DNA from: Coprothermobacterota bacterium
GTDB lineage: Bacteria; Caldisericota; JANLFM01
NCBI GenBank assembly: GCA_026389415.1
Contig: JAPLHX010000190.1
Coordinates: 1-38,673 of the forward strand
Reading direction: 5' to 3'
Length of the DNA: 38,673 nt
The stretch's first letter is position 1. Every line of letters starts with the position of its first letter. Position numbers and translations under genes: made by a program. Positions 1 to 38,673 of the stretch are shown here, in pieces. The notes beneath the pieces were generated by a model. It was not told the DNA's origin. It saw nothing but the letters and a program-made list of their open reading frames with translations, and did no database searches.

Positions 1-1681
1 CATCCCGGATCATAGGGAGGATCAGGACCCCCGTCACATCTGGGAGCCGGGAACAGATGGACCGATAGGCTTGCTGGGCGCCATCGTCATCGCAGATATT
101 CAGAATCACTCCCCCGGATTCCGATTTGTGCAATATCTGGGGAGATACCACTTTCATCACCACCGGGTAGCCGATCTCCCGGCATGCCTGCAATGTCTGG
201 GACTCGTCTTTGGCGAAGCGAAACGGTGGAGTGGGGATTCCTTGTGCCGCCAACCATTGCATGGCCTGCGGTTCCAGAATCGGAGAAGCAGGCAAGGCCA
301 TTCCTGGTCGTTTTGGTTCCGGTAGAGGCCGCTTGCGTTCTCTCTGCTCTTCGTAGGAAACCATGCGGCCCAGCACGGTGATGGCTCGTTCCCCGGTGGA
401 AAAATGCGGGATGCCATGTTCTTGCAAGAAGGGCAGGCTGCCGGCGACAGTTTGTCCGGCCATGAAGTTCGTAACCAAAGGCTTGCCCGTCGTGTTAGCC
501 GCCGCCACAACCCCCCGGGCAAGCGCCAGCGAATCCAGGTAGGGGGTTCCCACATCGATGGCCAGCGCCGCGTCGTACCCCGACTCTCCTTCGAGCATGG
601 CAATCAGTGTGCGTCGATAGCCTTCCTCTGTTCCTTCCACCGTCAAGTCGATGGGGTTGCAGAACGCTCCATGCCCGGGTAAAAAACAGGCAAGCTTTTC
701 CTTGACGGCTGCATTGGGTTCCGCCACCTGTAAGCCCACGACCTCGGCTCGATCTGCAGCCAGCACACCCGGCCCACCGGAATTGGTCACGATGGCCAAT
801 CGGCGTCCTTTGATCGGTGGAAGGGAGACGAACCCCTTGCAAAGATCAAACATCTCTTCCACATTCGCTACCCGGATGGCTCCGCTCTGCTGGAAGACAG
901 CGTCATACACTTCATCGGATCCGGCCATGGATCCGGTATGAGACAACGTCGCACGCCGTCCGGCTTGGGAACGTCCGGCTTTGATCACCACCAAAGGCTT
1001 GGTCTTCGTCAATTCATGCACCGCTCGGCGGAAGCGATCGCCGTCGCGTACGCTTTCGATATAGAGAGCCACTACTTTGGTTTCGGGATCGAGAGTCAAA
1101 TACTCCAGTAGTTCCGTTTCCGCCAGGTCTGCTCCGTTGCCGTAGCTGGCAAATTTAGAAAATCCCAGCCCCTGCTCCTGGGCCCAGGAAAGTACCGCCC
1201 CTCCCAACGCTCCGCTTTGGGTGACCAAGGCGGTGGCACCCGGGGGGGGTCGGGTTTCCAGCGTAGGGAAAAGCTTGTGATGTGTGTTGGCAATGCCGGC
1301 GCAGTTCGGCCCCACAAAACGAATGCCATGATGACGGGCAATTCGCTTGATCTCCTCTTCCCCCACAGCATTTCCGGCCTCGGAGAAGCCGGAGGTGATG
1401 ATGACAGCCGCCTTGATCCCTGCCAGACCGCATTCCTCCAACACACCGGCGACGGTAGACGCGGGCGAAGCGATCACAGCCAAATCGACGGGATCGGGAA
1501 TGTCGCGGATGCGGGAAAACCCCGGCGCGGAAACTGCACCCTGGGCTTTGGGGTTAACGGCATAGACGGCAAAATAGCCTCCCGCCAGAAGTTGCTCGAT
1601 CAAAGCGTGGCCCAACTTGCCTTCAGCGGTGGAACCGATGACGGCTACGCCTTGCGGGTTGAACAAATGCTTCAGGCTCAA
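1..1681 (-). CDS. ADP-forming (NDP-forming) acyl-/acetyl-CoA synthetase, fused alpha-beta type; first 560 codons, C-terminus lies beyond the left window edge
   Basis: Absent from the ORF track because it has no stop inside the window. My reverse-strand translation from TTG 1681-1679 stays open for 560 codons to base 1. It reads LSLKHLFNPQGVAVIGSTAEGKLGHALIEQLL (CoA-binding start), FVGPNCAGIANTHHKLFPTLETRPPPGATALVTQSGALG, VIKAGRSQAGRRATLSHTGSMAGSDEVYDAVFQQSGAIRV and LAIVTNSGGPGVLAADRA, then the start of an ATP-grasp domain (IGYPVVMKVVSPQILHKSESGGV). An SD-like AGGGGAAG overlaps the iorB stop. Confidence 0.85.
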   Translation of the reverse strand, partial: MSLKHLFNPQGVAVIGSTAEGKLGHALIEQLLAGGYFAVYAVNPKAQGAVSAPGFSRIRDIPDPVDLAVIASPASTVAGVLEECGLAGIKAAVIITSGFSEAGNAVGEEEIKRIARHHGIRFVGPNCAGIANTHHKLFPTLETRPPPGATALVTQSGALGGAVLSWAQEQGLGFSKFASYGNGADLAETELLEYLTLDPETKVVALYIESVRDGDRFRRAVHELTKTKPLVVIKAGRSQAGRRATLSHTGSMAGSDEVYDAVFQQSGAIRVANVEEMFDLCKGFVSLPPIKGRRLAIVTNSGGPGVLAADRAEVVGLQVAEPNAAVKEKLACFLPGHGAFCNPIDLTVEGTEEGYRRTLIAMLEGESGYDAALAIDVGTPYLDSLALARGVVAAANTTGKPLVTNFMAGQTVAGSLPFLQEHGIPHFSTGERAITVLGRMVSYEEQRERKRPLPEPKRPGMALPASPILEPQAMQWLAAQGIPTPPFRFAKDESQTLQACREIGYPVVMKVVSPQILHKSESGGVILNICDDDGAQQAYRSICSRLPDVTGVLILPMIRD

Positions 1682-1692
1682 AGGTGCTTCCC

Positions 1693-2301
1693 CTAATCCC
1701 GGGGATATTCTGTTGCTTCCCGGCCGGCACGGAAGGCCAGGAGATTGCGTTCGATCCCTTTTTTCCAACGAGATTCAATCACCTTCTCCACTTGCTGAGC
1801 TGGAAGGATGGAACCCAAGGGCGTAGCGGCCAGCACAACACCTAGCACAAACAGGTTGTCCGATCCGGGTTGGCCTTGATCGGGCGGCAACTGCTCGGGA
1901 TGGAAGGTCAGCAAAGTACCTTCAGCTTTCGTTACTTGCTCCGCGACCGCCTCCAAGGATGGATAGGATGCCTGCCCCAGCATCACGGCGGTCGGTGCCC
2001 ATACGGAATCCCATAACAAGAAAACGCCTCCCGGTTTTAGAAAGCGGATGGCCTTCAGTGCCTCCGAGCGCTCCATGGCAATCACCAAATCCGCACTTCG
2101 CTCCGGAATGTTCGGTCCGATCGTTTCCCGTCCCAAACGGAGTTGCGCTTTGAAAAACCCGCCGCGTTGGGCCATGCCTTTGGTGGGGTAAAAATTCACC
2201 GGCCATCCTGATTGAAACGCAGCTTCACTGAGGATCTCTCCAATGGTTAAAACCCCTTGCCCTCCCACTCCCACCAAATAAATGTCATAGGAACGATCCA
2301 T
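1693..2301 (-). CDS. iorB: indolepyruvate:ferredoxin oxidoreductase, beta subunit
   Basis: ORF 1693-2439 trimmed to the internal ATG at 2301 (MDRSYDIYLVGVGGQGVLTIGEIL...). This ATG is preceded by GGAGGG and lies 2 nt after the iorA stop. The GVGGQG N-terminus and ~200-aa size fit IorB. Confidence 0.8.
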   Translation of the reverse strand: MDRSYDIYLVGVGGQGVLTIGEILSEAAFQSGWPVNFYPTKGMAQRGGFFKAQLRLGRETIGPNIPERSADLVIAMERSEALKAIRFLKPGGVFLLWDSVWAPTAVMLGQASYPSLEAVAEQVTKAEGTLLTFHPEQLPPDQGQPGSDNLFVLGVVLAATPLGSILPAQQVEKVIESRWKKGIERNLLAFRAGREATEYPRD

Positions 2302-2303
2302 GT

Positions 2304-4175
2304 CTATCCCTCCTGCCGTACAATGGCTTCTCTGGCGCAAATCTGCGCACAGAGCGCACAACCGTTGCAGAGAGCCTGGTCGATCACAATGGAGTTTTCC
2401 GTCAGACTGATGGCCGGGCAGCCAGTGGTAGTAATGCATAGCTTACAAAGGTTGCAGTTTTCCGCTTGTTGCCGCACACGTCCTGCTCGGCCGGTCCGGC
2501 GGAGGGACTGGATGGCGCATTCCCGACGGGCAAGGATCACTTTCACCCCGGCTCGGGGTAAGGCATCGATCAGCGCTTCGGTGGTTGCCTTCAGGTCGTA
2601 GGGATCTACCTGAAAGAACCAATCGACACCGAGCATGGGGATGATCTGAGCCAGGTCTAGCCGATGTCCACCCGATTGGGCGCCAATTGCCGTTCCCGGG
2701 TTAACCTGCATCCCGGTCATCGCCGTCCAGCCGTTATCGAGAATGATCAGGGTCAGAGATGCTTGATGCTGCACGGCATTGATCAGACTTGGTATTCCAG
2801 CGTGGAAGAACGTGGAATCGCCAATGGTGGCAATCACCGGAGTTGCAACCCCAGACCAGACATACCCTTGTGCCAGTCCCAAACTGGCTCCCATCGACAC
2901 CTCGTTCCAGACGGTATTAAACGGTGGATTCATCCCCAGGATGGTACAACCGATATCTCCCGTGACCATCACCGCATCTTTTTTCAGCTTCAGCTTGCGG
3001 ATCGCTTGGTTGATCGCGATGTACGTCCCCCGGTGTGGGCATCCGGCGCAGACGGTGATCGGTCTTGGAGCGGCCATGCTATCAGCGGCCAAACCGGAAA
3101 AAAGCGAATCGGAAAGTGGGATGTTTAGAGCTTGCGCCAAACCCTTTACTACCTCCCGCGTGCCATACTCCCCTACCCGGCTGAGGTTGCCGTCGAGCTT
3201 GCCCCGGATCAGTCCAGGGAATTTAGACCGGCGAGCGGCCACGATCAAGGCGGTTTCGATGTAAGGCTCCAGCTCCTCCAGCACCAAGATCTGGTCGCAA
3301 TGATCGAACAACGTTTTTACTTCCTGCTCGGGGAACGGATGGGTAGATACCAGCTTCAGCACAGAGATCCCGCTTCGATCTAGGTTGAATGGTTGCAGGG
3401 CAACCATTGCTTCCTCCAGATAGGAGGCAGTCAGACCGCAGACGATTACCCCTAATCCTCTTTTTGGCGCGACCAGAAGTTGGTTGATTCCCATTTCGCG
3501 AATCACTTCTTCCGCCTTACTCAACCGTTGGATCAAGTCACGATGCTGGGCCAAGCAGATCGCGGCTCCGGCCTTGGTATATTTGGCGATATCGCGGATC
3601 AATTGAGGCTCTCGCCGCAGGGGAGTGAATTCGGTTTGCACTTCCACCGCAGCATGGGAATGGGAAAGCGCAGTCACCATCCGGACGAAAACGGGCGTAC
3701 CTGCCTTTTCTGATAACTCAAAGGCCTTTGGAATCAATCGGTAAGCCTCTTCGACGGTGGACGGCTCCAGCATTGGTAAATCCGCCATCAAAGCAAAACC
3801 GCGGGAATCCTGCTCGGCCATGCCAGCCGTGACGCCCGGGTCATCAGCTACATAGACCACCAGTCCTCCCGTACAACCAGAGTATGCGAAAGAAATCAGG
3901 GAATCATAAGCCACGTTCAATCCGGACATCTTCATCGTGGCTAGCGCCCGTTGACCGGCCCAAGCTGCGCCGGCTGCAATCTCCAGCGCGACTTTTTCAT
4001 TTGTGCTCCACTCCACGTGCACCCCGGGCAACGGGTTTCGCAGCAAATAGCCGATGGCCTCGGAGGAGGGAGTACCTGGATATCCCGTAATCACGCTTGC
4101 TCCTCCCACCAAAGCCCCTAATGCAAGCGCTTCGTTCCCGCTGATGATCTGTTTGTGTAGCACTATGCTCTCCAT
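2304..4175 (-). CDS. iorA: indolepyruvate:ferredoxin oxidoreductase, alpha subunit (TPP and 2x[4Fe-4S])
   Basis: 623 aa with PFOR/TPP-type blocks (GYPGTPSSE, GDIGCT, IGDSTFFHAGIP). The C-terminal ferredoxin-like motif pair is CNLCKLCITTTGCPA...CNGCALCAQIC. It is immediately followed by iorB. Confidence 0.85.
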   Translation of the reverse strand: MESIVLHKQIISGNEALALGALVGGASVITGYPGTPSSEAIGYLLRNPLPGVHVEWSTNEKVALEIAAGAAWAGQRALATMKMSGLNVAYDSLISFAYSGCTGGLVVYVADDPGVTAGMAEQDSRGFALMADLPMLEPSTVEEAYRLIPKAFELSEKAGTPVFVRMVTALSHSHAAVEVQTEFTPLRREPQLIRDIAKYTKAGAAICLAQHRDLIQRLSKAEEVIREMGINQLLVAPKRGLGVIVCGLTASYLEEAMVALQPFNLDRSGISVLKLVSTHPFPEQEVKTLFDHCDQILVLEELEPYIETALIVAARRSKFPGLIRGKLDGNLSRVGEYGTREVVKGLAQALNIPLSDSLFSGLAADSMAAPRPITVCAGCPHRGTYIAINQAIRKLKLKKDAVMVTGDIGCTILGMNPPFNTVWNEVSMGASLGLAQGYVWSGVATPVIATIGDSTFFHAGIPSLINAVQHQASLTLIILDNGWTAMTGMQVNPGTAIGAQSGGHRLDLAQIIPMLGVDWFFQVDPYDLKATTEALIDALPRAGVKVILARRECAIQSLRRTGRAGRVRQQAENCNLCKLCITTTGCPAISLTENSIVIDQALCNGCALCAQICAREAIVRQEG

Positions 4176-4771
4176 TCCCGCTAATCCCTTGGAAGAATTT
4201 GCTTTAGCTCTCTGGGAATCATATCGGATTTATCCTGCGGTGTGAAAAGGTAATGCAAGGAATTCTAGCGCTTAGATCACGGTTTTCTCCCATCACGTTC
4301 TGCACTTCACCTTTGCAGAAGTGACGGCTACCCGGTTTGGTTCCTTCAGCCGGTCGAAGCAAAACGTGCGGATGGATGTGGCAATCCCACAAGTGACTTT
4401 TTCGCTCCGTAGATTGTACAATGCAGCGAAGAAAAACGAAGCTAGGTCTCTAGGATGCAAAGATGCAAACCGTAGCTACCCGGCCATGGTACTTTTGAGA
4501 GTAAAGCAAGAAATGCGATAGAGTGCATCCCGGCCCGAGGCTCTTCCATGATAAAGAACTGCAACGGGAAGGAGCGGCTGGCAGCGGGGTGGTGTCGAGG
4601 GGAAAGTGGTTTAAACGAATGCGCCGAGCTTTTCGCAGAGAACATGTATGTAGTTACCTCCGATGGCCACTTCACCAGGTTTGAAAAGAATACTCAGTTT
4701 GGAGTGATACCCTGAACCAATGTTGTCTATTCTAGAGCCTTGTTGCAGGTTTCACTCACAAACAAAATGGC

Positions 4772-5437
4772 TCATCCCAATGCGGCGTCCGCGATCCCTT
4801 CCTCGGCATAGTATGGATTATTGGAAGCTTTTCTCCAGGGGTTGGATGTGAAAGCGATCCTTATTGATTCTCCAAGCGCATGGATCGCGGATTCCCATGC
4901 ATGGTGCGGATCTCGACCTTTTAAGAAATCCATATGGACCGAAGCCGGGAAACCTTGAAAAAATCCCTCGACAAAGGAAAACATGTCCTGAAAATTCATA
5001 TCTTCAACAAGCTCAACTCTAGCTCCCGGACAGTCTGGGTAAATTGAGAAGAAAGTATGCCTTCTCCCTTCCACGTTCACCATGACTCTTGCAAGAGACT
5101 CGTCTAAGCCAAAAACAGCTGAGCCCGTGAGATTGATGCCAGAATCCTGGATTTTTTTGGTAAAAAAGCTCTTCAAACCTGTCCCGATTGTTATACCCAC
5201 ATCTTCTGCAATCGTGTGAGTGGATCTCCATCTGCCAGTCTCAACCTGACATCCGATGGATATGCAAGATCCCCAGGAAAATGTGTAGATCATGTGATCC
5301 AAGAAGTTGAGGGTGGTATCTATCTTGAGTTTTTTAAAGACTGTGGAGAGTTCAACGATGATCTTCAGTTCGTGAGTCTCTTTTTTTAATTTTAAATAGT
5401 TCTCTGTCTCTTCAATACGGGTAAACAGCTTAGTCAT
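4772..5437 (-). CDS. divergent imidazoleglycerol-phosphate dehydratase (HisB/IGPD)-like protein
   Basis: 221 aa and colinear with the IGPD fold motifs: LNFLDHM (FxDHM), THTIAEDVGITIG (cf. DDHHTVEDxGIALG), GLDESLARVMVNVEGR (cf. PMDExLAxxxxDxSGR) and GRDPHHAWESAIHALGESIR (cf. NxHHxxEAxFKAxxRAL). Two expected metal-ligand His positions appear substituted (see findings). The gene is visibly AT-richer than its neighbours. Confidence 0.65.
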   Translation of the reverse strand: MTKLFTRIEETENYLKLKKETHELKIIVELSTVFKKLKIDTTLNFLDHMIYTFSWGSCISIGCQVETGRWRSTHTIAEDVGITIGTGLKSFFTKKIQDSGINLTGSAVFGLDESLARVMVNVEGRRHTFFSIYPDCPGARVELVEDMNFQDMFSFVEGFFQGFPASVHMDFLKGRDPHHAWESAIHALGESIRIAFTSNPWRKASNNPYYAEEGIADAALG

Positions 5438-5654
5438 GATGTCTCCTTCTATATGTATTGGGTTAAAGCCAACCCGTTCCCAGGGCAGAAAGTTGTAAAC
5501 TGGCTACCTTCCGGGAATCTATATATTCTGGTTATTATCGTATCACTGATCAGGACTTATCGACTACGTTATGGCACTGGTCTGAGAAAAAATGCGGAGT
5601 TGTGCGGCAGTCTCCTGTGCAGTGGCGATATCATAAATTGGGATACACTTGATC

Positions 5655-6374
5655 ATGGCACACTTTTTGTTGATTCACGGGGCATGGCATGGTGGTTGGT
5701 GTTGGGAAGGAGTCATCCAGTGGTTAGCCAAGGCAGGGTATTCGGCCGAAGCACCCACGCTGCCTGGTCACTCGCCCGGTGATAGGCGAGCTGACATAAC
5801 CTTCCAGGTGTACGTAGACTTCCTCGTGGATACCCTATCTCGCCAACGGTCTCCGGTAATATTGGTGGGGCATTCTAGCGCAGGTCTCTTGCTCCAGGCG
5901 GCGGCACCCCAGGTGGCAATAAACATCGAGCGGCTGGTTTTTCACAATGCAGTTGTTGTCGGTGTCGGCCAGCGACAATTTGACGTCGTGCCGCCCGAAG
6001 AAGAGGCTTGGATGACAGCAGCGGCAAATGCCACCTTTGATCGGACAATCCCCGTGATGGAATCTTTCCTCGGATCTCTACTAGAACCGGATGACATCCC
6101 TTCGTTTCGTGAAACCTTGCTTCCTCGTCTTGTACCGCAACCATTGGCCCTTTTTGATTCACCGGTCGATACAAACCTATTTGATAGGCTGGTCATTTCA
6201 AAAACCGTTCTTTATGCCAGGGACGAAGCATCTTTTCCTTCGGGCTCGATCTTGGCAATGGCTCAGCGGCTAGGTCAGTACGAATTGGTGGAGATTGCGG
6301 GCGGTCATGAGGTGCTATTTACTCGACCAGAGGTTGTCGCCCAGGCGTTGATCCGTATTGCAGGAACTGGATAG
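5655..6374 (+). CDS. alpha/beta hydrolase (esterase, methylesterase/SABP2-like family)
   Basis: MAHFLLIHGAWHGGWCWEGV N-terminus, nucleophile elbow LVGHSSAG, and a C-terminal IAGGHEVLF that probably holds the catalytic His. The start is set at ATG 5655; TTG 5649 is an alternative. Confidence 0.7.
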   Translation: MAHFLLIHGAWHGGWCWEGVIQWLAKAGYSAEAPTLPGHSPGDRRADITFQVYVDFLVDTLSRQRSPVILVGHSSAGLLLQAAAPQVAINIERLVFHNAVVVGVGQRQFDVVPPEEEAWMTAAANATFDRTIPVMESFLGSLLEPDDIPSFRETLLPRLVPQPLALFDSPVDTNLFDRLVISKTVLYARDEASFPSGSILAMAQRLGQYELVEIAGGHEVLFTRPEVVAQALIRIAGTG

Positions 6375-6375
6375 G

Positions 6376-7638
6376 ATGACTAACCCAATCAATCAGTCTT
6401 ATTTCCTGCCATTTGGCGCTGGGCAACTTTCGGTGGAATTGAACCATCGCCGGGTTTGTTTGCTTACGCCAGCAAAACTACCTCCACTGCAAAGCCCGTA
6501 TAGCGCAATAATGGCCACACTGAACAACCCGCATGGCAGCAAACCCTTATCTCAGCTGCTTTCCGATCACAGCCGAATTGCAATCATCGTAAATGACCAT
6601 ACTCGCCCAACACCCACTCGGCTGCTACTTTCTCCAATTCTGGATCTGCTGTCACAAGTTGGCATCCCAGATCACAGTATTTCCATCGTTTTTGCCCTCG
6701 GTGCTCATGAACCACTAGCGCCTGACCAGATGGCCAGCATTGTTGGCCTTACTGCCTATTCCCGATTCACCTGTGAAAACAGTGGCGCTCGCGGATTCGT
6801 GCAGATGGGTCAAACACTGCGTGGTACACCAGTGGAAATTGATCGCAGCGTTGTCGAAGCGGACTTTGTTATCGCAACGGGCGAAGTGGAACTGCATTTT
6901 TTCGCAGGATATAGCGGAGGAGCCAAGGCTATAGTACCCGGTGTAAGTTCTTTTCGAGCAATCACCGCAAATCATTCCTTGTTGAAAAATCCTAATGCTA
7001 CCAGCGGTGAAATTGACGAGAATCCGGTTCGCTTGGATTTGGAGGAAGCTGCCGATCTTGTTCCTCATCTGTTCTGTTTAAACGTTGTATTGGATGAGCA
7101 TCAGCAGATCGTTGCCTGCGCCTCTGGGGATCATCGGTTGGCTCATCGGGTAGCAGTGTCGATCGTTGATCAAATGTATAAGAGACCTCTGACCGAAGCC
7201 GCAGCCGTCGTTATTGCCTCCGGGGGTGGTTGGCCCCGGGATATCAACCTCTACCAAGCGCAAAAGGCGTTGGAGCATGCATGCAAGGCCGTTAAGCCTG
7301 GTGGAACCATCATTTTACTCGCAGCTTGTTCCAATGGATTGGGAAATCCCGCCATGGAGCGGTGGTTTCAAGAAGTCCGGTCGCCGGAAGAGTGCATCCG
7401 TCGCCTGACTTGTAATTTTGAACTTGGCGGCTACAGCGCCGCTGGGTTTGCTCGTCTTTCGCGTCAAGCCCACATCTTTTTGTATTCTGAACTAGCGCCA
7501 AATCAAGCCAAGCTTGCTTTTATGCAATCCATTCGAAACTTACAGGACACTATAGAAAAAGCTTTGTCTGCTCATCCAAACGAATTGGTCGTGGTGATGC
7601 CTTTTGCCAGCGCCACTCTGCCGATCCTGCTTCGTTAG
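6376..7638 (+). CDS. LarA-family nickel-pincer-nucleotide (NPN) dependent 2-hydroxyacid racemase/epimerase homologue
   Basis: ORF 6358-7638 trimmed to ATG 6376, 1 nt after the upstream stop. LarA signature blocks are present: IIVNDHTRPTP, FALGAHEP (His), GEVELHFFAGYSGGAKAIVPG (His plus the Lys that tethers NPN) and ITANHSL (His). Confidence 0.75.
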   Translation: MTNPINQSYFLPFGAGQLSVELNHRRVCLLTPAKLPPLQSPYSAIMATLNNPHGSKPLSQLLSDHSRIAIIVNDHTRPTPTRLLLSPILDLLSQVGIPDHSISIVFALGAHEPLAPDQMASIVGLTAYSRFTCENSGARGFVQMGQTLRGTPVEIDRSVVEADFVIATGEVELHFFAGYSGGAKAIVPGVSSFRAITANHSLLKNPNATSGEIDENPVRLDLEEAADLVPHLFCLNVVLDEHQQIVACASGDHRLAHRVAVSIVDQMYKRPLTEAAAVVIASGGGWPRDINLYQAQKALEHACKAVKPGGTIILLAACSNGLGNPAMERWFQEVRSPEECIRRLTCNFELGGYSAAGFARLSRQAHIFLYSELAPNQAKLAFMQSIRNLQDTIEKALSAHPNELVVVMPFASATLPILLR

Positions 7639-7740
7639 GGGGTTCGTTTCAAAGAAGACTATTGCATCGCCAATCCGGTTTCCAGCGGAAGCAGTATCGT
7701 CATGCTATAGACCCTTAACCCAGCGCGTCTGGGAATCGTG

Positions 7741-8574
7741 TCACCAACTTCTGGGCATTGTTGCGTCACAAATCAATTTGTATAGTTCCGGCCGCCGATC
7801 CGTAAGGATAGGATAATCTGCCTGCCGAAGTGCCTGCGTCAAATCCAGGGCAATTTCAGCGGTAATATAGCCCTCCACCTCTTCATCAAGCTTGGCAATC
7901 ACTCGACCTTTGGGATCAACGATTCGACTGTGACCAAAATACTCTAGCTTCACGTCATGCCCAATGCGGTTGGCTCCGATCAGAAATAGGGTATTATCAA
8001 ACGCTCTGGCGGAGGTCATTAAATCCCAATCGTCTTCATAGGGTTTGTCGTAAGATGTTGGAACTGCGAGTATGTCCGCTCCTTGCAAGGCATAAACTCT
8101 AGCGGGTTCGGCAAAGGCACAATCCCAGCAAATCAGGATCCCAATTTTCCCTAGAGTCGTCGAGAAGATGGGGAAACCATTGCCTGGCTGGAACCACTTC
8201 TTTTCCTCGCCGTAAAGATGAACTTTTCGATATGTACCCAGCAATTGTCCACTGTCCGCTATCATAGCGGCCGCATTGTAGAGAATCTCGTTCTGGGGAT
8301 CTTTTTCTGGAAATCCAAAGATAATATGGACACGGTTTTCCCGGCAAATGCTAGACATCAGTTGAATCGTTTCTGAGTCATGCACTGTCTCGGCAAGATT
8401 TTGAAATTGTTCCGCACATTCCAGGCCGGTTGTACATAGTTCGGGCATCACAATCAGGCGAACGTCAGGATACAGCTCCAGTAATTCCGAACATAAACGG
8501 GCCATAAGTGCACGGTTATAATCTAATCCGTATAGACGCGGCTGAAATTGGAGTGCTGCTACACGAATGTTCAT
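7741..8574 (-). CDS. carbon-nitrogen hydrolase (nitrilase superfamily amidase/amidohydrolase)
   Basis: 277 aa with the Glu-Lys-Cys triad context: IVMPELCTTG (Glu), YRKVHLY (Lys), GILICWDCAFAE (Cys). A strong SD (AAGGAGG) sits upstream of ATG 8574. Confidence 0.8.
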   Translation of the reverse strand: MNIRVAALQFQPRLYGLDYNRALMARLCSELLELYPDVRLIVMPELCTTGLECAEQFQNLAETVHDSETIQLMSSICRENRVHIIFGFPEKDPQNEILYNAAAMIADSGQLLGTYRKVHLYGEEKKWFQPGNGFPIFSTTLGKIGILICWDCAFAEPARVYALQGADILAVPTSYDKPYEDDWDLMTSARAFDNTLFLIGANRIGHDVKLEYFGHSRIVDPKGRVIAKLDEEVEGYITAEIALDLTQALRQADYPILTDRRPELYKLICDATMPRSW

Positions 8575-8639
8575 TATCTGCCTCCTTTTTTACCGCCCTT
8601 TGATTGAGAGAAGGTGCATTATTCTCAAATTCATAGGGC

Positions 8640-9434
8640 TTATAAGCGTAGAAAGAATGATAAGATATCAGCTAGGATCTCCGGCGCTTGATACATTAAT
8701 CCATGACCGCATTCCCCCACTTGCGCTAACCATGCACCTTGAATCTGCTGAACCATCAATAGCGAATTAATAGGAGGAGTCACTTGGTCTTCCGTTCCTG
8801 TCACCAGCAACGTGGGACAGCGGATAGCCGACAGTCGGTGAAAACATCCTCTCCATTGGTCATTAGCCTTGGCTTGTCGCTGGATGCTGGTTGGAGAAGG
8901 CCAATCATCAATCTGCGAAAAAGCCATCAAGTAGTTTGGATGTGCCTCAATCCATTTCGAAGGGAACATCATGCGGAAAAAACGTTCGCGTCTTTCCTTG
9001 ATGGTACCCCCGGTATCGTAAAGTGCATGAATTACATCCGGTGAAAATGTCGCTTCTTTCCCTCCGCAATCCGCAGCGTAAAGGATCAGTTTTCTAGTTC
9101 TCTCGGGCTGTGCCATGAACATCTCGACGGCAATATTACTACCCATTGACCACCCAAGCACATCCGTTCTTTCCACTTGGAGCGCATCCAGCAGATTTAG
9201 TGCATCTCGGGCAAATTGCTCCATGGAGAAATCTCCGGTCGGTCCGTTTGTACCACCCATGCCACGATTGTCGAAGAGGATGAGTTGACGGTGACGGGCT
9301 AAGCAACCCATCATGTGAGAATCCCAAAATGACATCGTGCCACCAAACCCGAGGATTAGGAGCAGAGGTTCTCCCTGACCCAGGATTTTGTAAGCGATTT
9401 CCAAATCTCCAGCTTTTATGCGCGCTTGGATCAC
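8640..9434 (-). CDS. alpha/beta hydrolase
   Basis: 264 aa with the oxyanion-region LLLILGFGG, nucleophile elbow VLGWSMGSNIA, and C-terminal GECGHGLMYQAP containing His. GTG start at 9434 follows GGAGG by 8 nt and lies 3 nt after the upstream stop. Confidence 0.75.
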   Translation of the reverse strand: MIQARIKAGDLEIAYKILGQGEPLLLILGFGGTMSFWDSHMMGCLARHRQLILFDNRGMGGTNGPTGDFSMEQFARDALNLLDALQVERTDVLGWSMGSNIAVEMFMAQPERTRKLILYAADCGGKEATFSPDVIHALYDTGGTIKERRERFFRMMFPSKWIEAHPNYLMAFSQIDDWPSPTSIQRQAKANDQWRGCFHRLSAIRCPTLLVTGTEDQVTPPINSLLMVQQIQGAWLAQVGECGHGLMYQAPEILADILSFFLRL

Positions 9435-9437
9435 CGT

Positions 9438-10565
9438 TTATACCTCCATTGTGGGAAACAGCCATGGAGCAGGTATTTCTAGTTCTTGGGCAAGCTTTTT
9501 CAATTCTGCGTGTACCTTGGCATGCAAAGGGATGCCGTTACGACTGCGCTGCAACCGGATTTCAGATTCCTTCTCTCCGGCCGTAAAAATCCGATCGCGA
9601 CCCGTGGCTTTGGGAGATCGACGCAATCGGTCAAGCAGATCGTCTAGATCCTGCGCAAATGCTACCGGATCCCGAAAACCATCAATGCGCAACGCGCCAA
9701 AAAAATGGCCAATTCCAGCTGGGAGGGGTTTGCCTTCAGCATCTCTGGGATAAACTAAATCAGAATAAGCAGCTCCAGCAAGCAGCGCACTTATGATTTC
9801 TACAGCTACTGCCAGTCCATATCCTTTATGACCGCTGGTCTCCTCTCCCTCTCCACCTAAAGGCAGCAGGCCTCCTCCGCAATATTGCTCACGATAGATA
9901 TTATGTAGAACCATACTCGGATTCACGGTAACTTGACCGAATTCATCTGTGGCCCAACCGCGAGGCATTTCTTTCCCCTGGCGATCGAAGACTTCCACCT
10001 TTCCAATGGGGACGGTACTCGTGGCCATGTCAAGGATAAAATTGCCTCGTTTCCCCCCGGGCACGGCCAGACTCAGTGGGTTGGTTCCCAACATGATTTT
10101 GCTACCAAAAGTAGGCACAACTAGCGTCAAGCTATTGGTGGCACTGAAGCCAATCATACCCTCATGGATCGCCAATGCAGAATAATATCCTGCGATGCCA
10201 TAATGATTGGAGTTCCGCACGGCAACCATTCCAACAAAATATTTTTTTGCCTTGGTAATGGCTAGTTTCATGGCCTTCACGGAAACTGGGGGGCCTAAAC
10301 CTCCTCCTCCATCAAGCGTAGCAGTCGTCGGAGTCTCCCAAATCTTTTGGATTTTTGGCTTTGCCACTACCCTACCGCTGGCCAGGTTATGGACGTAATA
10401 GCTCAAGCGGGCCACACCATGCGAATCGATTCCTTGAAGATCGGCTTCAACCAAAACATCGGCTGTCGTGGTCGCATCCCCCATGGAAACGCCGAGCGAA
10501 CACAATATCGCAATGCAGAAATCTCGCAACTTGTCCGGACTAACATGAAGCGGATGGTTGATCAT
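9438..10565 (-). CDS. Ldh_2 family (malate/L-lactate/sulfolactate/ureidoglycolate dehydrogenase type 2) NAD(P)-dependent oxidoreductase
   Basis: Family blocks GIDSHGVARLSYYV, VRNSNHYGIAGYY, PGGKRGNFILDMATSTVPIGKV and GHKGYGLAV. The start is uncertain. I chose ATG 10565 (MINHPLHVSPDKLRDF...); ATG 10604 and TTG 10610 are alternatives that would overlap the upstream gene. Confidence 0.75.
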   Translation of the reverse strand: MINHPLHVSPDKLRDFCIAILCSLGVSMGDATTTADVLVEADLQGIDSHGVARLSYYVHNLASGRVVAKPKIQKIWETPTTATLDGGGGLGPPVSVKAMKLAITKAKKYFVGMVAVRNSNHYGIAGYYSALAIHEGMIGFSATNSLTLVVPTFGSKIMLGTNPLSLAVPGGKRGNFILDMATSTVPIGKVEVFDRQGKEMPRGWATDEFGQVTVNPSMVLHNIYREQYCGGGLLPLGGEGEETSGHKGYGLAVAVEIISALLAGAAYSDLVYPRDAEGKPLPAGIGHFFGALRIDGFRDPVAFAQDLDDLLDRLRRSPKATGRDRIFTAGEKESEIRLQRSRNGIPLHAKVHAELKKLAQELEIPAPWLFPTMEV

Positions 10566-10572
10566 GTCCGTT

Positions 10573-11835
10573 TCACTGTTTTCGCAAAGCGGCTGAAAAG
10601 GCATGTCCAACCAAGCCTTCTAACTGAGCAAACCGTTCGGTCACAGGAGCTAAGATGGCCGCTCCTGCTGTCGTCATCCATTGATAGGTTACGATTTTGA
10701 TAAATGCTCCCACCCACAATCCTCCTTGCATGCGCGCGGTACGCATCGTCGGCAAAATATGATTGGAGCCTGAAGTATAGTCGCCAAACGCACGCGGTGC
10801 TTCGGCCCCGAGGAATAAGGAGCCATAATTGGTGAATTCGCGCCATGTGGAACGCCAATCCTTTGTATGCAGCTCCAAATGCTCTGGAGCGATTTCGTTG
10901 GCCAATTCTGTGGCCTCGGCGAGATTGGAAACTAGGTAGACCCATCCATTGTCTCGCCACGATCGCTGGGCAATCTCCGCCGTACTTAAATTTGGCAATT
11001 GGTGTGCCATTTCCTCTTCCACGCGTTGGATTAAGGTCGGAGACGTAGAGATCAAAATTGCTTTGGCCCGAGGATCATGTTCAGCGACTGCCCACAGATC
11101 GGCGGCGACCCAAACTGGATCGGCACTCTCATCGGCAACAATTAGCATCTCACTTGGGCCGGCAAGCATGTCAATTCCTACCTTCCCATACAGCTGACGC
11201 TTGGCTTCCGTCACATACACATTGCCTGGTCCCACAATCATATCCACAGGGGGGATGCTCTTGGTCCCATAGGCCATTGCGCCGATAGCCTGCACTCCGC
11301 CCACGCAGTAGATCTCATCGACTTCTGCAACCTGCATGGCCACCATCGAGTAGGGATTGACTTTGCCAGTGTACGGATCGGGTGGCGTACAGGCAATCAC
11401 CCGCTTAACCCCTGCGATTTTCGCTGGAATGGCACCCATCAATGCAGTCGAAGGGAGGGGATAACGCCCTCCTGGAATGTATAAACCTACTGCTGCCACT
11501 GGAATCAGCCGATGACCTACAGTCACTCCCGGTAAAATCTCCCCCTCTACTTCCACTAAGGCAGTTTTTTGTTTTTCAGCAAAAGCACGGATATTTCCAG
11601 CGGCGAATTCCAAATCCTGCTTCACTTGATCATCCACTTCTTTCCAGGCAGATTCTTTCTCTTCCACACTCACCATCGGTTGCGTTCTTTCGACTCGATC
11701 AAATTGCAACGTGTAGTCGTGAAGTGCTGGATCCCCTCGTTTTTGAACTTCCTGCAAGATCTTGCTGACAACATCTGATAGATCTGCCTGGATCTCGGGC
11801 AGGTTCTGGCCACTTTTAATGACCGTTCGGCTCAT
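10573..11835 (-). CDS. histidinol dehydrogenase (HisD) family 4-electron alcohol-to-acid dehydrogenase, paralogue outside a his operon
   Basis: 420 aa with HisD blocks: GGRYPLPSTALMGAIPAKIAGV, AGPSEMLIVADESADPVWVAADLWAVAEHD, IAPEHLELH, FGDYTSGSNHILPT and EGLVGHAFS. AAGGAG SD lies upstream of ATG 11835. Confidence 0.8.
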   Translation of the reverse strand: MSRTVIKSGQNLPEIQADLSDVVSKILQEVQKRGDPALHDYTLQFDRVERTQPMVSVEEKESAWKEVDDQVKQDLEFAAGNIRAFAEKQKTALVEVEGEILPGVTVGHRLIPVAAVGLYIPGGRYPLPSTALMGAIPAKIAGVKRVIACTPPDPYTGKVNPYSMVAMQVAEVDEIYCVGGVQAIGAMAYGTKSIPPVDMIVGPGNVYVTEAKRQLYGKVGIDMLAGPSEMLIVADESADPVWVAADLWAVAEHDPRAKAILISTSPTLIQRVEEEMAHQLPNLSTAEIAQRSWRDNGWVYLVSNLAEATELANEIAPEHLELHTKDWRSTWREFTNYGSLFLGAEAPRAFGDYTSGSNHILPTMRTARMQGGLWVGAFIKIVTYQWMTTAGAAILAPVTERFAQLEGLVGHAFSAALRKQ

Positions 11836-11944
11836 GGATACTCCTTTCTAGAGACTCTCTGCTTCATCGTGGAGATTTGCTCAATAAGTTAATATTATCA
11901 ATATAAAAACAATCCTTCTGCATTAAACAACGTAAGGAGCAAAT
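11836..11944. promoter_or_regulatory. AT-rich divergent control region between the HisD-like operon and the Fe-ADH/SDR pair
   Basis: The 109-nt spacer is much AT-richer than the flanks. It has TTGCTC followed 16-17 nt later by AT-rich -10-like hexamers (CAATAT/AATATA). It also has an inverted repeat ATATT-N3-AATAT at 11893-11905, which is a possible operator. Confidence 0.3.
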
Positions 11945-13117
11945 ATGAACTTCCAGGAAATGTTCGAGCATCATATCTTTTATATTCCAACGAAAATTCT
12001 GTTTGGTCTGGGAACAGCCAGCCGCGCGGGAGAGGTAGCAGCGAGTTATGGTGCACGAAAGGCACTACTGTTCACCGATCAAGGCTTAGTACGCGCTGGC
12101 GTTGTTGACGTTGTACTGAACAGTCTGCGACAAGCCGGTCTATCCGTGGCAGTATGGGATCGAGTGCTTGGCAATCCCACAGTCGAACTCTTTCTAGAAG
12201 CAGAGGATTTCTTAAGAGGAGCAGAAGCCGATCTTTTAATCGCAATCGGTGGAGGGAGCTCCATTGATATCGCCAAAATTGCAGGGATCCTCGATAGCAA
12301 CCCCCAACCATTGCTGACGTTGGAAGGATATGGAAAAGCTCAGAATCGCCGGCGACTGCCATTGATCGCCATCGAAACGGCAGCTGGTTCTGGAGCCGAA
12401 GTATCTGAATTTGCCATGATCCGTGATGTCCAACGTGGCCTCAAAGTTGGTGTGAATGGGCCCAACATGTTTCCAGATGTGGCTATTTGCGACCCATTGC
12501 TCACCCGATCCTTGCCACCGCGAGATACAGCAGAGATCGGCCTCGATGCCTTGAGCAATGCCATTGAATCCTACGTCACTCGCCGGGCATGGCCAGTCTC
12601 CGAAGCACTCTCACTGGAAGGAATGCGGTTGATTTTTGCCAATCTGCGGACGGCAGTCGTGTGCGGTGATAATCTGCCTGCCCGGGTGGGTATGATGGCG
12701 GGGAGTCTGTTGGCGGGGATGGCCATGGGTGTAGGTTTAGGGATTCCTCATGCATTGGCAGAATCCATTGGCGGTTTGTACGGTCAAAGTCATGGTTTGA
12801 CTGTAGCTCTCTCCCTTCCGGTTGGCCTCAAATTCTGCCTTCCAGCTTGCTTGGAAAAAATGGCACAAGTGGCGCAGGTTGCTGGAGAGAACACTGAAGG
12901 CCTTTCTGTCCAGGCGGCAGCAGAGAAAGCAATCCAAGCGATACAATTTTTAATAGCGGATCTGGCCATTCCCACCGCGCAAGAAGCTGGTTGCCAAGAG
13001 CTGGACATCCCGGTGATCTTAGAACGGGTTTTGCAACATGACTGTATCCATGAAAGCCCGCGCATTCCAACAGAATCGGATATCCGTCAGATGCTGGAGG
13101 AACTGTTTCAGTCCTAA
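11945..13117 (+). CDS. iron-containing (group III) alcohol dehydrogenase
   Basis: 390 aa with Fe-ADH blocks LIAIGGGSSIDIAKIAG, PLIAIETAAGSGAEVS, DPLLTRSLPP and GIPHALAESIGGLYGQSHG. TAAGGAG SD. Confidence 0.8.
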   Translation: MNFQEMFEHHIFYIPTKILFGLGTASRAGEVAASYGARKALLFTDQGLVRAGVVDVVLNSLRQAGLSVAVWDRVLGNPTVELFLEAEDFLRGAEADLLIAIGGGSSIDIAKIAGILDSNPQPLLTLEGYGKAQNRRRLPLIAIETAAGSGAEVSEFAMIRDVQRGLKVGVNGPNMFPDVAICDPLLTRSLPPRDTAEIGLDALSNAIESYVTRRAWPVSEALSLEGMRLIFANLRTAVVCGDNLPARVGMMAGSLLAGMAMGVGLGIPHALAESIGGLYGQSHGLTVALSLPVGLKFCLPACLEKMAQVAQVAGENTEGLSVQAAAEKAIQAIQFLIADLAIPTAQEAGCQELDIPVILERVLQHDCIHESPRIPTESDIRQMLEELFQS

Positions 13118-13139
13118 ATAAACCCAAGGAGGTATTTGT

Positions 13140-13922
13140 ATGCGCTTGCTAAACAAAGTTGCATTGATCACGGGGGCGGCACGTGGCATCGGCAAAGGTA
13201 TTGCTCTAGCGTATGCCCGGGAAGGGGCTGAGCTCTTTCTCACAGATATCTTGCCCGACACTTTGCGCCAAGCTGCCACAGAGATTCAACAGTATGCGCA
13301 AGAAAAAGTACGAACGGCAAAGATGGATGTGTCGAATAAAGTGGAAGTGAATGAAGTTGTTCAGCGCGCCATTGACGAATTCGGCCGCATCGACATTTTG
13401 GTTAACAATGCTGGTATCATTCGCATCAACTTGCTTGTGGAAAAACCAGAAGAAGAATGGGATTTGGTGCTCAATACGAATTTGAAGGGTCCTTTTTTGG
13501 TTTCCCAAGCAGTCGTACGGGAAATGCTACGGTTGGGTATCCGAGGCAAAATTGTCACCATCGCCTCCCTTAATTCGAAAGAAGGAGAGGCTTACACTTC
13601 AGACTATACTGCCTCCAAGCATGGCTTGTGGGGTTTGATGAAGAGCCTTGCGTATGAACTCGCCCCCTATCGTATAAACGTAAACTGCATTTGCCCCGGG
13701 TATGTAGACACTGACCTTCAACGAGGTTGCGAGATGCTGGAGGCAGATGCAAAGAATAAGCCCTGGCAGGAGATTCGAGACTATTATCTGGCCAAAATTC
13801 CGTTTGGTTACATGGCCACACCAGAGGAAATTGGAAAGGTCGCCGTTTTTTTGGCCTCATCCGAAGCGGATTACATGACAGGTCAAGCGGTGAATGTTTG
13901 TGGCGGCGCCATTATGCACTAG
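13140..13922 (+). CDS. short-chain dehydrogenase/reductase (classical SDR)
   Basis: 260 aa with TGAARGIGKG (cofactor motif), NNAG and YTASKHG (YxxxK). AAGGAGG SD. It is a paralogue of the SDR at 21287-22090. Confidence 0.85.
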   Translation: MRLLNKVALITGAARGIGKGIALAYAREGAELFLTDILPDTLRQAATEIQQYAQEKVRTAKMDVSNKVEVNEVVQRAIDEFGRIDILVNNAGIIRINLLVEKPEEEWDLVLNTNLKGPFLVSQAVVREMLRLGIRGKIVTIASLNSKEGEAYTSDYTASKHGLWGLMKSLAYELAPYRINVNCICPGYVDTDLQRGCEMLEADAKNKPWQEIRDYYLAKIPFGYMATPEEIGKVAVFLASSEADYMTGQAVNVCGGAIMH

Positions 13923-14910
13923 AGCGAATCGTGTCCAGAACAAGGGAGGGATCAACTACCCACGGACCCTCCTGATCCAGAACAAGAGTCCACTGTTGCT
14001 GCTGAGGTATCTCGATTTCTCTTTCCCCGTCCAATGCAATCGTTCCTTGTGAGAGGACTAAGGGAATGGATTTTTCCAGCGGCAGCAATTGCCAGCTTTG
14101 TACCTCGGCTTTTTCAATCAGGCCAGGCGCAATCGGTGCCTCCACATGCGTTCCATGGGGACCAAATAGAATGTCTAAGCCGAAAGGATCGGTCGCGCGA
14201 ACCGGATGCAAACGTGCACCAATGGAGGAAAGACCAAGACTGCATGATTCCGCGCGCGTTAGGAAGAGACGCTGAAGAGGTTTCAAGCACCAAATGGCTC
14301 GACTGGCGATGAACGATTGGGAGATGATGGCCACATCTACAAGGGCAATGTCCTTTTCTATACCATCCCTGGCAAGAACAATCCGTTTGGAGCGATGGGT
14401 CCAACGCGACTGCAGGCTGGGATTTTGAGAAAACCTGCCGCCTGCCAATCCGGCAATGGTCCCCTCGATCATGTAAGGAAATACATTATTCGTGCCGGTA
14501 GAAACAGGTAGGAGCGGCACCGAACCACAGCCCTTGGCCACTTGGCGGTTGGTACCGTCACCACCCAGCGTAATAATGCACCGAACACCAAGCTGCTTCA
14601 AGGCAAGCGCCGCTCGAAAGGAATCTTGTCCTTCAAATGACACATGCATGGAAAGAGGATGCACTTGGATCCGCAGGTAGTGTCTTTGTTGGATACTTGC
14701 CAGGGCCCTCGGTACAATCTGCTCGCGTTCCGGCAAAAACCAAACTGCTTCTATGCCTTCGGCTTCCAATCCGAGCAGGATGCGACGTACGATTCCGATC
14801 TTTTCGGTAGTACCAAACACTGTACCATAGGCCACCAGCCGCCGGATGTCCTTACCAGCAGCCGGATTAACGATGAAACCAACCTGGCCTACAGATTCAT
14901 TTCTACCTAT
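13912..14910 (-). CDS. acoX: AcoX-like ATP-NAD kinase/diacylglycerol kinase-fold protein
   Basis: GGDGT motif (IITLGGDGTNRQVAKG). The ORF track starts it at GTG 14835, but the conserved N-terminal strand VGFIVNPAAGKDIRRL is encoded in-frame upstream of that codon. I extend it to ATA 14910-14908, which lies 7 nt after GAAGGAG and overlaps the upstream stop as ATAG. The start codon is non-canonical and therefore uncertain. Confidence 0.6.
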   Translation of the reverse strand: MGRNESVGQVGFIVNPAAGKDIRRLVAYGTVFGTTEKIGIVRRILLGLEAEGIEAVWFLPEREQIVPRALASIQQRHYLRIQVHPLSMHVSFEGQDSFRAALALKQLGVRCIITLGGDGTNRQVAKGCGSVPLLPVSTGTNNVFPYMIEGTIAGLAGGRFSQNPSLQSRWTHRSKRIVLARDGIEKDIALVDVAIISQSFIASRAIWCLKPLQRLFLTRAESCSLGLSSIGARLHPVRATDPFGLDILFGPHGTHVEAPIAPGLIEKAEVQSWQLLPLEKSIPLVLSQGTIALDGEREIEIPQQQQWTLVLDQEGPWVVDPSLVLDTIRSSA

Positions 14911-15407
14911 GAATCAGCTCCTTCTGGATAGACCCGGTCAGGCTTTGGCTCAATATAACCCGGTTGTCGCTTGTAAATCTCAGCAATTAAACCTAAATCC
15001 TCTTGTGTCGAGAGATAGGTGAAGGTCTCATCGACCCAAGTTCCGCTTTGAAGTACCTGCAGCCCTTGGTTTTTAGCTAATTCCATTGTGCGGTCATAAT
15101 CCTTCACGGCAAAAGCTAGGTGATGCAGGCCTTCGCCATGCTCACGTAAGAATTCGGCATGGATGCTCCCGTCGTCCAAGGGCTGGATCAGTTCCAATTC
15201 AACTCCCCCCAGATCGGTAAGCGCAATGCGCATACGGTACGGTTGAAGTTGGTTATGCACGATCATTTTCTGAAGCTGATCCGGCCCCAGCTCATAAATA
15301 GCCCACGGTCCGATGCCATACTTATTGGTATACTGCTGCATTGAGGCTTCCAGGTTTGAAACCACCACTCCAACTTGCAGGATGCGCTGAAATAAAGGTT
15401 TGTCCAT
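14907..15407 (-). CDS. VOC (glyoxalase/bleomycin-resistance/dioxygenase fold) family protein, methylmalonyl-CoA-epimerase-like size
   Basis: 166 aa with ILQVGVVVSNLEASMQQY in the first beta-alpha-beta-beta-beta module and GEGLHHLAFAVKDYD in the second. GGGAGG SD. Confidence 0.65.
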   Translation of the reverse strand: MDKPLFQRILQVGVVVSNLEASMQQYTNKYGIGPWAIYELGPDQLQKMIVHNQLQPYRMRIALTDLGGVELELIQPLDDGSIHAEFLREHGEGLHHLAFAVKDYDRTMELAKNQGLQVLQSGTWVDETFTYLSTQEDLGLIAEIYKRQPGYIEPKPDRVYPEGADS

Positions 15408-15421
15408 AGCACCTCCCAGAT

Positions 15422-16393
15422 CTATAACAAGGAACGCATGGCTTCTGCGATTGTTAGTTCGTTTGGCAAAAACGCATCTTCCAGCACGGGACTGAACGGA
15501 ATGGGCGTGTCCGGTGCGGTCACTCGCTTGATGGGGGCATCCAGGCTGTCGAATGCCTCTTCGCCAACGGTGGCTGCAATTTCAGCGCCAAATCCATTCA
15601 TGCGAACCGCTTCGTGAACGATCACTAACCGCTTTGTCTTGCGAACTGAGCTAATGACCGTCTCCTGGTCCCAAGGTTTCAATGTTCGGAGATCAATCAC
15701 CTCCGTCGAAATTCCTTCTTGCGCTAGCTGGTTCGCAGCAGCGAGGGCTTTATGAACCATCCAACCCCATGAGACAAGGGTGATGTCGGTGCCCTCTCTT
15801 CTGATGGCCGCTTTGCCAAAAGGAACCAAGTATTCCTCCTCGGGAACTTCCCCTTTCCAACCATACAACTGGAAATGCTCAATGAAGATAATCGGGTTTC
15901 TGTTACATAGGGAACTCATCAATAAACCTTTGGCGTCGTAGGGAGTGGAAGGGAAGGCGACTTTCAGGCCGGGGATGTGTGTGAAGAAAGCTTCCAGCGA
16001 TTGAGAATGCTGAGCTGCGGCCCGGAATCCCGCTCCCTCGGGTACCCGGATCACTAGATTTAGTTCAATCTGTCCCCCAAACATGTAGTGCATCTTCGCG
16101 GCTTGATTGAGGATTTCATCCATACAAACCCCCATGAAATCCATCCACATAATCTCAATGCAGGGCCTCATGCCTGCGGCAGCCGCTCCCACAGCATGGC
16201 CGGCGATAGCCGTCTCCGTGATTGGTGTGTCTCGCACTCGTTCGGGACCGAACTCCGCAAGCAATCCTTGTGTCGCCAGAAAAGTGCCTCCAACGATCCC
16301 TACATCTTCCCCTGCTATGTAGATTCGCGGGTCGCGTCTCATTGCCTGCGCCAGCCCTTCGCTAATTGCTTTGGCATAGGTGATTGTTCGCAT
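15422..16393 (-). CDS. acoB: acetoin-dehydrogenase-type TPP-dependent E1 component, beta subunit
   Basis: ORF 15422-16468 trimmed to ATG 16393 (MRTITYAKAISEGLAQAMRRDPRIYIAGEDVG), preceded by AAGGAGAG and 13 nt after the E1-alpha stop. The GAGFRAAAQHSQSL block and C-terminal PIPFSPVLEDAFLP fit AcoB-type E1 beta. Confidence 0.75.
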   Translation of the reverse strand: MRTITYAKAISEGLAQAMRRDPRIYIAGEDVGIVGGTFLATQGLLAEFGPERVRDTPITETAIAGHAVGAAAAGMRPCIEIMWMDFMGVCMDEILNQAAKMHYMFGGQIELNLVIRVPEGAGFRAAAQHSQSLEAFFTHIPGLKVAFPSTPYDAKGLLMSSLCNRNPIIFIEHFQLYGWKGEVPEEEYLVPFGKAAIRREGTDITLVSWGWMVHKALAAANQLAQEGISTEVIDLRTLKPWDQETVISSVRKTKRLVIVHEAVRMNGFGAEIAATVGEEAFDSLDAPIKRVTAPDTPIPFSPVLEDAFLPNELTIAEAMRSLL

Positions 16394-16406
16394 AATTTCG
16401 CTCTCC

Positions 16407-17369
16407 TTATTCCGCGTATACATCCTGGTAGAGTTCATCCGGGGCCGGATCGGGGCTTTCTTCCGCAAACAGCACGGCTTGCCTCACCTCGTCTTGCCAA
16501 TTTCGATCAATAGCACGTAAGTCCTCGGTAGTAGCGATGCCACGCTCTATTAGCTGGGCCTCGAATCGAGGAATGGGGTCTTTCGCTAACCACAACTTAT
16601 GTTCCTCTTGGTCACGGTAGAGCTCTGGTTCGCCCTCAAAGTGCCCCCGGTGGCGCCAAGTATTGGCCACTAGCAAGCTGGCTCCGTTGCCGGTTCTTGC
16701 GCGCTTCACGGCCTCCCCCGCTGCTTCAAATACGGCCAGGACATCGTTTCCATCAACACTAACGCCGGGAATGCCGTATCCGGTTGCCCGTTCGGCAATG
16801 TCTTGAATGGCCATTGCCACGCGCTGGCATGAGGAAATCGCATAGTAGTTATTTTCGCAAACATAAACAACTGGAAGTTCCCAAGCAGAGGCCAAGTTCA
16901 AGGATTCATGAAAGGTTCCGCGGTTTGACGCACCGTCCCCAAAAAAGCAAACAGAAATAGCTCCTTCCCCTTTCAATTTGCAGGCTAAACCGGCTCCTGT
17001 GGCAATAGGGAGGCTGGCGCCAACAATGCCGTTAGCGCCCAAGATACCAATGGAAACGTCTGCGATATGCATCGAACCCCCCTTCCCCTTGCAGTATCCA
17101 GTTCGCTTGGCAAAAAGTTCAGCCATCATCCGATTGAGATTTCCTCCTTTGGCGATCAGATGGCCGTGACCACGATGCGTGCTGGCGATGTAATCAGAGG
17201 CGGACAAATGGGCGCAGACACCAGTAGCGATCGCCTCCTCCCCGGCATAGAGATGCACGAATCCAGGTATTAGAGAAGAAGCAAACAACTCCGCCGCTTC
17301 CATTTCAAAGGTCCGAATCTTCACCATTGTGCTGTAGAGACCCAGCAGCAGATCGCGATCCAACTCCAT
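16407..17369 (-). CDS. acoA: acetoin-dehydrogenase-type TPP-dependent E1 component, alpha subunit
   Basis: 320 aa with STHRGHGHLIAKG and GKGGSMHIAD, which I recognise as AcoA-type blocks. The TPP motif is FFGDGASNRG...YVCENNYYAIS. Confidence 0.75.
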   Translation of the reverse strand: MELDRDLLLGLYSTMVKIRTFEMEAAELFASSLIPGFVHLYAGEEAIATGVCAHLSASDYIASTHRGHGHLIAKGGNLNRMMAELFAKRTGYCKGKGGSMHIADVSIGILGANGIVGASLPIATGAGLACKLKGEGAISVCFFGDGASNRGTFHESLNLASAWELPVVYVCENNYYAISSCQRVAMAIQDIAERATGYGIPGVSVDGNDVLAVFEAAGEAVKRARTGNGASLLVANTWRHRGHFEGEPELYRDQEEHKLWLAKDPIPRFEAQLIERGIATTEDLRAIDRNWQDEVRQAVLFAEESPDPAPDELYQDVYAE

Positions 17370-17430
17370 TTAGCCAACCCCTTTCTGCATCATGAGCAAC
17401 TCAGATGGCTCAGCCATTCTCACCATGTAA

Positions 17431-18600
17431 TTATGGCTCCTCGGTCGATTCCAACAACTGACACAGTTTCTCTAAAAAGCGCGCGGCGGTGATTCCATCA
17501 ATCGCACGATGATCGTAAGTAAGCGAAAGCCAAACTTGGGGAAGAATCTGGAGGCTGTTATCAGCCGCGACTTGAACGCCCTTATGCAATCGTCCCACGC
17601 CCAAAATGGCAACTTCAGGAAAATGGAGTATGGGAGTGAAAGCATCGGTTCGAGAAATCCCAACGTTACTAATAGTAAAGGTGGAGCCCTGAAGTTGTTC
17701 TCGCGTCAGCGTGCGATTTCGGGCTGCATTTGCCAGGAAGGCCATTTCTTCAGATATCTCTGTTAAATTTTTCCCATCAGCTTTGCGAATCACGGGGACA
17801 ACCAAACCCGTTTCTGTGTCCATAGCAATACCGATGTTGATGTGAGGGAAGCGCTGCAAAGTCTTGCCATCAAAATGAGCGTTCAAACGCGGGAATTCCA
17901 GCAAAGTCCGGGATGCCATTTTGACCAAGACTGCCGTCAACGATACTTGTCGTTGCTCCTTCCAGCGTAATGCATTTGGGCAAGCGCTGAGGGTCATTTG
18001 CGTCACAAATACGGCGCTGTGAAAACCCTTGCTCAATTCTCGAGCAATGATCTGGCGGGTGGGTGAAAGCGTCTCATATTGTACTTCATCGCTGTCAGAA
18101 GCTCGAGCGGGCTGAGTCTGTGAACGATAGTACTCGATGTCCTTTTCGGTAATTCGTCCGCCCGGTCCGGTGCCAGTCACTTCCGCCAAATTGATTCCAA
18201 GCTCCCTGGCTAAATGCTTGGCCGCAGGTGAAGCCTTGATATCACTTATGGGAATCCCGTTGTTGCCTGCGCCCCGCTTTGGTTGATCAAGTATGCTAAC
18301 AGTAGTAGAACGCGTGATGGTCGAGAGCGTTTCATCTTGGGGAAGATCGGCCGCCAGTTCTTCCGCATTCTCTGCAATTAGAGCGATGACAGTCCCCACA
18401 GGATATTCCTCATTTTTAATCGCAAAGATTCTTTTGATGAATCCATCAATGGGGGCTTCGATGTCGTTGGTGATTTTTTCTGACTCCACTTCCAAGAGCA
18501 GCTCCCCTTTTGCGATCTGTTCGCCTTCACTTTTGTACCAGTGACCAACGAAACCGGATTGCATGGTCATACCAAATTTTGGCATTCGGAGCTTATACAT
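17431..18600 (-). CDS. acoC: dihydrolipoamide acyltransferase (E2) with lipoyl, subunit-binding and catalytic domains
   Basis: 389 aa. It has a lipoyl domain (LLEVESEKITNDIEAP), a peripheral-subunit-binding domain (ASPAAKHLARELGINLAEVTGTGPGGRITEKDI) and the catalytic motif LSLTYDHRAIDG. Confidence 0.8.
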   Translation of the reverse strand: MYKLRMPKFGMTMQSGFVGHWYKSEGEQIAKGELLLEVESEKITNDIEAPIDGFIKRIFAIKNEEYPVGTVIALIAENAEELAADLPQDETLSTITRSTTVSILDQPKRGAGNNGIPISDIKASPAAKHLARELGINLAEVTGTGPGGRITEKDIEYYRSQTQPARASDSDEVQYETLSPTRQIIARELSKGFHSAVFVTQMTLSACPNALRWKEQRQVSLTAVLVKMASRTLLEFPRLNAHFDGKTLQRFPHINIGIAMDTETGLVVPVIRKADGKNLTEISEEMAFLANAARNRTLTREQLQGSTFTISNVGISRTDAFTPILHFPEVAILGVGRLHKGVQVAADNSLQILPQVWLSLTYDHRAIDGITAARFLEKLCQLLESTEEP

Positions 18601-18606
18601 TCTTCC

Positions 18607-19650
18607 CTAGCTGCCTTTCGCCCCTTGTTCGATTAACCGGCCGTCTGTGCTCGTCTGCTTAAGAATGCGCAGTCTCTCTCGATAGAGGATGTTGGCGCGC
18701 AAACTCGTTTTCACTGAGTCGAGGATAATCGCAAATAGGATGAGACTGCCTTTGATCACATTCACCAGATAAACGTTGACGGCAAGAAGGGTTAACGAGT
18801 TATCGAAAAGGCTAAGTAGCAATGTACCGCCGAGCATACCAAAGACTGTACCTCTGCCACCGGTGAGACTCACTCCACCCAGAATTGGCCCGGCAATCGC
18901 CATCAGGTTCAATCCAGTCCCCATTCCATTGGTGATCGATCCCTGGCGGCCTGCAGCCAACAAACCCGCCAAGGCTGCTAGAAATCCAGCGATCGAGAAG
19001 GCGATCACTACGATCCGGTTCACTCGAACGCCCGCAATATAACTCGCTCGGGGGTTGCCCCCCGTTGCCACTGCAAATCGGCCAAAGCGAGTTTGCGCCA
19101 TGATGAAAGCAAATACGATATAAGCGCCTATCAGAATCAGGACAGCTACAGGGATACTGCCGAAGATACGAGCGCTTCCGGCGTAGGTGAATGCAGGACT
19201 GAGGTTTACCAAGGCAAACGGCAACAGAAAATATACTAATCCGCGAAGAACAATATTGGCTGAGAGCGTTTCGAGGAAAGCATTCATGCGTAGGCGTGTA
19301 ATAAGAAGCCCATTAAGGAATCCAACTAGAACACCAATCAGCAATGCGATAAGAATCTGTGCAACGGCACCAATCCCAGGAAACAACATTCGGCAAAGGA
19401 GAACCGAGATGCCCGGGGCAAATGCCAGTGTGGCCTCCAAGGATAAATCTAGATGACCAACAATCAGGACGATCCCTTCCGCGAGAACCAGAAGGCCGAG
19501 CGTAGAAACGTGATAGAAAATGTTAACGATGTTTTGGAAAGTGAAGAAATTGGGAACAATGAATGCATTTACGACAAAGAGTAGTAGGAACAGTACCCAG
19601 ATTAAATTGTCAAGGAGTAATAATTGCAGCTTAGTGCGAGTATTGGTCAC
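18607..19650 (-). CDS. CUT2-type (RbsC/AraH-like) carbohydrate ABC transporter permease
   Basis: 347 aa and highly hydrophobic, with about 9-10 predicted TM segments and typical blocks such as TGGNPRASYIAGVRV. GTG start lies 3 nt after the ATPase stop. Confidence 0.8.
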   Translation of the reverse strand: MTNTRTKLQLLLLDNLIWVLFLLLFVVNAFIVPNFFTFQNIVNIFYHVSTLGLLVLAEGIVLIVGHLDLSLEATLAFAPGISVLLCRMLFPGIGAVAQILIALLIGVLVGFLNGLLITRLRMNAFLETLSANIVLRGLVYFLLPFALVNLSPAFTYAGSARIFGSIPVAVLILIGAYIVFAFIMAQTRFGRFAVATGGNPRASYIAGVRVNRIVVIAFSIAGFLAALAGLLAAGRQGSITNGMGTGLNLMAIAGPILGGVSLTGGRGTVFGMLGGTLLLSLFDNSLTLLAVNVYLVNVIKGSLILFAIILDSVKTSLRANILYRERLRILKQTSTDGRLIEQGAKGS

Positions 19651-19653
19651 GGA

Positions 19654-21207
19654 TCAACCCTTTCCCACAGTCTGGTCTATGACATTGGAGACCAAACCTT
19701 GTACAGAGCGGTAGATTTCGAGTTCATTGAACTCAGATCGCTGGAAATTACGAATTGCTTTTCCTTCAAACAGCACAATGATTCGATCGCAAACGATGAG
19801 AAGGTCGTCAATCCCCGGCGAAGTGATGACCACGCCGGCATTTAAGGCCAGCTTCTCTTTGATGGATTTTAGGATGCTTTCCTTGGCTGCGATGTCTATC
19901 CCCTTGGTTGGTTCATCGAGCAGGAAAACTTTTGCTTGAGTGGAGGCTACCCTACCACAGAGGACCTTTTGTCGGTTGCCACCACTGAGATTTTGCACTT
20001 CCTCTTCGGTGGAGCTGGTTAGGATCCCGAAGTCTCGTATTAGATTTTGCACCAGAGTTCGCTCTCGAGTATTTTGCATTAGGAAGTGCCGGGCAATGCT
20101 TACAAGAAAAGACAGTGAGAGATTCTTGCGCACGCTTAGGACATTGATTACGCCTTCATCATCCCGATCTTCTGTTAAGTAGACAATCCCTTCGTCCAAA
20201 GCGTCCCAGCTCTTTGAAAAACGCTTTTTTTCTTTTCCCTCGATTTGAATGAACCCTTTCTGTGTAACATCAATACCCGCAATAGCCTTGAGGATTTCGG
20301 TTCGACCGCTTCCAACCAGCCCGGCCAAACCTAGGATTTCCCCTCGGTGCACCTCAAAATGAATATCCTCAAACGATCCTTCCCGGGTGAACTCTTCCAC
20401 GTTTAAAACGGGGATCTGGTCAAAAAAAGGGCTTTGAGCCGCTTCTTGAGTGGTTTGTGCTGGTGTGCAGTAGGATTCCCCGACTATCATTGAGCAAAGT
20501 TGATCCTTGTCGGCAGAGGACCGCTCAACAGTTTCTACTACTTTAGCATCACGAATTACTGTAACCTGGTCACAAATTTCTAGGATCTCATCCATTCGGT
20601 GGGAAATGAAGATGATAGATTTGCCCAGCGACTTCTGCTCCCTTACGAGTTGATAGAAGTAATCCTGTTCCCGCTGAGAAAAAGAGGTTGTGACCTCGTC
20701 CAGAATGACGATATCGGTATTTTCCAGGAAAAATGCTTTCAGTGCAAGGAAGATTTGCTGCTCACTTAGGGTAAGATCCCGCATCTTACGGCCTATATCA
20801 ATGTGAAAACCCGCTTGATTGAAAATTCGCTGCGTATGATCTTGCATTTGCTTCCATTTGAGAAAACCTAGGCGATTTTGTTCAAAAGCCGGGAGAAACA
20901 AATTTTGAACGAGGCTGAAATCGGGAATCGTCTCTGGTTTTTGTGTGCAGATCGCAATGCCTGCTTGTTTCGCACGCAAGGGCGTCAGGTGGCTATATTC
21001 TTTGCCTTTGATGATAATCTGACCGGTTGACGGAGGGATGATACCGGAGAGAATCGTGACCAACGTGCTTTTACCGGCTCCGTTTTTACCAATAATCCCG
21101 TGGACCTTCCCACGTTGAAATTGAATATTGGCATTTTCCAATGCCACAGTACCTGGATAAATCTTGGTCAGAGAGCGAACCTCTAAGATAGTTTCAGCGT
21201 CAGGCAT
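19654..21207 (-). CDS. CUT2-type carbohydrate ABC transporter ATP-binding protein (tandem ATPase domains, RbsA/MglA-like)
   Basis: 517 aa with Walker A GKNGAGKST, signature LSEQQ and Walker B ILDEVT in domain 1. Domain 2 is degenerate (GLVGSGRTE, LSGGNRQK, LLDEPTKGID). GAAGGAAACT SD. Confidence 0.85.
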   Translation of the reverse strand: MPDAETILEVRSLTKIYPGTVALENANIQFQRGKVHGIIGKNGAGKSTLVTILSGIIPPSTGQIIIKGKEYSHLTPLRAKQAGIAICTQKPETIPDFSLVQNLFLPAFEQNRLGFLKWKQMQDHTQRIFNQAGFHIDIGRKMRDLTLSEQQIFLALKAFFLENTDIVILDEVTTSFSQREQDYFYQLVREQKSLGKSIIFISHRMDEILEICDQVTVIRDAKVVETVERSSADKDQLCSMIVGESYCTPAQTTQEAAQSPFFDQIPVLNVEEFTREGSFEDIHFEVHRGEILGLAGLVGSGRTEILKAIAGIDVTQKGFIQIEGKEKKRFSKSWDALDEGIVYLTEDRDDEGVINVLSVRKNLSLSFLVSIARHFLMQNTRERTLVQNLIRDFGILTSSTEEEVQNLSGGNRQKVLCGRVASTQAKVFLLDEPTKGIDIAAKESILKSIKEKLALNAGVVITSPGIDDLLIVCDRIIVLFEGKAIRNFQRSEFNELEIYRSVQGLVSNVIDQTVGKG

Positions 21208-21229
21208 AGTTTCCTTCTATTTATCAGGA

Positions 21230-21275
21230 TGAAAAAAGAAGTGCTTGTTGGCAAATTCCTTCACCAACAAGCACT
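21230..21275 (-). terminator. intrinsic terminator/attenuator hairpin inside the operon, after the SBP and SDR genes
   Basis: Minus-strand reading, starting 11 nt after the SDR stop: AGTGCTTGTTGG-tgaaggaatttg-CCAACAAGCACT-TCTTTTTTC. That is a perfect 12-bp stem (21264-21275 pairs with 21240-21251), a 12-nt loop and a U-rich tail. It lies about 25 nt upstream of the ATPase RBS. Confidence 0.7.
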
Positions 21276-21286
21276 ATTGACAATCT

Positions 21287-22090
21287 TTAGGACATCACCG
21301 TGCCGCCGCACACGTTAATCCCCTGCCCCGTTATGTAGCCTGAATCTTCAGAAGCGAGAAACAGGGCAAGCCTGGCAACATCTTCCGGTTGAGCAAACCG
21401 ACGGAAAGGTACCATGGACTCATATCCCTCCCGGATGACCGTAGGGTCCTTACCTTCTTTGGCTGCCAGCTCCAGCTCAAGATCTCGCTCCATATCCGTA
21501 TCGACAAAACCGGGACAAATCGCATTGACGTTGATCCCATAGGGAGCCATTTCGTATGCTAGGCAACGAGTAAATCCGAGGACTCCATGTTTCGAGGCTG
21601 TGTAAGCTGATGTGGCAGCTTCACCAATTCTGGCCATGATTGAGGCTAAATTAATGATTCGCCCCTTTGTCTGCAAGCGGATCATCTCTCGAATAACAGC
21701 CTTGGCGCAAAGAAAAACTCCTTTGAGGTTGACATCCAGAATGTAGTCCCATTCCTCTTCGGACAGTTCGATAACCCGGTTTCCCTTGCACACACCAGCG
21801 TTATTCACCAGGATATCGATGGTGCCCATTTCTTTGACGGCTCTCTGCACTGCGGCTTCTACATCTGCCCAATGGCGAACGTCCACGCTTTGCATGAATA
21901 TACTGCCGGTAGCACCGACTTGCTGGATTTCTTTGGTAGTCTTCGCCAAAAGCTCTTCATTGACATCCACTAGAAAAAGGTGAGCTCCTGCTTGAGCAAA
22001 TCGGTTGGCAATGGCTTTTCCGATACCTCGAGCAGCGCCCGTGATGAACGCCGTTTTATTAAAAAGTTGAAGAGAGTCAATCGAGCTCAT
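21287..22090 (-). CDS. short-chain dehydrogenase/reductase (classical SDR), between the SBP and ATPase genes of the ABC operon
   Basis: 267 aa with TGAARGIGKA, NNAG and YTASKHG. By eye, roughly half of its positions are identical to the SDR at 13140-13922. Confidence 0.85.
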   Translation of the reverse strand: MSSIDSLQLFNKTAFITGAARGIGKAIANRFAQAGAHLFLVDVNEELLAKTTKEIQQVGATGSIFMQSVDVRHWADVEAAVQRAVKEMGTIDILVNNAGVCKGNRVIELSEEEWDYILDVNLKGVFLCAKAVIREMIRLQTKGRIINLASIMARIGEAATSAYTASKHGVLGFTRCLAYEMAPYGINVNAICPGFVDTDMERDLELELAAKEGKDPTVIREGYESMVPFRRFAQPEDVARLALFLASEDSGYITGQGINVCGGTVMS

Positions 22091-22102
22091 TGCTGGAGCA
22101 CG

Positions 22103-23236
22103 TTATGGGGAGACGGCAACGACATTTTCATACAAACGAGGGTCGGTGGGGGAAACCTCTTGAGGGCAAAATGCTGACAACAGCTTGATGTCCAACCCCT
22201 CGGCGCCCGCGGTGTTATTGACGACTTCTGCCGGTGACCAGATCGCTCCTTCTTCAACAATCGTGTCTCCCTCTTTGGGCGTGGGTTGATTAGTGAGGAT
22301 CTTGTAAAGCAACTCCACAGCCATTTCTCCCTCGGCAAGGCAGGGTTGTTCTGTCATGCAGAAGAATTCATCGTTCTGCAGTAGCACCAGACCTTCGGGG
22401 CCGATGCAAATTCCGGCGGTTACGAATTTCTTGGGGTCCAAACCGGCTTGTTTAATCGCGCTCACAGCACCAGTTCCCATTACGTCCGGTGTCTGCACAA
22501 AGATACCTACAACCTGGTCACCAAAGCGGGTGAGGTAGTCAGCAACACCGCGGAATGTATCATCGTTGTTCCAGTTGCCGTTGCATTGTACGACATTCAG
22601 TTTGTCTTTGTACTGATCGATGATGGAGTGAAAGGCCTTGGTTTCGATTCCGGCCCAAGACTCTGGAATCAGATCACCCAGTACTTCGATGACAACACCG
22701 GTCGGCATTTCCCCACCGTTCCTTTTCTTGATCTCATTTAAGAACAAGTTGGTCAAACGGATGGTTGTATCAGCGATATCGAGGTTAATGTGGTACGCCA
22801 CCTTGCCACCAGTGGGGGAGTTGTCGGTGGCAACTACCGGTATGCCGGCATCATTCAGTTTCTTAATGCCGGGAATGATCGCGACAGGATCCCATGAGCT
22901 ACCGTTGATATATCCATCGATACCCATCGTTATCAGGTTGTCAATATTTGTCAGCTCGCGTTGGGAATCATTGTCAGCCGAGAGAACTGTCAGTTTAATA
23001 CCGAGTTCCTTGGCCTTTTTTTCTGCTCCAATCTGAATGGCTTTTACAAACGGAGCAGTTAAATCGCGTACATTTAGACCAAAGTGGTATTCCTTCGGTG
23101 GTGGCGTAGTTGACGTAGGGGTTGTCTGGGTTGCGGTGGGGGAGGAAGTCTGAGGAGCCGAGCAACTGAAAATGAGAAGAGTACAAACGAGGAAAACTGT
23201 GCCAATGCTAAAACTCCGAGCTAGCTTACAAATCAT
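22103..23236 (-). CDS. periplasmic-binding-protein type I (RbsB-like) sugar/polyol-binding lipoprotein
   Basis: 377 aa. The signal peptide has a lipobox-like LLIFSC followed by a Thr/Pro-rich linker (SSPTATQTTPTSTTPPP). The remainder is a PBP-I fold with blocks such as LTVLSADNDSQRELTNIDNLITMGIDG and AGIPVVATD. AAAGGAGG SD. Confidence 0.8.
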   Translation of the reverse strand: MICKLARSFSIGTVFLVCTLLIFSCSAPQTSSPTATQTTPTSTTPPPKEYHFGLNVRDLTAPFVKAIQIGAEKKAKELGIKLTVLSADNDSQRELTNIDNLITMGIDGYINGSSWDPVAIIPGIKKLNDAGIPVVATDNSPTGGKVAYHINLDIADTTIRLTNLFLNEIKKRNGGEMPTGVVIEVLGDLIPESWAGIETKAFHSIIDQYKDKLNVVQCNGNWNNDDTFRGVADYLTRFGDQVVGIFVQTPDVMGTGAVSAIKQAGLDPKKFVTAGICIGPEGLVLLQNDEFFCMTEQPCLAEGEMAVELLYKILTNQPTPKEGDTIVEEGAIWSPAEVVNNTAGAEGLDIKLLSAFCPQEVSPTDPRLYENVVAVSP

Positions 23237-23266
23237 TTACGAACCTCCTTTGATTGATTGGATAGT

Positions 23267-23306
23267 ATTATGGAAACAACCTCAAGACCTTGTCAATAAT
23301 GTCAAT
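23267..23306 (-). promoter_or_regulatory. sigma-70-like promoter with tandem ATTGACA direct repeat upstream of the SBP gene
   Basis: Minus-strand reading: ATTGACA-TT-ATTGACA (23306-23291), then 18 nt, then CATAAT (23272-23267). This ends about 30 nt before ATG 23236. The proximal TTGACA is a perfect -35 hexamer. Confidence 0.4.
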
Positions 23307-23322
23307 CTGTTTATACTTTAAG

Positions 23323-23811
23323 CTAAATTTTCGGGTGGCTTTCCTTGGCTGCTGGTTTGAGTGTTTTCTGCACCGCACGCACAATCGACGTATACCCGGT
23401 ACAACGGCAAAGATTGCCGCGCAGATACTGACGAATCTCCTCTTCACTGGGGTTGGGATTTTCGTCCAGCAAGGCTTTGGCTGAAACCAACATCCCCGGC
23501 GTACAGAAGCCGCACTGTACCGCGCCCTCTTCCAGGAAAGCTTGCTGCAAAGGGTGAAGGTTCCGATAATCTCCCAGACCCTCTACCGTAGTGATTTCCG
23601 ACCTATCTGCCAAAACGGCTAAAGTCAGGCAGCTCAGTACGGCTTTCCCATTCATGATGATCGTACAGGCGCCACACTCGCCAATGCCACAGCCATATTT
23701 GGCTCCTGTCAGATCCAGGCGTTCACGCAGCACGTTCAGCAGCAAGTCGTTGTCCTCTACTTCAAGTTGGTGTGGTTGTCCATTGACCGTCAGACGAATT
23801 GTTCGGCTCAT
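23323..23811 (-). CDS. molybdenum hydroxylase set 2, [2Fe-2S] small subunit (CoxS/XdhC-FeS type)
   Basis: ORF trimmed to ATG 23811 (MSRTIRLTVNGQPHQLEV), which overlaps the FAD-subunit stop as ATGA. Motifs CGIGECGACT, QCGFCTPG and CRCTGY are present. Confidence 0.85.
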   Translation of the reverse strand: MSRTIRLTVNGQPHQLEVEDNDLLLNVLRERLDLTGAKYGCGIGECGACTIIMNGKAVLSCLTLAVLADRSEITTVEGLGDYRNLHPLQQAFLEEGAVQCGFCTPGMLVSAKALLDENPNPSEEEIRQYLRGNLCRCTGYTSIVRAVQKTLKPAAKESHPKI

Positions 23812-24698
23812 AGAACACCTCCTGCCCGAATCCAGGCTGCCTGCAAGACCTCCTCCAGTATCACCTGACATACCTGGCGACGGTATTTGGCTGTGGAGCG
23901 AATGTCATCAATGGGAACAATGGCCTTCGCTCCCGCCTCTGCAGCCTGTCGAAGCAAGTTAGAGTCAACGACTGCCCCTTCCAGTAATTGCTCTACCTGC
24001 AAGATGCGAACCGGAGTGGGCGCAACCGAACCAACGGCCGCTCGGCAGAGGATGCAAACGGTTCCTCGGCGTTGGAGGTAAGTCGCCGCATTGACCTTGG
24101 CAATGTCACAGGAGACCCGGCCCAACTTCAAGAAAGCAGAACCGGAATCAGGAAGGGGCGCTGGGAGACAGATTTCGGTTAACAATTCACCGGGCGCAAG
24201 ACAAGAAGATCCCGGTCCCAGAAAGAATTGTGTCAAGCGTACCAGGCGTTCCTGACCCGATTTCTGCAGGCGCAATTGGGCATCGAAGGCCAGCAGGGGT
24301 GGGGCCGTGTCAGCCGCAGGAGAGGCATTGCATAGATTCCCCCCGAGGGTAGCCATATTGCGAATGGCCGGCGCCGCCATGGACCGAAGGGCTTCATATA
24401 AGGCAGAGTATTCTCGCTGGATGGCAGGGTAGTGCTCTGCTTCAGATAGGGTTACGGTGGCACCCAAGCGGAGTCCTTGCTCATTGGTTTGGATCTGCTG
24501 TAGTTCCGGCACTCGCTGAAGCCCGATCAGGATTTCTGGTTGAACCATTTGCCGCTTGATTTTTATCAACAAGTCGGTGCCCCCTGCTAGGATGGCGACT
24601 TGATCCCCAGACTGAGAGCAGAGGTTTAGGGCGTCAGTCAAATTGGAGGGCTCTAGGCAGCGGAACCGAAACGGGAGGATTTTGCTGTCCACCGGCAT
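23808..24698 (-). CDS. molybdenum hydroxylase set 2, FAD-binding medium subunit (CoxM/XdhB type)
   Basis: 296 aa with ILAGGTDLL and ATLGGNLCNASPAADTAPPLLA (FAD_binding_5) plus a CO-dehydrogenase flavoprotein C-terminal-like end (DDIRSTAKYRRQV). The start overlaps the upstream stop as TAATG. Confidence 0.85.
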   Translation of the reverse strand: MPVDSKILPFRFRCLEPSNLTDALNLCSQSGDQVAILAGGTDLLIKIKRQMVQPEILIGLQRVPELQQIQTNEQGLRLGATVTLSEAEHYPAIQREYSALYEALRSMAAPAIRNMATLGGNLCNASPAADTAPPLLAFDAQLRLQKSGQERLVRLTQFFLGPGSSCLAPGELLTEICLPAPLPDSGSAFLKLGRVSCDIAKVNAATYLQRRGTVCILCRAAVGSVAPTPVRILQVEQLLEGAVVDSNLLRQAAEAGAKAIVPIDDIRSTAKYRRQVCQVILEEVLQAAWIRAGGVL

Positions 24699-27040
24699 TA
24701 CTGATCACCCTTCCGTTCGCACAGCGCTTGGAGAAACCGTTCCGGTGTAATCGGCAGACGAGTGAAACGAATTCCTGAGGCATTGAAGATGGCATTGGCA
24801 ATGGCCGACGCCACAGAGTTCCCCGCCGCCTCACCCAATCCTTTAGCGCCGAATGGGCCGGAAGGTTCATACGTGTTTGCGAAATACGTTTGGAAATCCT
24901 TGATGTAGGGCATCTCGTTCGTGGAAAAGATCTTATTGTCCGTGATGAAACCCTGACATAGCAGTGCACCAGAGTCTGGATCATTCTCGGTCTCTTCGCT
25001 TAGAGCATAGCCACCGTACCGCATCAGCGACCCTTCCAGCTGCCCGGCTGCCAAATCCGGATTGATGAGGGTGCCACAATCCGCCAGTGAAACGGCGCGA
25101 GCAATGCGAATGATTCCCGTCAGCGTGTCCAGCTCCACTTCCACGAAATTGGTGACGAAAGACGGTGGGCAATTCTTTTGACGGTAACTACCACTACCCA
25201 TCGCTGTGCCCCAACCGTTGACCATTGCCATGCGTGCCACTTCTGCCAGGGACATTCGCTTCACATTGGAACCGATGGACTGGACCGCGGTCTCTGCCAA
25301 TTTTGAATCGAAGACCATCTCCAATTGTTGCGGAAATTCACCCAATAGGCGCCCGGCAAAATCCAAGATCATTGTCTTGGCTTGCTGGGCAGCTTGCAGC
25401 ACGGCAGCTCCACCAACATACGTCCCGCGGCTGGCGTGCGTACAGACGTCATAACAAGTGGTGGTTGTATCCACGGCGGACAATCCCACCTTGTCCAGCG
25501 GTACTTGAAAAACCTCAGCCGCGATCTTTGCATGAGCGTCATTGGTGCCCCCACCAAGGTCCTGCAGCGGAGTTATCACATCAAGCGATCCATCCTCATT
25601 GACCTTGACTGTGGCAGAAGAGAGATCGACCACTTCTGCCGGCAGGGGCGAGCCGGCGCCGGACGTGTGAAAGCCGCGGGCCAAGCCGATGCCACGGCGG
25701 TATCGGCCGCTTTTTACTTCTGGCATTTGGCGACGATCCCAACCGATCCATTCCGCTCCGACGCGCAAGGTTTCTTCTACGCCGCAGCTCTTGATGATCG
25801 ATCGTACCGTAGGCCCCTGTCCCCAGAACTCATCTCCCGCTCCGACGTAATTCAACAAACGAAACTCAATCGGGTCAAACCCGCATTGGTGTGCAATCTC
25901 ATCGATGAGGGACTCCACGGCAAAGTTCATTTGGGGGTTGCCATAGCCCTGCATGGCACATGTAGGCACTTTGTTGGTGTAAATCGCTTTGCCTTCGTAC
26001 TGAATGTTTTTCCACTTATAGAGGGAAACCATCCAACCACAAATGCTGCCCAGGTACGGATAGGCTTGGATTTGGTGAGCACCGATATCCACCAGCACAT
26101 CGGCAATCACCCCCTGAATGGTCATGTCCCCATTCACGCCAATTTTCAGATGAATCTGACTGGGGTATTTGGTGTGAGAGTAGAAATCTTCCTCACGGGA
26201 AGAGACCAGTTTCACTGGCCGCATAGCTTTGAGGGCAAGAGCGGCGCAGATTGGAATCACGGTGTTCATTTGGATTGAGGAGCCAAAGGATCCGCCCAAG
26301 GGGGTTTTTTTAACTTTGACCTTGCTCATGGGGAGGGAAAAAATCCGGGCTAGCAAATGGCGCACATTATGGATGGACTGGGTCGTACACCAGACCGTGA
26401 CTCCTCCATCAGGGTCCGGTCGAACCACTGCGGACTTGGTTTCCATTTGATGGTGATAGACCCGAGGTAAGGAGTAGTTCCGTTCGAAGACAAAGTCACT
26501 CTGTGCCAAAGCTTGGAAGGCGTCACCCACGGTGATCTGGCGTTGACAGGCGATGTTGTTTGAAACAGCGACGACTTCATCACCAAAGAAAACTTCTTGA
26601 TAGAGGGAAGGGCTGGTTGCACTCTGTGCGGCCACCGGGTCAAGAACGGCCGGTAGAAGCTGATAGTTCACCTTCAGCGCAGACAAGGCTCGAAAAGCCA
26701 ACTCCTCGCTGGGAGCAGCCACTGCGGCAATCGGCTCCCCCACGTGGCGAGCCACCCGCGGCAGCACACGCCGATCCCGGTAGGTGCGGGCCGGTACGCT
26801 GACGGTACGTTCGTTGTAAAACAAATCCGGCACATCGTCCGGGACAAGGACCACCGCGCCCATGGCTTCTGCCTCGCTCGTGTCAATGGCAAGGATCTTT
26901 GCGTGCGGGTGGGGACTGCGAAGACAGAGAGCGCTCCACATCCCCGGGAGCGTGATATCCTGGGTAAACCGCTCGGCGCCGGTCACTTTTCCAATCCCGT
27001 CCTTGCGGGGAGTGACTGTTCCGATCGTGGTGAAGCTCAT
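24698..27040 (-). CDS. molybdenum hydroxylase set 2, molybdopterin-binding large subunit (xanthine dehydrogenase/aldehyde oxidase family)
   Basis: 780 aa with N-terminal IGKVTGAERFTQDITLPGM, GGSFGS, the variant active-site block TCAMQGYGNPQMNFAVES, and C-terminal PFGAKGLGEAAGN containing the catalytic Glu. The start overlaps the stop of the other large subunit as ATGA. Confidence 0.85.
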   Translation of the reverse strand: MSFTTIGTVTPRKDGIGKVTGAERFTQDITLPGMWSALCLRSPHPHAKILAIDTSEAEAMGAVVLVPDDVPDLFYNERTVSVPARTYRDRRVLPRVARHVGEPIAAVAAPSEELAFRALSALKVNYQLLPAVLDPVAAQSATSPSLYQEVFFGDEVVAVSNNIACQRQITVGDAFQALAQSDFVFERNYSLPRVYHHQMETKSAVVRPDPDGGVTVWCTTQSIHNVRHLLARIFSLPMSKVKVKKTPLGGSFGSSIQMNTVIPICAALALKAMRPVKLVSSREEDFYSHTKYPSQIHLKIGVNGDMTIQGVIADVLVDIGAHQIQAYPYLGSICGWMVSLYKWKNIQYEGKAIYTNKVPTCAMQGYGNPQMNFAVESLIDEIAHQCGFDPIEFRLLNYVGAGDEFWGQGPTVRSIIKSCGVEETLRVGAEWIGWDRRQMPEVKSGRYRRGIGLARGFHTSGAGSPLPAEVVDLSSATVKVNEDGSLDVITPLQDLGGGTNDAHAKIAAEVFQVPLDKVGLSAVDTTTTCYDVCTHASRGTYVGGAAVLQAAQQAKTMILDFAGRLLGEFPQQLEMVFDSKLAETAVQSIGSNVKRMSLAEVARMAMVNGWGTAMGSGSYRQKNCPPSFVTNFVEVELDTLTGIIRIARAVSLADCGTLINPDLAAGQLEGSLMRYGGYALSEETENDPDSGALLCQGFITDNKIFSTNEMPYIKDFQTYFANTYEPSGPFGAKGLGEAAGNSVASAIANAIFNASGIRFTRLPITPERFLQALCERKGDQ

Positions 27041-29331
27041 CGTTTTCCTTCCGGTTTTTGTGCAATCGCCATCCGAATCTTCTCTGGTGTCACCGGCAGG
27101 TCTGCAATGCGGACGCCTACGGCATCCTCGATCGCGTTCACCAGAGCGGGGGCAATTCCAACCATCGGTGGCTCTCCAATTCCCTTTGCTCCATAGGGTC
27201 CCACCCCCGATCCGCTCTCCAGCAGAATCACTGTAATATCCGGCACATCTACCGCTGTCGGTATCAGGTATTCGGCAAAGGAAGGAGTCTGGATCACACC
27301 ATTATGGATTGCCATGTCCTCAAAAAGGGCATAGCCTACTCCTTGAATGCAGCCACCCTCGATCTGGCCTTCCACGATTGCAGGATTGAGTGCTTTTCCC
27401 ACATCGAAGGCAGCGACGATCTTGTTGATCTGGACTTGACCTGTTTGCTCGTCTACTTCCACTTCTGCAGCGTAGGCACCGAAAGTGAAATCCGGATGCG
27501 TTTGACCCTGCAAAACCTCTGAAGCAGGAATATCGGTGAAGGGTGCATTGAACTGGGCTTCGACAAACAACTCTTCCCCTTCGCCGGACAGACGATTGAT
27601 CACTTCGACCAGGGAAACACCCTCTTTTCGGCTAGATTCGACCTCAATCCGGTTTAGAGTGATGATGAGGTTCTCAATTGGGACGTTTAACAGTTGACCG
27701 GCCTTAATCAAAAGTCGCTTTTTCAGCTCGTTAGCAGCCTTCAGCGTGGCATTGCCCGACATCATCAATTGGCGAGTGGCCGTGGTGGTTCCGGCGAGCG
27801 GAGTTAATTGTGAGTCGGTAATGTGCAACTTGATGCGTTCCAGGGGAACTCCCAGTTCTTGGGCGACGATTTGGCACAGAATATGTCCCTGTCCGCCCCC
27901 CACGTCCGGTACGCCACAGCGGATGATGGCCGAACCGTCCAGCTCAAGCTTGATATAGGAGCGAGAGGTGTCGTGTAAAAAAGTCAAACGGCCATAACTA
28001 CCCATTCCGATCGCTACACCTCGACCCAACTTTCTGCCGCCCTCTGCCGATCCCAGGGGTCCTAAGCCCGACCAAGCCTTTTGGGCAAGCTCCGTCAAGG
28101 GGATGGGTCTCTCGTAAATCCAGCCGGTGGCGAACGCCTCTCCTGTCTGCAAATAGTTACGCTCGCGGAATTCTAACGGGTCCAGACCCAAGATATGCGC
28201 CAACTTCTGTATTTGAGACTCATAAGCAAAGTTGGCTTGTGGTGCACCGAAACCGCGAAACGCTGACGTAATTGCGGTATTGGTCATCACCGCATAGGAG
28301 TCAACCTTCACGTTTGGTATCTGATAAGGCCCCGCAGCGTTTACAGTGGCATAGAGCAAAACCCAAGGTGACAAGGCTGAATAAGCACCACAATCCGAAA
28401 TCAAGCGAGCTTGCAGGGCTACCAGTTTCCCATCTTTGGTAGCACCCGTCTTGTATTCCATCTGAAATGGATGACGTTTGCAGTGGTAGAGCAAAGATTC
28501 TGCCCGGGTGTATGTCAATTTCACAGGCTTGCGTGTCTTCCATGCCAGCAGCGCCAGATAAGATTCCACTGTAATGTCTTCTTTCCGACCGAAACCGCCC
28601 CCGATCCAGGTGCCAAGATATCGAACCTTGCTGTGGGGGAGATTCAGAATCTCCGCTACTTCGCGGAAGTGCTCAATCACTTGGCTGGATACGCGGATGT
28701 TGATGGTTCCATCATCGTCACTCCAAGCCAATCCTGATTCAGGTTCAAGGTAAGCATGATCTTGATAGGGTACCCTGTAGGTCCCCTCCACTATCACGTC
28801 CGCTTGGGCAAAACCCTGATCCACATCGCCTTGGCGGATTTTAAAGTGAGATGCGATATTGTTTGGTTTTTCTCCCACCTGACGGGAACCTGGCTCCATG
28901 GCTCCAACGGAATCAAATACACCTGGAAGTGGTTGCAGATCGACTTCAATTAACTGGCAGGCTTGCTCGGCAAGGTCGGGCGATTCCGCTGCCACCAGTG
29001 CGATGGGCTCGCCATAGTATCGCACTTCCTTTTCGGCCAAAACTCGATAGAGCCCCTCGAACTGGCCGCCTACATCGGTGCTTTGGCCGAAACGCGCTCG
29101 AAGATTGTTATTGGGCACATCCTTGGCGGTGATTACTGCATGAACCCCAGGTAACTGCTCCGCTCGCTCGGTCCGCACACCAAGGAGAATCGCAGCCTGT
29201 ACTTTGGCCCGAAATACTTTGCCATAGAGCATGCCGGGCAGCGTGAAATCATCGGCATATTGCAGCAAACCACTGGCTTTGGGCCCGGCATCGTATTTGG
29301 GCACGCTCTGGCCAATTACACGATCCTTCAT
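27037..29331 (-). CDS. molybdenum hydroxylase set 1, molybdopterin-binding large subunit (xanthine dehydrogenase/aldehyde oxidase family)
   Basis: ORF trimmed to ATG 29331 (MKDRVIGQSVPKYDAGPKASG), preceded by GGGAGGTGG and 1 nt after the FeS-subunit stop. It has GGGFGRKE, TSAFRGFGAPQANFAYES and PYGAKGIGEPPMVG. Confidence 0.85.
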   Translation of the reverse strand: MKDRVIGQSVPKYDAGPKASGLLQYADDFTLPGMLYGKVFRAKVQAAILLGVRTERAEQLPGVHAVITAKDVPNNNLRARFGQSTDVGGQFEGLYRVLAEKEVRYYGEPIALVAAESPDLAEQACQLIEVDLQPLPGVFDSVGAMEPGSRQVGEKPNNIASHFKIRQGDVDQGFAQADVIVEGTYRVPYQDHAYLEPESGLAWSDDDGTINIRVSSQVIEHFREVAEILNLPHSKVRYLGTWIGGGFGRKEDITVESYLALLAWKTRKPVKLTYTRAESLLYHCKRHPFQMEYKTGATKDGKLVALQARLISDCGAYSALSPWVLLYATVNAAGPYQIPNVKVDSYAVMTNTAITSAFRGFGAPQANFAYESQIQKLAHILGLDPLEFRERNYLQTGEAFATGWIYERPIPLTELAQKAWSGLGPLGSAEGGRKLGRGVAIGMGSYGRLTFLHDTSRSYIKLELDGSAIIRCGVPDVGGGQGHILCQIVAQELGVPLERIKLHITDSQLTPLAGTTTATRQLMMSGNATLKAANELKKRLLIKAGQLLNVPIENLIITLNRIEVESSRKEGVSLVEVINRLSGEGEELFVEAQFNAPFTDIPASEVLQGQTHPDFTFGAYAAEVEVDEQTGQVQINKIVAAFDVGKALNPAIVEGQIEGGCIQGVGYALFEDMAIHNGVIQTPSFAEYLIPTAVDVPDITVILLESGSGVGPYGAKGIGEPPMVGIAPALVNAIEDAVGVRIADLPVTPEKIRMAIAQKPEGKR

Positions 29332-29332
29332 G

Positions 29333-29908
29333 CTAGCCACCTCCCAGCAGCAAATACCCAGCCTTGGCCTTCTCCTGATCCGTCGCAGTCGGATTGGGAG
29401 AATCAAGTGAATCCGCTGCTTCCGAGACAAAAGCTGTCTTCCCGGCTACCGCTGCGATCGCATCAATAATCTTTTGATAGCCGGTACAGCGGCAGAGATT
29501 CCCAGCAATGCCTTGGCGGATCTCCGATCGAGTCGGTGTTGGCTTGATCCTCAGCAGGTTATAGGCAGCCATCAACATGCCTGGTGTGCAAAACCCGCAT
29601 TGGATGGCTCCATGTTGTATGAAACTGTCTTGTAGGTTTGCCATGAGGGCATCCCGTCCTAAGCCGCGGATCGTGTACACACGTTTTCCGTTCGCTTGCG
29701 CTGCTAAAACCAAACATGATTTGACCATCCGGCCATCGAACAAGACGGCACATGTTCCACAATCTCCCCGCCCACAACCGCATTTGACTTCAGTAGCAAG
29801 CGCTCTGTGCCGCAAGAAGTCCAACAAAGACTCGCTTGCTCCAGCTACGGCTTGAAAGGGTTGATCGTTTAAGAAAATGGTAATCATCGATTCCGTTAAC
29901 TGATCCAT
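29333..29908 (-). CDS. molybdenum hydroxylase set 1, [2Fe-2S] small subunit
   Basis: 191 aa with CGCGRGDCGTC, QCGFCTPG and CRCTGY, plus a C-terminal tail of about 35 aa not found in set 2. GGAGGAGCA lies upstream of the ATG. Confidence 0.85.
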   Translation of the reverse strand: MDQLTESMITIFLNDQPFQAVAGASESLLDFLRHRALATEVKCGCGRGDCGTCAVLFDGRMVKSCLVLAAQANGKRVYTIRGLGRDALMANLQDSFIQHGAIQCGFCTPGMLMAAYNLLRIKPTPTRSEIRQGIAGNLCRCTGYQKIIDAIAAVAGKTAFVSEAADSLDSPNPTATDQEKAKAGYLLLGGG

Positions 29909-29917
29909 TGCTCCTCC

Positions 29918-30766
29918 CTACGCTAGAGCTTTGCGCATGGCTTGTTTGAATAAAGCGTCGGCGAGCATAACGCGATACTCCCTTGAGCCACGCAAGTCGC
30001 TGATGGGGTGAAGTTCCGACTGGGCAATAGCGGCCGCCTTCGCAAACACTGATTCATCCGGCACTTGGCCGCATAAGAACGCTTCAGTTTGGGTCGCACG
30101 CAGCGGCACAGGGGCTAGGGCACCAAACCCAACCCGTGCTGCTTGGAAAGTGTCGGTTCCTTTCAGAAGCACACCACAATTGGCCACAGAGATTACCATT
30201 GCTTGGCGTAAACCGAACTTGATATAGGCACCTTGGTAAGAACTCGTGCTGTGAAAAAACAGGGAGGTGACCAACTCTTCCGGTGCCAGAACGGTCTCTC
30301 CCGGGCCGCGGAAAAATTGGGTAAGCGGAATTTCCCGACGCCCTTTTGCTAAACTCTCTGCAATCAGGGTCGTTTCCAATAAAAGCAATGGAACGGCGGT
30401 ATCGGCTGCAGGTGAAGCATAAGCTAGATTGCCTCCAATGGTGGCTCGATTTCGCACCAATGGGTCCCCGAAGACCTGGCAGGCCTGCCAGAGCACATTG
30501 GCCTGTTCTCGAATCGTGCGACTGGCCGCCAGGTCACTGATTAAAGTCAGACTCCCCAGGAAAACCATATCGCCTTCCATTCGGATACCGCTCAGTTCAT
30601 CTAAGCCGGTCACATCAACCAATACGCAGTCCTTCACTTTCCCCGCTTGTATGTCCGGTAGGACGTTGGTTCCACCCGCAATCACTTTGGCACGACCAGC
30701 GTAATCGTGGATCACTTTCAATGCCTCAACAAGGTTTCTTGGGCGGTAGTAGCTTATTGCATTCAA
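29918..30766 (-). CDS. molybdenum hydroxylase set 1, FAD-binding medium subunit
   Basis: ORF 29918-30787 trimmed to the second TTG (30766; MNAISYYRPRNLVEALKV), which lies 8 nt after AAGGAGGG. It has IAGGTNVL and ATIGGNLAYASPAADTAVPLL. Confidence 0.8.
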   Translation of the reverse strand: MNAISYYRPRNLVEALKVIHDYAGRAKVIAGGTNVLPDIQAGKVKDCVLVDVTGLDELSGIRMEGDMVFLGSLTLISDLAASRTIREQANVLWQACQVFGDPLVRNRATIGGNLAYASPAADTAVPLLLLETTLIAESLAKGRREIPLTQFFRGPGETVLAPEELVTSLFFHSTSSYQGAYIKFGLRQAMVISVANCGVLLKGTDTFQAARVGFGALAPVPLRATQTEAFLCGQVPDESVFAKAAAIAQSELHPISDLRGSREYRVMLADALFKQAMRKALA

Positions 30767-30794
30767 TCGAATATCCCTCCTTTCCAATGGTGCG

Positions 30795-30823
30795 ATTATA
30801 TGTCAACAAATTTGAAATATAAA
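30795..30823 (-). promoter_or_regulatory. candidate promoter of the twin Mo-hydroxylase operon
   Basis: Minus-strand reading: TTTATA (30823-30818), a 17-nt spacer, then a perfect TATAAT (30800-30795), about 30 nt upstream of the TTG start. The -35 element is weak. Confidence 0.35.
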
Positions 30824-30834
30824 TAAAGCACTGC

Positions 30835-30863
30835 TTGAACATTGTCTCGGATCTTCTTACACT
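30835..30863 (+). promoter_or_regulatory. candidate promoter giving a leaderless regulator mRNA
   Basis: TTGAAC (30835-30840), a 17-nt spacer, then TACACT (30858-30863). Only 6 nt (AACATC) follow before ATG 30870, and there is no SD sequence. Confidence 0.4.
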
Positions 30864-30869
30864 AACATC

Positions 30870-31424
30870 ATGAAGAAGAATGGTATCGCACAAAGCTTGC
30901 ATCGCATTCGAGCTGGGGCGGGCCTGTCTTTACAGGAACTTGCTGGAAAGACGGGGTTATCATTGCCATATCTGTCACGCGTAGAAAATGATAAAGCCAA
31001 CATCAGTGTTGTCAACTTGCGCTTGATTGCGAATGCTTTGGGAGTCCCGTTGGCGACGTTTTTTATGGACGAAGCCCAATCAACAATCAAATTATCCAGC
31101 AAATCGCAACATCGAAAGCTAGTTCTAAACGTTTGCAATGGAAGGAAAGTGACGGAAGAATGGCTTCTTACGGATCCGGAAGCCAAACTCGAACCAGCCA
31201 TCATCACAATGCCGTCTGGAACATACAGCAATCCTCTCTCCCACGAGGGATTTGAATTCATTTGGTTGATATCAGGGGAGATCTCGTATGCCGTAGGCTC
31301 GGAAACCTATCAGCTGGTCCGAGATGATGTATTGTATTATCCAGCCCTGTTGTCTCATCATTTCGCAAACGACGGCAAGAAGAAGGCTGTGTTCTTGGTT
31401 GTAGCCACACCTTGGTCGTATTAA
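30870..31424 (+). CDS. XRE-family HTH plus C-terminal cupin transcriptional regulator (PuuR-like architecture)
   Basis: 184 aa with the HTH_3 block LHRIRAGAGLSLQELAGKTGLSLPYLSRVENDKANISVVNLRLIANALGV and a cupin half (HEGFEFIWLISGEISYAVGSETYQLVRDDVLYYPALLSHHFAN). Confidence 0.8.
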   Translation: MKKNGIAQSLHRIRAGAGLSLQELAGKTGLSLPYLSRVENDKANISVVNLRLIANALGVPLATFFMDEAQSTIKLSSKSQHRKLVLNVCNGRKVTEEWLLTDPEAKLEPAIITMPSGTYSNPLSHEGFEFIWLISGEISYAVGSETYQLVRDDVLYYPALLSHHFANDGKKKAVFLVVATPWSY

Positions 31425-31454
31425 TTCTTTAGATTGCGTGTCTGTTGTTTAATC

Positions 31455-33260
31455 CTAGGTTGTAACCCTGAGAAAAAACTCGATCGCTTTTCGATCCACT
31501 TTCAGCCTTTCCAGCGTTGACAGTGTGGGTACTCCATCGGAGTCCCATCCGCGAAGCTGATAGTATTCATCCAACGCTTCCAGGTACGCATCCTCCGGGA
31601 TAAATACACCGGCTGGTGGTCCTTCTTTCAACGCATCCCGATGAATTCGCTGGGGCATTAAATCATCCTTGCGGCGGAACCCCTCAGCCAGATTAAAGAT
31701 ACGGGCCATATTCCAGATGCGGTCGCCAAGGTTTTCTAGGTCGGCTACGGAATCGTTGCGACCCGTAACCAGGTTTAGCACTTCAGCCTGGATCTCTGGG
31801 CTTGCGGCCCAAAAATCGCAAAAGATCATCGCGTATTTATAGGTCGATGCGTCCTGCAGTTCCTTCATCAGTTTCGCTTTCCCTTCGAAGGTGAGCGGGG
31901 GGTAAAGGGTGTCGAAAGCTTCCTTCCCGACCGGCCAGCCCCGGTTGTGATCCGCACCGCGATCGGCGGTCCCATAAGCTAAAGACATCGTCCAGGAGCC
32001 GCGAGGATCGTACCCGGGGAATTCCTGACCTTTTACGTGCATGGCAAATTCCTGGCCGCCATATTTTTGGGATAGATATTTGACCCCGCGGGACAGCTCA
32101 GCGCCGATATCCCTGAGTTCCGCCACCAAAGTTGGCACTTTAAGATATTTCTCAACTTCACCAAAGCGAATGCCGAAGTCATGAATCCCCCGCTCGGTCA
32201 TTTCCATGGCGAACGCCAGGGTCCCCCCCAAAGACATCGTATCAATCCCCAGGCCGTCGCAGAGCTCATTGAATTCTGTGATTGCTCGTAGTTCAAATAT
32301 GCCACAGTTCGAGCCGCATAAAGCAATCGTTTCGTACTCTGGCGCTTCCCGCACAGCACCATCCTCAAACTGCATCACTCCCCGACAGCCTAGGCGACAC
32401 CCCAAGCAAGCCCGGCGCCCAACGCGGAGTTTTTTGATTGCCTCCGTATCCACCTGGGCGTAAGAGGCCGCAGTACCCTGTTGAAAATTACACACCGGAA
32501 GAAGCCCCGCGTCTTGCGCCAAACCCACCAAAATCGGAGTGCCATCGGTGCGTACCCATTCATTGTCGGGGGAATCAGCGCTTTCATGGTGGATTTCACG
32601 GATTCGCTGGTAGAAAAGAGCCTCATCGGCAAGGGGTGTCTTCTTCGTCCCCTCCAGGTAGATTGCTTTGAGCTTCTTGGATCCAAATACGGCTCCGATC
32701 CCACCTCGACCGGCTTGACGAGTGGATTCGGAAGTTACGCAAGCCATTGGTATCAGGTTTTCGCCGGCCTTTCCGATGGCCAGCACAACCCCTTTCTTAC
32801 CGTGCCTATGCTTGAGAGTTCTTTCTACATCGCGCGCATCCTGGCCCCAAAGATCTTTGGCCTCACGGATCTGCACATCGTCTTCATGGACATAGAGATA
32901 AACAGGGGCCGTAGCAGCTCCTTCTACAATGATGCCATCGTAACCGGCCCGCTTTAGAGCATAGGAGCAAGCCCCACCGATGTAGGAATCGGAAAGCGTC
33001 CCGGTCAAGGGGGATTTGGCGATCAAGACTAGCTTGGCCGTAGTAGAGACCGTCGTGCCTTGGAGGGGACCGGTCATTAGGATCAGCTTGTTTTGGGCAG
33101 AGAGAGGGTCGGTTTTTGGTGGGACTTCATCCAGCAGATAGCGCAACCCCAGGCCCTTGCCTCCGACGTATAGATCGAGCCACTCTTCGTTGGGCCGTTC
33201 ATGGCTGATCTTTCCAGTCGTTAAGTTCACTCGCAGTAGATTGTTGTGGTAACCAAACAT
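31455..33260 (-). CDS. aor: aldehyde:ferredoxin oxidoreductase (AOR family, tungsto-/molybdo-pterin plus [4Fe-4S])
   Basis: ORF trimmed to ATG 33260 (MFGYHNNLLRVNLTTGKISHE), preceded by GGAGG. It has the AOR N-terminal domain and the cluster motif CLGCRLGCRG (CxxCxxxC). It also has GADHNRGW and YAMIFCDFWA. Confidence 0.85.
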   Translation of the reverse strand: MFGYHNNLLRVNLTTGKISHERPNEEWLDLYVGGKGLGLRYLLDEVPPKTDPLSAQNKLILMTGPLQGTTVSTTAKLVLIAKSPLTGTLSDSYIGGACSYALKRAGYDGIIVEGAATAPVYLYVHEDDVQIREAKDLWGQDARDVERTLKHRHGKKGVVLAIGKAGENLIPMACVTSESTRQAGRGGIGAVFGSKKLKAIYLEGTKKTPLADEALFYQRIREIHHESADSPDNEWVRTDGTPILVGLAQDAGLLPVCNFQQGTAASYAQVDTEAIKKLRVGRRACLGCRLGCRGVMQFEDGAVREAPEYETIALCGSNCGIFELRAITEFNELCDGLGIDTMSLGGTLAFAMEMTERGIHDFGIRFGEVEKYLKVPTLVAELRDIGAELSRGVKYLSQKYGGQEFAMHVKGQEFPGYDPRGSWTMSLAYGTADRGADHNRGWPVGKEAFDTLYPPLTFEGKAKLMKELQDASTYKYAMIFCDFWAASPEIQAEVLNLVTGRNDSVADLENLGDRIWNMARIFNLAEGFRRKDDLMPQRIHRDALKEGPPAGVFIPEDAYLEALDEYYQLRGWDSDGVPTLSTLERLKVDRKAIEFFLRVTT

Positions 33261-33474
33261 TGGCTTGCCTCCAGCGATTAATAAAGTAGATTCTCTCATG
33301 GGCTATGCTGTCATCCCAAGGCTCACCTCGGCCATCAGCAGTGCCGGCGAATCCAGCTACAATGATCTCCGTATGGCACCAATCCGACCGCGGTTTGCCA
33401 GGACATGCTGCCGCAGGCTGTTAACTTGAACCGTTGGCAGCCTGACTGCCATTTAGATGCCGGGTTTTGCCTCA

Positions 33475-34833
33475 CTAATACGGTCCGGGGAATTCCAGCC
33501 TCACCTCTCCCAGCACCCGGTCTAGGGTGTTGATGACTCGGTCCATTTCGTCATAGCGGATCACGGATGGTGGCTCGATCCGGAACACACGGGCATTGTT
33601 CAGTGTGCCGCCCACCAATATCCTATTTTTAAAGAGCGCCTTGGACACGGCATATCCGATCACGTCGGAAGGATACTCCAGACCGATCAGTAACCCTTTG
33701 CCGCGCACATCACGCAGGATCGGTCGTCTGGCCTGGATGGCACGCAATCCTTTTAGCAAATACTCCCCTTTCTCCTTGCATTGACGGGGCACATCGTTCT
33801 CTACGATGAAACGAATGGCAGCGATGGCGGCGGCACAACAGGCCGGATTGCCACCGAATGTCGGTGAGCCCAGAATCCAAGGATTCTCCTCCATTTTTTC
33901 CCACAATTGAGGCCTTGCCACGATGCCGGTAATGGGCATCACTCCGCCACCAAAGGCTTTTCCGAAAGACATGATATCGGGAACCACATTCCAGTGGTCC
34001 ACGCCCCAAAAGGTTCCCGTTCGTCCCATGCCGGTTTGGATTTCGTCTACGCAGAGGTAAACCTGATACTTGTCGCAGATCTCGCGCAGACGAGGAAAGT
34101 AGTCATCCGGTGGAATGATCACTCCCCCTTCACCCTGGATCGGTTCGACGATTACACCCGCTACCGTTTCACCCACAGTAATCAGGTTCTTGATCGCCTT
34201 TTCCACCGCGGAGGCATCCCCGAATTCAACATGCTGGAATCCCTGGATCAAAGGCAAGTATGGTGTGCGATAGCCGGCTTTACCGGTAGCGGAAACAGCG
34301 CCCATCGATTTGCCGTGGAAACCAAGCACGGTGGAAATGAAGAAAGTTTTGCCGGAGGCTAGACGGGCCAGTTTCAACATCATCTCATTGGCTTCTGCGC
34401 CACCGTTGGTAAAGAAGGAAAACTGAAGATCCCCCGGTGTAATCATGGCCACTAGTTTTGCCAGGAAACCACGCAAGGGATCCACCAACTCCTGGCTATG
34501 CAGCGCATAGCGGTCGAGTTGGCACTTGACAGCTTTAACGATCTCCGGATTGCGGTGACCGCACGTGTAGATCCCGTAGCCACCCAAGCAATCCAAGAAC
34601 TCCACACCGTGTGTATCAGCGAAAACCGAATCATGGTCTGACCATTCCACGAACGTTGCATCCGTGGAGACGGATTTGCGGTATTCCAGCCACCCCGGAT
34701 TGACGAATTGGTTGAAATTGGGAATGGACTCTTGCACCACTTGGTCCTTTTCTTCCTCGGTGAGTTCCGGTTTTATGATCCAGTCGTAATATCGATCCGC
34801 TTCCTTTAAGATTTCTTCGCGGGTTGCCCGCAT
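33475..34833 (-). CDS. patA: class-III PLP aminotransferase, putrescine aminotransferase (PatA/YgjG)-like
   Basis: 452 aa and near-colinear with E. coli PatA as I remember it. Shared blocks: NPGWLEYRKSV, FLDCLGGYGIYTCGHRNPEIV, LHSQELVDPLR, GFHGKSMGAVSATGK, EPIQGEGGVIIPP, DEIQTGMGRTG, FGKAFGGGVMP (PLP Lys), TFGGNP and GGTLNNARVFRIEPP. AAGGAGGG SD. Confidence 0.75.
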   Translation of the reverse strand: MRATREEILKEADRYYDWIIKPELTEEEKDQVVQESIPNFNQFVNPGWLEYRKSVSTDATFVEWSDHDSVFADTHGVEFLDCLGGYGIYTCGHRNPEIVKAVKCQLDRYALHSQELVDPLRGFLAKLVAMITPGDLQFSFFTNGGAEANEMMLKLARLASGKTFFISTVLGFHGKSMGAVSATGKAGYRTPYLPLIQGFQHVEFGDASAVEKAIKNLITVGETVAGVIVEPIQGEGGVIIPPDDYFPRLREICDKYQVYLCVDEIQTGMGRTGTFWGVDHWNVVPDIMSFGKAFGGGVMPITGIVARPQLWEKMEENPWILGSPTFGGNPACCAAAIAAIRFIVENDVPRQCKEKGEYLLKGLRAIQARRPILRDVRGKGLLIGLEYPSDVIGYAVSKALFKNRILVGGTLNNARVFRIEPPSVIRYDEMDRVINTLDRVLGEVRLEFPGPY

Positions 34834-34953
34834 CGTATCCCTCCTTGAGAGTTTGAAATACCTTTTCCTCCACCGATAGAAATAGCGAAGATCCGCTCAA
34901 CGCTCCGGCCTAACACCCCCCTTGGATTTGATGGAATCGGACCATCTTGATCA

Positions 34954-35769
34954 TTACAGCCAATCGGTCACTTCGTTGTACCAGGGACGTTTGGTCCCGA
35001 TTTCTGCCCGCTTTCGCCATTTATAGGTTTTCGGTTCTTGGGCAATCACTTGCAGAACCTGATCGGCCTTCGCGACGATGGTGGCTTTCTGTTCCTGGGC
35101 CAGCACCGGCACATTGACCAGAGCTTGCTTTACTTTATTTAGATTTCCAACTGAGGTGGTATAGAATCCCCAATCATCGGCAAAAAGATGTGCCAAGTAT
35201 TTGACATTGATCTCTCCATGGTCCGTCTCTCCCACCGGTGCCGCCAGCAGCAATAGCATGGCATCTTTCAGATCTTTGTCATTGATTTCCACAATCTGTA
35301 GCTTCTGCAAAAGCAAATCAGTCAGAGAAACACAATAGGGGTGCATCTCCAAGCGACCCAGATAGCTGATTGGGTGGTTGTAGGAGAGTTTATCGAAAAA
35401 GACATCGACCATCGGCACGGGCCCGCCGAAATAAATATGCCGCTCGGTGCCCATGATCATCATTGCCCGTTTTTCGATCTGATAGCCGGCTCGCTGGAAG
35501 AATGCCACCAATTTACCGCGCTGTTTGCCATAGGCTGCATAGTCGATGTCTGTAAATACTCTTTCCCCCAGACGCTCCATGCGGAGGTATAACTCCACAT
35601 AATCGGGGAAGTACCGATGAAGGGCAATCGGTCCCATCACCCGCAATAGAATCCCTTCCTTTTGGGCGGTTTCCGTCAGCCGTTTCGCTTCTTCGAGAAA
35701 GATTTCTGGTTTCGGGTATTCGTCGAGTGGGATTTCTTTGGGTAGGCGAAACTGCTTCAGTCCGTTCAT
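34954..35769 (-). CDS. hypothetical protein with a weak nucleotidyltransferase-fold signature
   Basis: The ORF is open from TTG 35802, which overlaps the upstream stop as TTGA. I favour ATG 35769 (MNGLKQFRLPKE), which lies 8 nt after GGAG. It has LLRVMGPIALHRY...RVFTDIDYAAY, resembling the G-x(n)-DxD pattern of NTP_transf_5-like proteins. I recognise no other motif. Confidence 0.5.
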   Translation of the reverse strand: MNGLKQFRLPKEIPLDEYPKPEIFLEEAKRLTETAQKEGILLRVMGPIALHRYFPDYVELYLRMERLGERVFTDIDYAAYGKQRGKLVAFFQRAGYQIEKRAMMIMGTERHIYFGGPVPMVDVFFDKLSYNHPISYLGRLEMHPYCVSLTDLLLQKLQIVEINDKDLKDAMLLLLAAPVGETDHGEINVKYLAHLFADDWGFYTTSVGNLNKVKQALVNVPVLAQEQKATIVAKADQVLQVIAQEPKTYKWRKRAEIGTKRPWYNEVTDWL

Positions 35770-35798
35770 GTTGCATTCTCCGTTTCTAGCAGGTGATG

Positions 35799-36743
35799 TC
35801 AACCATTCGTGAACACATAATCCGTCACCTTTCCCCGTTGCAACGTCACGACGACTCCCTTCAGCACTCCTTCTGAATACTCGCTGCCGGGATTTAGAAT
35901 GGTCGTTCGCCCAATCTTCTGTACACCCCGGGATTCATGGATGTGCCCGTGCAAGCCCAAGAGGGGTTGGTATTTTTGAATCATCTTGGTGACAGCCTTG
36001 CTGCCCACATGGATTTTCCGTTCCGCGGCTTGAACCAGATCGGCCGTCAATTCCGGCGCCAGATCCAACGCATAGCCGTATGGAGGCGCGTGGAAGTTGA
36101 AAATTGCCGCAGGCATGTTCTTTATGTGCCCAACGAGTTCTTCCAGCATCGGCTCCAATTCCTCGTCCGTTTTTTCCCGGGGTGTGTGCCAGGGCGTGGG
36201 ATTCGTCCAGGAGAAGGTAATCATCTCGTGGTCGCCGACCATCACGTTCTTGTTGTTGCAATTGACGATCACTTTGGAGTCCGTGATCACTTGGTCTACT
36301 TCGAAGTAGTCGTCGTTCCCTGGAGCCATATAGACCTTATAGCCGGTTTCGGCAAGCCGCTGGTCCGCTAAGACGACCCACTCCTTCAGTCGTTGGATCA
36401 TCAAATCGCGAAACAATTGTTCCAGCTCCGCGGGATCTGATTTTAACCGCTGAAACCCTTCCGGGGTGAGATGATACCAATAGTATCCGACCATCTCAAT
36501 TGTTTTTTTCAGTTGATCCAGTTCTTCCTGGGATCTGATTTCCAAATGTTGACCAAGAAACGACGTTTCCCAATGAGCGGATTTTTTTTCAATCAGTGGG
36601 ATCAGCATTTTTCCGGTCAGGTCGCCCAGGGCGATCCCTACATCTACATTGTAGACGCGCAAGGCATTGAGAAACTTGCGCCAGCAAACGTTGCTGCCGT
36701 GAAGATCGGTGACGAAGAACAAGCGAATCGTGTCCTTGCTCAT
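35799..36743 (-). CDS. calcineurin-like metallophosphoesterase
   Basis: ORF trimmed to ATG 36743 (MSKDTIRLFFVTDLHGS), preceded by AAGGAGG. All five metallophosphoesterase motifs are present: DLHG, LGDLTGK, PGNDD, FHAPP and LHGHIHE. Confidence 0.8.
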   Translation of the reverse strand: MSKDTIRLFFVTDLHGSNVCWRKFLNALRVYNVDVGIALGDLTGKMLIPLIEKKSAHWETSFLGQHLEIRSQEELDQLKKTIEMVGYYWYHLTPEGFQRLKSDPAELEQLFRDLMIQRLKEWVVLADQRLAETGYKVYMAPGNDDYFEVDQVITDSKVIVNCNNKNVMVGDHEMITFSWTNPTPWHTPREKTDEELEPMLEELVGHIKNMPAAIFNFHAPPYGYALDLAPELTADLVQAAERKIHVGSKAVTKMIQKYQPLLGLHGHIHESRGVQKIGRTTILNPGSEYSEGVLKGVVVTLQRGKVTDYVFTNG

Positions 36744-36759
36744 GCAACCTCCTTGCGGA

Positions 36760-36787
36760 GCAGGGGCAGCGCACGCGCTGCCCCTGC
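36760..36787 (-). other. perfect 13-nt GC-rich inverted repeat (stem-loop) between the permease stop and the phosphoesterase RBS
   Basis: GCAGGGGCAGCGC-AC-GCGCTGCCCCTGC. No U-tract follows on the minus strand, so it is not a classical intrinsic terminator. It may be an mRNA processing, stability or attenuation element. Confidence 0.55.
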
Positions 36788-36796
36788 CGGAATGGT

Positions 36797-38647
36797 CTAG
36801 TCGGGCGGCAACTCTCCGTATGTCATACTTACATCGACGCCGGCTTTCTTGTTGCGCCACTTCCAAAAGAGATACCACAGGATGCCGAATACCCAGATCC
36901 CAGCGAACAGAATTAGCGAGGGCAAAGTCAATCCTTCAAACCCGGGCATTGCTACGTAGAAAACGAAAACAATGCCGAGGTAGATCAAGTAGAAGACCGC
37001 ACCCCAAGTGATGGCTGGAATGCTTAGGAATTTCCATGTGCGATAGGGAGACGCCAGCCAGATATTCCGAACTTTCTTCAAATAGGGGAAAAGGAGGGCA
37101 GCAACCGCCGTAACGCCGAAGACAGTCACTACCTCAAGAGCAGTAACCGTCAATCCACTCATGGTGTCTTGGAAGAGCGCATAGAGGACAATCCCAATCT
37201 CTCCCAAGATGAAACAGAGGAGATAGTTCTTCACTGGGGTAGCCCAGCGCGGGTTGACATCACTCATCCATCTGGGTCCCATTCGATCCATACCCCAAGC
37301 GAAAAGAATGCGGGGGAAGGCCAAGTACGATAAGGCTACGTACCAGATATTGAAGAGGATGAAGGAAAGAGCAATCAAGAATAGAAGGATTGGATTCTGA
37401 GTAATCACGCCGCCTAAACCCATGAAACTGGGGCTCCAAGGAAGCGTGTACCCGGCAATGGTGGTTCCAGTTTGATCCGCCCAAGCCGTGGCGCTAAGAA
37501 ACTGGAAGCCGACGGTGTTATAAAGAAAGATCGCGATCAGCACCATGTAAACCACTGGAACTACGACAGAAAAAAGATTGCCCAATAAGATACTTTTATC
37601 CGGTCGCTTCACTTCTCCCGCGATATAGGTAATGCAGTAGCTGTACATAAACAGCCAGGAAGCGGCCACCATCACCCCGAACGTATCGAACCAGTTCCAG
37701 GTGGTCGGCAAGGATTTCCCTTCCGTGGTATCCATCACCTTTGCCATCACATTGAGGTAGGAGGTGTAATCGAGCGGTTTCACCTTGACGCTGGTAATAG
37801 CCATGGTCGACCCATCATTCAGTTGAGCGATCTTGGCGATTGCACTCTCGTCGATGGCCTGCCCTGCTGAGACAATCACCGTGTTATCTGCCGGATTGAT
37901 AATGTCCGCCATCGCTACCCGGTCGATCAGCAGTGCCTTTACGGAAGTGTCGATCGTGCTCTGATCGGTCGTATCGACGTTGTCCAGCAAGCTCACTTCT
38001 GCTGCTCCGTCGGTCGCGTTTTCGATTTGCAATCGGTCCCAGTTGGCCTTGAAAGTATCATGGGGGGTAACAGCGAAGGCAATCAGGATGATCAGGGCTC
38101 CGATCATGGCAACGCCGACTACTGCTTTTTGGGCTTTAGCGAAGACCTTCATGCCAAACACAAGGAACAGGAAAGCGATGATGTTCACTGCTGAAGCACC
38201 TACGATGATCCCGGCCGTGCTGCTACACCATTCGGCAGCGGCGGGTTGACCAAGGAAGTTGAACAACATCACCATCCCCGGATCCATCACCCAAGGAGCT
38301 AGGATGTAGATCCACATGATCCAGACGAATGCGTTGCCGAAGCTTGCTGCGATCCCGATCAGCGGGTGCAAAATACGCGAGTTGTAGATGTACTCGCCAC
38401 CGCTGCGCGGCATGCTTCCGCCCAGGATTCCCCAGACCAGGGGGATACCAATCCCGCATAAGATCAGCGAGAGTAATGAAGCAATGATGAGGTTGCCGCC
38501 AGTATAAACCGAAAGCCCTAAACTGATTGTCACCCAGACACTGGCTGTGAGGCCCTGGTTCATGAATCCAACCAGGAAGGCGTCCATCAGTGACAATCCC
38601 CGTACCAGACCGCTTGCTTTTCTAGCGAACTGTTTCTCTTCGGCCAT
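36797..38647 (-). CDS. APC-superfamily amino acid/polyamine permease with a large hydrophilic insert
   Basis: 616 aa with about 12 hydrophobic segments and an APC-like N-terminus (RKASGLVRGLSLMDAFLVGF). A hydrophilic insert of about 125 aa (residues ~194-318) lies between hydrophobic segments 5 and 6. AGGAGGAAC SD. Confidence 0.75.
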   Translation of the reverse strand: MAEEKQFARKASGLVRGLSLMDAFLVGFMNQGLTASVWVTISLGLSVYTGGNLIIASLLSLILCGIGIPLVWGILGGSMPRSGGEYIYNSRILHPLIGIAASFGNAFVWIMWIYILAPWVMDPGMVMLFNFLGQPAAAEWCSSTAGIIVGASAVNIIAFLFLVFGMKVFAKAQKAVVGVAMIGALIILIAFAVTPHDTFKANWDRLQIENATDGAAEVSLLDNVDTTDQSTIDTSVKALLIDRVAMADIINPADNTVIVSAGQAIDESAIAKIAQLNDGSTMAITSVKVKPLDYTSYLNVMAKVMDTTEGKSLPTTWNWFDTFGVMVAASWLFMYSYCITYIAGEVKRPDKSILLGNLFSVVVPVVYMVLIAIFLYNTVGFQFLSATAWADQTGTTIAGYTLPWSPSFMGLGGVITQNPILLFLIALSFILFNIWYVALSYLAFPRILFAWGMDRMGPRWMSDVNPRWATPVKNYLLCFILGEIGIVLYALFQDTMSGLTVTALEVVTVFGVTAVAALLFPYLKKVRNIWLASPYRTWKFLSIPAITWGAVFYLIYLGIVFVFYVAMPGFEGLTLPSLILFAGIWVFGILWYLFWKWRNKKAGVDVSMTYGELPPD

Positions 38648-38673
38648 CTTTGTTCCTCCTGATTCCCCAACAG

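Follow-up and report, generated by a model that had tools for sequence, protein, structure and literature searches.

An operon linking an Aco-type E1/E2 complex to a CUT2-class ABC importer in an uncultured anaerobe

The window analyzed here, a stretch of 38,673 nt from a Coprothermobacterota bacterium, shows that in an uncultured anaerobe an Aco-type C-C cleaving complex, an importer and an alcohol dehydrogenase are joined in one operon. We propose, at about an even chance, that this is a single operon for the uptake plus cleavage of a small compound, namely a vicinal diol, a polyol or an alpha-hydroxyketone. The pair 2,3-butanediol/acetoin or a close analogue is the leading candidate and the most likely substrate. 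All catalytic steps are inferred from the observations described below, as are the substrate and the link between transport and cleavage.

Results

The operon lies on the minus strand and comprises nine intact, closely packed genes, which encode in transcription order a solute-binding protein (SBP), an SDR, an ABC ATPase, a permease, E2, E1 alpha, E1 beta, a VOC-fold protein and an AcoX-like protein. These genes and the gaps between them (12, 79, 3, 6, 61, 13 and 14 nt in transcription order, by ORF coordinates) match exactly those listed in the first-pass annotation, and Pfam and NCBIfam profiles agreed on the family of each gene. The end of the operon previously placed at 23306 lies 70 nt past the SBP start codon. 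The extra part spans a promoter-like site 5' of the SBP gene (TTGACA-18-CATAAT, 23267..23296, minus strand), which agrees with the consensus at 11 of 12 positions and is a putative promoter by consensus match alone. In locus L001, a 91% relative, three elements are kept: a second TTGACA, CATAAT and the ribosome-binding site AAAGGAGG. Profile and ORF searches of the window found neither an E3 nor a Pyr_redox gene, as had been stated before, and no E3 was called in L001, L167, L179 or L180.

The lipoprotein-like SBP (22103..23236, minus strand; Peripla_BP_4, E = 9e-31) has a type I/CUT2-class fold, a Ser/Thr/Pro-rich linker and a conserved C-terminal extension of roughly 55 residues. Its AlphaFold model (pLDDT 90.9) matches ribose-binding proteins best in the PDB (TM 0.81). 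The importer is completed by a fused tandem ABC ATPase of the AraG/RbsA class with two ABC_tran domains (19654..21207, minus strand), whose best NCBIfam match, AraG, scores 378 bits and stays under its cut-off, and by a BPD_transp_2 permease of the AraH/RbsC class (18607..19650, minus strand; Pfam and NCBIfam). The earlier description of the importer as sugar-type is borne out by the fold but not by the predicted pocket or the gene neighborhood. At the positions of R90, R141 and D215 of E. coli RbsB the SBP has N, E and C; across its family these positions are N/T/S, C/S/E and C, and the ribose-binding arginines are missing throughout. The commonest genomic partner of the family is a histidinol-dehydrogenase-like (HisD-like) gene and not a sugar enzyme, other neighbors often being hut, hisC-like, AcnX or IOR genes and also Zn-ADH. 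The sugar label is therefore weak. Moreover, the NCBIfam sugar-transporter models all score far under cut-off on the importer, and the imported compound is probably not a classical sugar. A predicted pocket signature, N-W-[E/S], was present in all five aco-linked SBPs; the full triad occurs in none, or at most one, of roughly 140 other family members.

The second gene encodes a classical SDR (SDR1, 21287..22090, minus strand; adh_short, E = 3e-65), a proposed diol/polyol 2-dehydrogenase, which remains under the cut-offs of the acetoin reductase (229 vs 304) and BudC (212 vs 270) models. An SDR1-type gene follows the SBP gene in all aco-linked loci (53-62% identity). The terminator reported after the SDR gene is a real hairpin in the SDR/ATPase gap (21240..21275, minus strand), terminator-like with a 16-bp stem and a U-run, and its folding energy is -24 kcal/mol (z = -4.9). 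In L001, which keeps it, a C-G pair has changed to U-A in a compensatory manner, and at the equivalent place L085 has a different hairpin with perfect pairing.

The core of the complex consists of E2 (17431..18600), E1 alpha (16407..17369; E1_dh, E = 3e-86) and E1 beta (15422..16393; Transket_pyr and Transketolase_C domains), all on the minus strand. The motifs STHRGHGH, GGSMHIAD and GAGFRAAAQHSQSL, on which the Aco-type assignment had been based, are present in the translations, and the alignment also showed GDG...NN and GHFEG in the TPP-binding E1 alpha. THRGHGH is common to the window and both canonical acoXABC-type E1 alphas aligned (Mycetohabitans and Burkholderia RPE67), and AAAQHSQ is shared by the window and Burkholderia E1 betas; neither motif was found in the aligned S. 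aureus pdh or R. etli bkd subunits. In the tree E1 alpha groups with canonical acoR-acoX-acoABC operons at 100% bootstrap and not with 2-oxoacid dehydrogenases: the three annotated pdhA/bkdA1 references fall outside (29-40% identity). E1 alpha also misses the NCBIfam cut-off for PDH_E1_alph_y (364.5 vs 393.85). Judged by this clade, the motifs and the missed cut-off, the label Aco-type, and not PDH or BCKDH, holds for the E1 subunits at the sequence level. With the subunits of Thermanaeromonas toyohensis, whose operon is of the acoR-AB-X type (sigma54-E1ab-AcoX-E2), E1 alpha shares 68% identity and E1 beta 73%; E1 beta is 53% identical to Burkholderia AcoB. E2 has lipoyl, E3/E1-binding and 2-oxoacid_dh acyltransferase domains (Pfam), and its translation shows ESEKIT around the lipoyl lysine as well as the catalytic motif DHRAIDG. 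Its identity to the E2s of other aco-linked loci is only 37-42%.

The VOC-fold protein (14907..15407, minus strand; Glyoxalase_4 by Pfam) is a distant relative of methylmalonyl-CoA epimerase. In L001, L179, L085/L180 and L086, as in the window, its gene lies 3' of E1 beta; in a Syntrophorhabdales locus it stands between an SDR and an E2 gene. The AcoX-like protein (13912..14910, minus strand) has an NAD_kinase N-terminal domain and is, as proposed earlier, genuinely related to AcoX from canonical proteobacterial acoXABC operons (34-38% identity; 55% to T. toyohensis AcoX). The 4-nt overlap described between the VOC and AcoX genes exists only with an ATA start at 14910 and not with canonical start codons. 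The first in-frame ATG/GTG/TTG is the GTG at 14835, and a start there would remove the conserved GFIVNPAAGKDIRR N-terminus. The ATA is preceded by GAAGGAG at 7-nt spacing and recurs in a 99% relative from another sample, whose two substitutions 5' of the GTG leave the amino acids encoded in the ATA frame unchanged. On these sequence features ATA is the probable start. Judged from the lack of the gene in the aco locus of L001, AcoX is a dispensable, non-essential accessory.

In a synteny survey of 160 loci carrying an SBP relative, aco genes adjoin the SBP gene solely in the closest SBP subclade. This subclade consists of four lineages (window/L001/L179; L085/L180; L086; L167), each with a gene order of its own, and the linkage survives four rearrangements at 55-65% SBP identity. 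The arrangement of SBP, SDR, ABC and aco genes is thus kept in related contigs and is not unique to this genome. In L085/L180 a lipoate-protein ligase gene lies between permease and E2, and L006, L007 and L094 carry HisD-SBP-SDR-ABC-FeADH clusters without aco genes.

Several flanking genes are candidates for handling the aldehyde or ketone, their association being inferred. A convergent Fe-ADH and SDR2 pair (11945..13922, plus strand), whose SDR2 gene overlaps the AcoX 3' end by 11 nt, occupies the equivalent place in both L001 and L179. SDR2 shares 77-78% identity with the SDR that comes after the SBP in L006, L007 and L094, three loci without aco genes. On the other side lie two molybdenum hydroxylase/aldehyde-oxidoreductase subunit sets and a tungsten-type AOR (23323..33299, minus strand), candidates for aldehyde oxidation. 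In L001, too, the SBP gene has molybdenum enzyme genes on its 5' side, and such genes occur close to SBP homologues in L109, L112 and L118; in L089 it is an AOR (64%) that lies 5' of the SBP. A divergent HTH-cupin (XRE-cupin) gene (30870-31424, plus strand) is a candidate regulator; L167 likewise has such a gene, transcribed divergently from its aco-SBP operon. The neighborhood further retains HisD-like, IGPD-like and IOR-like genes, the last for a 2-oxoacid:ferredoxin oxidoreductase in the same island, and 2-hydroxyacid enzymes (Ldh_2, LarA-like) are encoded close by.

Discussion

In the route we propose, the lipid-anchored SBP and the CUT2-class transporter would bring the compound in and SDR1 would oxidize its secondary alcohol to an alpha-hydroxyketone. 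The TPP-dependent Aco-type E1 would then break the carbonyl-carbinol C-C bond, giving an aldehyde and an acyl half on the E2 lipoyl arm, which E2 would hand to CoA to form acyl-CoA; E3 or an equivalent encoded elsewhere would re-oxidize the reduced lipoyl group. A probable role of VOC is to convert stereoisomers of the hydroxyketone or the acyl-CoA into each other, AcoX would be a non-essential accessory, and the flanking enzymes (Fe-ADH/SDR2, AOR and the molybdenum enzymes) may reduce or oxidize the aldehyde. Through the hairpin, SBP and SDR may be made in excess over the downstream products. From 2,3-butanediol/acetoin the route would yield acetyl-CoA and acetaldehyde.

Uptake plus cleavage is favored by the nine intact, tightly spaced genes, the E1 clade and motifs together with the high identity to the Thermanaeromonas operon, and the linkage in four lineages combined with the aco-linked pocket signature. 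The lipoyl-lysine context, E3-binding domain and DHRAIDG motif of E2, the lipoate-protein ligase of L085/L180, the recurrent aldehyde-handling neighbors and the hairpin with its compensatory change argue in the same direction. Against it count the sub-threshold scores of SDR1 for acetoin reductase and BudC, the strong hairpin that splits SBP-SDR from the rest and the E3 missing from the window. Besides, ABC import would be unusual for a small, membrane-permeant diol. To our knowledge, no described aco operon includes a VOC protein. For butanediol in particular, the HisD-like, Zn-ADH, AcnX, hut and IOR partners of the SBP family, with HisD-, IGPD- and IOR-like genes in the window itself, fit poorly.

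The HisD-like, IGPD-like, hut and IOR genes, together with HisC-like ones, would suit a larger polyol-type compound (an alditol/ketose, a 1-deoxy-ketose or a glycerol-like compound bearing a heteroaryl such as imidazole) imported by the same architecture, a possible if rather doubtful reading. After oxidation by the SDR, E1 would perform an oxidative, transketolase-like ketol cleavage into glycolyl-, acetyl- or another acyl-CoA and a longer aldehyde, which AOR and the molybdenum enzymes would oxidize. The sugar-binding-protein fold of the SBP, the two flanking molybdenum hydroxylase sets with AOR and a chiral intermediate suggested by the conserved VOC are in line with this, and so are the Rhizobiaceae loci where related aco-type complexes neighbor sugar ABC/kinase or glucitol-PTS genes. 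However, ordinary acoR/acoX operons of anaerobes encode E1 alpha and beta with 68-73% identity to those of the window, and we know of only acetoin-like substrates for this E1 class. The aco-linked pocket differs from that of HisD/hut-linked SBPs, so that the ligand may differ as well, and an aldehyde derived from a sugar would find no kinase, isomerase or aldolase encoded in the operon.

It is unlikely that transport and cleavage are merely co-located, the aco module having been inserted downstream of an older SBP-SDR-ABC cluster. The transporter would then feed a HisD-like/Fe-ADH/SDR2 route and the complex would degrade independently made or acquired acetoin. The aco-free clusters of L006, L007 and L094, the hairpin within the operon and the diverse origin of the E2s (37-42% identity) would fit such an insertion, but the linkage outlasts four rearrangements at 55-65% SBP identity, the pocket signature co-varies with it, and gaps of 3-14 nt among permease, E2, E1 and VOC (61 nt between E2 and E1 alpha) leave scant room for separate promoters. 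We regard it as very improbable that the complex is a pyruvate-type 2-oxoacid dehydrogenase supplied by the nearby HisD-like, Ldh_2 and LarA-like enzymes. E1 beta does pass the PRK09212 'subfamily' model for PDH E1 beta (387 vs 321 bits), human PDH E1 alpha is the best solved relative of E1 alpha, and 2-hydroxyacid enzymes are in the vicinity. Nevertheless, E1 alpha stays under the PDH equivalog cut-off and groups with aco operons, apart from pdhA/bkdA1, with aco-clade motifs; the operon contains an AcoX gene, and the island already encodes an IOR-like 2-oxoacid:ferredoxin oxidoreductase.

The acetoin dehydrogenase system (AcoA/AcoB/AcoC with AcoL, AcoX and AcoR) is known from Cupriavidus necator, Pelobacter carbinolicus, Clostridium magnum and Bacillus subtilis; here the acoR-acoX-acoABC loci of Mycetohabitans pBRH01 and Burkholderia RPE67 stood in for it. 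Like these systems, the window has a lipoyl-E2 and an AcoX relative, and its E1 alpha/beta fall in their clade and carry their motifs; acoXABC-type operons, too, can be without an E3 gene. In contrast, it has an XRE-cupin regulator nearby instead of the sigma54 AcoR, places E2 first, and embeds the module in an ABC-importer operon with SDR and VOC. Its E2 is of the classical 2-oxoacid_dh type, whereas proteobacterial AcoC is of the alpha/beta-hydrolase type, and its AcoX gene, which a close relative has lost, probably starts with ATA. Pyruvate and branched-chain 2-oxoacid dehydrogenases have the same E1 alpha-beta/E2 architecture with TPP and lipoyl chemistry but separate E1 alpha clades and other active-site-region motifs. 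VOC has the Glyoxalase_4 fold of methylmalonyl-CoA epimerase and other VOC-fold enzymes, yet scores 52 bits with the epimerase model (cut-off 115); its closest solved structure, 3GM5, itself has no assigned function, and its family comprises about 430 clusters, largely uncultured/MAG.

Similar to RbsABC and AraFGH, the importer combines a Peripla_BP_4 SBP with a single fused double ATPase and a single BPD_transp_2 permease; its SBP family differs in lacking the ribose-ligand residues, in the additional C-terminal extension of ~55 residues and in its non-sugar partners. The first-pass annotation knew of no described aco operon joined to a carbohydrate ABC importer. Sequence databases do contain Aco-type complexes next to carbohydrate uptake genes: Rhizobiaceae plasmids (Agrobacterium pAtCFBP7129b, Sinorhizobium americanum plasmid A, Rhizobium sp. 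L51/94) carry uncharacterized clusters for E1, E2 and E3 of this type. Their E1 alpha belongs to the Aco-type clade (about 51% identity), and the complex likewise adjoins carbohydrate uptake genes and an oxidoreductase. Unlike the window, these clusters have a CUT1 ABC with PfkB/sugar kinase or a glucitol PTS, a SorC-type regulator and, in two of three, LpdA (one also LipA), and they are without VOC, AcoX or a CUT2 binding protein.

Structure and proposed transcription of the operon

ORF calling placed nine co-directional minus-strand genes at 13912-23236, whose products were assigned by Pfam and NCBIfam domains. They comprise a Peripla_BP_4 binding protein with a lipoprotein-like N-terminus and a Ser/Thr/Pro linker (SBP, 22103-23236), a classical SDR (SDR1, 21287-22090), a fused double ABC ATPase (19654-21207), a BPD_transp_2 permease (18607-19650), an E2 with lipoyl (Biotin_lipoyl), E3_binding and 2-oxoacid_dh domains (17431-18600), E1 alpha (E1_dh, 16407-17369), E1 beta (Transket_pyr and Transketolase_C, 15422-16393), a VOC protein (Glyoxalase_4, 14907-15407) and an AcoX-like protein (13912-14910). 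The gaps of 12, 79, 3, 6, 61, 13 and 14 nt given in the first-pass annotation were exact when the ORFs were rechecked, and the E1 motifs quoted there are present in the translations. Its end of the operon at 23306 overshoots the SBP start by 70 nt of 5' region. This stretch holds a promoter-like site (TTGACA-18-CATAAT) that is kept in L001, a 91% relative.

A terminator had also been proposed after the SDR gene, and a 16-bp hairpin followed by a U-run is indeed located there (21275-21240, -24 kcal/mol, z = -4.9). Since it is retained in L001 with a compensatory C-G to U-A change, and since the related locus L085 carries an unrelated perfect hairpin at the same position, we regard it as a functional element. 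Most plausibly it acts as a partial terminator or stabiliser, so that SBP and SDR would be produced in excess over the membrane and aco components. The ATPase gene and those after it are separated by gaps of 3, 6, 13 and 14 nt and, between E2 and E1 alpha, of 61 nt, and this spacing argues for their co-transcription. An Rfam scan of the whole window returned neither a riboswitch nor any other RNA family. The sequence TTGTCAATA was considered as a shared operator of the intergenic regions and rejected, as its 7 matches against 7.6 expected are at chance level.

The final 4-nt overlap described between VOC and AcoX holds with an ATA start at 14910; this codon is non-canonical, and no canonical start covers the conserved N-terminus. 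After a TGA at 14916-14914 the AcoX frame has no further stop, and its first ATG, GTG or TTG is the GTG at 14835, which lies downstream of the conserved AcoX N-terminal motif GFIVNPAAGKDIRR. A GAAGGAG sequence precedes the ATA with a spacing of 7 nt. In L179, a 99% relative from an independent sample, the ATA is present as well, and before the GTG just two nucleotides are substituted, both synonymously in the AcoX frame. Because of the well-spaced GAAGGAG and this conservation we accept the ATA as the probable start, at low certainty. The assignment as an AcoX-like kinase-fold protein was borne out by an NAD_kinase N-terminal domain and by identities of 55% to AcoX of Thermanaeromonas toyohensis and of 34-38% to annotated AcoX proteins of Burkholderia and Mycetohabitans. 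A sequence search of the PDB with AcoX gave no match. AcoX is absent from L001, where the convergent SDR gene follows 95 nt after VOC, and is thus dispensable in this lineage. In the window, its 3' end shares 11 nt with the convergent SDR2 gene.

The E1 and E2 subunits

The E1 subunits had been proposed to be of the AcoA/AcoB type rather than pyruvate (PDH) or branched-chain (BCKDH) dehydrogenase subunits, and this was upheld by phylogeny, motifs and model scores. In a neighbour-joining tree of 14 sequences (200 bootstraps) E1 alpha falls into a clade with 100% bootstrap support together with Mycetohabitans and Burkholderia acoXABC, Enterococcus, T. toyohensis and Anaeroselena, the references being orthologues by operon context and HMM and not experimentally characterised proteins. 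Rhodococcus pdhA, Staphylococcus aureus pdhA and Rhizobium etli bkdA1 all lie outside. E1 alpha reaches neither the PDH equivalog TIGR03182 (364.5 bits, cut-off 393.85) nor TIGR03181 (249.3 bits, cut-off 411.35). Its identity to the aco references is 48-52%, including, among annotated plasmids, 50.6% to the acoR-acoX-E1 alpha-(beta)-AcoC-lipA locus of Mycetohabitans, in which the AcoC equivalog model names the E2, and 48% to the acoR-acoX-acoA-acoB locus of Burkholderia RPE67; identity to the other group is 29-40% (40% Rhodococcus pdhA, 31% S. aureus pdhA, 30% R. etli bkdA1). The closest cultured relatives (62-68% identity) include T. toyohensis and Anaeroselena agilis, in which the gene of a sigma54 AcoR-type activator precedes those of E1 alpha-beta and AcoX, as well as Sporomusa proteins annotated as acetoin:DCPIP oxidoreductase.

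In the alignment, THRGHGH, GGSMHIAD and GHFEG of E1 alpha and AAAQHSQ of E1 beta are common to the window and the canonical aco references, and E1 alpha carries the TPP motif GDG...NN. None of the three pdhA/bkdA1 references has THRGHGH or GHFEG; none of the four motifs occurs in the S. aureus pdh and R. etli bkd subunits, and the Rhodococcus pdh subunits retain the GGSMH and AAQHS cores. One variable site was compared between aco-linked and canonical E1s, the residue that follows NN in the TPP motif, and it showed no consistent pattern.

E2 has the lipoyl-lysine context ESEKIT and the catalytic sequence DHRAIDG. The AcoC equivalog NF011457 matches residues 3-162 only, that is the N-terminal lipoyl/E3-binding region (94.5 vs 307 bits), and we therefore assign E2 to the classical and not to the proteobacterial alpha/beta-hydrolase type. 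Among window ORFs of at least 150 aa neither Pyr_redox nor Sigma54_activat domains were detected, which agrees with the earlier observation that E3 (AcoL) is missing and extends it to AcoR. Neither gene is universal in aco operons, as Burkholderia-type acoXABC lacks E3, and no E3 was found near the strict-anaerobe relatives in the E1 clade of the window. In T. toyohensis (LT838272.1; L002, 14149-20960) the genes downstream of the canonical sigma54-E1 alpha-beta-AcoX-E2 set encode CMD, DUF6506, a GcvH-like lipoyl carrier, ferredoxin, an HdrB-like CCG protein, a 930-aa HdrA/FlpD-like protein and LplA, again with no E3. DUF6506 also follows the aco genes in two further loci (L004 and L182), the latter with CMD. 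Such genes may provide an E3-independent, Hdr-type re-oxidation of dihydrolipoyl groups in strict anaerobes.

The importer and its binding protein

With a Peripla_BP_4 SBP, one fused tandem ATPase and a BPD_transp_2 permease the importer has CUT2-class architecture. The SBP model (pLDDT 90.9) has ribose-binding proteins as its top PDB fold matches (TM 0.81 on target); this search confirmed the fold and pointed to no ligand, and all NCBIfam sugar-transporter models score far under cut-off. We mapped the ribose ligands of E. coli RbsB, which we take to be D89, R90, R141, F164, N190, D215 and Q235, onto the SBP family in an alignment at about 23-26% identity, using an RbsB sequence identical to 2DRI. 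Only D89, F164 (as W) and Q235 are kept, and these are invariant in the family. At R90, R141 and D215 the window SBP has N, E and C, and the family has N/T/S, C/S/E and, in nearly all members, C. The importer called sugar-type in the first-pass annotation is CUT2-class in fold, but it lacks residues aligned with ribose ligands, falls far below the cut-offs of the sugar models and belongs to a family with HisD-like partners, so that 'sugar importer' is a fold label and not a functional inference.

Where RbsB has R90, A137 and R141, the alignment shows N-W-[E/S] in all five aco-linked SBPs, T-F-C in the great majority of other family members and T-W-E in one SBP without aco genes (L121). The aco-linked subclade thus seems, from these residues, to have a specificity signature of its own. 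A conserved C-terminal extension of about 55 residues (22103-22265, residues ~325-377) is absent from RbsB; it contains invariant W333-S-P-A and L368-x-E-N, and the model shows it, at high confidence, as additional beta strands that ribose-binding proteins lack. A search of plasmid sequences with SBP gave no match, and consequently no annotated cultured example on plasmids.

Conservation of the link between importer and aco genes

The SBP family is small and almost entirely uncultured, with 54 clusters at 39-85% identity. We scanned GTDB genomes and JGI/ENA metagenomes, which yielded 160 loci with SBP relatives at 37-65% identity, and searched these by tblastn with all window proteins. Among them, aco genes adjoin the SBP gene only in the closest relatives. 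L001 has the gene order of the window; L085/L180 have SBP-SDR-ATPase-permease-LplA-E2 with a convergent E1 alpha-E1 beta-VOC; L086 has E1 beta-VOC-AcoX-SBP-SDR; and in L167 an HTH-cupin gene is divergent from E2-E1 alpha-E1 beta-AcoX-SBP-SDR-ATPase-permease. The synteny is therefore not unique to the window but conserved in four lineages despite rearrangement into four gene orders (SBP identity 55-65%, E1 alpha 62-69%), a pattern that would be expected of a selected functional linkage.

Three loci with an SBP of 50-53% identity (L006, L007, L094) consist of HTH-cupin, Fe-ADH, HisD, SBP, SDR, ATPase, permease and Fe-ADH, with aco genes absent, and their SDR after SBP is 77-78% identical to SDR2 of the window. 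Hence the aco module and the SDR1-type gene look like an addition to an older cluster, the rest of which (SDR2, Fe-ADH, HisD-like) is retained just downstream in the window.

Partners of the SBP family and flanking genes

Neighbour clustering showed that the normal operon of the SBP family is HisD-like > ATPase > permease > SBP. Its partners are HisD-like (83 loci), Zn-ADH (60), SDR (47) and AcnX large subunit (21); a second HisD is frequent, while HisC-like, HutU, HutI, formimidoyltransferase and cyclodeaminase occur about 5-11 times each and an IOR-like pair 6-8 times. The HutH motif occurred in only 1 of 185 loci. The family seems to be adapted to small alcohols, amino-alcohols or polyols that possibly bear an imidazole, and its operons (L005-L164) may mark the uptake and catabolism of histidinol or another imidazole alcohol or polyol that reaches urocanate without HutH. 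Relatives of these neighbours in the window are a HisD-like gene (10573-11835; TIGR00069, 496 bits), an IGPD-like gene (4772-5437) and an IorA/IorB-like pair (1693-4175). At 92 bits the IGPD-like paralogue stays far below the HisB cut-offs (189-443). It is also found in L167 (2177-2842), L075 and L062; its recurrence beside the SBP family suggests that it is a dehydratase which has diverged and uses a related polyol, perhaps one without phosphate. HpsN-like HisD, SDR, Zn-ADH and Ldh_2 resemble hps/slc genes. A DHPS/sulfonate route was nevertheless set aside, as the ~45 commonest conserved-neighbour clusters contain no sulfonate-specific gene and Ldh_2 (9438-10610), with L-sulfolactate dehydrogenase as its top match, scores 238 against a cut-off of 500 bits.

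Directly upstream of the operon and on the same strand are two tandem molybdenum hydroxylase/aldehyde-oxidoreductase subunit sets (23323-30787), followed by a divergent HTH-cupin regulator, a tungsten-type AOR and a putrescine-type aminotransferase. The two sets belong to the xanthine dehydrogenase family (FAD, 2Fe-2S and Mo subunits, then Mo, FAD and 2Fe-2S), remain under every NCBIfam equivalog cut-off and have 52-54% homologues near the SBP relatives L109, L112 and L118; their products could either oxidise aldehydes or hydroxylate N-heterocycles. Next to SBP-family members, genes for Mo-enzymes, AOR and HTH-cupin proteins are found repeatedly (L001, L089, L109, L112, L118, L167, L006/7/94), and enzymes able to take an aldehyde product are thus consistently at hand. 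Downstream lie the convergent Fe-ADH and SDR2 genes, then HisD-like, Ldh_2, alpha/beta-hydrolase and CN-hydrolase genes and, further on, the LarA-like racemase, IGPD-like and IOR-like genes. The LarA-like racemase (6358-7638) scores 459 bits against the malate-racemase (LarAH6) cut-off of 500. Together with Ldh_2 and HisD-like, it suggests a route in this island from a primary alcohol via 2-hydroxyacid and 2-oxoacid to acyl-CoA (via IOR).

Proposed reaction and substrate

The reaction proposed here follows the established chemistry of acetoin dehydrogenase. By analogy, SDR1 would oxidise the substrate to an alpha-hydroxyketone; E1-TPP would attack the carbonyl, release the carbinol half as aldehyde and reductively acylate lipoyl-E2; and E2 would form acyl-CoA, with E3 provided in trans. 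Cleavage of acetoin to acetyl-CoA and acetaldehyde is an activity predicted for the window complex. SDR1 scores below cut-off with acetoin reductase TIGR02415 (228.6 bits, cut-off 304.35) and BudC NF052558 (211.5 bits, cut-off 270) and slightly higher with FabG-type and 3-hydroxybutyrate-DH models; even with such scores, 2,3-butanediol dehydrogenase/acetoin reductase activity is possible. VOC is a distant relative of methylmalonyl-CoA epimerase (TIGR03081, 51.8 bits, cut-off 114.95), and its closest solved relative, 3GM5, is itself without known function. Speculatively, it might invert the stereochemistry at the carbon beside the carbonyl of the hydroxyketone or of the acyl-CoA. It adjoins E1 beta in three lineages and lies between SDR and E2 in a Syntrophorhabdales locus, the importer of which is of another class; on plasmids only 31-35% relatives labelled 'VOC family protein' were found. 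The Syntrophorhabdales MAG (L184, 954-5399, and L185) has an E1 beta-SDR-VOC-E2 array with a VOC 53% identical to that of the window, followed by enoyl-CoA hydratase, EthD, SDR and an HAAT (branched-chain-amino-acid-type) ABC importer. This is the same SDR, VOC and E1/E2 module with a different class of importer.

We see about an even chance that import, oxidation and cleavage are coupled on a butanediol- or acetoin-like substrate. In favour of 2,3-butanediol/acetoin or a close analogue are the 68-73% identity of E1 alpha/beta to ordinary aco operons and the presence of AcoX, the BDH-like (below cut-off) SDR, and Fe-ADH and AOR, which are available for acetaldehyde. Against it speak the unusual ABC uptake of such a molecule, the extra VOC and the non-butanediol enzymology of the SBP family and of the island. 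The last two points would fit the same coupled model with a larger polyol, ketose or heteroaryl-polyol, which we hold to be possible but doubtful in view of the E1 relationship. In its fullest and equally tentative form, the operon would encode not an acetoin enzyme but a lipoamide-linked 'oxidative ketol-cleaving' system, in which an imported ketose, deoxy-ketose or imidazole/heteroaryl-glycerol-like hydroxyketone yields acyl-CoA and a longer aldehyde to be oxidised by the flanking W/Mo enzymes. The conservative reading, with acetoin or butanediol, is more likely than a non-acetoin substrate.

Co-location without coupling, for which the SBP loci free of aco genes leave room, would have to account for a link kept through four gene orders, and we consider it improbable. 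That the complex is a 2-oxoacid dehydrogenase, with which it shares the overall E1/E2 architecture, is very improbable, as E1 does not cluster with PDH/BCKDH and is thereby supported as Aco-type.

Significance and relation to known systems

The complex of the window appears hard-wired to a dedicated importer and SDR, this arrangement is kept in several uncultured anaerobic lineages, and a pocket signature of SBP tracks the link. The arrangement is real, conserved and experimentally tractable, with the soluble SBP as a direct handle on the substrate, and a non-acetoin substrate would be notable. Should the ligand be butanediol or acetoin, the operon would encode the first system known to us in which these fermentation products are taken up by way of a binding protein. 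If it is a polyol or heteroaryl-polyol, lipoamide-dependent C-C cleavage would gain a new substrate class, which would help to explain many 'aco-like' clusters next to sugar transporters. The SBP family in HisD/hut/HisC/AcnX/IOR operons is of independent interest, as it may mark a route for histidinol-like or imidazole alcohols.

To our knowledge, the single physiological substrate on record for Aco-type E1/E2 complexes is acetoin, to which methylacetoin is an analogue. At the level of sequence databases, plasmid clusters of Rhizobiaceae contradict the premise that no aco operon is joined to carbohydrate importers. On Agrobacterium and Sinorhizobium plasmids an Aco-clade E1 alpha-beta/E2/Lpd adjoins a CUT1 ABC system and a sugar kinase, a Rhizobium plasmid has an Aco-clade complex beside a glucitol PTS, and in Clostridioides difficile (L178) such a complex lies behind a SorC-type sugar-binding regulator. 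In the three plasmid loci (L169, L176 and L177 of Agrobacterium, Rhizobium and Sinorhizobium) a 441-aa 'NAD(P)H-dependent oxidoreductase' and a SorC-type regulator precede Aco-clade E1 alpha-beta-E2, with Lpd in two and LipA in one. The Rhizobiaceae loci apparently represent a recurrent 'aco-like plus sugar uptake' module. None of the Rhizobiaceae and C. difficile clusters is known to us to have been characterised. If a ketol-cleaving system exists, it and the Rhizobiaceae complexes would together make up a class of hydroxyketone dehydrogenase complexes that has gone unrecognised and whose substrates extend beyond acetoin. By sequence, the window complex belongs to the acetoin dehydrogenase E1/E2 family and would work alike; it differs from these systems in how it is regulated and in the order of its genes, in having a VOC gene and no E3, and in being part of an importer operon.

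Follow-up and report, generated by a model that had tools for sequence, protein, structure and literature searches.

The analysed window, 38,673 nt of DNA from a Coprothermobacterota bacterium, carries on its minus strand six consecutive genes (Table 1) that the first-pass annotation had read, from 30766 down to 23323, as FAD, 2Fe2S, Mo, Mo, FAD and 2Fe2S subunits, and Pfam domain assignment gave the same order. All six products scored well over the Pfam gathering thresholds, which places them in the three-subunit bacterial xanthine oxidase/Mo-hydroxylase superfamily. The start of M1 is a TTG (30766) lying 7 nt downstream of GGAGGG; an alternative TTG at 30787, offered by the ORF finder, is without a ribosome-binding site. 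S1 ends in a C-terminal tail of about 35 aa, and the S2 ATG at 23811 is preceded by GGCAGGAGG. Re-reading the junctions base by base reproduced exactly those given before: TAG, 9 nt and ATG between M1 and S1; TAG, c and ATG between S1 and L1; then overlaps of ATGA (27040-27037) between L1 and L2, TAATG (24700-24696) between L2 and M2, and ATGA (23811-23808) between M2 and S2. The six genes encode two separate three-subunit Mo hydroxylases, each with Mo-pterin, FAD and 2x[2Fe-2S] subunits, and would be co-transcribed from one promoter under the divergent XRE-cupin regulator.

Table 1. Genes of the two predicted hydroxylases and flanking features, in window coordinates
Feature	Position	Strand	Remarks
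M1, FAD subunit of set 1	29918..30766	(-)	282 aa; Pfam FAD_binding_5 + CO_deh_flav_C
S1, 2x[2Fe-2S] subunit of set 1	29333..29908	(-)	191 aa; Pfam Fer2 + Fer2_2
L1, molybdopterin subunit of set 1	27037..29331	(-)	764 aa; Ald_Xan_dh_C + MoCoBD_1 + MoCoBD_2
L2, molybdopterin subunit of set 2	24698..27040	(-)	780 aa; Ald_Xan_dh_C + MoCoBD_1 + MoCoBD_2
M2, FAD subunit of set 2	23808..24698	(-)	296 aa; Pfam FAD_binding_5 + CO_deh_flav_C
S2, 2x[2Fe-2S] subunit of set 2	23323..23811	(-)	162 aa; Pfam Fer2 + Fer2_2
Promoter-like site 5' of M1, TTTATA-17-TATAAT	30795..30823	(-)	consensus match only
XRE-type HTH + cupin regulator, divergent	30870..31424	(+)	184 aa; Pfam HTH_3 + Cupin_2
Indel island, 18.8 kb (sugar-type ABC, SDR, aco-like E1/E2, others)	4463..23308	.	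blastn vs L004
IorA/IorB-like 2-oxoacid:ferredoxin oxidoreductase	1693..4175	(-)	IOR_alpha 578 bits vs cut-off 651; POR domain
Class-III (putrescine-type) aminotransferase + tungsten-type aldehyde:ferredoxin oxidoreductase (AOR)	31455..34833	(-)	upstream unit; retained in the 94% relative

The promoter-like site upstream of M1 lies inside the 104-nt divergent region that separates M1 from the regulator gene, and such sites were no more numerous than in shuffled controls. The XRE-cupin gene probably encodes the regulator of the module, and a homologue adjoins the module in 15 of the 80 species-level loci fetched for comparison, including those of Caldisericota (54-56% identity), of a 94%-identical relative (locus L004), of Desulfobacterales and of Aminicenantes. 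No gene for XdhC, CoxF, MocA, YqeB or YqeC was found among the window ORFs of at least 130 aa, in line with the earlier statement that the window has no XdhC/CoxF-type or MocA gene.

L1 and L2 share 30% identity, M1 and M2 32%, and S1 and S2 46%; the large subunits are thus not recent near-identical duplicates, as had been judged by eye, and identities of 30-46% point to old paralogues. Regular-expression searches of the translations found both four-Cys motifs in S1 and in S2 (8 Cys apiece), and the FAD motifs in M1 (AGGTN and TIGGN) and in M2 (AGGT[DN], TxGGN). L1 retains the Gln of SSQ together with GGGFGRKE and GEPP, and L2 carries the family-invariant motifs GGSFGSSIQMN and CAMQGYGNPQ. In the same searches both large subunits retained the active-site Gln and the C-terminal catalytic Glu, which would correspond to Q767 and E1261 of the bovine enzyme; the alignments to solved xanthine dehydrogenases (XDHs) covered only neighbouring substrate-binding positions. 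Compared with L004, dN/dS was 0.05-0.22 across the six genes (M1 0.09, S1 0.16, M2 0.22, S2 0.05), and both sets are under purifying selection. With the motifs retained and dN/dS in this range, neither set shows an inactivating change in its cofactor residues, and domains, cofactor residues, identity and dN/dS agree with the original description of two complete, divergent and intact hydroxylases within one predicted operon. Metatranscriptome contigs from sediment map to M2, L2 and L1; they are few, short and too thin for transcript mapping. The sequencing runs that contain window sequence are freshwater and sediment metagenomes.

Downstream of S2, an 86-nt gap again showed no terminator-like hairpin on re-examination and holds a promoter-like TTGACA-18-CATAAT (23296-23267, consensus match). 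Beyond it lies an ABC/aco block to which the operon had been linked. This link did not survive comparison with L004, where blastn aligned L004 1930-13730 with window 35093-23309 and L004 13732-18195 with window 4462-1, both at 94%; window positions 4463-23308 are missing there, and S2 is followed directly by IorAB. As the block was found at none of the 89 other loci either, we reject the Aco/aldehyde link: on these alignments the ABC/aco genes are a strain-specific insertion and no part of the module, and a tempting misreading is now corrected. The indel status of the block also leaves without basis the proposal that the two enzymes are aldehyde oxidoreductases, detoxifying aldehydes of the downstream Aco-type complex or of the upstream aminotransferase. 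That proposal drew on the AOR and amine aminotransferase upstream, on the aco-like E1/E2 downstream and on PaoABC and Mop, members of the same superfamily that oxidise aldehydes. The aco/ABC block, however, has its own promoter-like site, the PaoC and Mop model scores are low (PaoC: 284 for L1 and 213 for L2 vs 1180), and the partners conserved across phyla are ureide-pathway genes, not aldehyde-forming enzymes. We regard aldehyde removal after Aco-type cleavage as largely refuted and the reading as a whole as hardly credible.

The module itself is widespread. An L2-type gene is present in 278 GTDB species, and at least 54 of the 80 loci, from about 12 phyla, carry both sets; 26 are without L1, most of them on truncated contigs, and set 2 stands alone in a few long loci (L051, L062, L073). 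Carriers are anaerobes from sediment, subsurface, gut and termite gut, and family members in different phyla share 56-76% identity for L1 and 53-71% for L2. Since most of the related loci that are complete show this pairing, it is more than chance, and the comparison argues that the two predicted enzymes make up a two-enzyme module of anaerobes that is both conserved and portable. The mirror order with abutting large-subunit genes, noted in the first-pass annotation, did not prove to be a defining feature: the M-S-L-L-M-S order of the window occurs in 6/80 loci, whereas L2-M2-S2-M1-S1-L1 is the commoner permutation (38/80), and transporter or pathway genes lie between the two sets in at least eight. 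Within-set junctions are almost always tight, but where one set meets the other this holds for no more than 16/42 loci (S2 to M1) and 9/23 (L1 to L2).

This variation in gene order bears on two further explanations. Enzymes of this family are dimers of heterotrimers joined through their L subunits, so that a mixed complex, (M1S1L1)(L2M2S2), could be envisaged in which an L1-L2 heterodimer channels an intermediate between the Mo sites. Such a complex would be compatible with the pathway that we favour below, and it would suit both the almost constant co-location of the pair and the ATGA overlap of L1 and L2, seen here and in other M-S-L-L-M-S loci. We nevertheless think it quite unlikely, given the often loose between-set junctions, the loci in which other genes split the sets and the long loci with set 2 alone, and no heterodimer built from two unlike Mo subunits is known to us. 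That the two are independent hydroxylases with two different substrates (two related bases, for example), joined by common regulation and maturation, is very unlikely: in each neighbouring cluster there is just one transporter and one suite of downstream enzymes, and the pairing has outlasted gene-order permutation in about 12 phyla, even though the active sites of L1 and L2 are very different, the sets are separable, each with its own FAD and FeS subunits, and set 2 is found by itself at some loci.

The genes around the module in relatives, clustered over 90 loci, point to ring cleavage and recovery of a carbamoyl group. Near the module were a ring amidohydrolase (31/80 loci), an OTCase-family carbamoyltransferase and a carbamate kinase (20/80 each), the binding protein of a branched-chain-type ABC transporter (24/80), an aspartase, an AroM-family protein and a D-aminoacylase-like amidohydrolase (7/80 each) and an M20 carbamoylase (4/80). 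Selenium-type maturation genes also lie beside it (YqeB 9/80, YqeC 11/80, MocA 11/80), the neighbouring YqeB scoring 370 bits on TIGR03309 against a cut-off of 220. The ring amidohydrolases fall into two types that are not orthologous. One resembles L-hydantoinase, with 1gkr as its closest solved structure, and only just passes the cut-off of the allantoinase model; the other resembles type-I dihydroorotase. Both co-occur with the carbamoyltransferase and carbamate kinase. In 18 of 24 carbamoyltransferases we found the aspartate carbamoyltransferase (ATCase) signature STRT, HPTQ, GRTVHS, TR[IV]Q[RK]ER and HPLP, that is, an intact aspartate site, and in none of the 24 the allantoate-type HPLA. 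The closest solved relatives of the periplasmic binding protein are amino-acid binders, which does not identify its ligand. The full cluster occurs in cultured organisms such as Ca. Formimonas warabiya, Neomoorella spp., Desulfosporosinus sp. HMP52 and Anaeroselena agilis. Of 41 long loci, however, 15 are without a ureide gene in the vicinity. Amidohydrolase, carbamoyltransferase and carbamate kinase genes are absent from the window and from within 10 kb of the module in the Caldisericota, Coprothermobacterota and L004 relatives, so the pathway logic is transferred from orthologues of 53-72% identity.

Mo hydroxylases give anaerobes an O2-free attack on aromatic N-heterocycles, and few of their substrates have been assigned. 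Among the functions first suggested for the locus, two sequential hydroxylations of one N-heterocycle fitted the comparative data best, and the ring-opening and ATP-yielding neighbours in relatives suggest an undescribed anaerobic pathway of N-ring breakdown. The general scheme, leading through a cyclic ureide to N-carbamoyl-aspartate and ATP, is in our estimate moderately probable and builds on gene content, intactness, pair conservation and neighbour sets as observed. Two ring carbons that differ chemically would be hydroxylated one after the other, each with water, which would yield four reducing equivalents and the cyclic ureide. A hydantoinase- or dihydroorotase-like amidohydrolase, encoded beside the module in relatives, would open the ring to N-carbamoyl-L-aspartate, and a reverse-running ATCase with carbamate kinase would use the carbamoyl group to make ATP, a step that some lineages would replace by simple hydrolysis with a carbamoylase; aspartase would lead on to fumarate. 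What we infer is the reaction order, which way the carbamoyltransferase runs and what the substrate is. As a counterpoint, the ATCase and dihydroorotase-like genes could be co-located ordinary genes of pyrimidine biosynthesis, and to our knowledge there is no precedent for a catabolic ATCase. A PyrE-like phosphoribosyltransferase, present in five loci, is left unexplained by the scheme.

Other ring compounds were considered. Orotate or dihydroorotate as the ring intermediate was rejected because it has no plausible natural precursor needing two hydroxylations, and dihydroorotate dehydrogenase is not a neighbour of the module; as a caveat, the dihydroorotase-like amidohydrolase and the PyrE-like gene keep the orotate idea alive. 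The oxidative route from uracil to barbiturate was also rejected, since it has one hydroxylation only and does not yield an N-carbamoyl amino acid; a barbiturase-type gene was absent and we found no relevant literature for this route.

For the substrate we tentatively propose imidazole-4-acetate, oxidised at C2 and C5 to 5-carboxymethylhydantoin. One enzyme would hydroxylate C2 and the other C5 without oxygen, and 5-carboxymethylhydantoin would pass through N-carbamoyl-L-aspartate to aspartate, CO2, NH3 and ATP by catabolic ATCase and carbamate kinase. Histamine or histidine might be the source of the imidazole-4-acetate, by way of the neighbouring aminotransferase/AOR and IOR/acyl-CoA-synthetase genes. 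The aminotransferase/AOR unit is a possible feeder (amine to aldehyde to acid), and a class-III aminotransferase with a related permease also adjoins the module in Thermoleophilia (L042 and L079). IorA/IorB-like genes recur near the module in L004, Atribacterota (L076/L080/L082), Chloroflexi (L086) and Aminicenantes (L090), and IOR with an ADP-forming acyl-CoA synthetase flanks it in six lineages. Our searches found no supporting literature for anaerobic imidazole acetate oxidation and no published description of the module or of the proposed intermediates. If true, the proposal would reveal a widespread, so far undescribed way in which anaerobes break down histidine's imidazole ring, together with the first catabolic role for an ATCase. 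The neighbour genes lay out a concrete, testable pathway by which such organisms could draw both ATP and nitrogen from a ring compound that is abundant.

A purine module, in which one enzyme is a xanthine/hypoxanthine dehydrogenase and the other a second purine hydroxylase or dehydroxylase, would have analogues in the purine hydroxylase and XDH of Clostridium purinolyticum and in the XDH and 2,8-dioxopurine dehydrogenase of gut bacteria. The best NCBIfam matches of L1 and L2 are indeed the XDH subunits PucD and XdhA, and the gene order of set 2 is that of E. coli xdhABC; in Neomoorella the module adjoins an XdhD-like S-L fusion, a YgeX-like PLP enzyme, PucR, YqeB and YqeC; and the near-threshold allantoinase match, like the 2,8-dioxopurine pathway's ending in carbamoyltransferase and carbamate kinase, would agree with purines. 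No NCBIfam curated cut-off was reached by either protein, however (L1 544 vs 784 for PucD, L2 478 vs 780 for XdhA_XDHase), and all XDH equivalog scores of the M and S subunits were below theirs. The purine-binding Glu/Arg pair (bovine E802/R880; R. capsulatus E232/R310) is Glu and Tyr in L1 (alignment to 1jro_B) and Ile and Ser in L2 (alignment to 3sr6_C), L2 having in addition Gln for Arg912 and Tyr for Phe914 of XDH. YgfK/UacX, SsnA, HyuA, YgeY, YgeX, uricase-pathway genes and NCS2 purine permeases were not recurrent neighbours, the carbamoyltransferase signature is of the aspartate and not of the YgeW or ureidoglycine type, and the aspartase neighbour would be left unexplained. We judge a purine module unlikely and retain two sequential hydroxylations of one N-heterocycle as the preferred reading.

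Among known systems, E. coli XdhABC, B. subtilis PucCDE and the R. capsulatus and bovine XDHs have the same subunit set as the module. L1 retains the Glu of GGGFGxKE; the missed equivalog cut-offs and the Tyr in L1 at the purine-binding Arg set the module apart. The catalytic core of L1 is closest to NdhL of Eubacterium barkeri (170 bits over 176 residues; 303 + 210 bits against NdhL + NdhM), part of the selenium-dependent nicotinate dehydrogenase NdhFSLM (PDB 3hrd) of an anaerobe, which acts on a carboxylated heteroaromatic and has FAD, 2x[2Fe-2S] and Mo subunits as here. YqeB, YqeC and MocA beside relatives of the module add to this likeness. The E. barkeri Mo subunit, however, is split into NdhL and NdhM, whereas L1 is a single chain spanning both; the Arg of the NdhL TRAT segment is Tyr in L1; the module pairs the L1 enzyme with another Mo enzyme that is very different; and nicotinate-fermentation genes are absent from the window and related loci.

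Among solved structures, the alpha subunit of Thauera aromatica 4-hydroxybenzoyl-CoA reductase (PDB 1rm6) is the nearest full-length match to L1 (357 bits) as well as to L2 (289 bits); on TIGR03194 the two score 494 and 418 against a cut-off of 995. TIGR03195, a model of 321 positions, matched only residues ~1-115 of M1 (282 aa) and M2 (296 aa), and the [4Fe-4S] insertion of the reductase's beta subunit is lacking in M1 and M2, as is its aromatic-CoA gene context here. For aerobic CO dehydrogenase, the CoxL models gave 274 and 210 vs 991 (TIGR02416) and 319 and 273 vs 950 (NF040766) for L1 and L2, which have AFRGFG and AMQGYG in place of the Cys-containing CoxL loop; NF045668, for pterin aldehyde oxidoreductase, gave 431 and 256 vs 1100. 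With all curated cut-offs missed and active-site positions differing, we rejected membership of bona fide XDH, 4-hydroxybenzoyl-CoA reductase, CO dehydrogenase, PaoC or Mop, and the analogues named in the first-pass annotation (nicotine, ketone, nicotinate and xanthine dehydrogenases) found no family-level match.

Two successive Mo hydroxylases are used in several pathways: the nicotine and ketone dehydrogenases of Paenarthrobacter, the isonicotinate and 2-hydroxyisonicotinate dehydrogenases, and the nicotinate and 6-hydroxynicotinate dehydrogenases of B. niacini. In these, one XDH-family enzyme hydroxylates a first ring carbon and a different one then hydroxylates a second, the same logic as proposed here, but these pyridine pathways are aerobic and without ureide chemistry; their best solved relative, 7dqx, gave only 247 (L1) and 193 (L2) bits, and we know of no conserved phylum-spanning six-gene module among them.

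Closer in chemistry is the 2,8-dioxopurine (reductive uric acid) pathway of XdhD/DOPDH, YgfK, SsnA, HyuA, YgeW, YqeA, YgeY and YgeX (bioRxiv 10.1101/2025.04.24.650524; PMC12507026), an anaerobic N-heterocycle route with selenium-type Mo hydroxylases and ring amidohydrolases in which carbamoyltransferase and carbamate kinase yield ATP and, in some lineages, a D-aminoacylase-like hydrolase substitutes for them, as here. It differs in its S-L fusion Mo enzyme, its need for a reductive dearomatising flavoenzyme, its knotted YgeW-type carbamoyltransferase and its end product, diaminopropionate. We rejected it for the module because its key genes (XdhD fusion, YgfK/UacX, SsnA, HyuA, YgeY, YgeX) were not recurrent neighbours in the 90-locus clustering, an XdhD-like fusion and PLP enzyme being confined to the margin of the Neomoorella locus. 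In Rubrobacter xylanophilus (PMC4016543), allantoinase, ureidoglycine carbamoyltransferase and carbamate kinase likewise form a module in which a ring amidohydrolase, an ATCase-like enzyme and carbamate kinase harvest a carbamoyl group as ATP, and this precedent, with the amidohydrolase just over the allantoinase cut-off, made an allantoin route attractive. That route was rejected on the genuine aspartate signature of the carbamoyltransferases: pseudo-ATCase group 1, the R. xylanophilus type, has HPLA and AIA/AIS/SIA (PMC4016543, Table 1), whereas 18/24 here have HPLP and RxQ.

By Pfam annotation, six open reading frames on the minus strand (30766-23323) encode exactly two full sets of the domains that make up a three-subunit molybdenum hydroxylase. 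Base-by-base re-reading agreed with all five junctions described in the first-pass annotation (a 9-nt gap, a 1-nt gap, and ATGA, TAATG and ATGA overlaps) and placed a GGAGG-like site ahead of every one of the five junction starts. Where a mechanical ORF list gave longer genes, the starts proposed earlier for M1 (TTG), L1 (ATG) and S2 (ATG) were correct and are those tabulated here.

Features of the window discussed in the text (M, FAD subunit; S, 2Fe2S subunit; L, Mo subunit; numbers denote the set)
Feature	Position	Strand	Assignment or remark
M1	30766-29918	minus	FAD_binding_5 + CO_deh_flav_C
S1	29908-29333	minus	Fer2 + Fer2_2
L1	29331-27037	minus	Ald_Xan_dh_C + MoCoBD_1 + MoCoBD_2
L2	27040-24698	minus	as L1
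M2	24698-23808	minus	as M1
S2	23811-23323	minus	as S1
Regulator	30870-31424		XRE-HTH + cupin (Pfam); divergent from module
Aldehyde:ferredoxin oxidoreductase (AOR)	31455-33299	minus	tungsten type
282-aa ORF	34954-35802	minus	
Indel island	4463-23308		18.8 kb
HisD-family dehydrogenase	10573-11835		within island

As had been judged by eye, L1 and L2 are not recent near-identical duplicates (30% identity; M1/M2 32%, S1/S2 46%), and the two sets are old paralogues. Two four-Cys motifs are retained in S1 and in S2, AGGT[DN] and TxGGN in M1 and in M2, and the active-site Gln (SSQ / TTQ) and C-terminal catalytic Glu (GEPP / GEAA) in L1 and L2. Compared with L004, a 94%-identical relative, dN/dS was 0.05-0.22 across all six genes. 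Short contigs of one sediment metatranscriptome matched M2 and L2 (98-99% identity) and L1 (~95%), a weak indication of transcription of both sets. Neither set is thus a decaying copy, against the inactivation of one set that the first-pass annotation had considered. In one Caldisericota-like JGI contig (L010, 5487-7084) the M1 gene call is split into pieces of 241 and 257 aa, neither having a Pfam match on record, where sister contigs have a single 290-aa gene; M1 may be disrupted in this one population, or the contig may be misassembled. A 935-aa member of the L1 family (P0186) has Fer2 and Fer2_2 on record in the same chain, a natural S1-L1 fusion.

None of the six subunits reached an NCBIfam equivalog cut-off, the equivalogs compared being XDH types, 4-hydroxybenzoyl-CoA reductase, CO dehydrogenase, PaoC, pterin aldehyde oxidoreductase and glyceraldehyde dehydrogenase. 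The closest full-length solved structure for both L1 and L2 was 4-hydroxybenzoyl-CoA reductase alpha (1rm6). For the catalytic core of L1 the best match, by a clear margin, was the selenium-dependent nicotinate dehydrogenase of E. barkeri (170 bits over 176 residues); the summed NdhL and NdhM score for L1 exceeded that of 1rm6. Compared with solved XDHs, L1 retains the Glu of GGGFGxKE but has Tyr in place of the purine-binding Arg, whilst L2 carries Ile and Ser at the Glu/Arg positions and has Arg912 replaced by Gln and Phe914 by Tyr. The L2 motifs GGSFGSSIQMN and CAMQGYGNPQ were invariant in 25 family members (55-69% identity), and therefore represent a conserved, different active site and not damage.

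L1 and L2 each had hundreds of relatives at 55-76% identity, spread over Caldisericota, Coprothermobacterota, many Bacillota, Thermodesulfobacteriota, Acidobacteriota/Aminicenantes, Actinomycetota, Chloroflexota, Atribacterota, Aerophobetes and others, and their matches often came from contigs of equal length. Scanning one genome per GTDB species turned up an L2-type gene in 278 species; 80 loci were fetched and mapped with a custom script based on ORFs and BLAST. Any further XDH-family paralogues present there were at most 42% identical, so the L1 and L2 orthologue groups are well delimited. The commonest order was L2-M2-S2-M1-S1-L1 (38/80 loci). The M1-S1-L1-L2-M2-S2 order, shared by the window and loci L004-L012, was seen in six; in eight the sets lay apart with transporter or pathway genes between them, and two had other arrangements. 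L1 was missing from the remaining 26, nearly all truncated contigs, and only three loci (L051, L062 and L073) lacked it despite ~10 kb on both sides. Junctions within a set were nearly always ≤20 nt, whereas the junction between sets was tight in only 16 of 42 and 9 of 23 loci. The mirror order with overlapping L genes is thus one permutation of two separable, co-inherited operon halves. This variable spacing and the loci with separated sets argue against an obligatory mixed L1/L2 complex; such a complex would be compatible with sequential action of the two enzymes, and we regard it as improbable.

Upstream of the module on the minus strand lie the AOR, a putrescine-type class-III aminotransferase and an amino-acid permease. 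As an ORF the AOR measures 614 aa, against 601 aa in most cluster members, and L004 has a second AOR (33% identical) and a ThiS-like gene farther upstream, past the aminotransferase. The 282-aa ORF, which had no Pfam or NCBIfam match, sits between the aminotransferase and a metallophosphoesterase-like gene. Annotation of the ORFs of at least 130 aa confirmed that XdhC and MocA are missing from the window, as are YqeB and YqeC. The downstream block, with a sugar-type binding protein, SDR, ABC genes, aco-like E2/E1alpha/E1beta and further genes, had been tied to the operon, leading to the alternative that the hydroxylases remove aldehydes made by Aco-type cleavage. However, blastn showed that L004 matches 35093-23309 and then runs straight on at 4462-1, which makes 4463-23308 an 18.8-kb indel missing from L004; there, S2 consequently has IorA/IorB and an ADP-forming acyl-CoA synthetase as its downstream neighbours. 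A promoter-like TTGACA-18-CATAAT also lies inside the 86-nt gap 3' of S2. The ABC/aco unit therefore falls outside the system, which essentially refutes the aldehyde reading.

The island itself carries a ribose-type binding protein, ABC genes, two SDRs, aco/PDH-like E2, E1alpha and E1beta without E3, a glyoxalase-fold protein, an NAD-kinase-like protein, an Fe-ADH, the HisD-family dehydrogenase, an Ldh_2-family dehydrogenase (best match sulfolactate dehydrogenase, below cut-off), two alpha/beta hydrolases, a nitrilase/carbamoylputrescine-amidase-like CN hydrolase, a LarA-family (malate-racemase-like) protein and an IGPD (HisB)-like protein. Two histidine-biosynthesis paralogues inside a catabolic island are curious. 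Sequence near-identical to the window was found in freshwater and sediment metagenomes, and in four small runs of coded 'organism A', whose other libraries are oligo-dT and PacBio transcriptomes and which is probably a eukaryotic host or sample carrying the bacterium.

All ORFs of 90 loci were clustered, representatives annotated, and neighbours counted over the 80 GTDB loci. The most frequent were a cyclic amidohydrolase (31 loci), a branched-chain-type ABC transporter (binding protein 24, permeases 21-23, ATPases 25), an OTCase-family carbamoyltransferase (20) and a carbamate kinase (20). Aspartate ammonia-lyase and an AroM-family protein were each found in seven, as was a D-aminoacylase-like amidohydrolase in loci without the carbamoyltransferase and kinase; an M20 hydantoinase/carbamoylase-family amidase was found in four. 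YqeB (9), YqeC (11), MocA (11) and XdhC (4) were also present, XRE-cupin, IclR or PucR regulators recurred, and IorAB with the ADP-forming acyl-CoA synthetase accompanied the module in the window's lineage, Atribacterota, Chloroflexi and Aminicenantes. Of the 41 loci of ≥18 kb, 26 had one or more ureide-pathway genes; in the window's own clade no downstream pathway gene lay within reach of the module. Cultured organisms with the complete cluster include Ca. Formimonas warabiya DCMF, Neomoorella stamsii, N. humiferrea, N. sulfitireducens, Desulfosporosinus sp. HMP52 and Anaeroselena agilis.

Several loci showed further features. In three Thermodesulfobacteriota/Deltaproteobacteria MAGs (L064, L066 and L083) an OTC-type gene (HPCQ, HCLP) interrupts set 2 between M2 and S2, with an ATCase-type gene further on; in a fourth (L036) the contig ends after the OTC-type gene, before any S2 or ATCase-type gene. 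The region upstream of the module contains reductive-dehalogenase-family genes (TIGR02486, 217 bits) in L024, L045, L046 and L049, and fumarate-reductase-like flavoprotein genes in the Acidobacteria L045, L046 and L049 and in L083, not in L024.

An ATCase-like enzyme beside allantoinase and carbamate kinase has been identified as ureidoglycine carbamoyltransferase, with the signature HPLA and AIA, AIS or SIA replacing RxQ (Barba et al., PMC4016543). This identity was tested by signature and rejected: 18 of the 24 carbamoyltransferases adjoining the module show the motifs of a genuine ATCase (STRT, HPTQ, GRTVHS, TR[IV]Q[RK]ER, HPLP), the others are OTCase-type (four) or YgeW-type (two), and HPLA occurs in none of the 24. 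With the neighbouring aspartase, the ATCase signature suggests that the open-chain intermediate is N-carbamoyl-L-aspartate. Two non-orthologous kinds of ring amidohydrolase occur, either found with ATCase and carbamate kinase: one nearest to the Arthrobacter L-hydantoinase (1gkr), then allantoinases, the other a canonical type-I dihydroorotase (389 bits to solved DHOases). Decarbamoylation has three interchangeable options, namely ATCase with carbamate kinase, the D-aminoacylase-like hydrolase, or the M20 carbamoylase; this exchange parallels the YgeW/YqeA to UacY swap described in the urate pathway (bioRxiv 10.1101/2025.04.24.650524; PMC12507026). The aspartate type of the carbamoyltransferase, the active-site substitutions in L1/L2 and the missing pathway genes all weigh against the main alternative, a purine role with XDH and a second purine enzyme, which we consider unlikely despite the best family matches, the Neomoorella gene context and a published 2,8-dioxopurine pathway.

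Two intact hydroxylases, paired by conservation, are clustered with one transporter and one ring-opening/decarbamoylating enzyme set. We propose that each enzyme would hydroxylate a different ring carbon of a single imported heterocycle, and that the doubly hydroxylated product would be a cyclic ureide opening to N-carbamoyl-aspartate. As a tentative candidate we suggest imidazole-4-acetate, giving 5-carboxymethylhydantoin, because it was the sole natural compound found that combines three properties: exactly two Mo-type hydroxylations, at sp2 C-H adjoining a ring N; a ring that hydantoinase-like and dihydroorotase-like enzymes could plausibly both open; and carbamoyl-aspartate as the yield. 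C2 and C5, its free ring carbons, differ in their chemistry, and the neighbours include the AroM family, a relative of the Asp/Glu/hydantoin racemases. The arylacetate-forming flanks (amine aminotransferase with AOR, IOR with acyl-CoA synthetase) also fit, as does the hydroxylation of a carboxylated heteroaromatic by the nearest relative of L1. The neighbouring ATCase and dihydroorotase could, however, be biosynthetic copies, and a PyrE-like phosphoribosyltransferase gene (TIGR00336, 139 bits versus a cut-off of 107), found with ureide genes or adjoining set 2 in five loci (L024, L038, L064, L074 and L083), hints at orotate chemistry outside the proposed pathway. In a Thermoleophilia MAG (L079) a HisD-family dehydrogenase, 47% identical to the window copy, directly follows L1 and may be a further feeder of imidazole-bearing substrate; the locus also carries a class-III aminotransferase and a permease related to those of the window.

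Full-text literature searches returned no description of the paired module, nor of the proposed intermediates in this context. The molybdenum hydroxylase superfamily is well known, as is the idea of Mo hydroxylases acting in sequence; what is new here is a two-enzyme module that is both widespread and unassigned, together with a coherent, testable pathway hypothesis.
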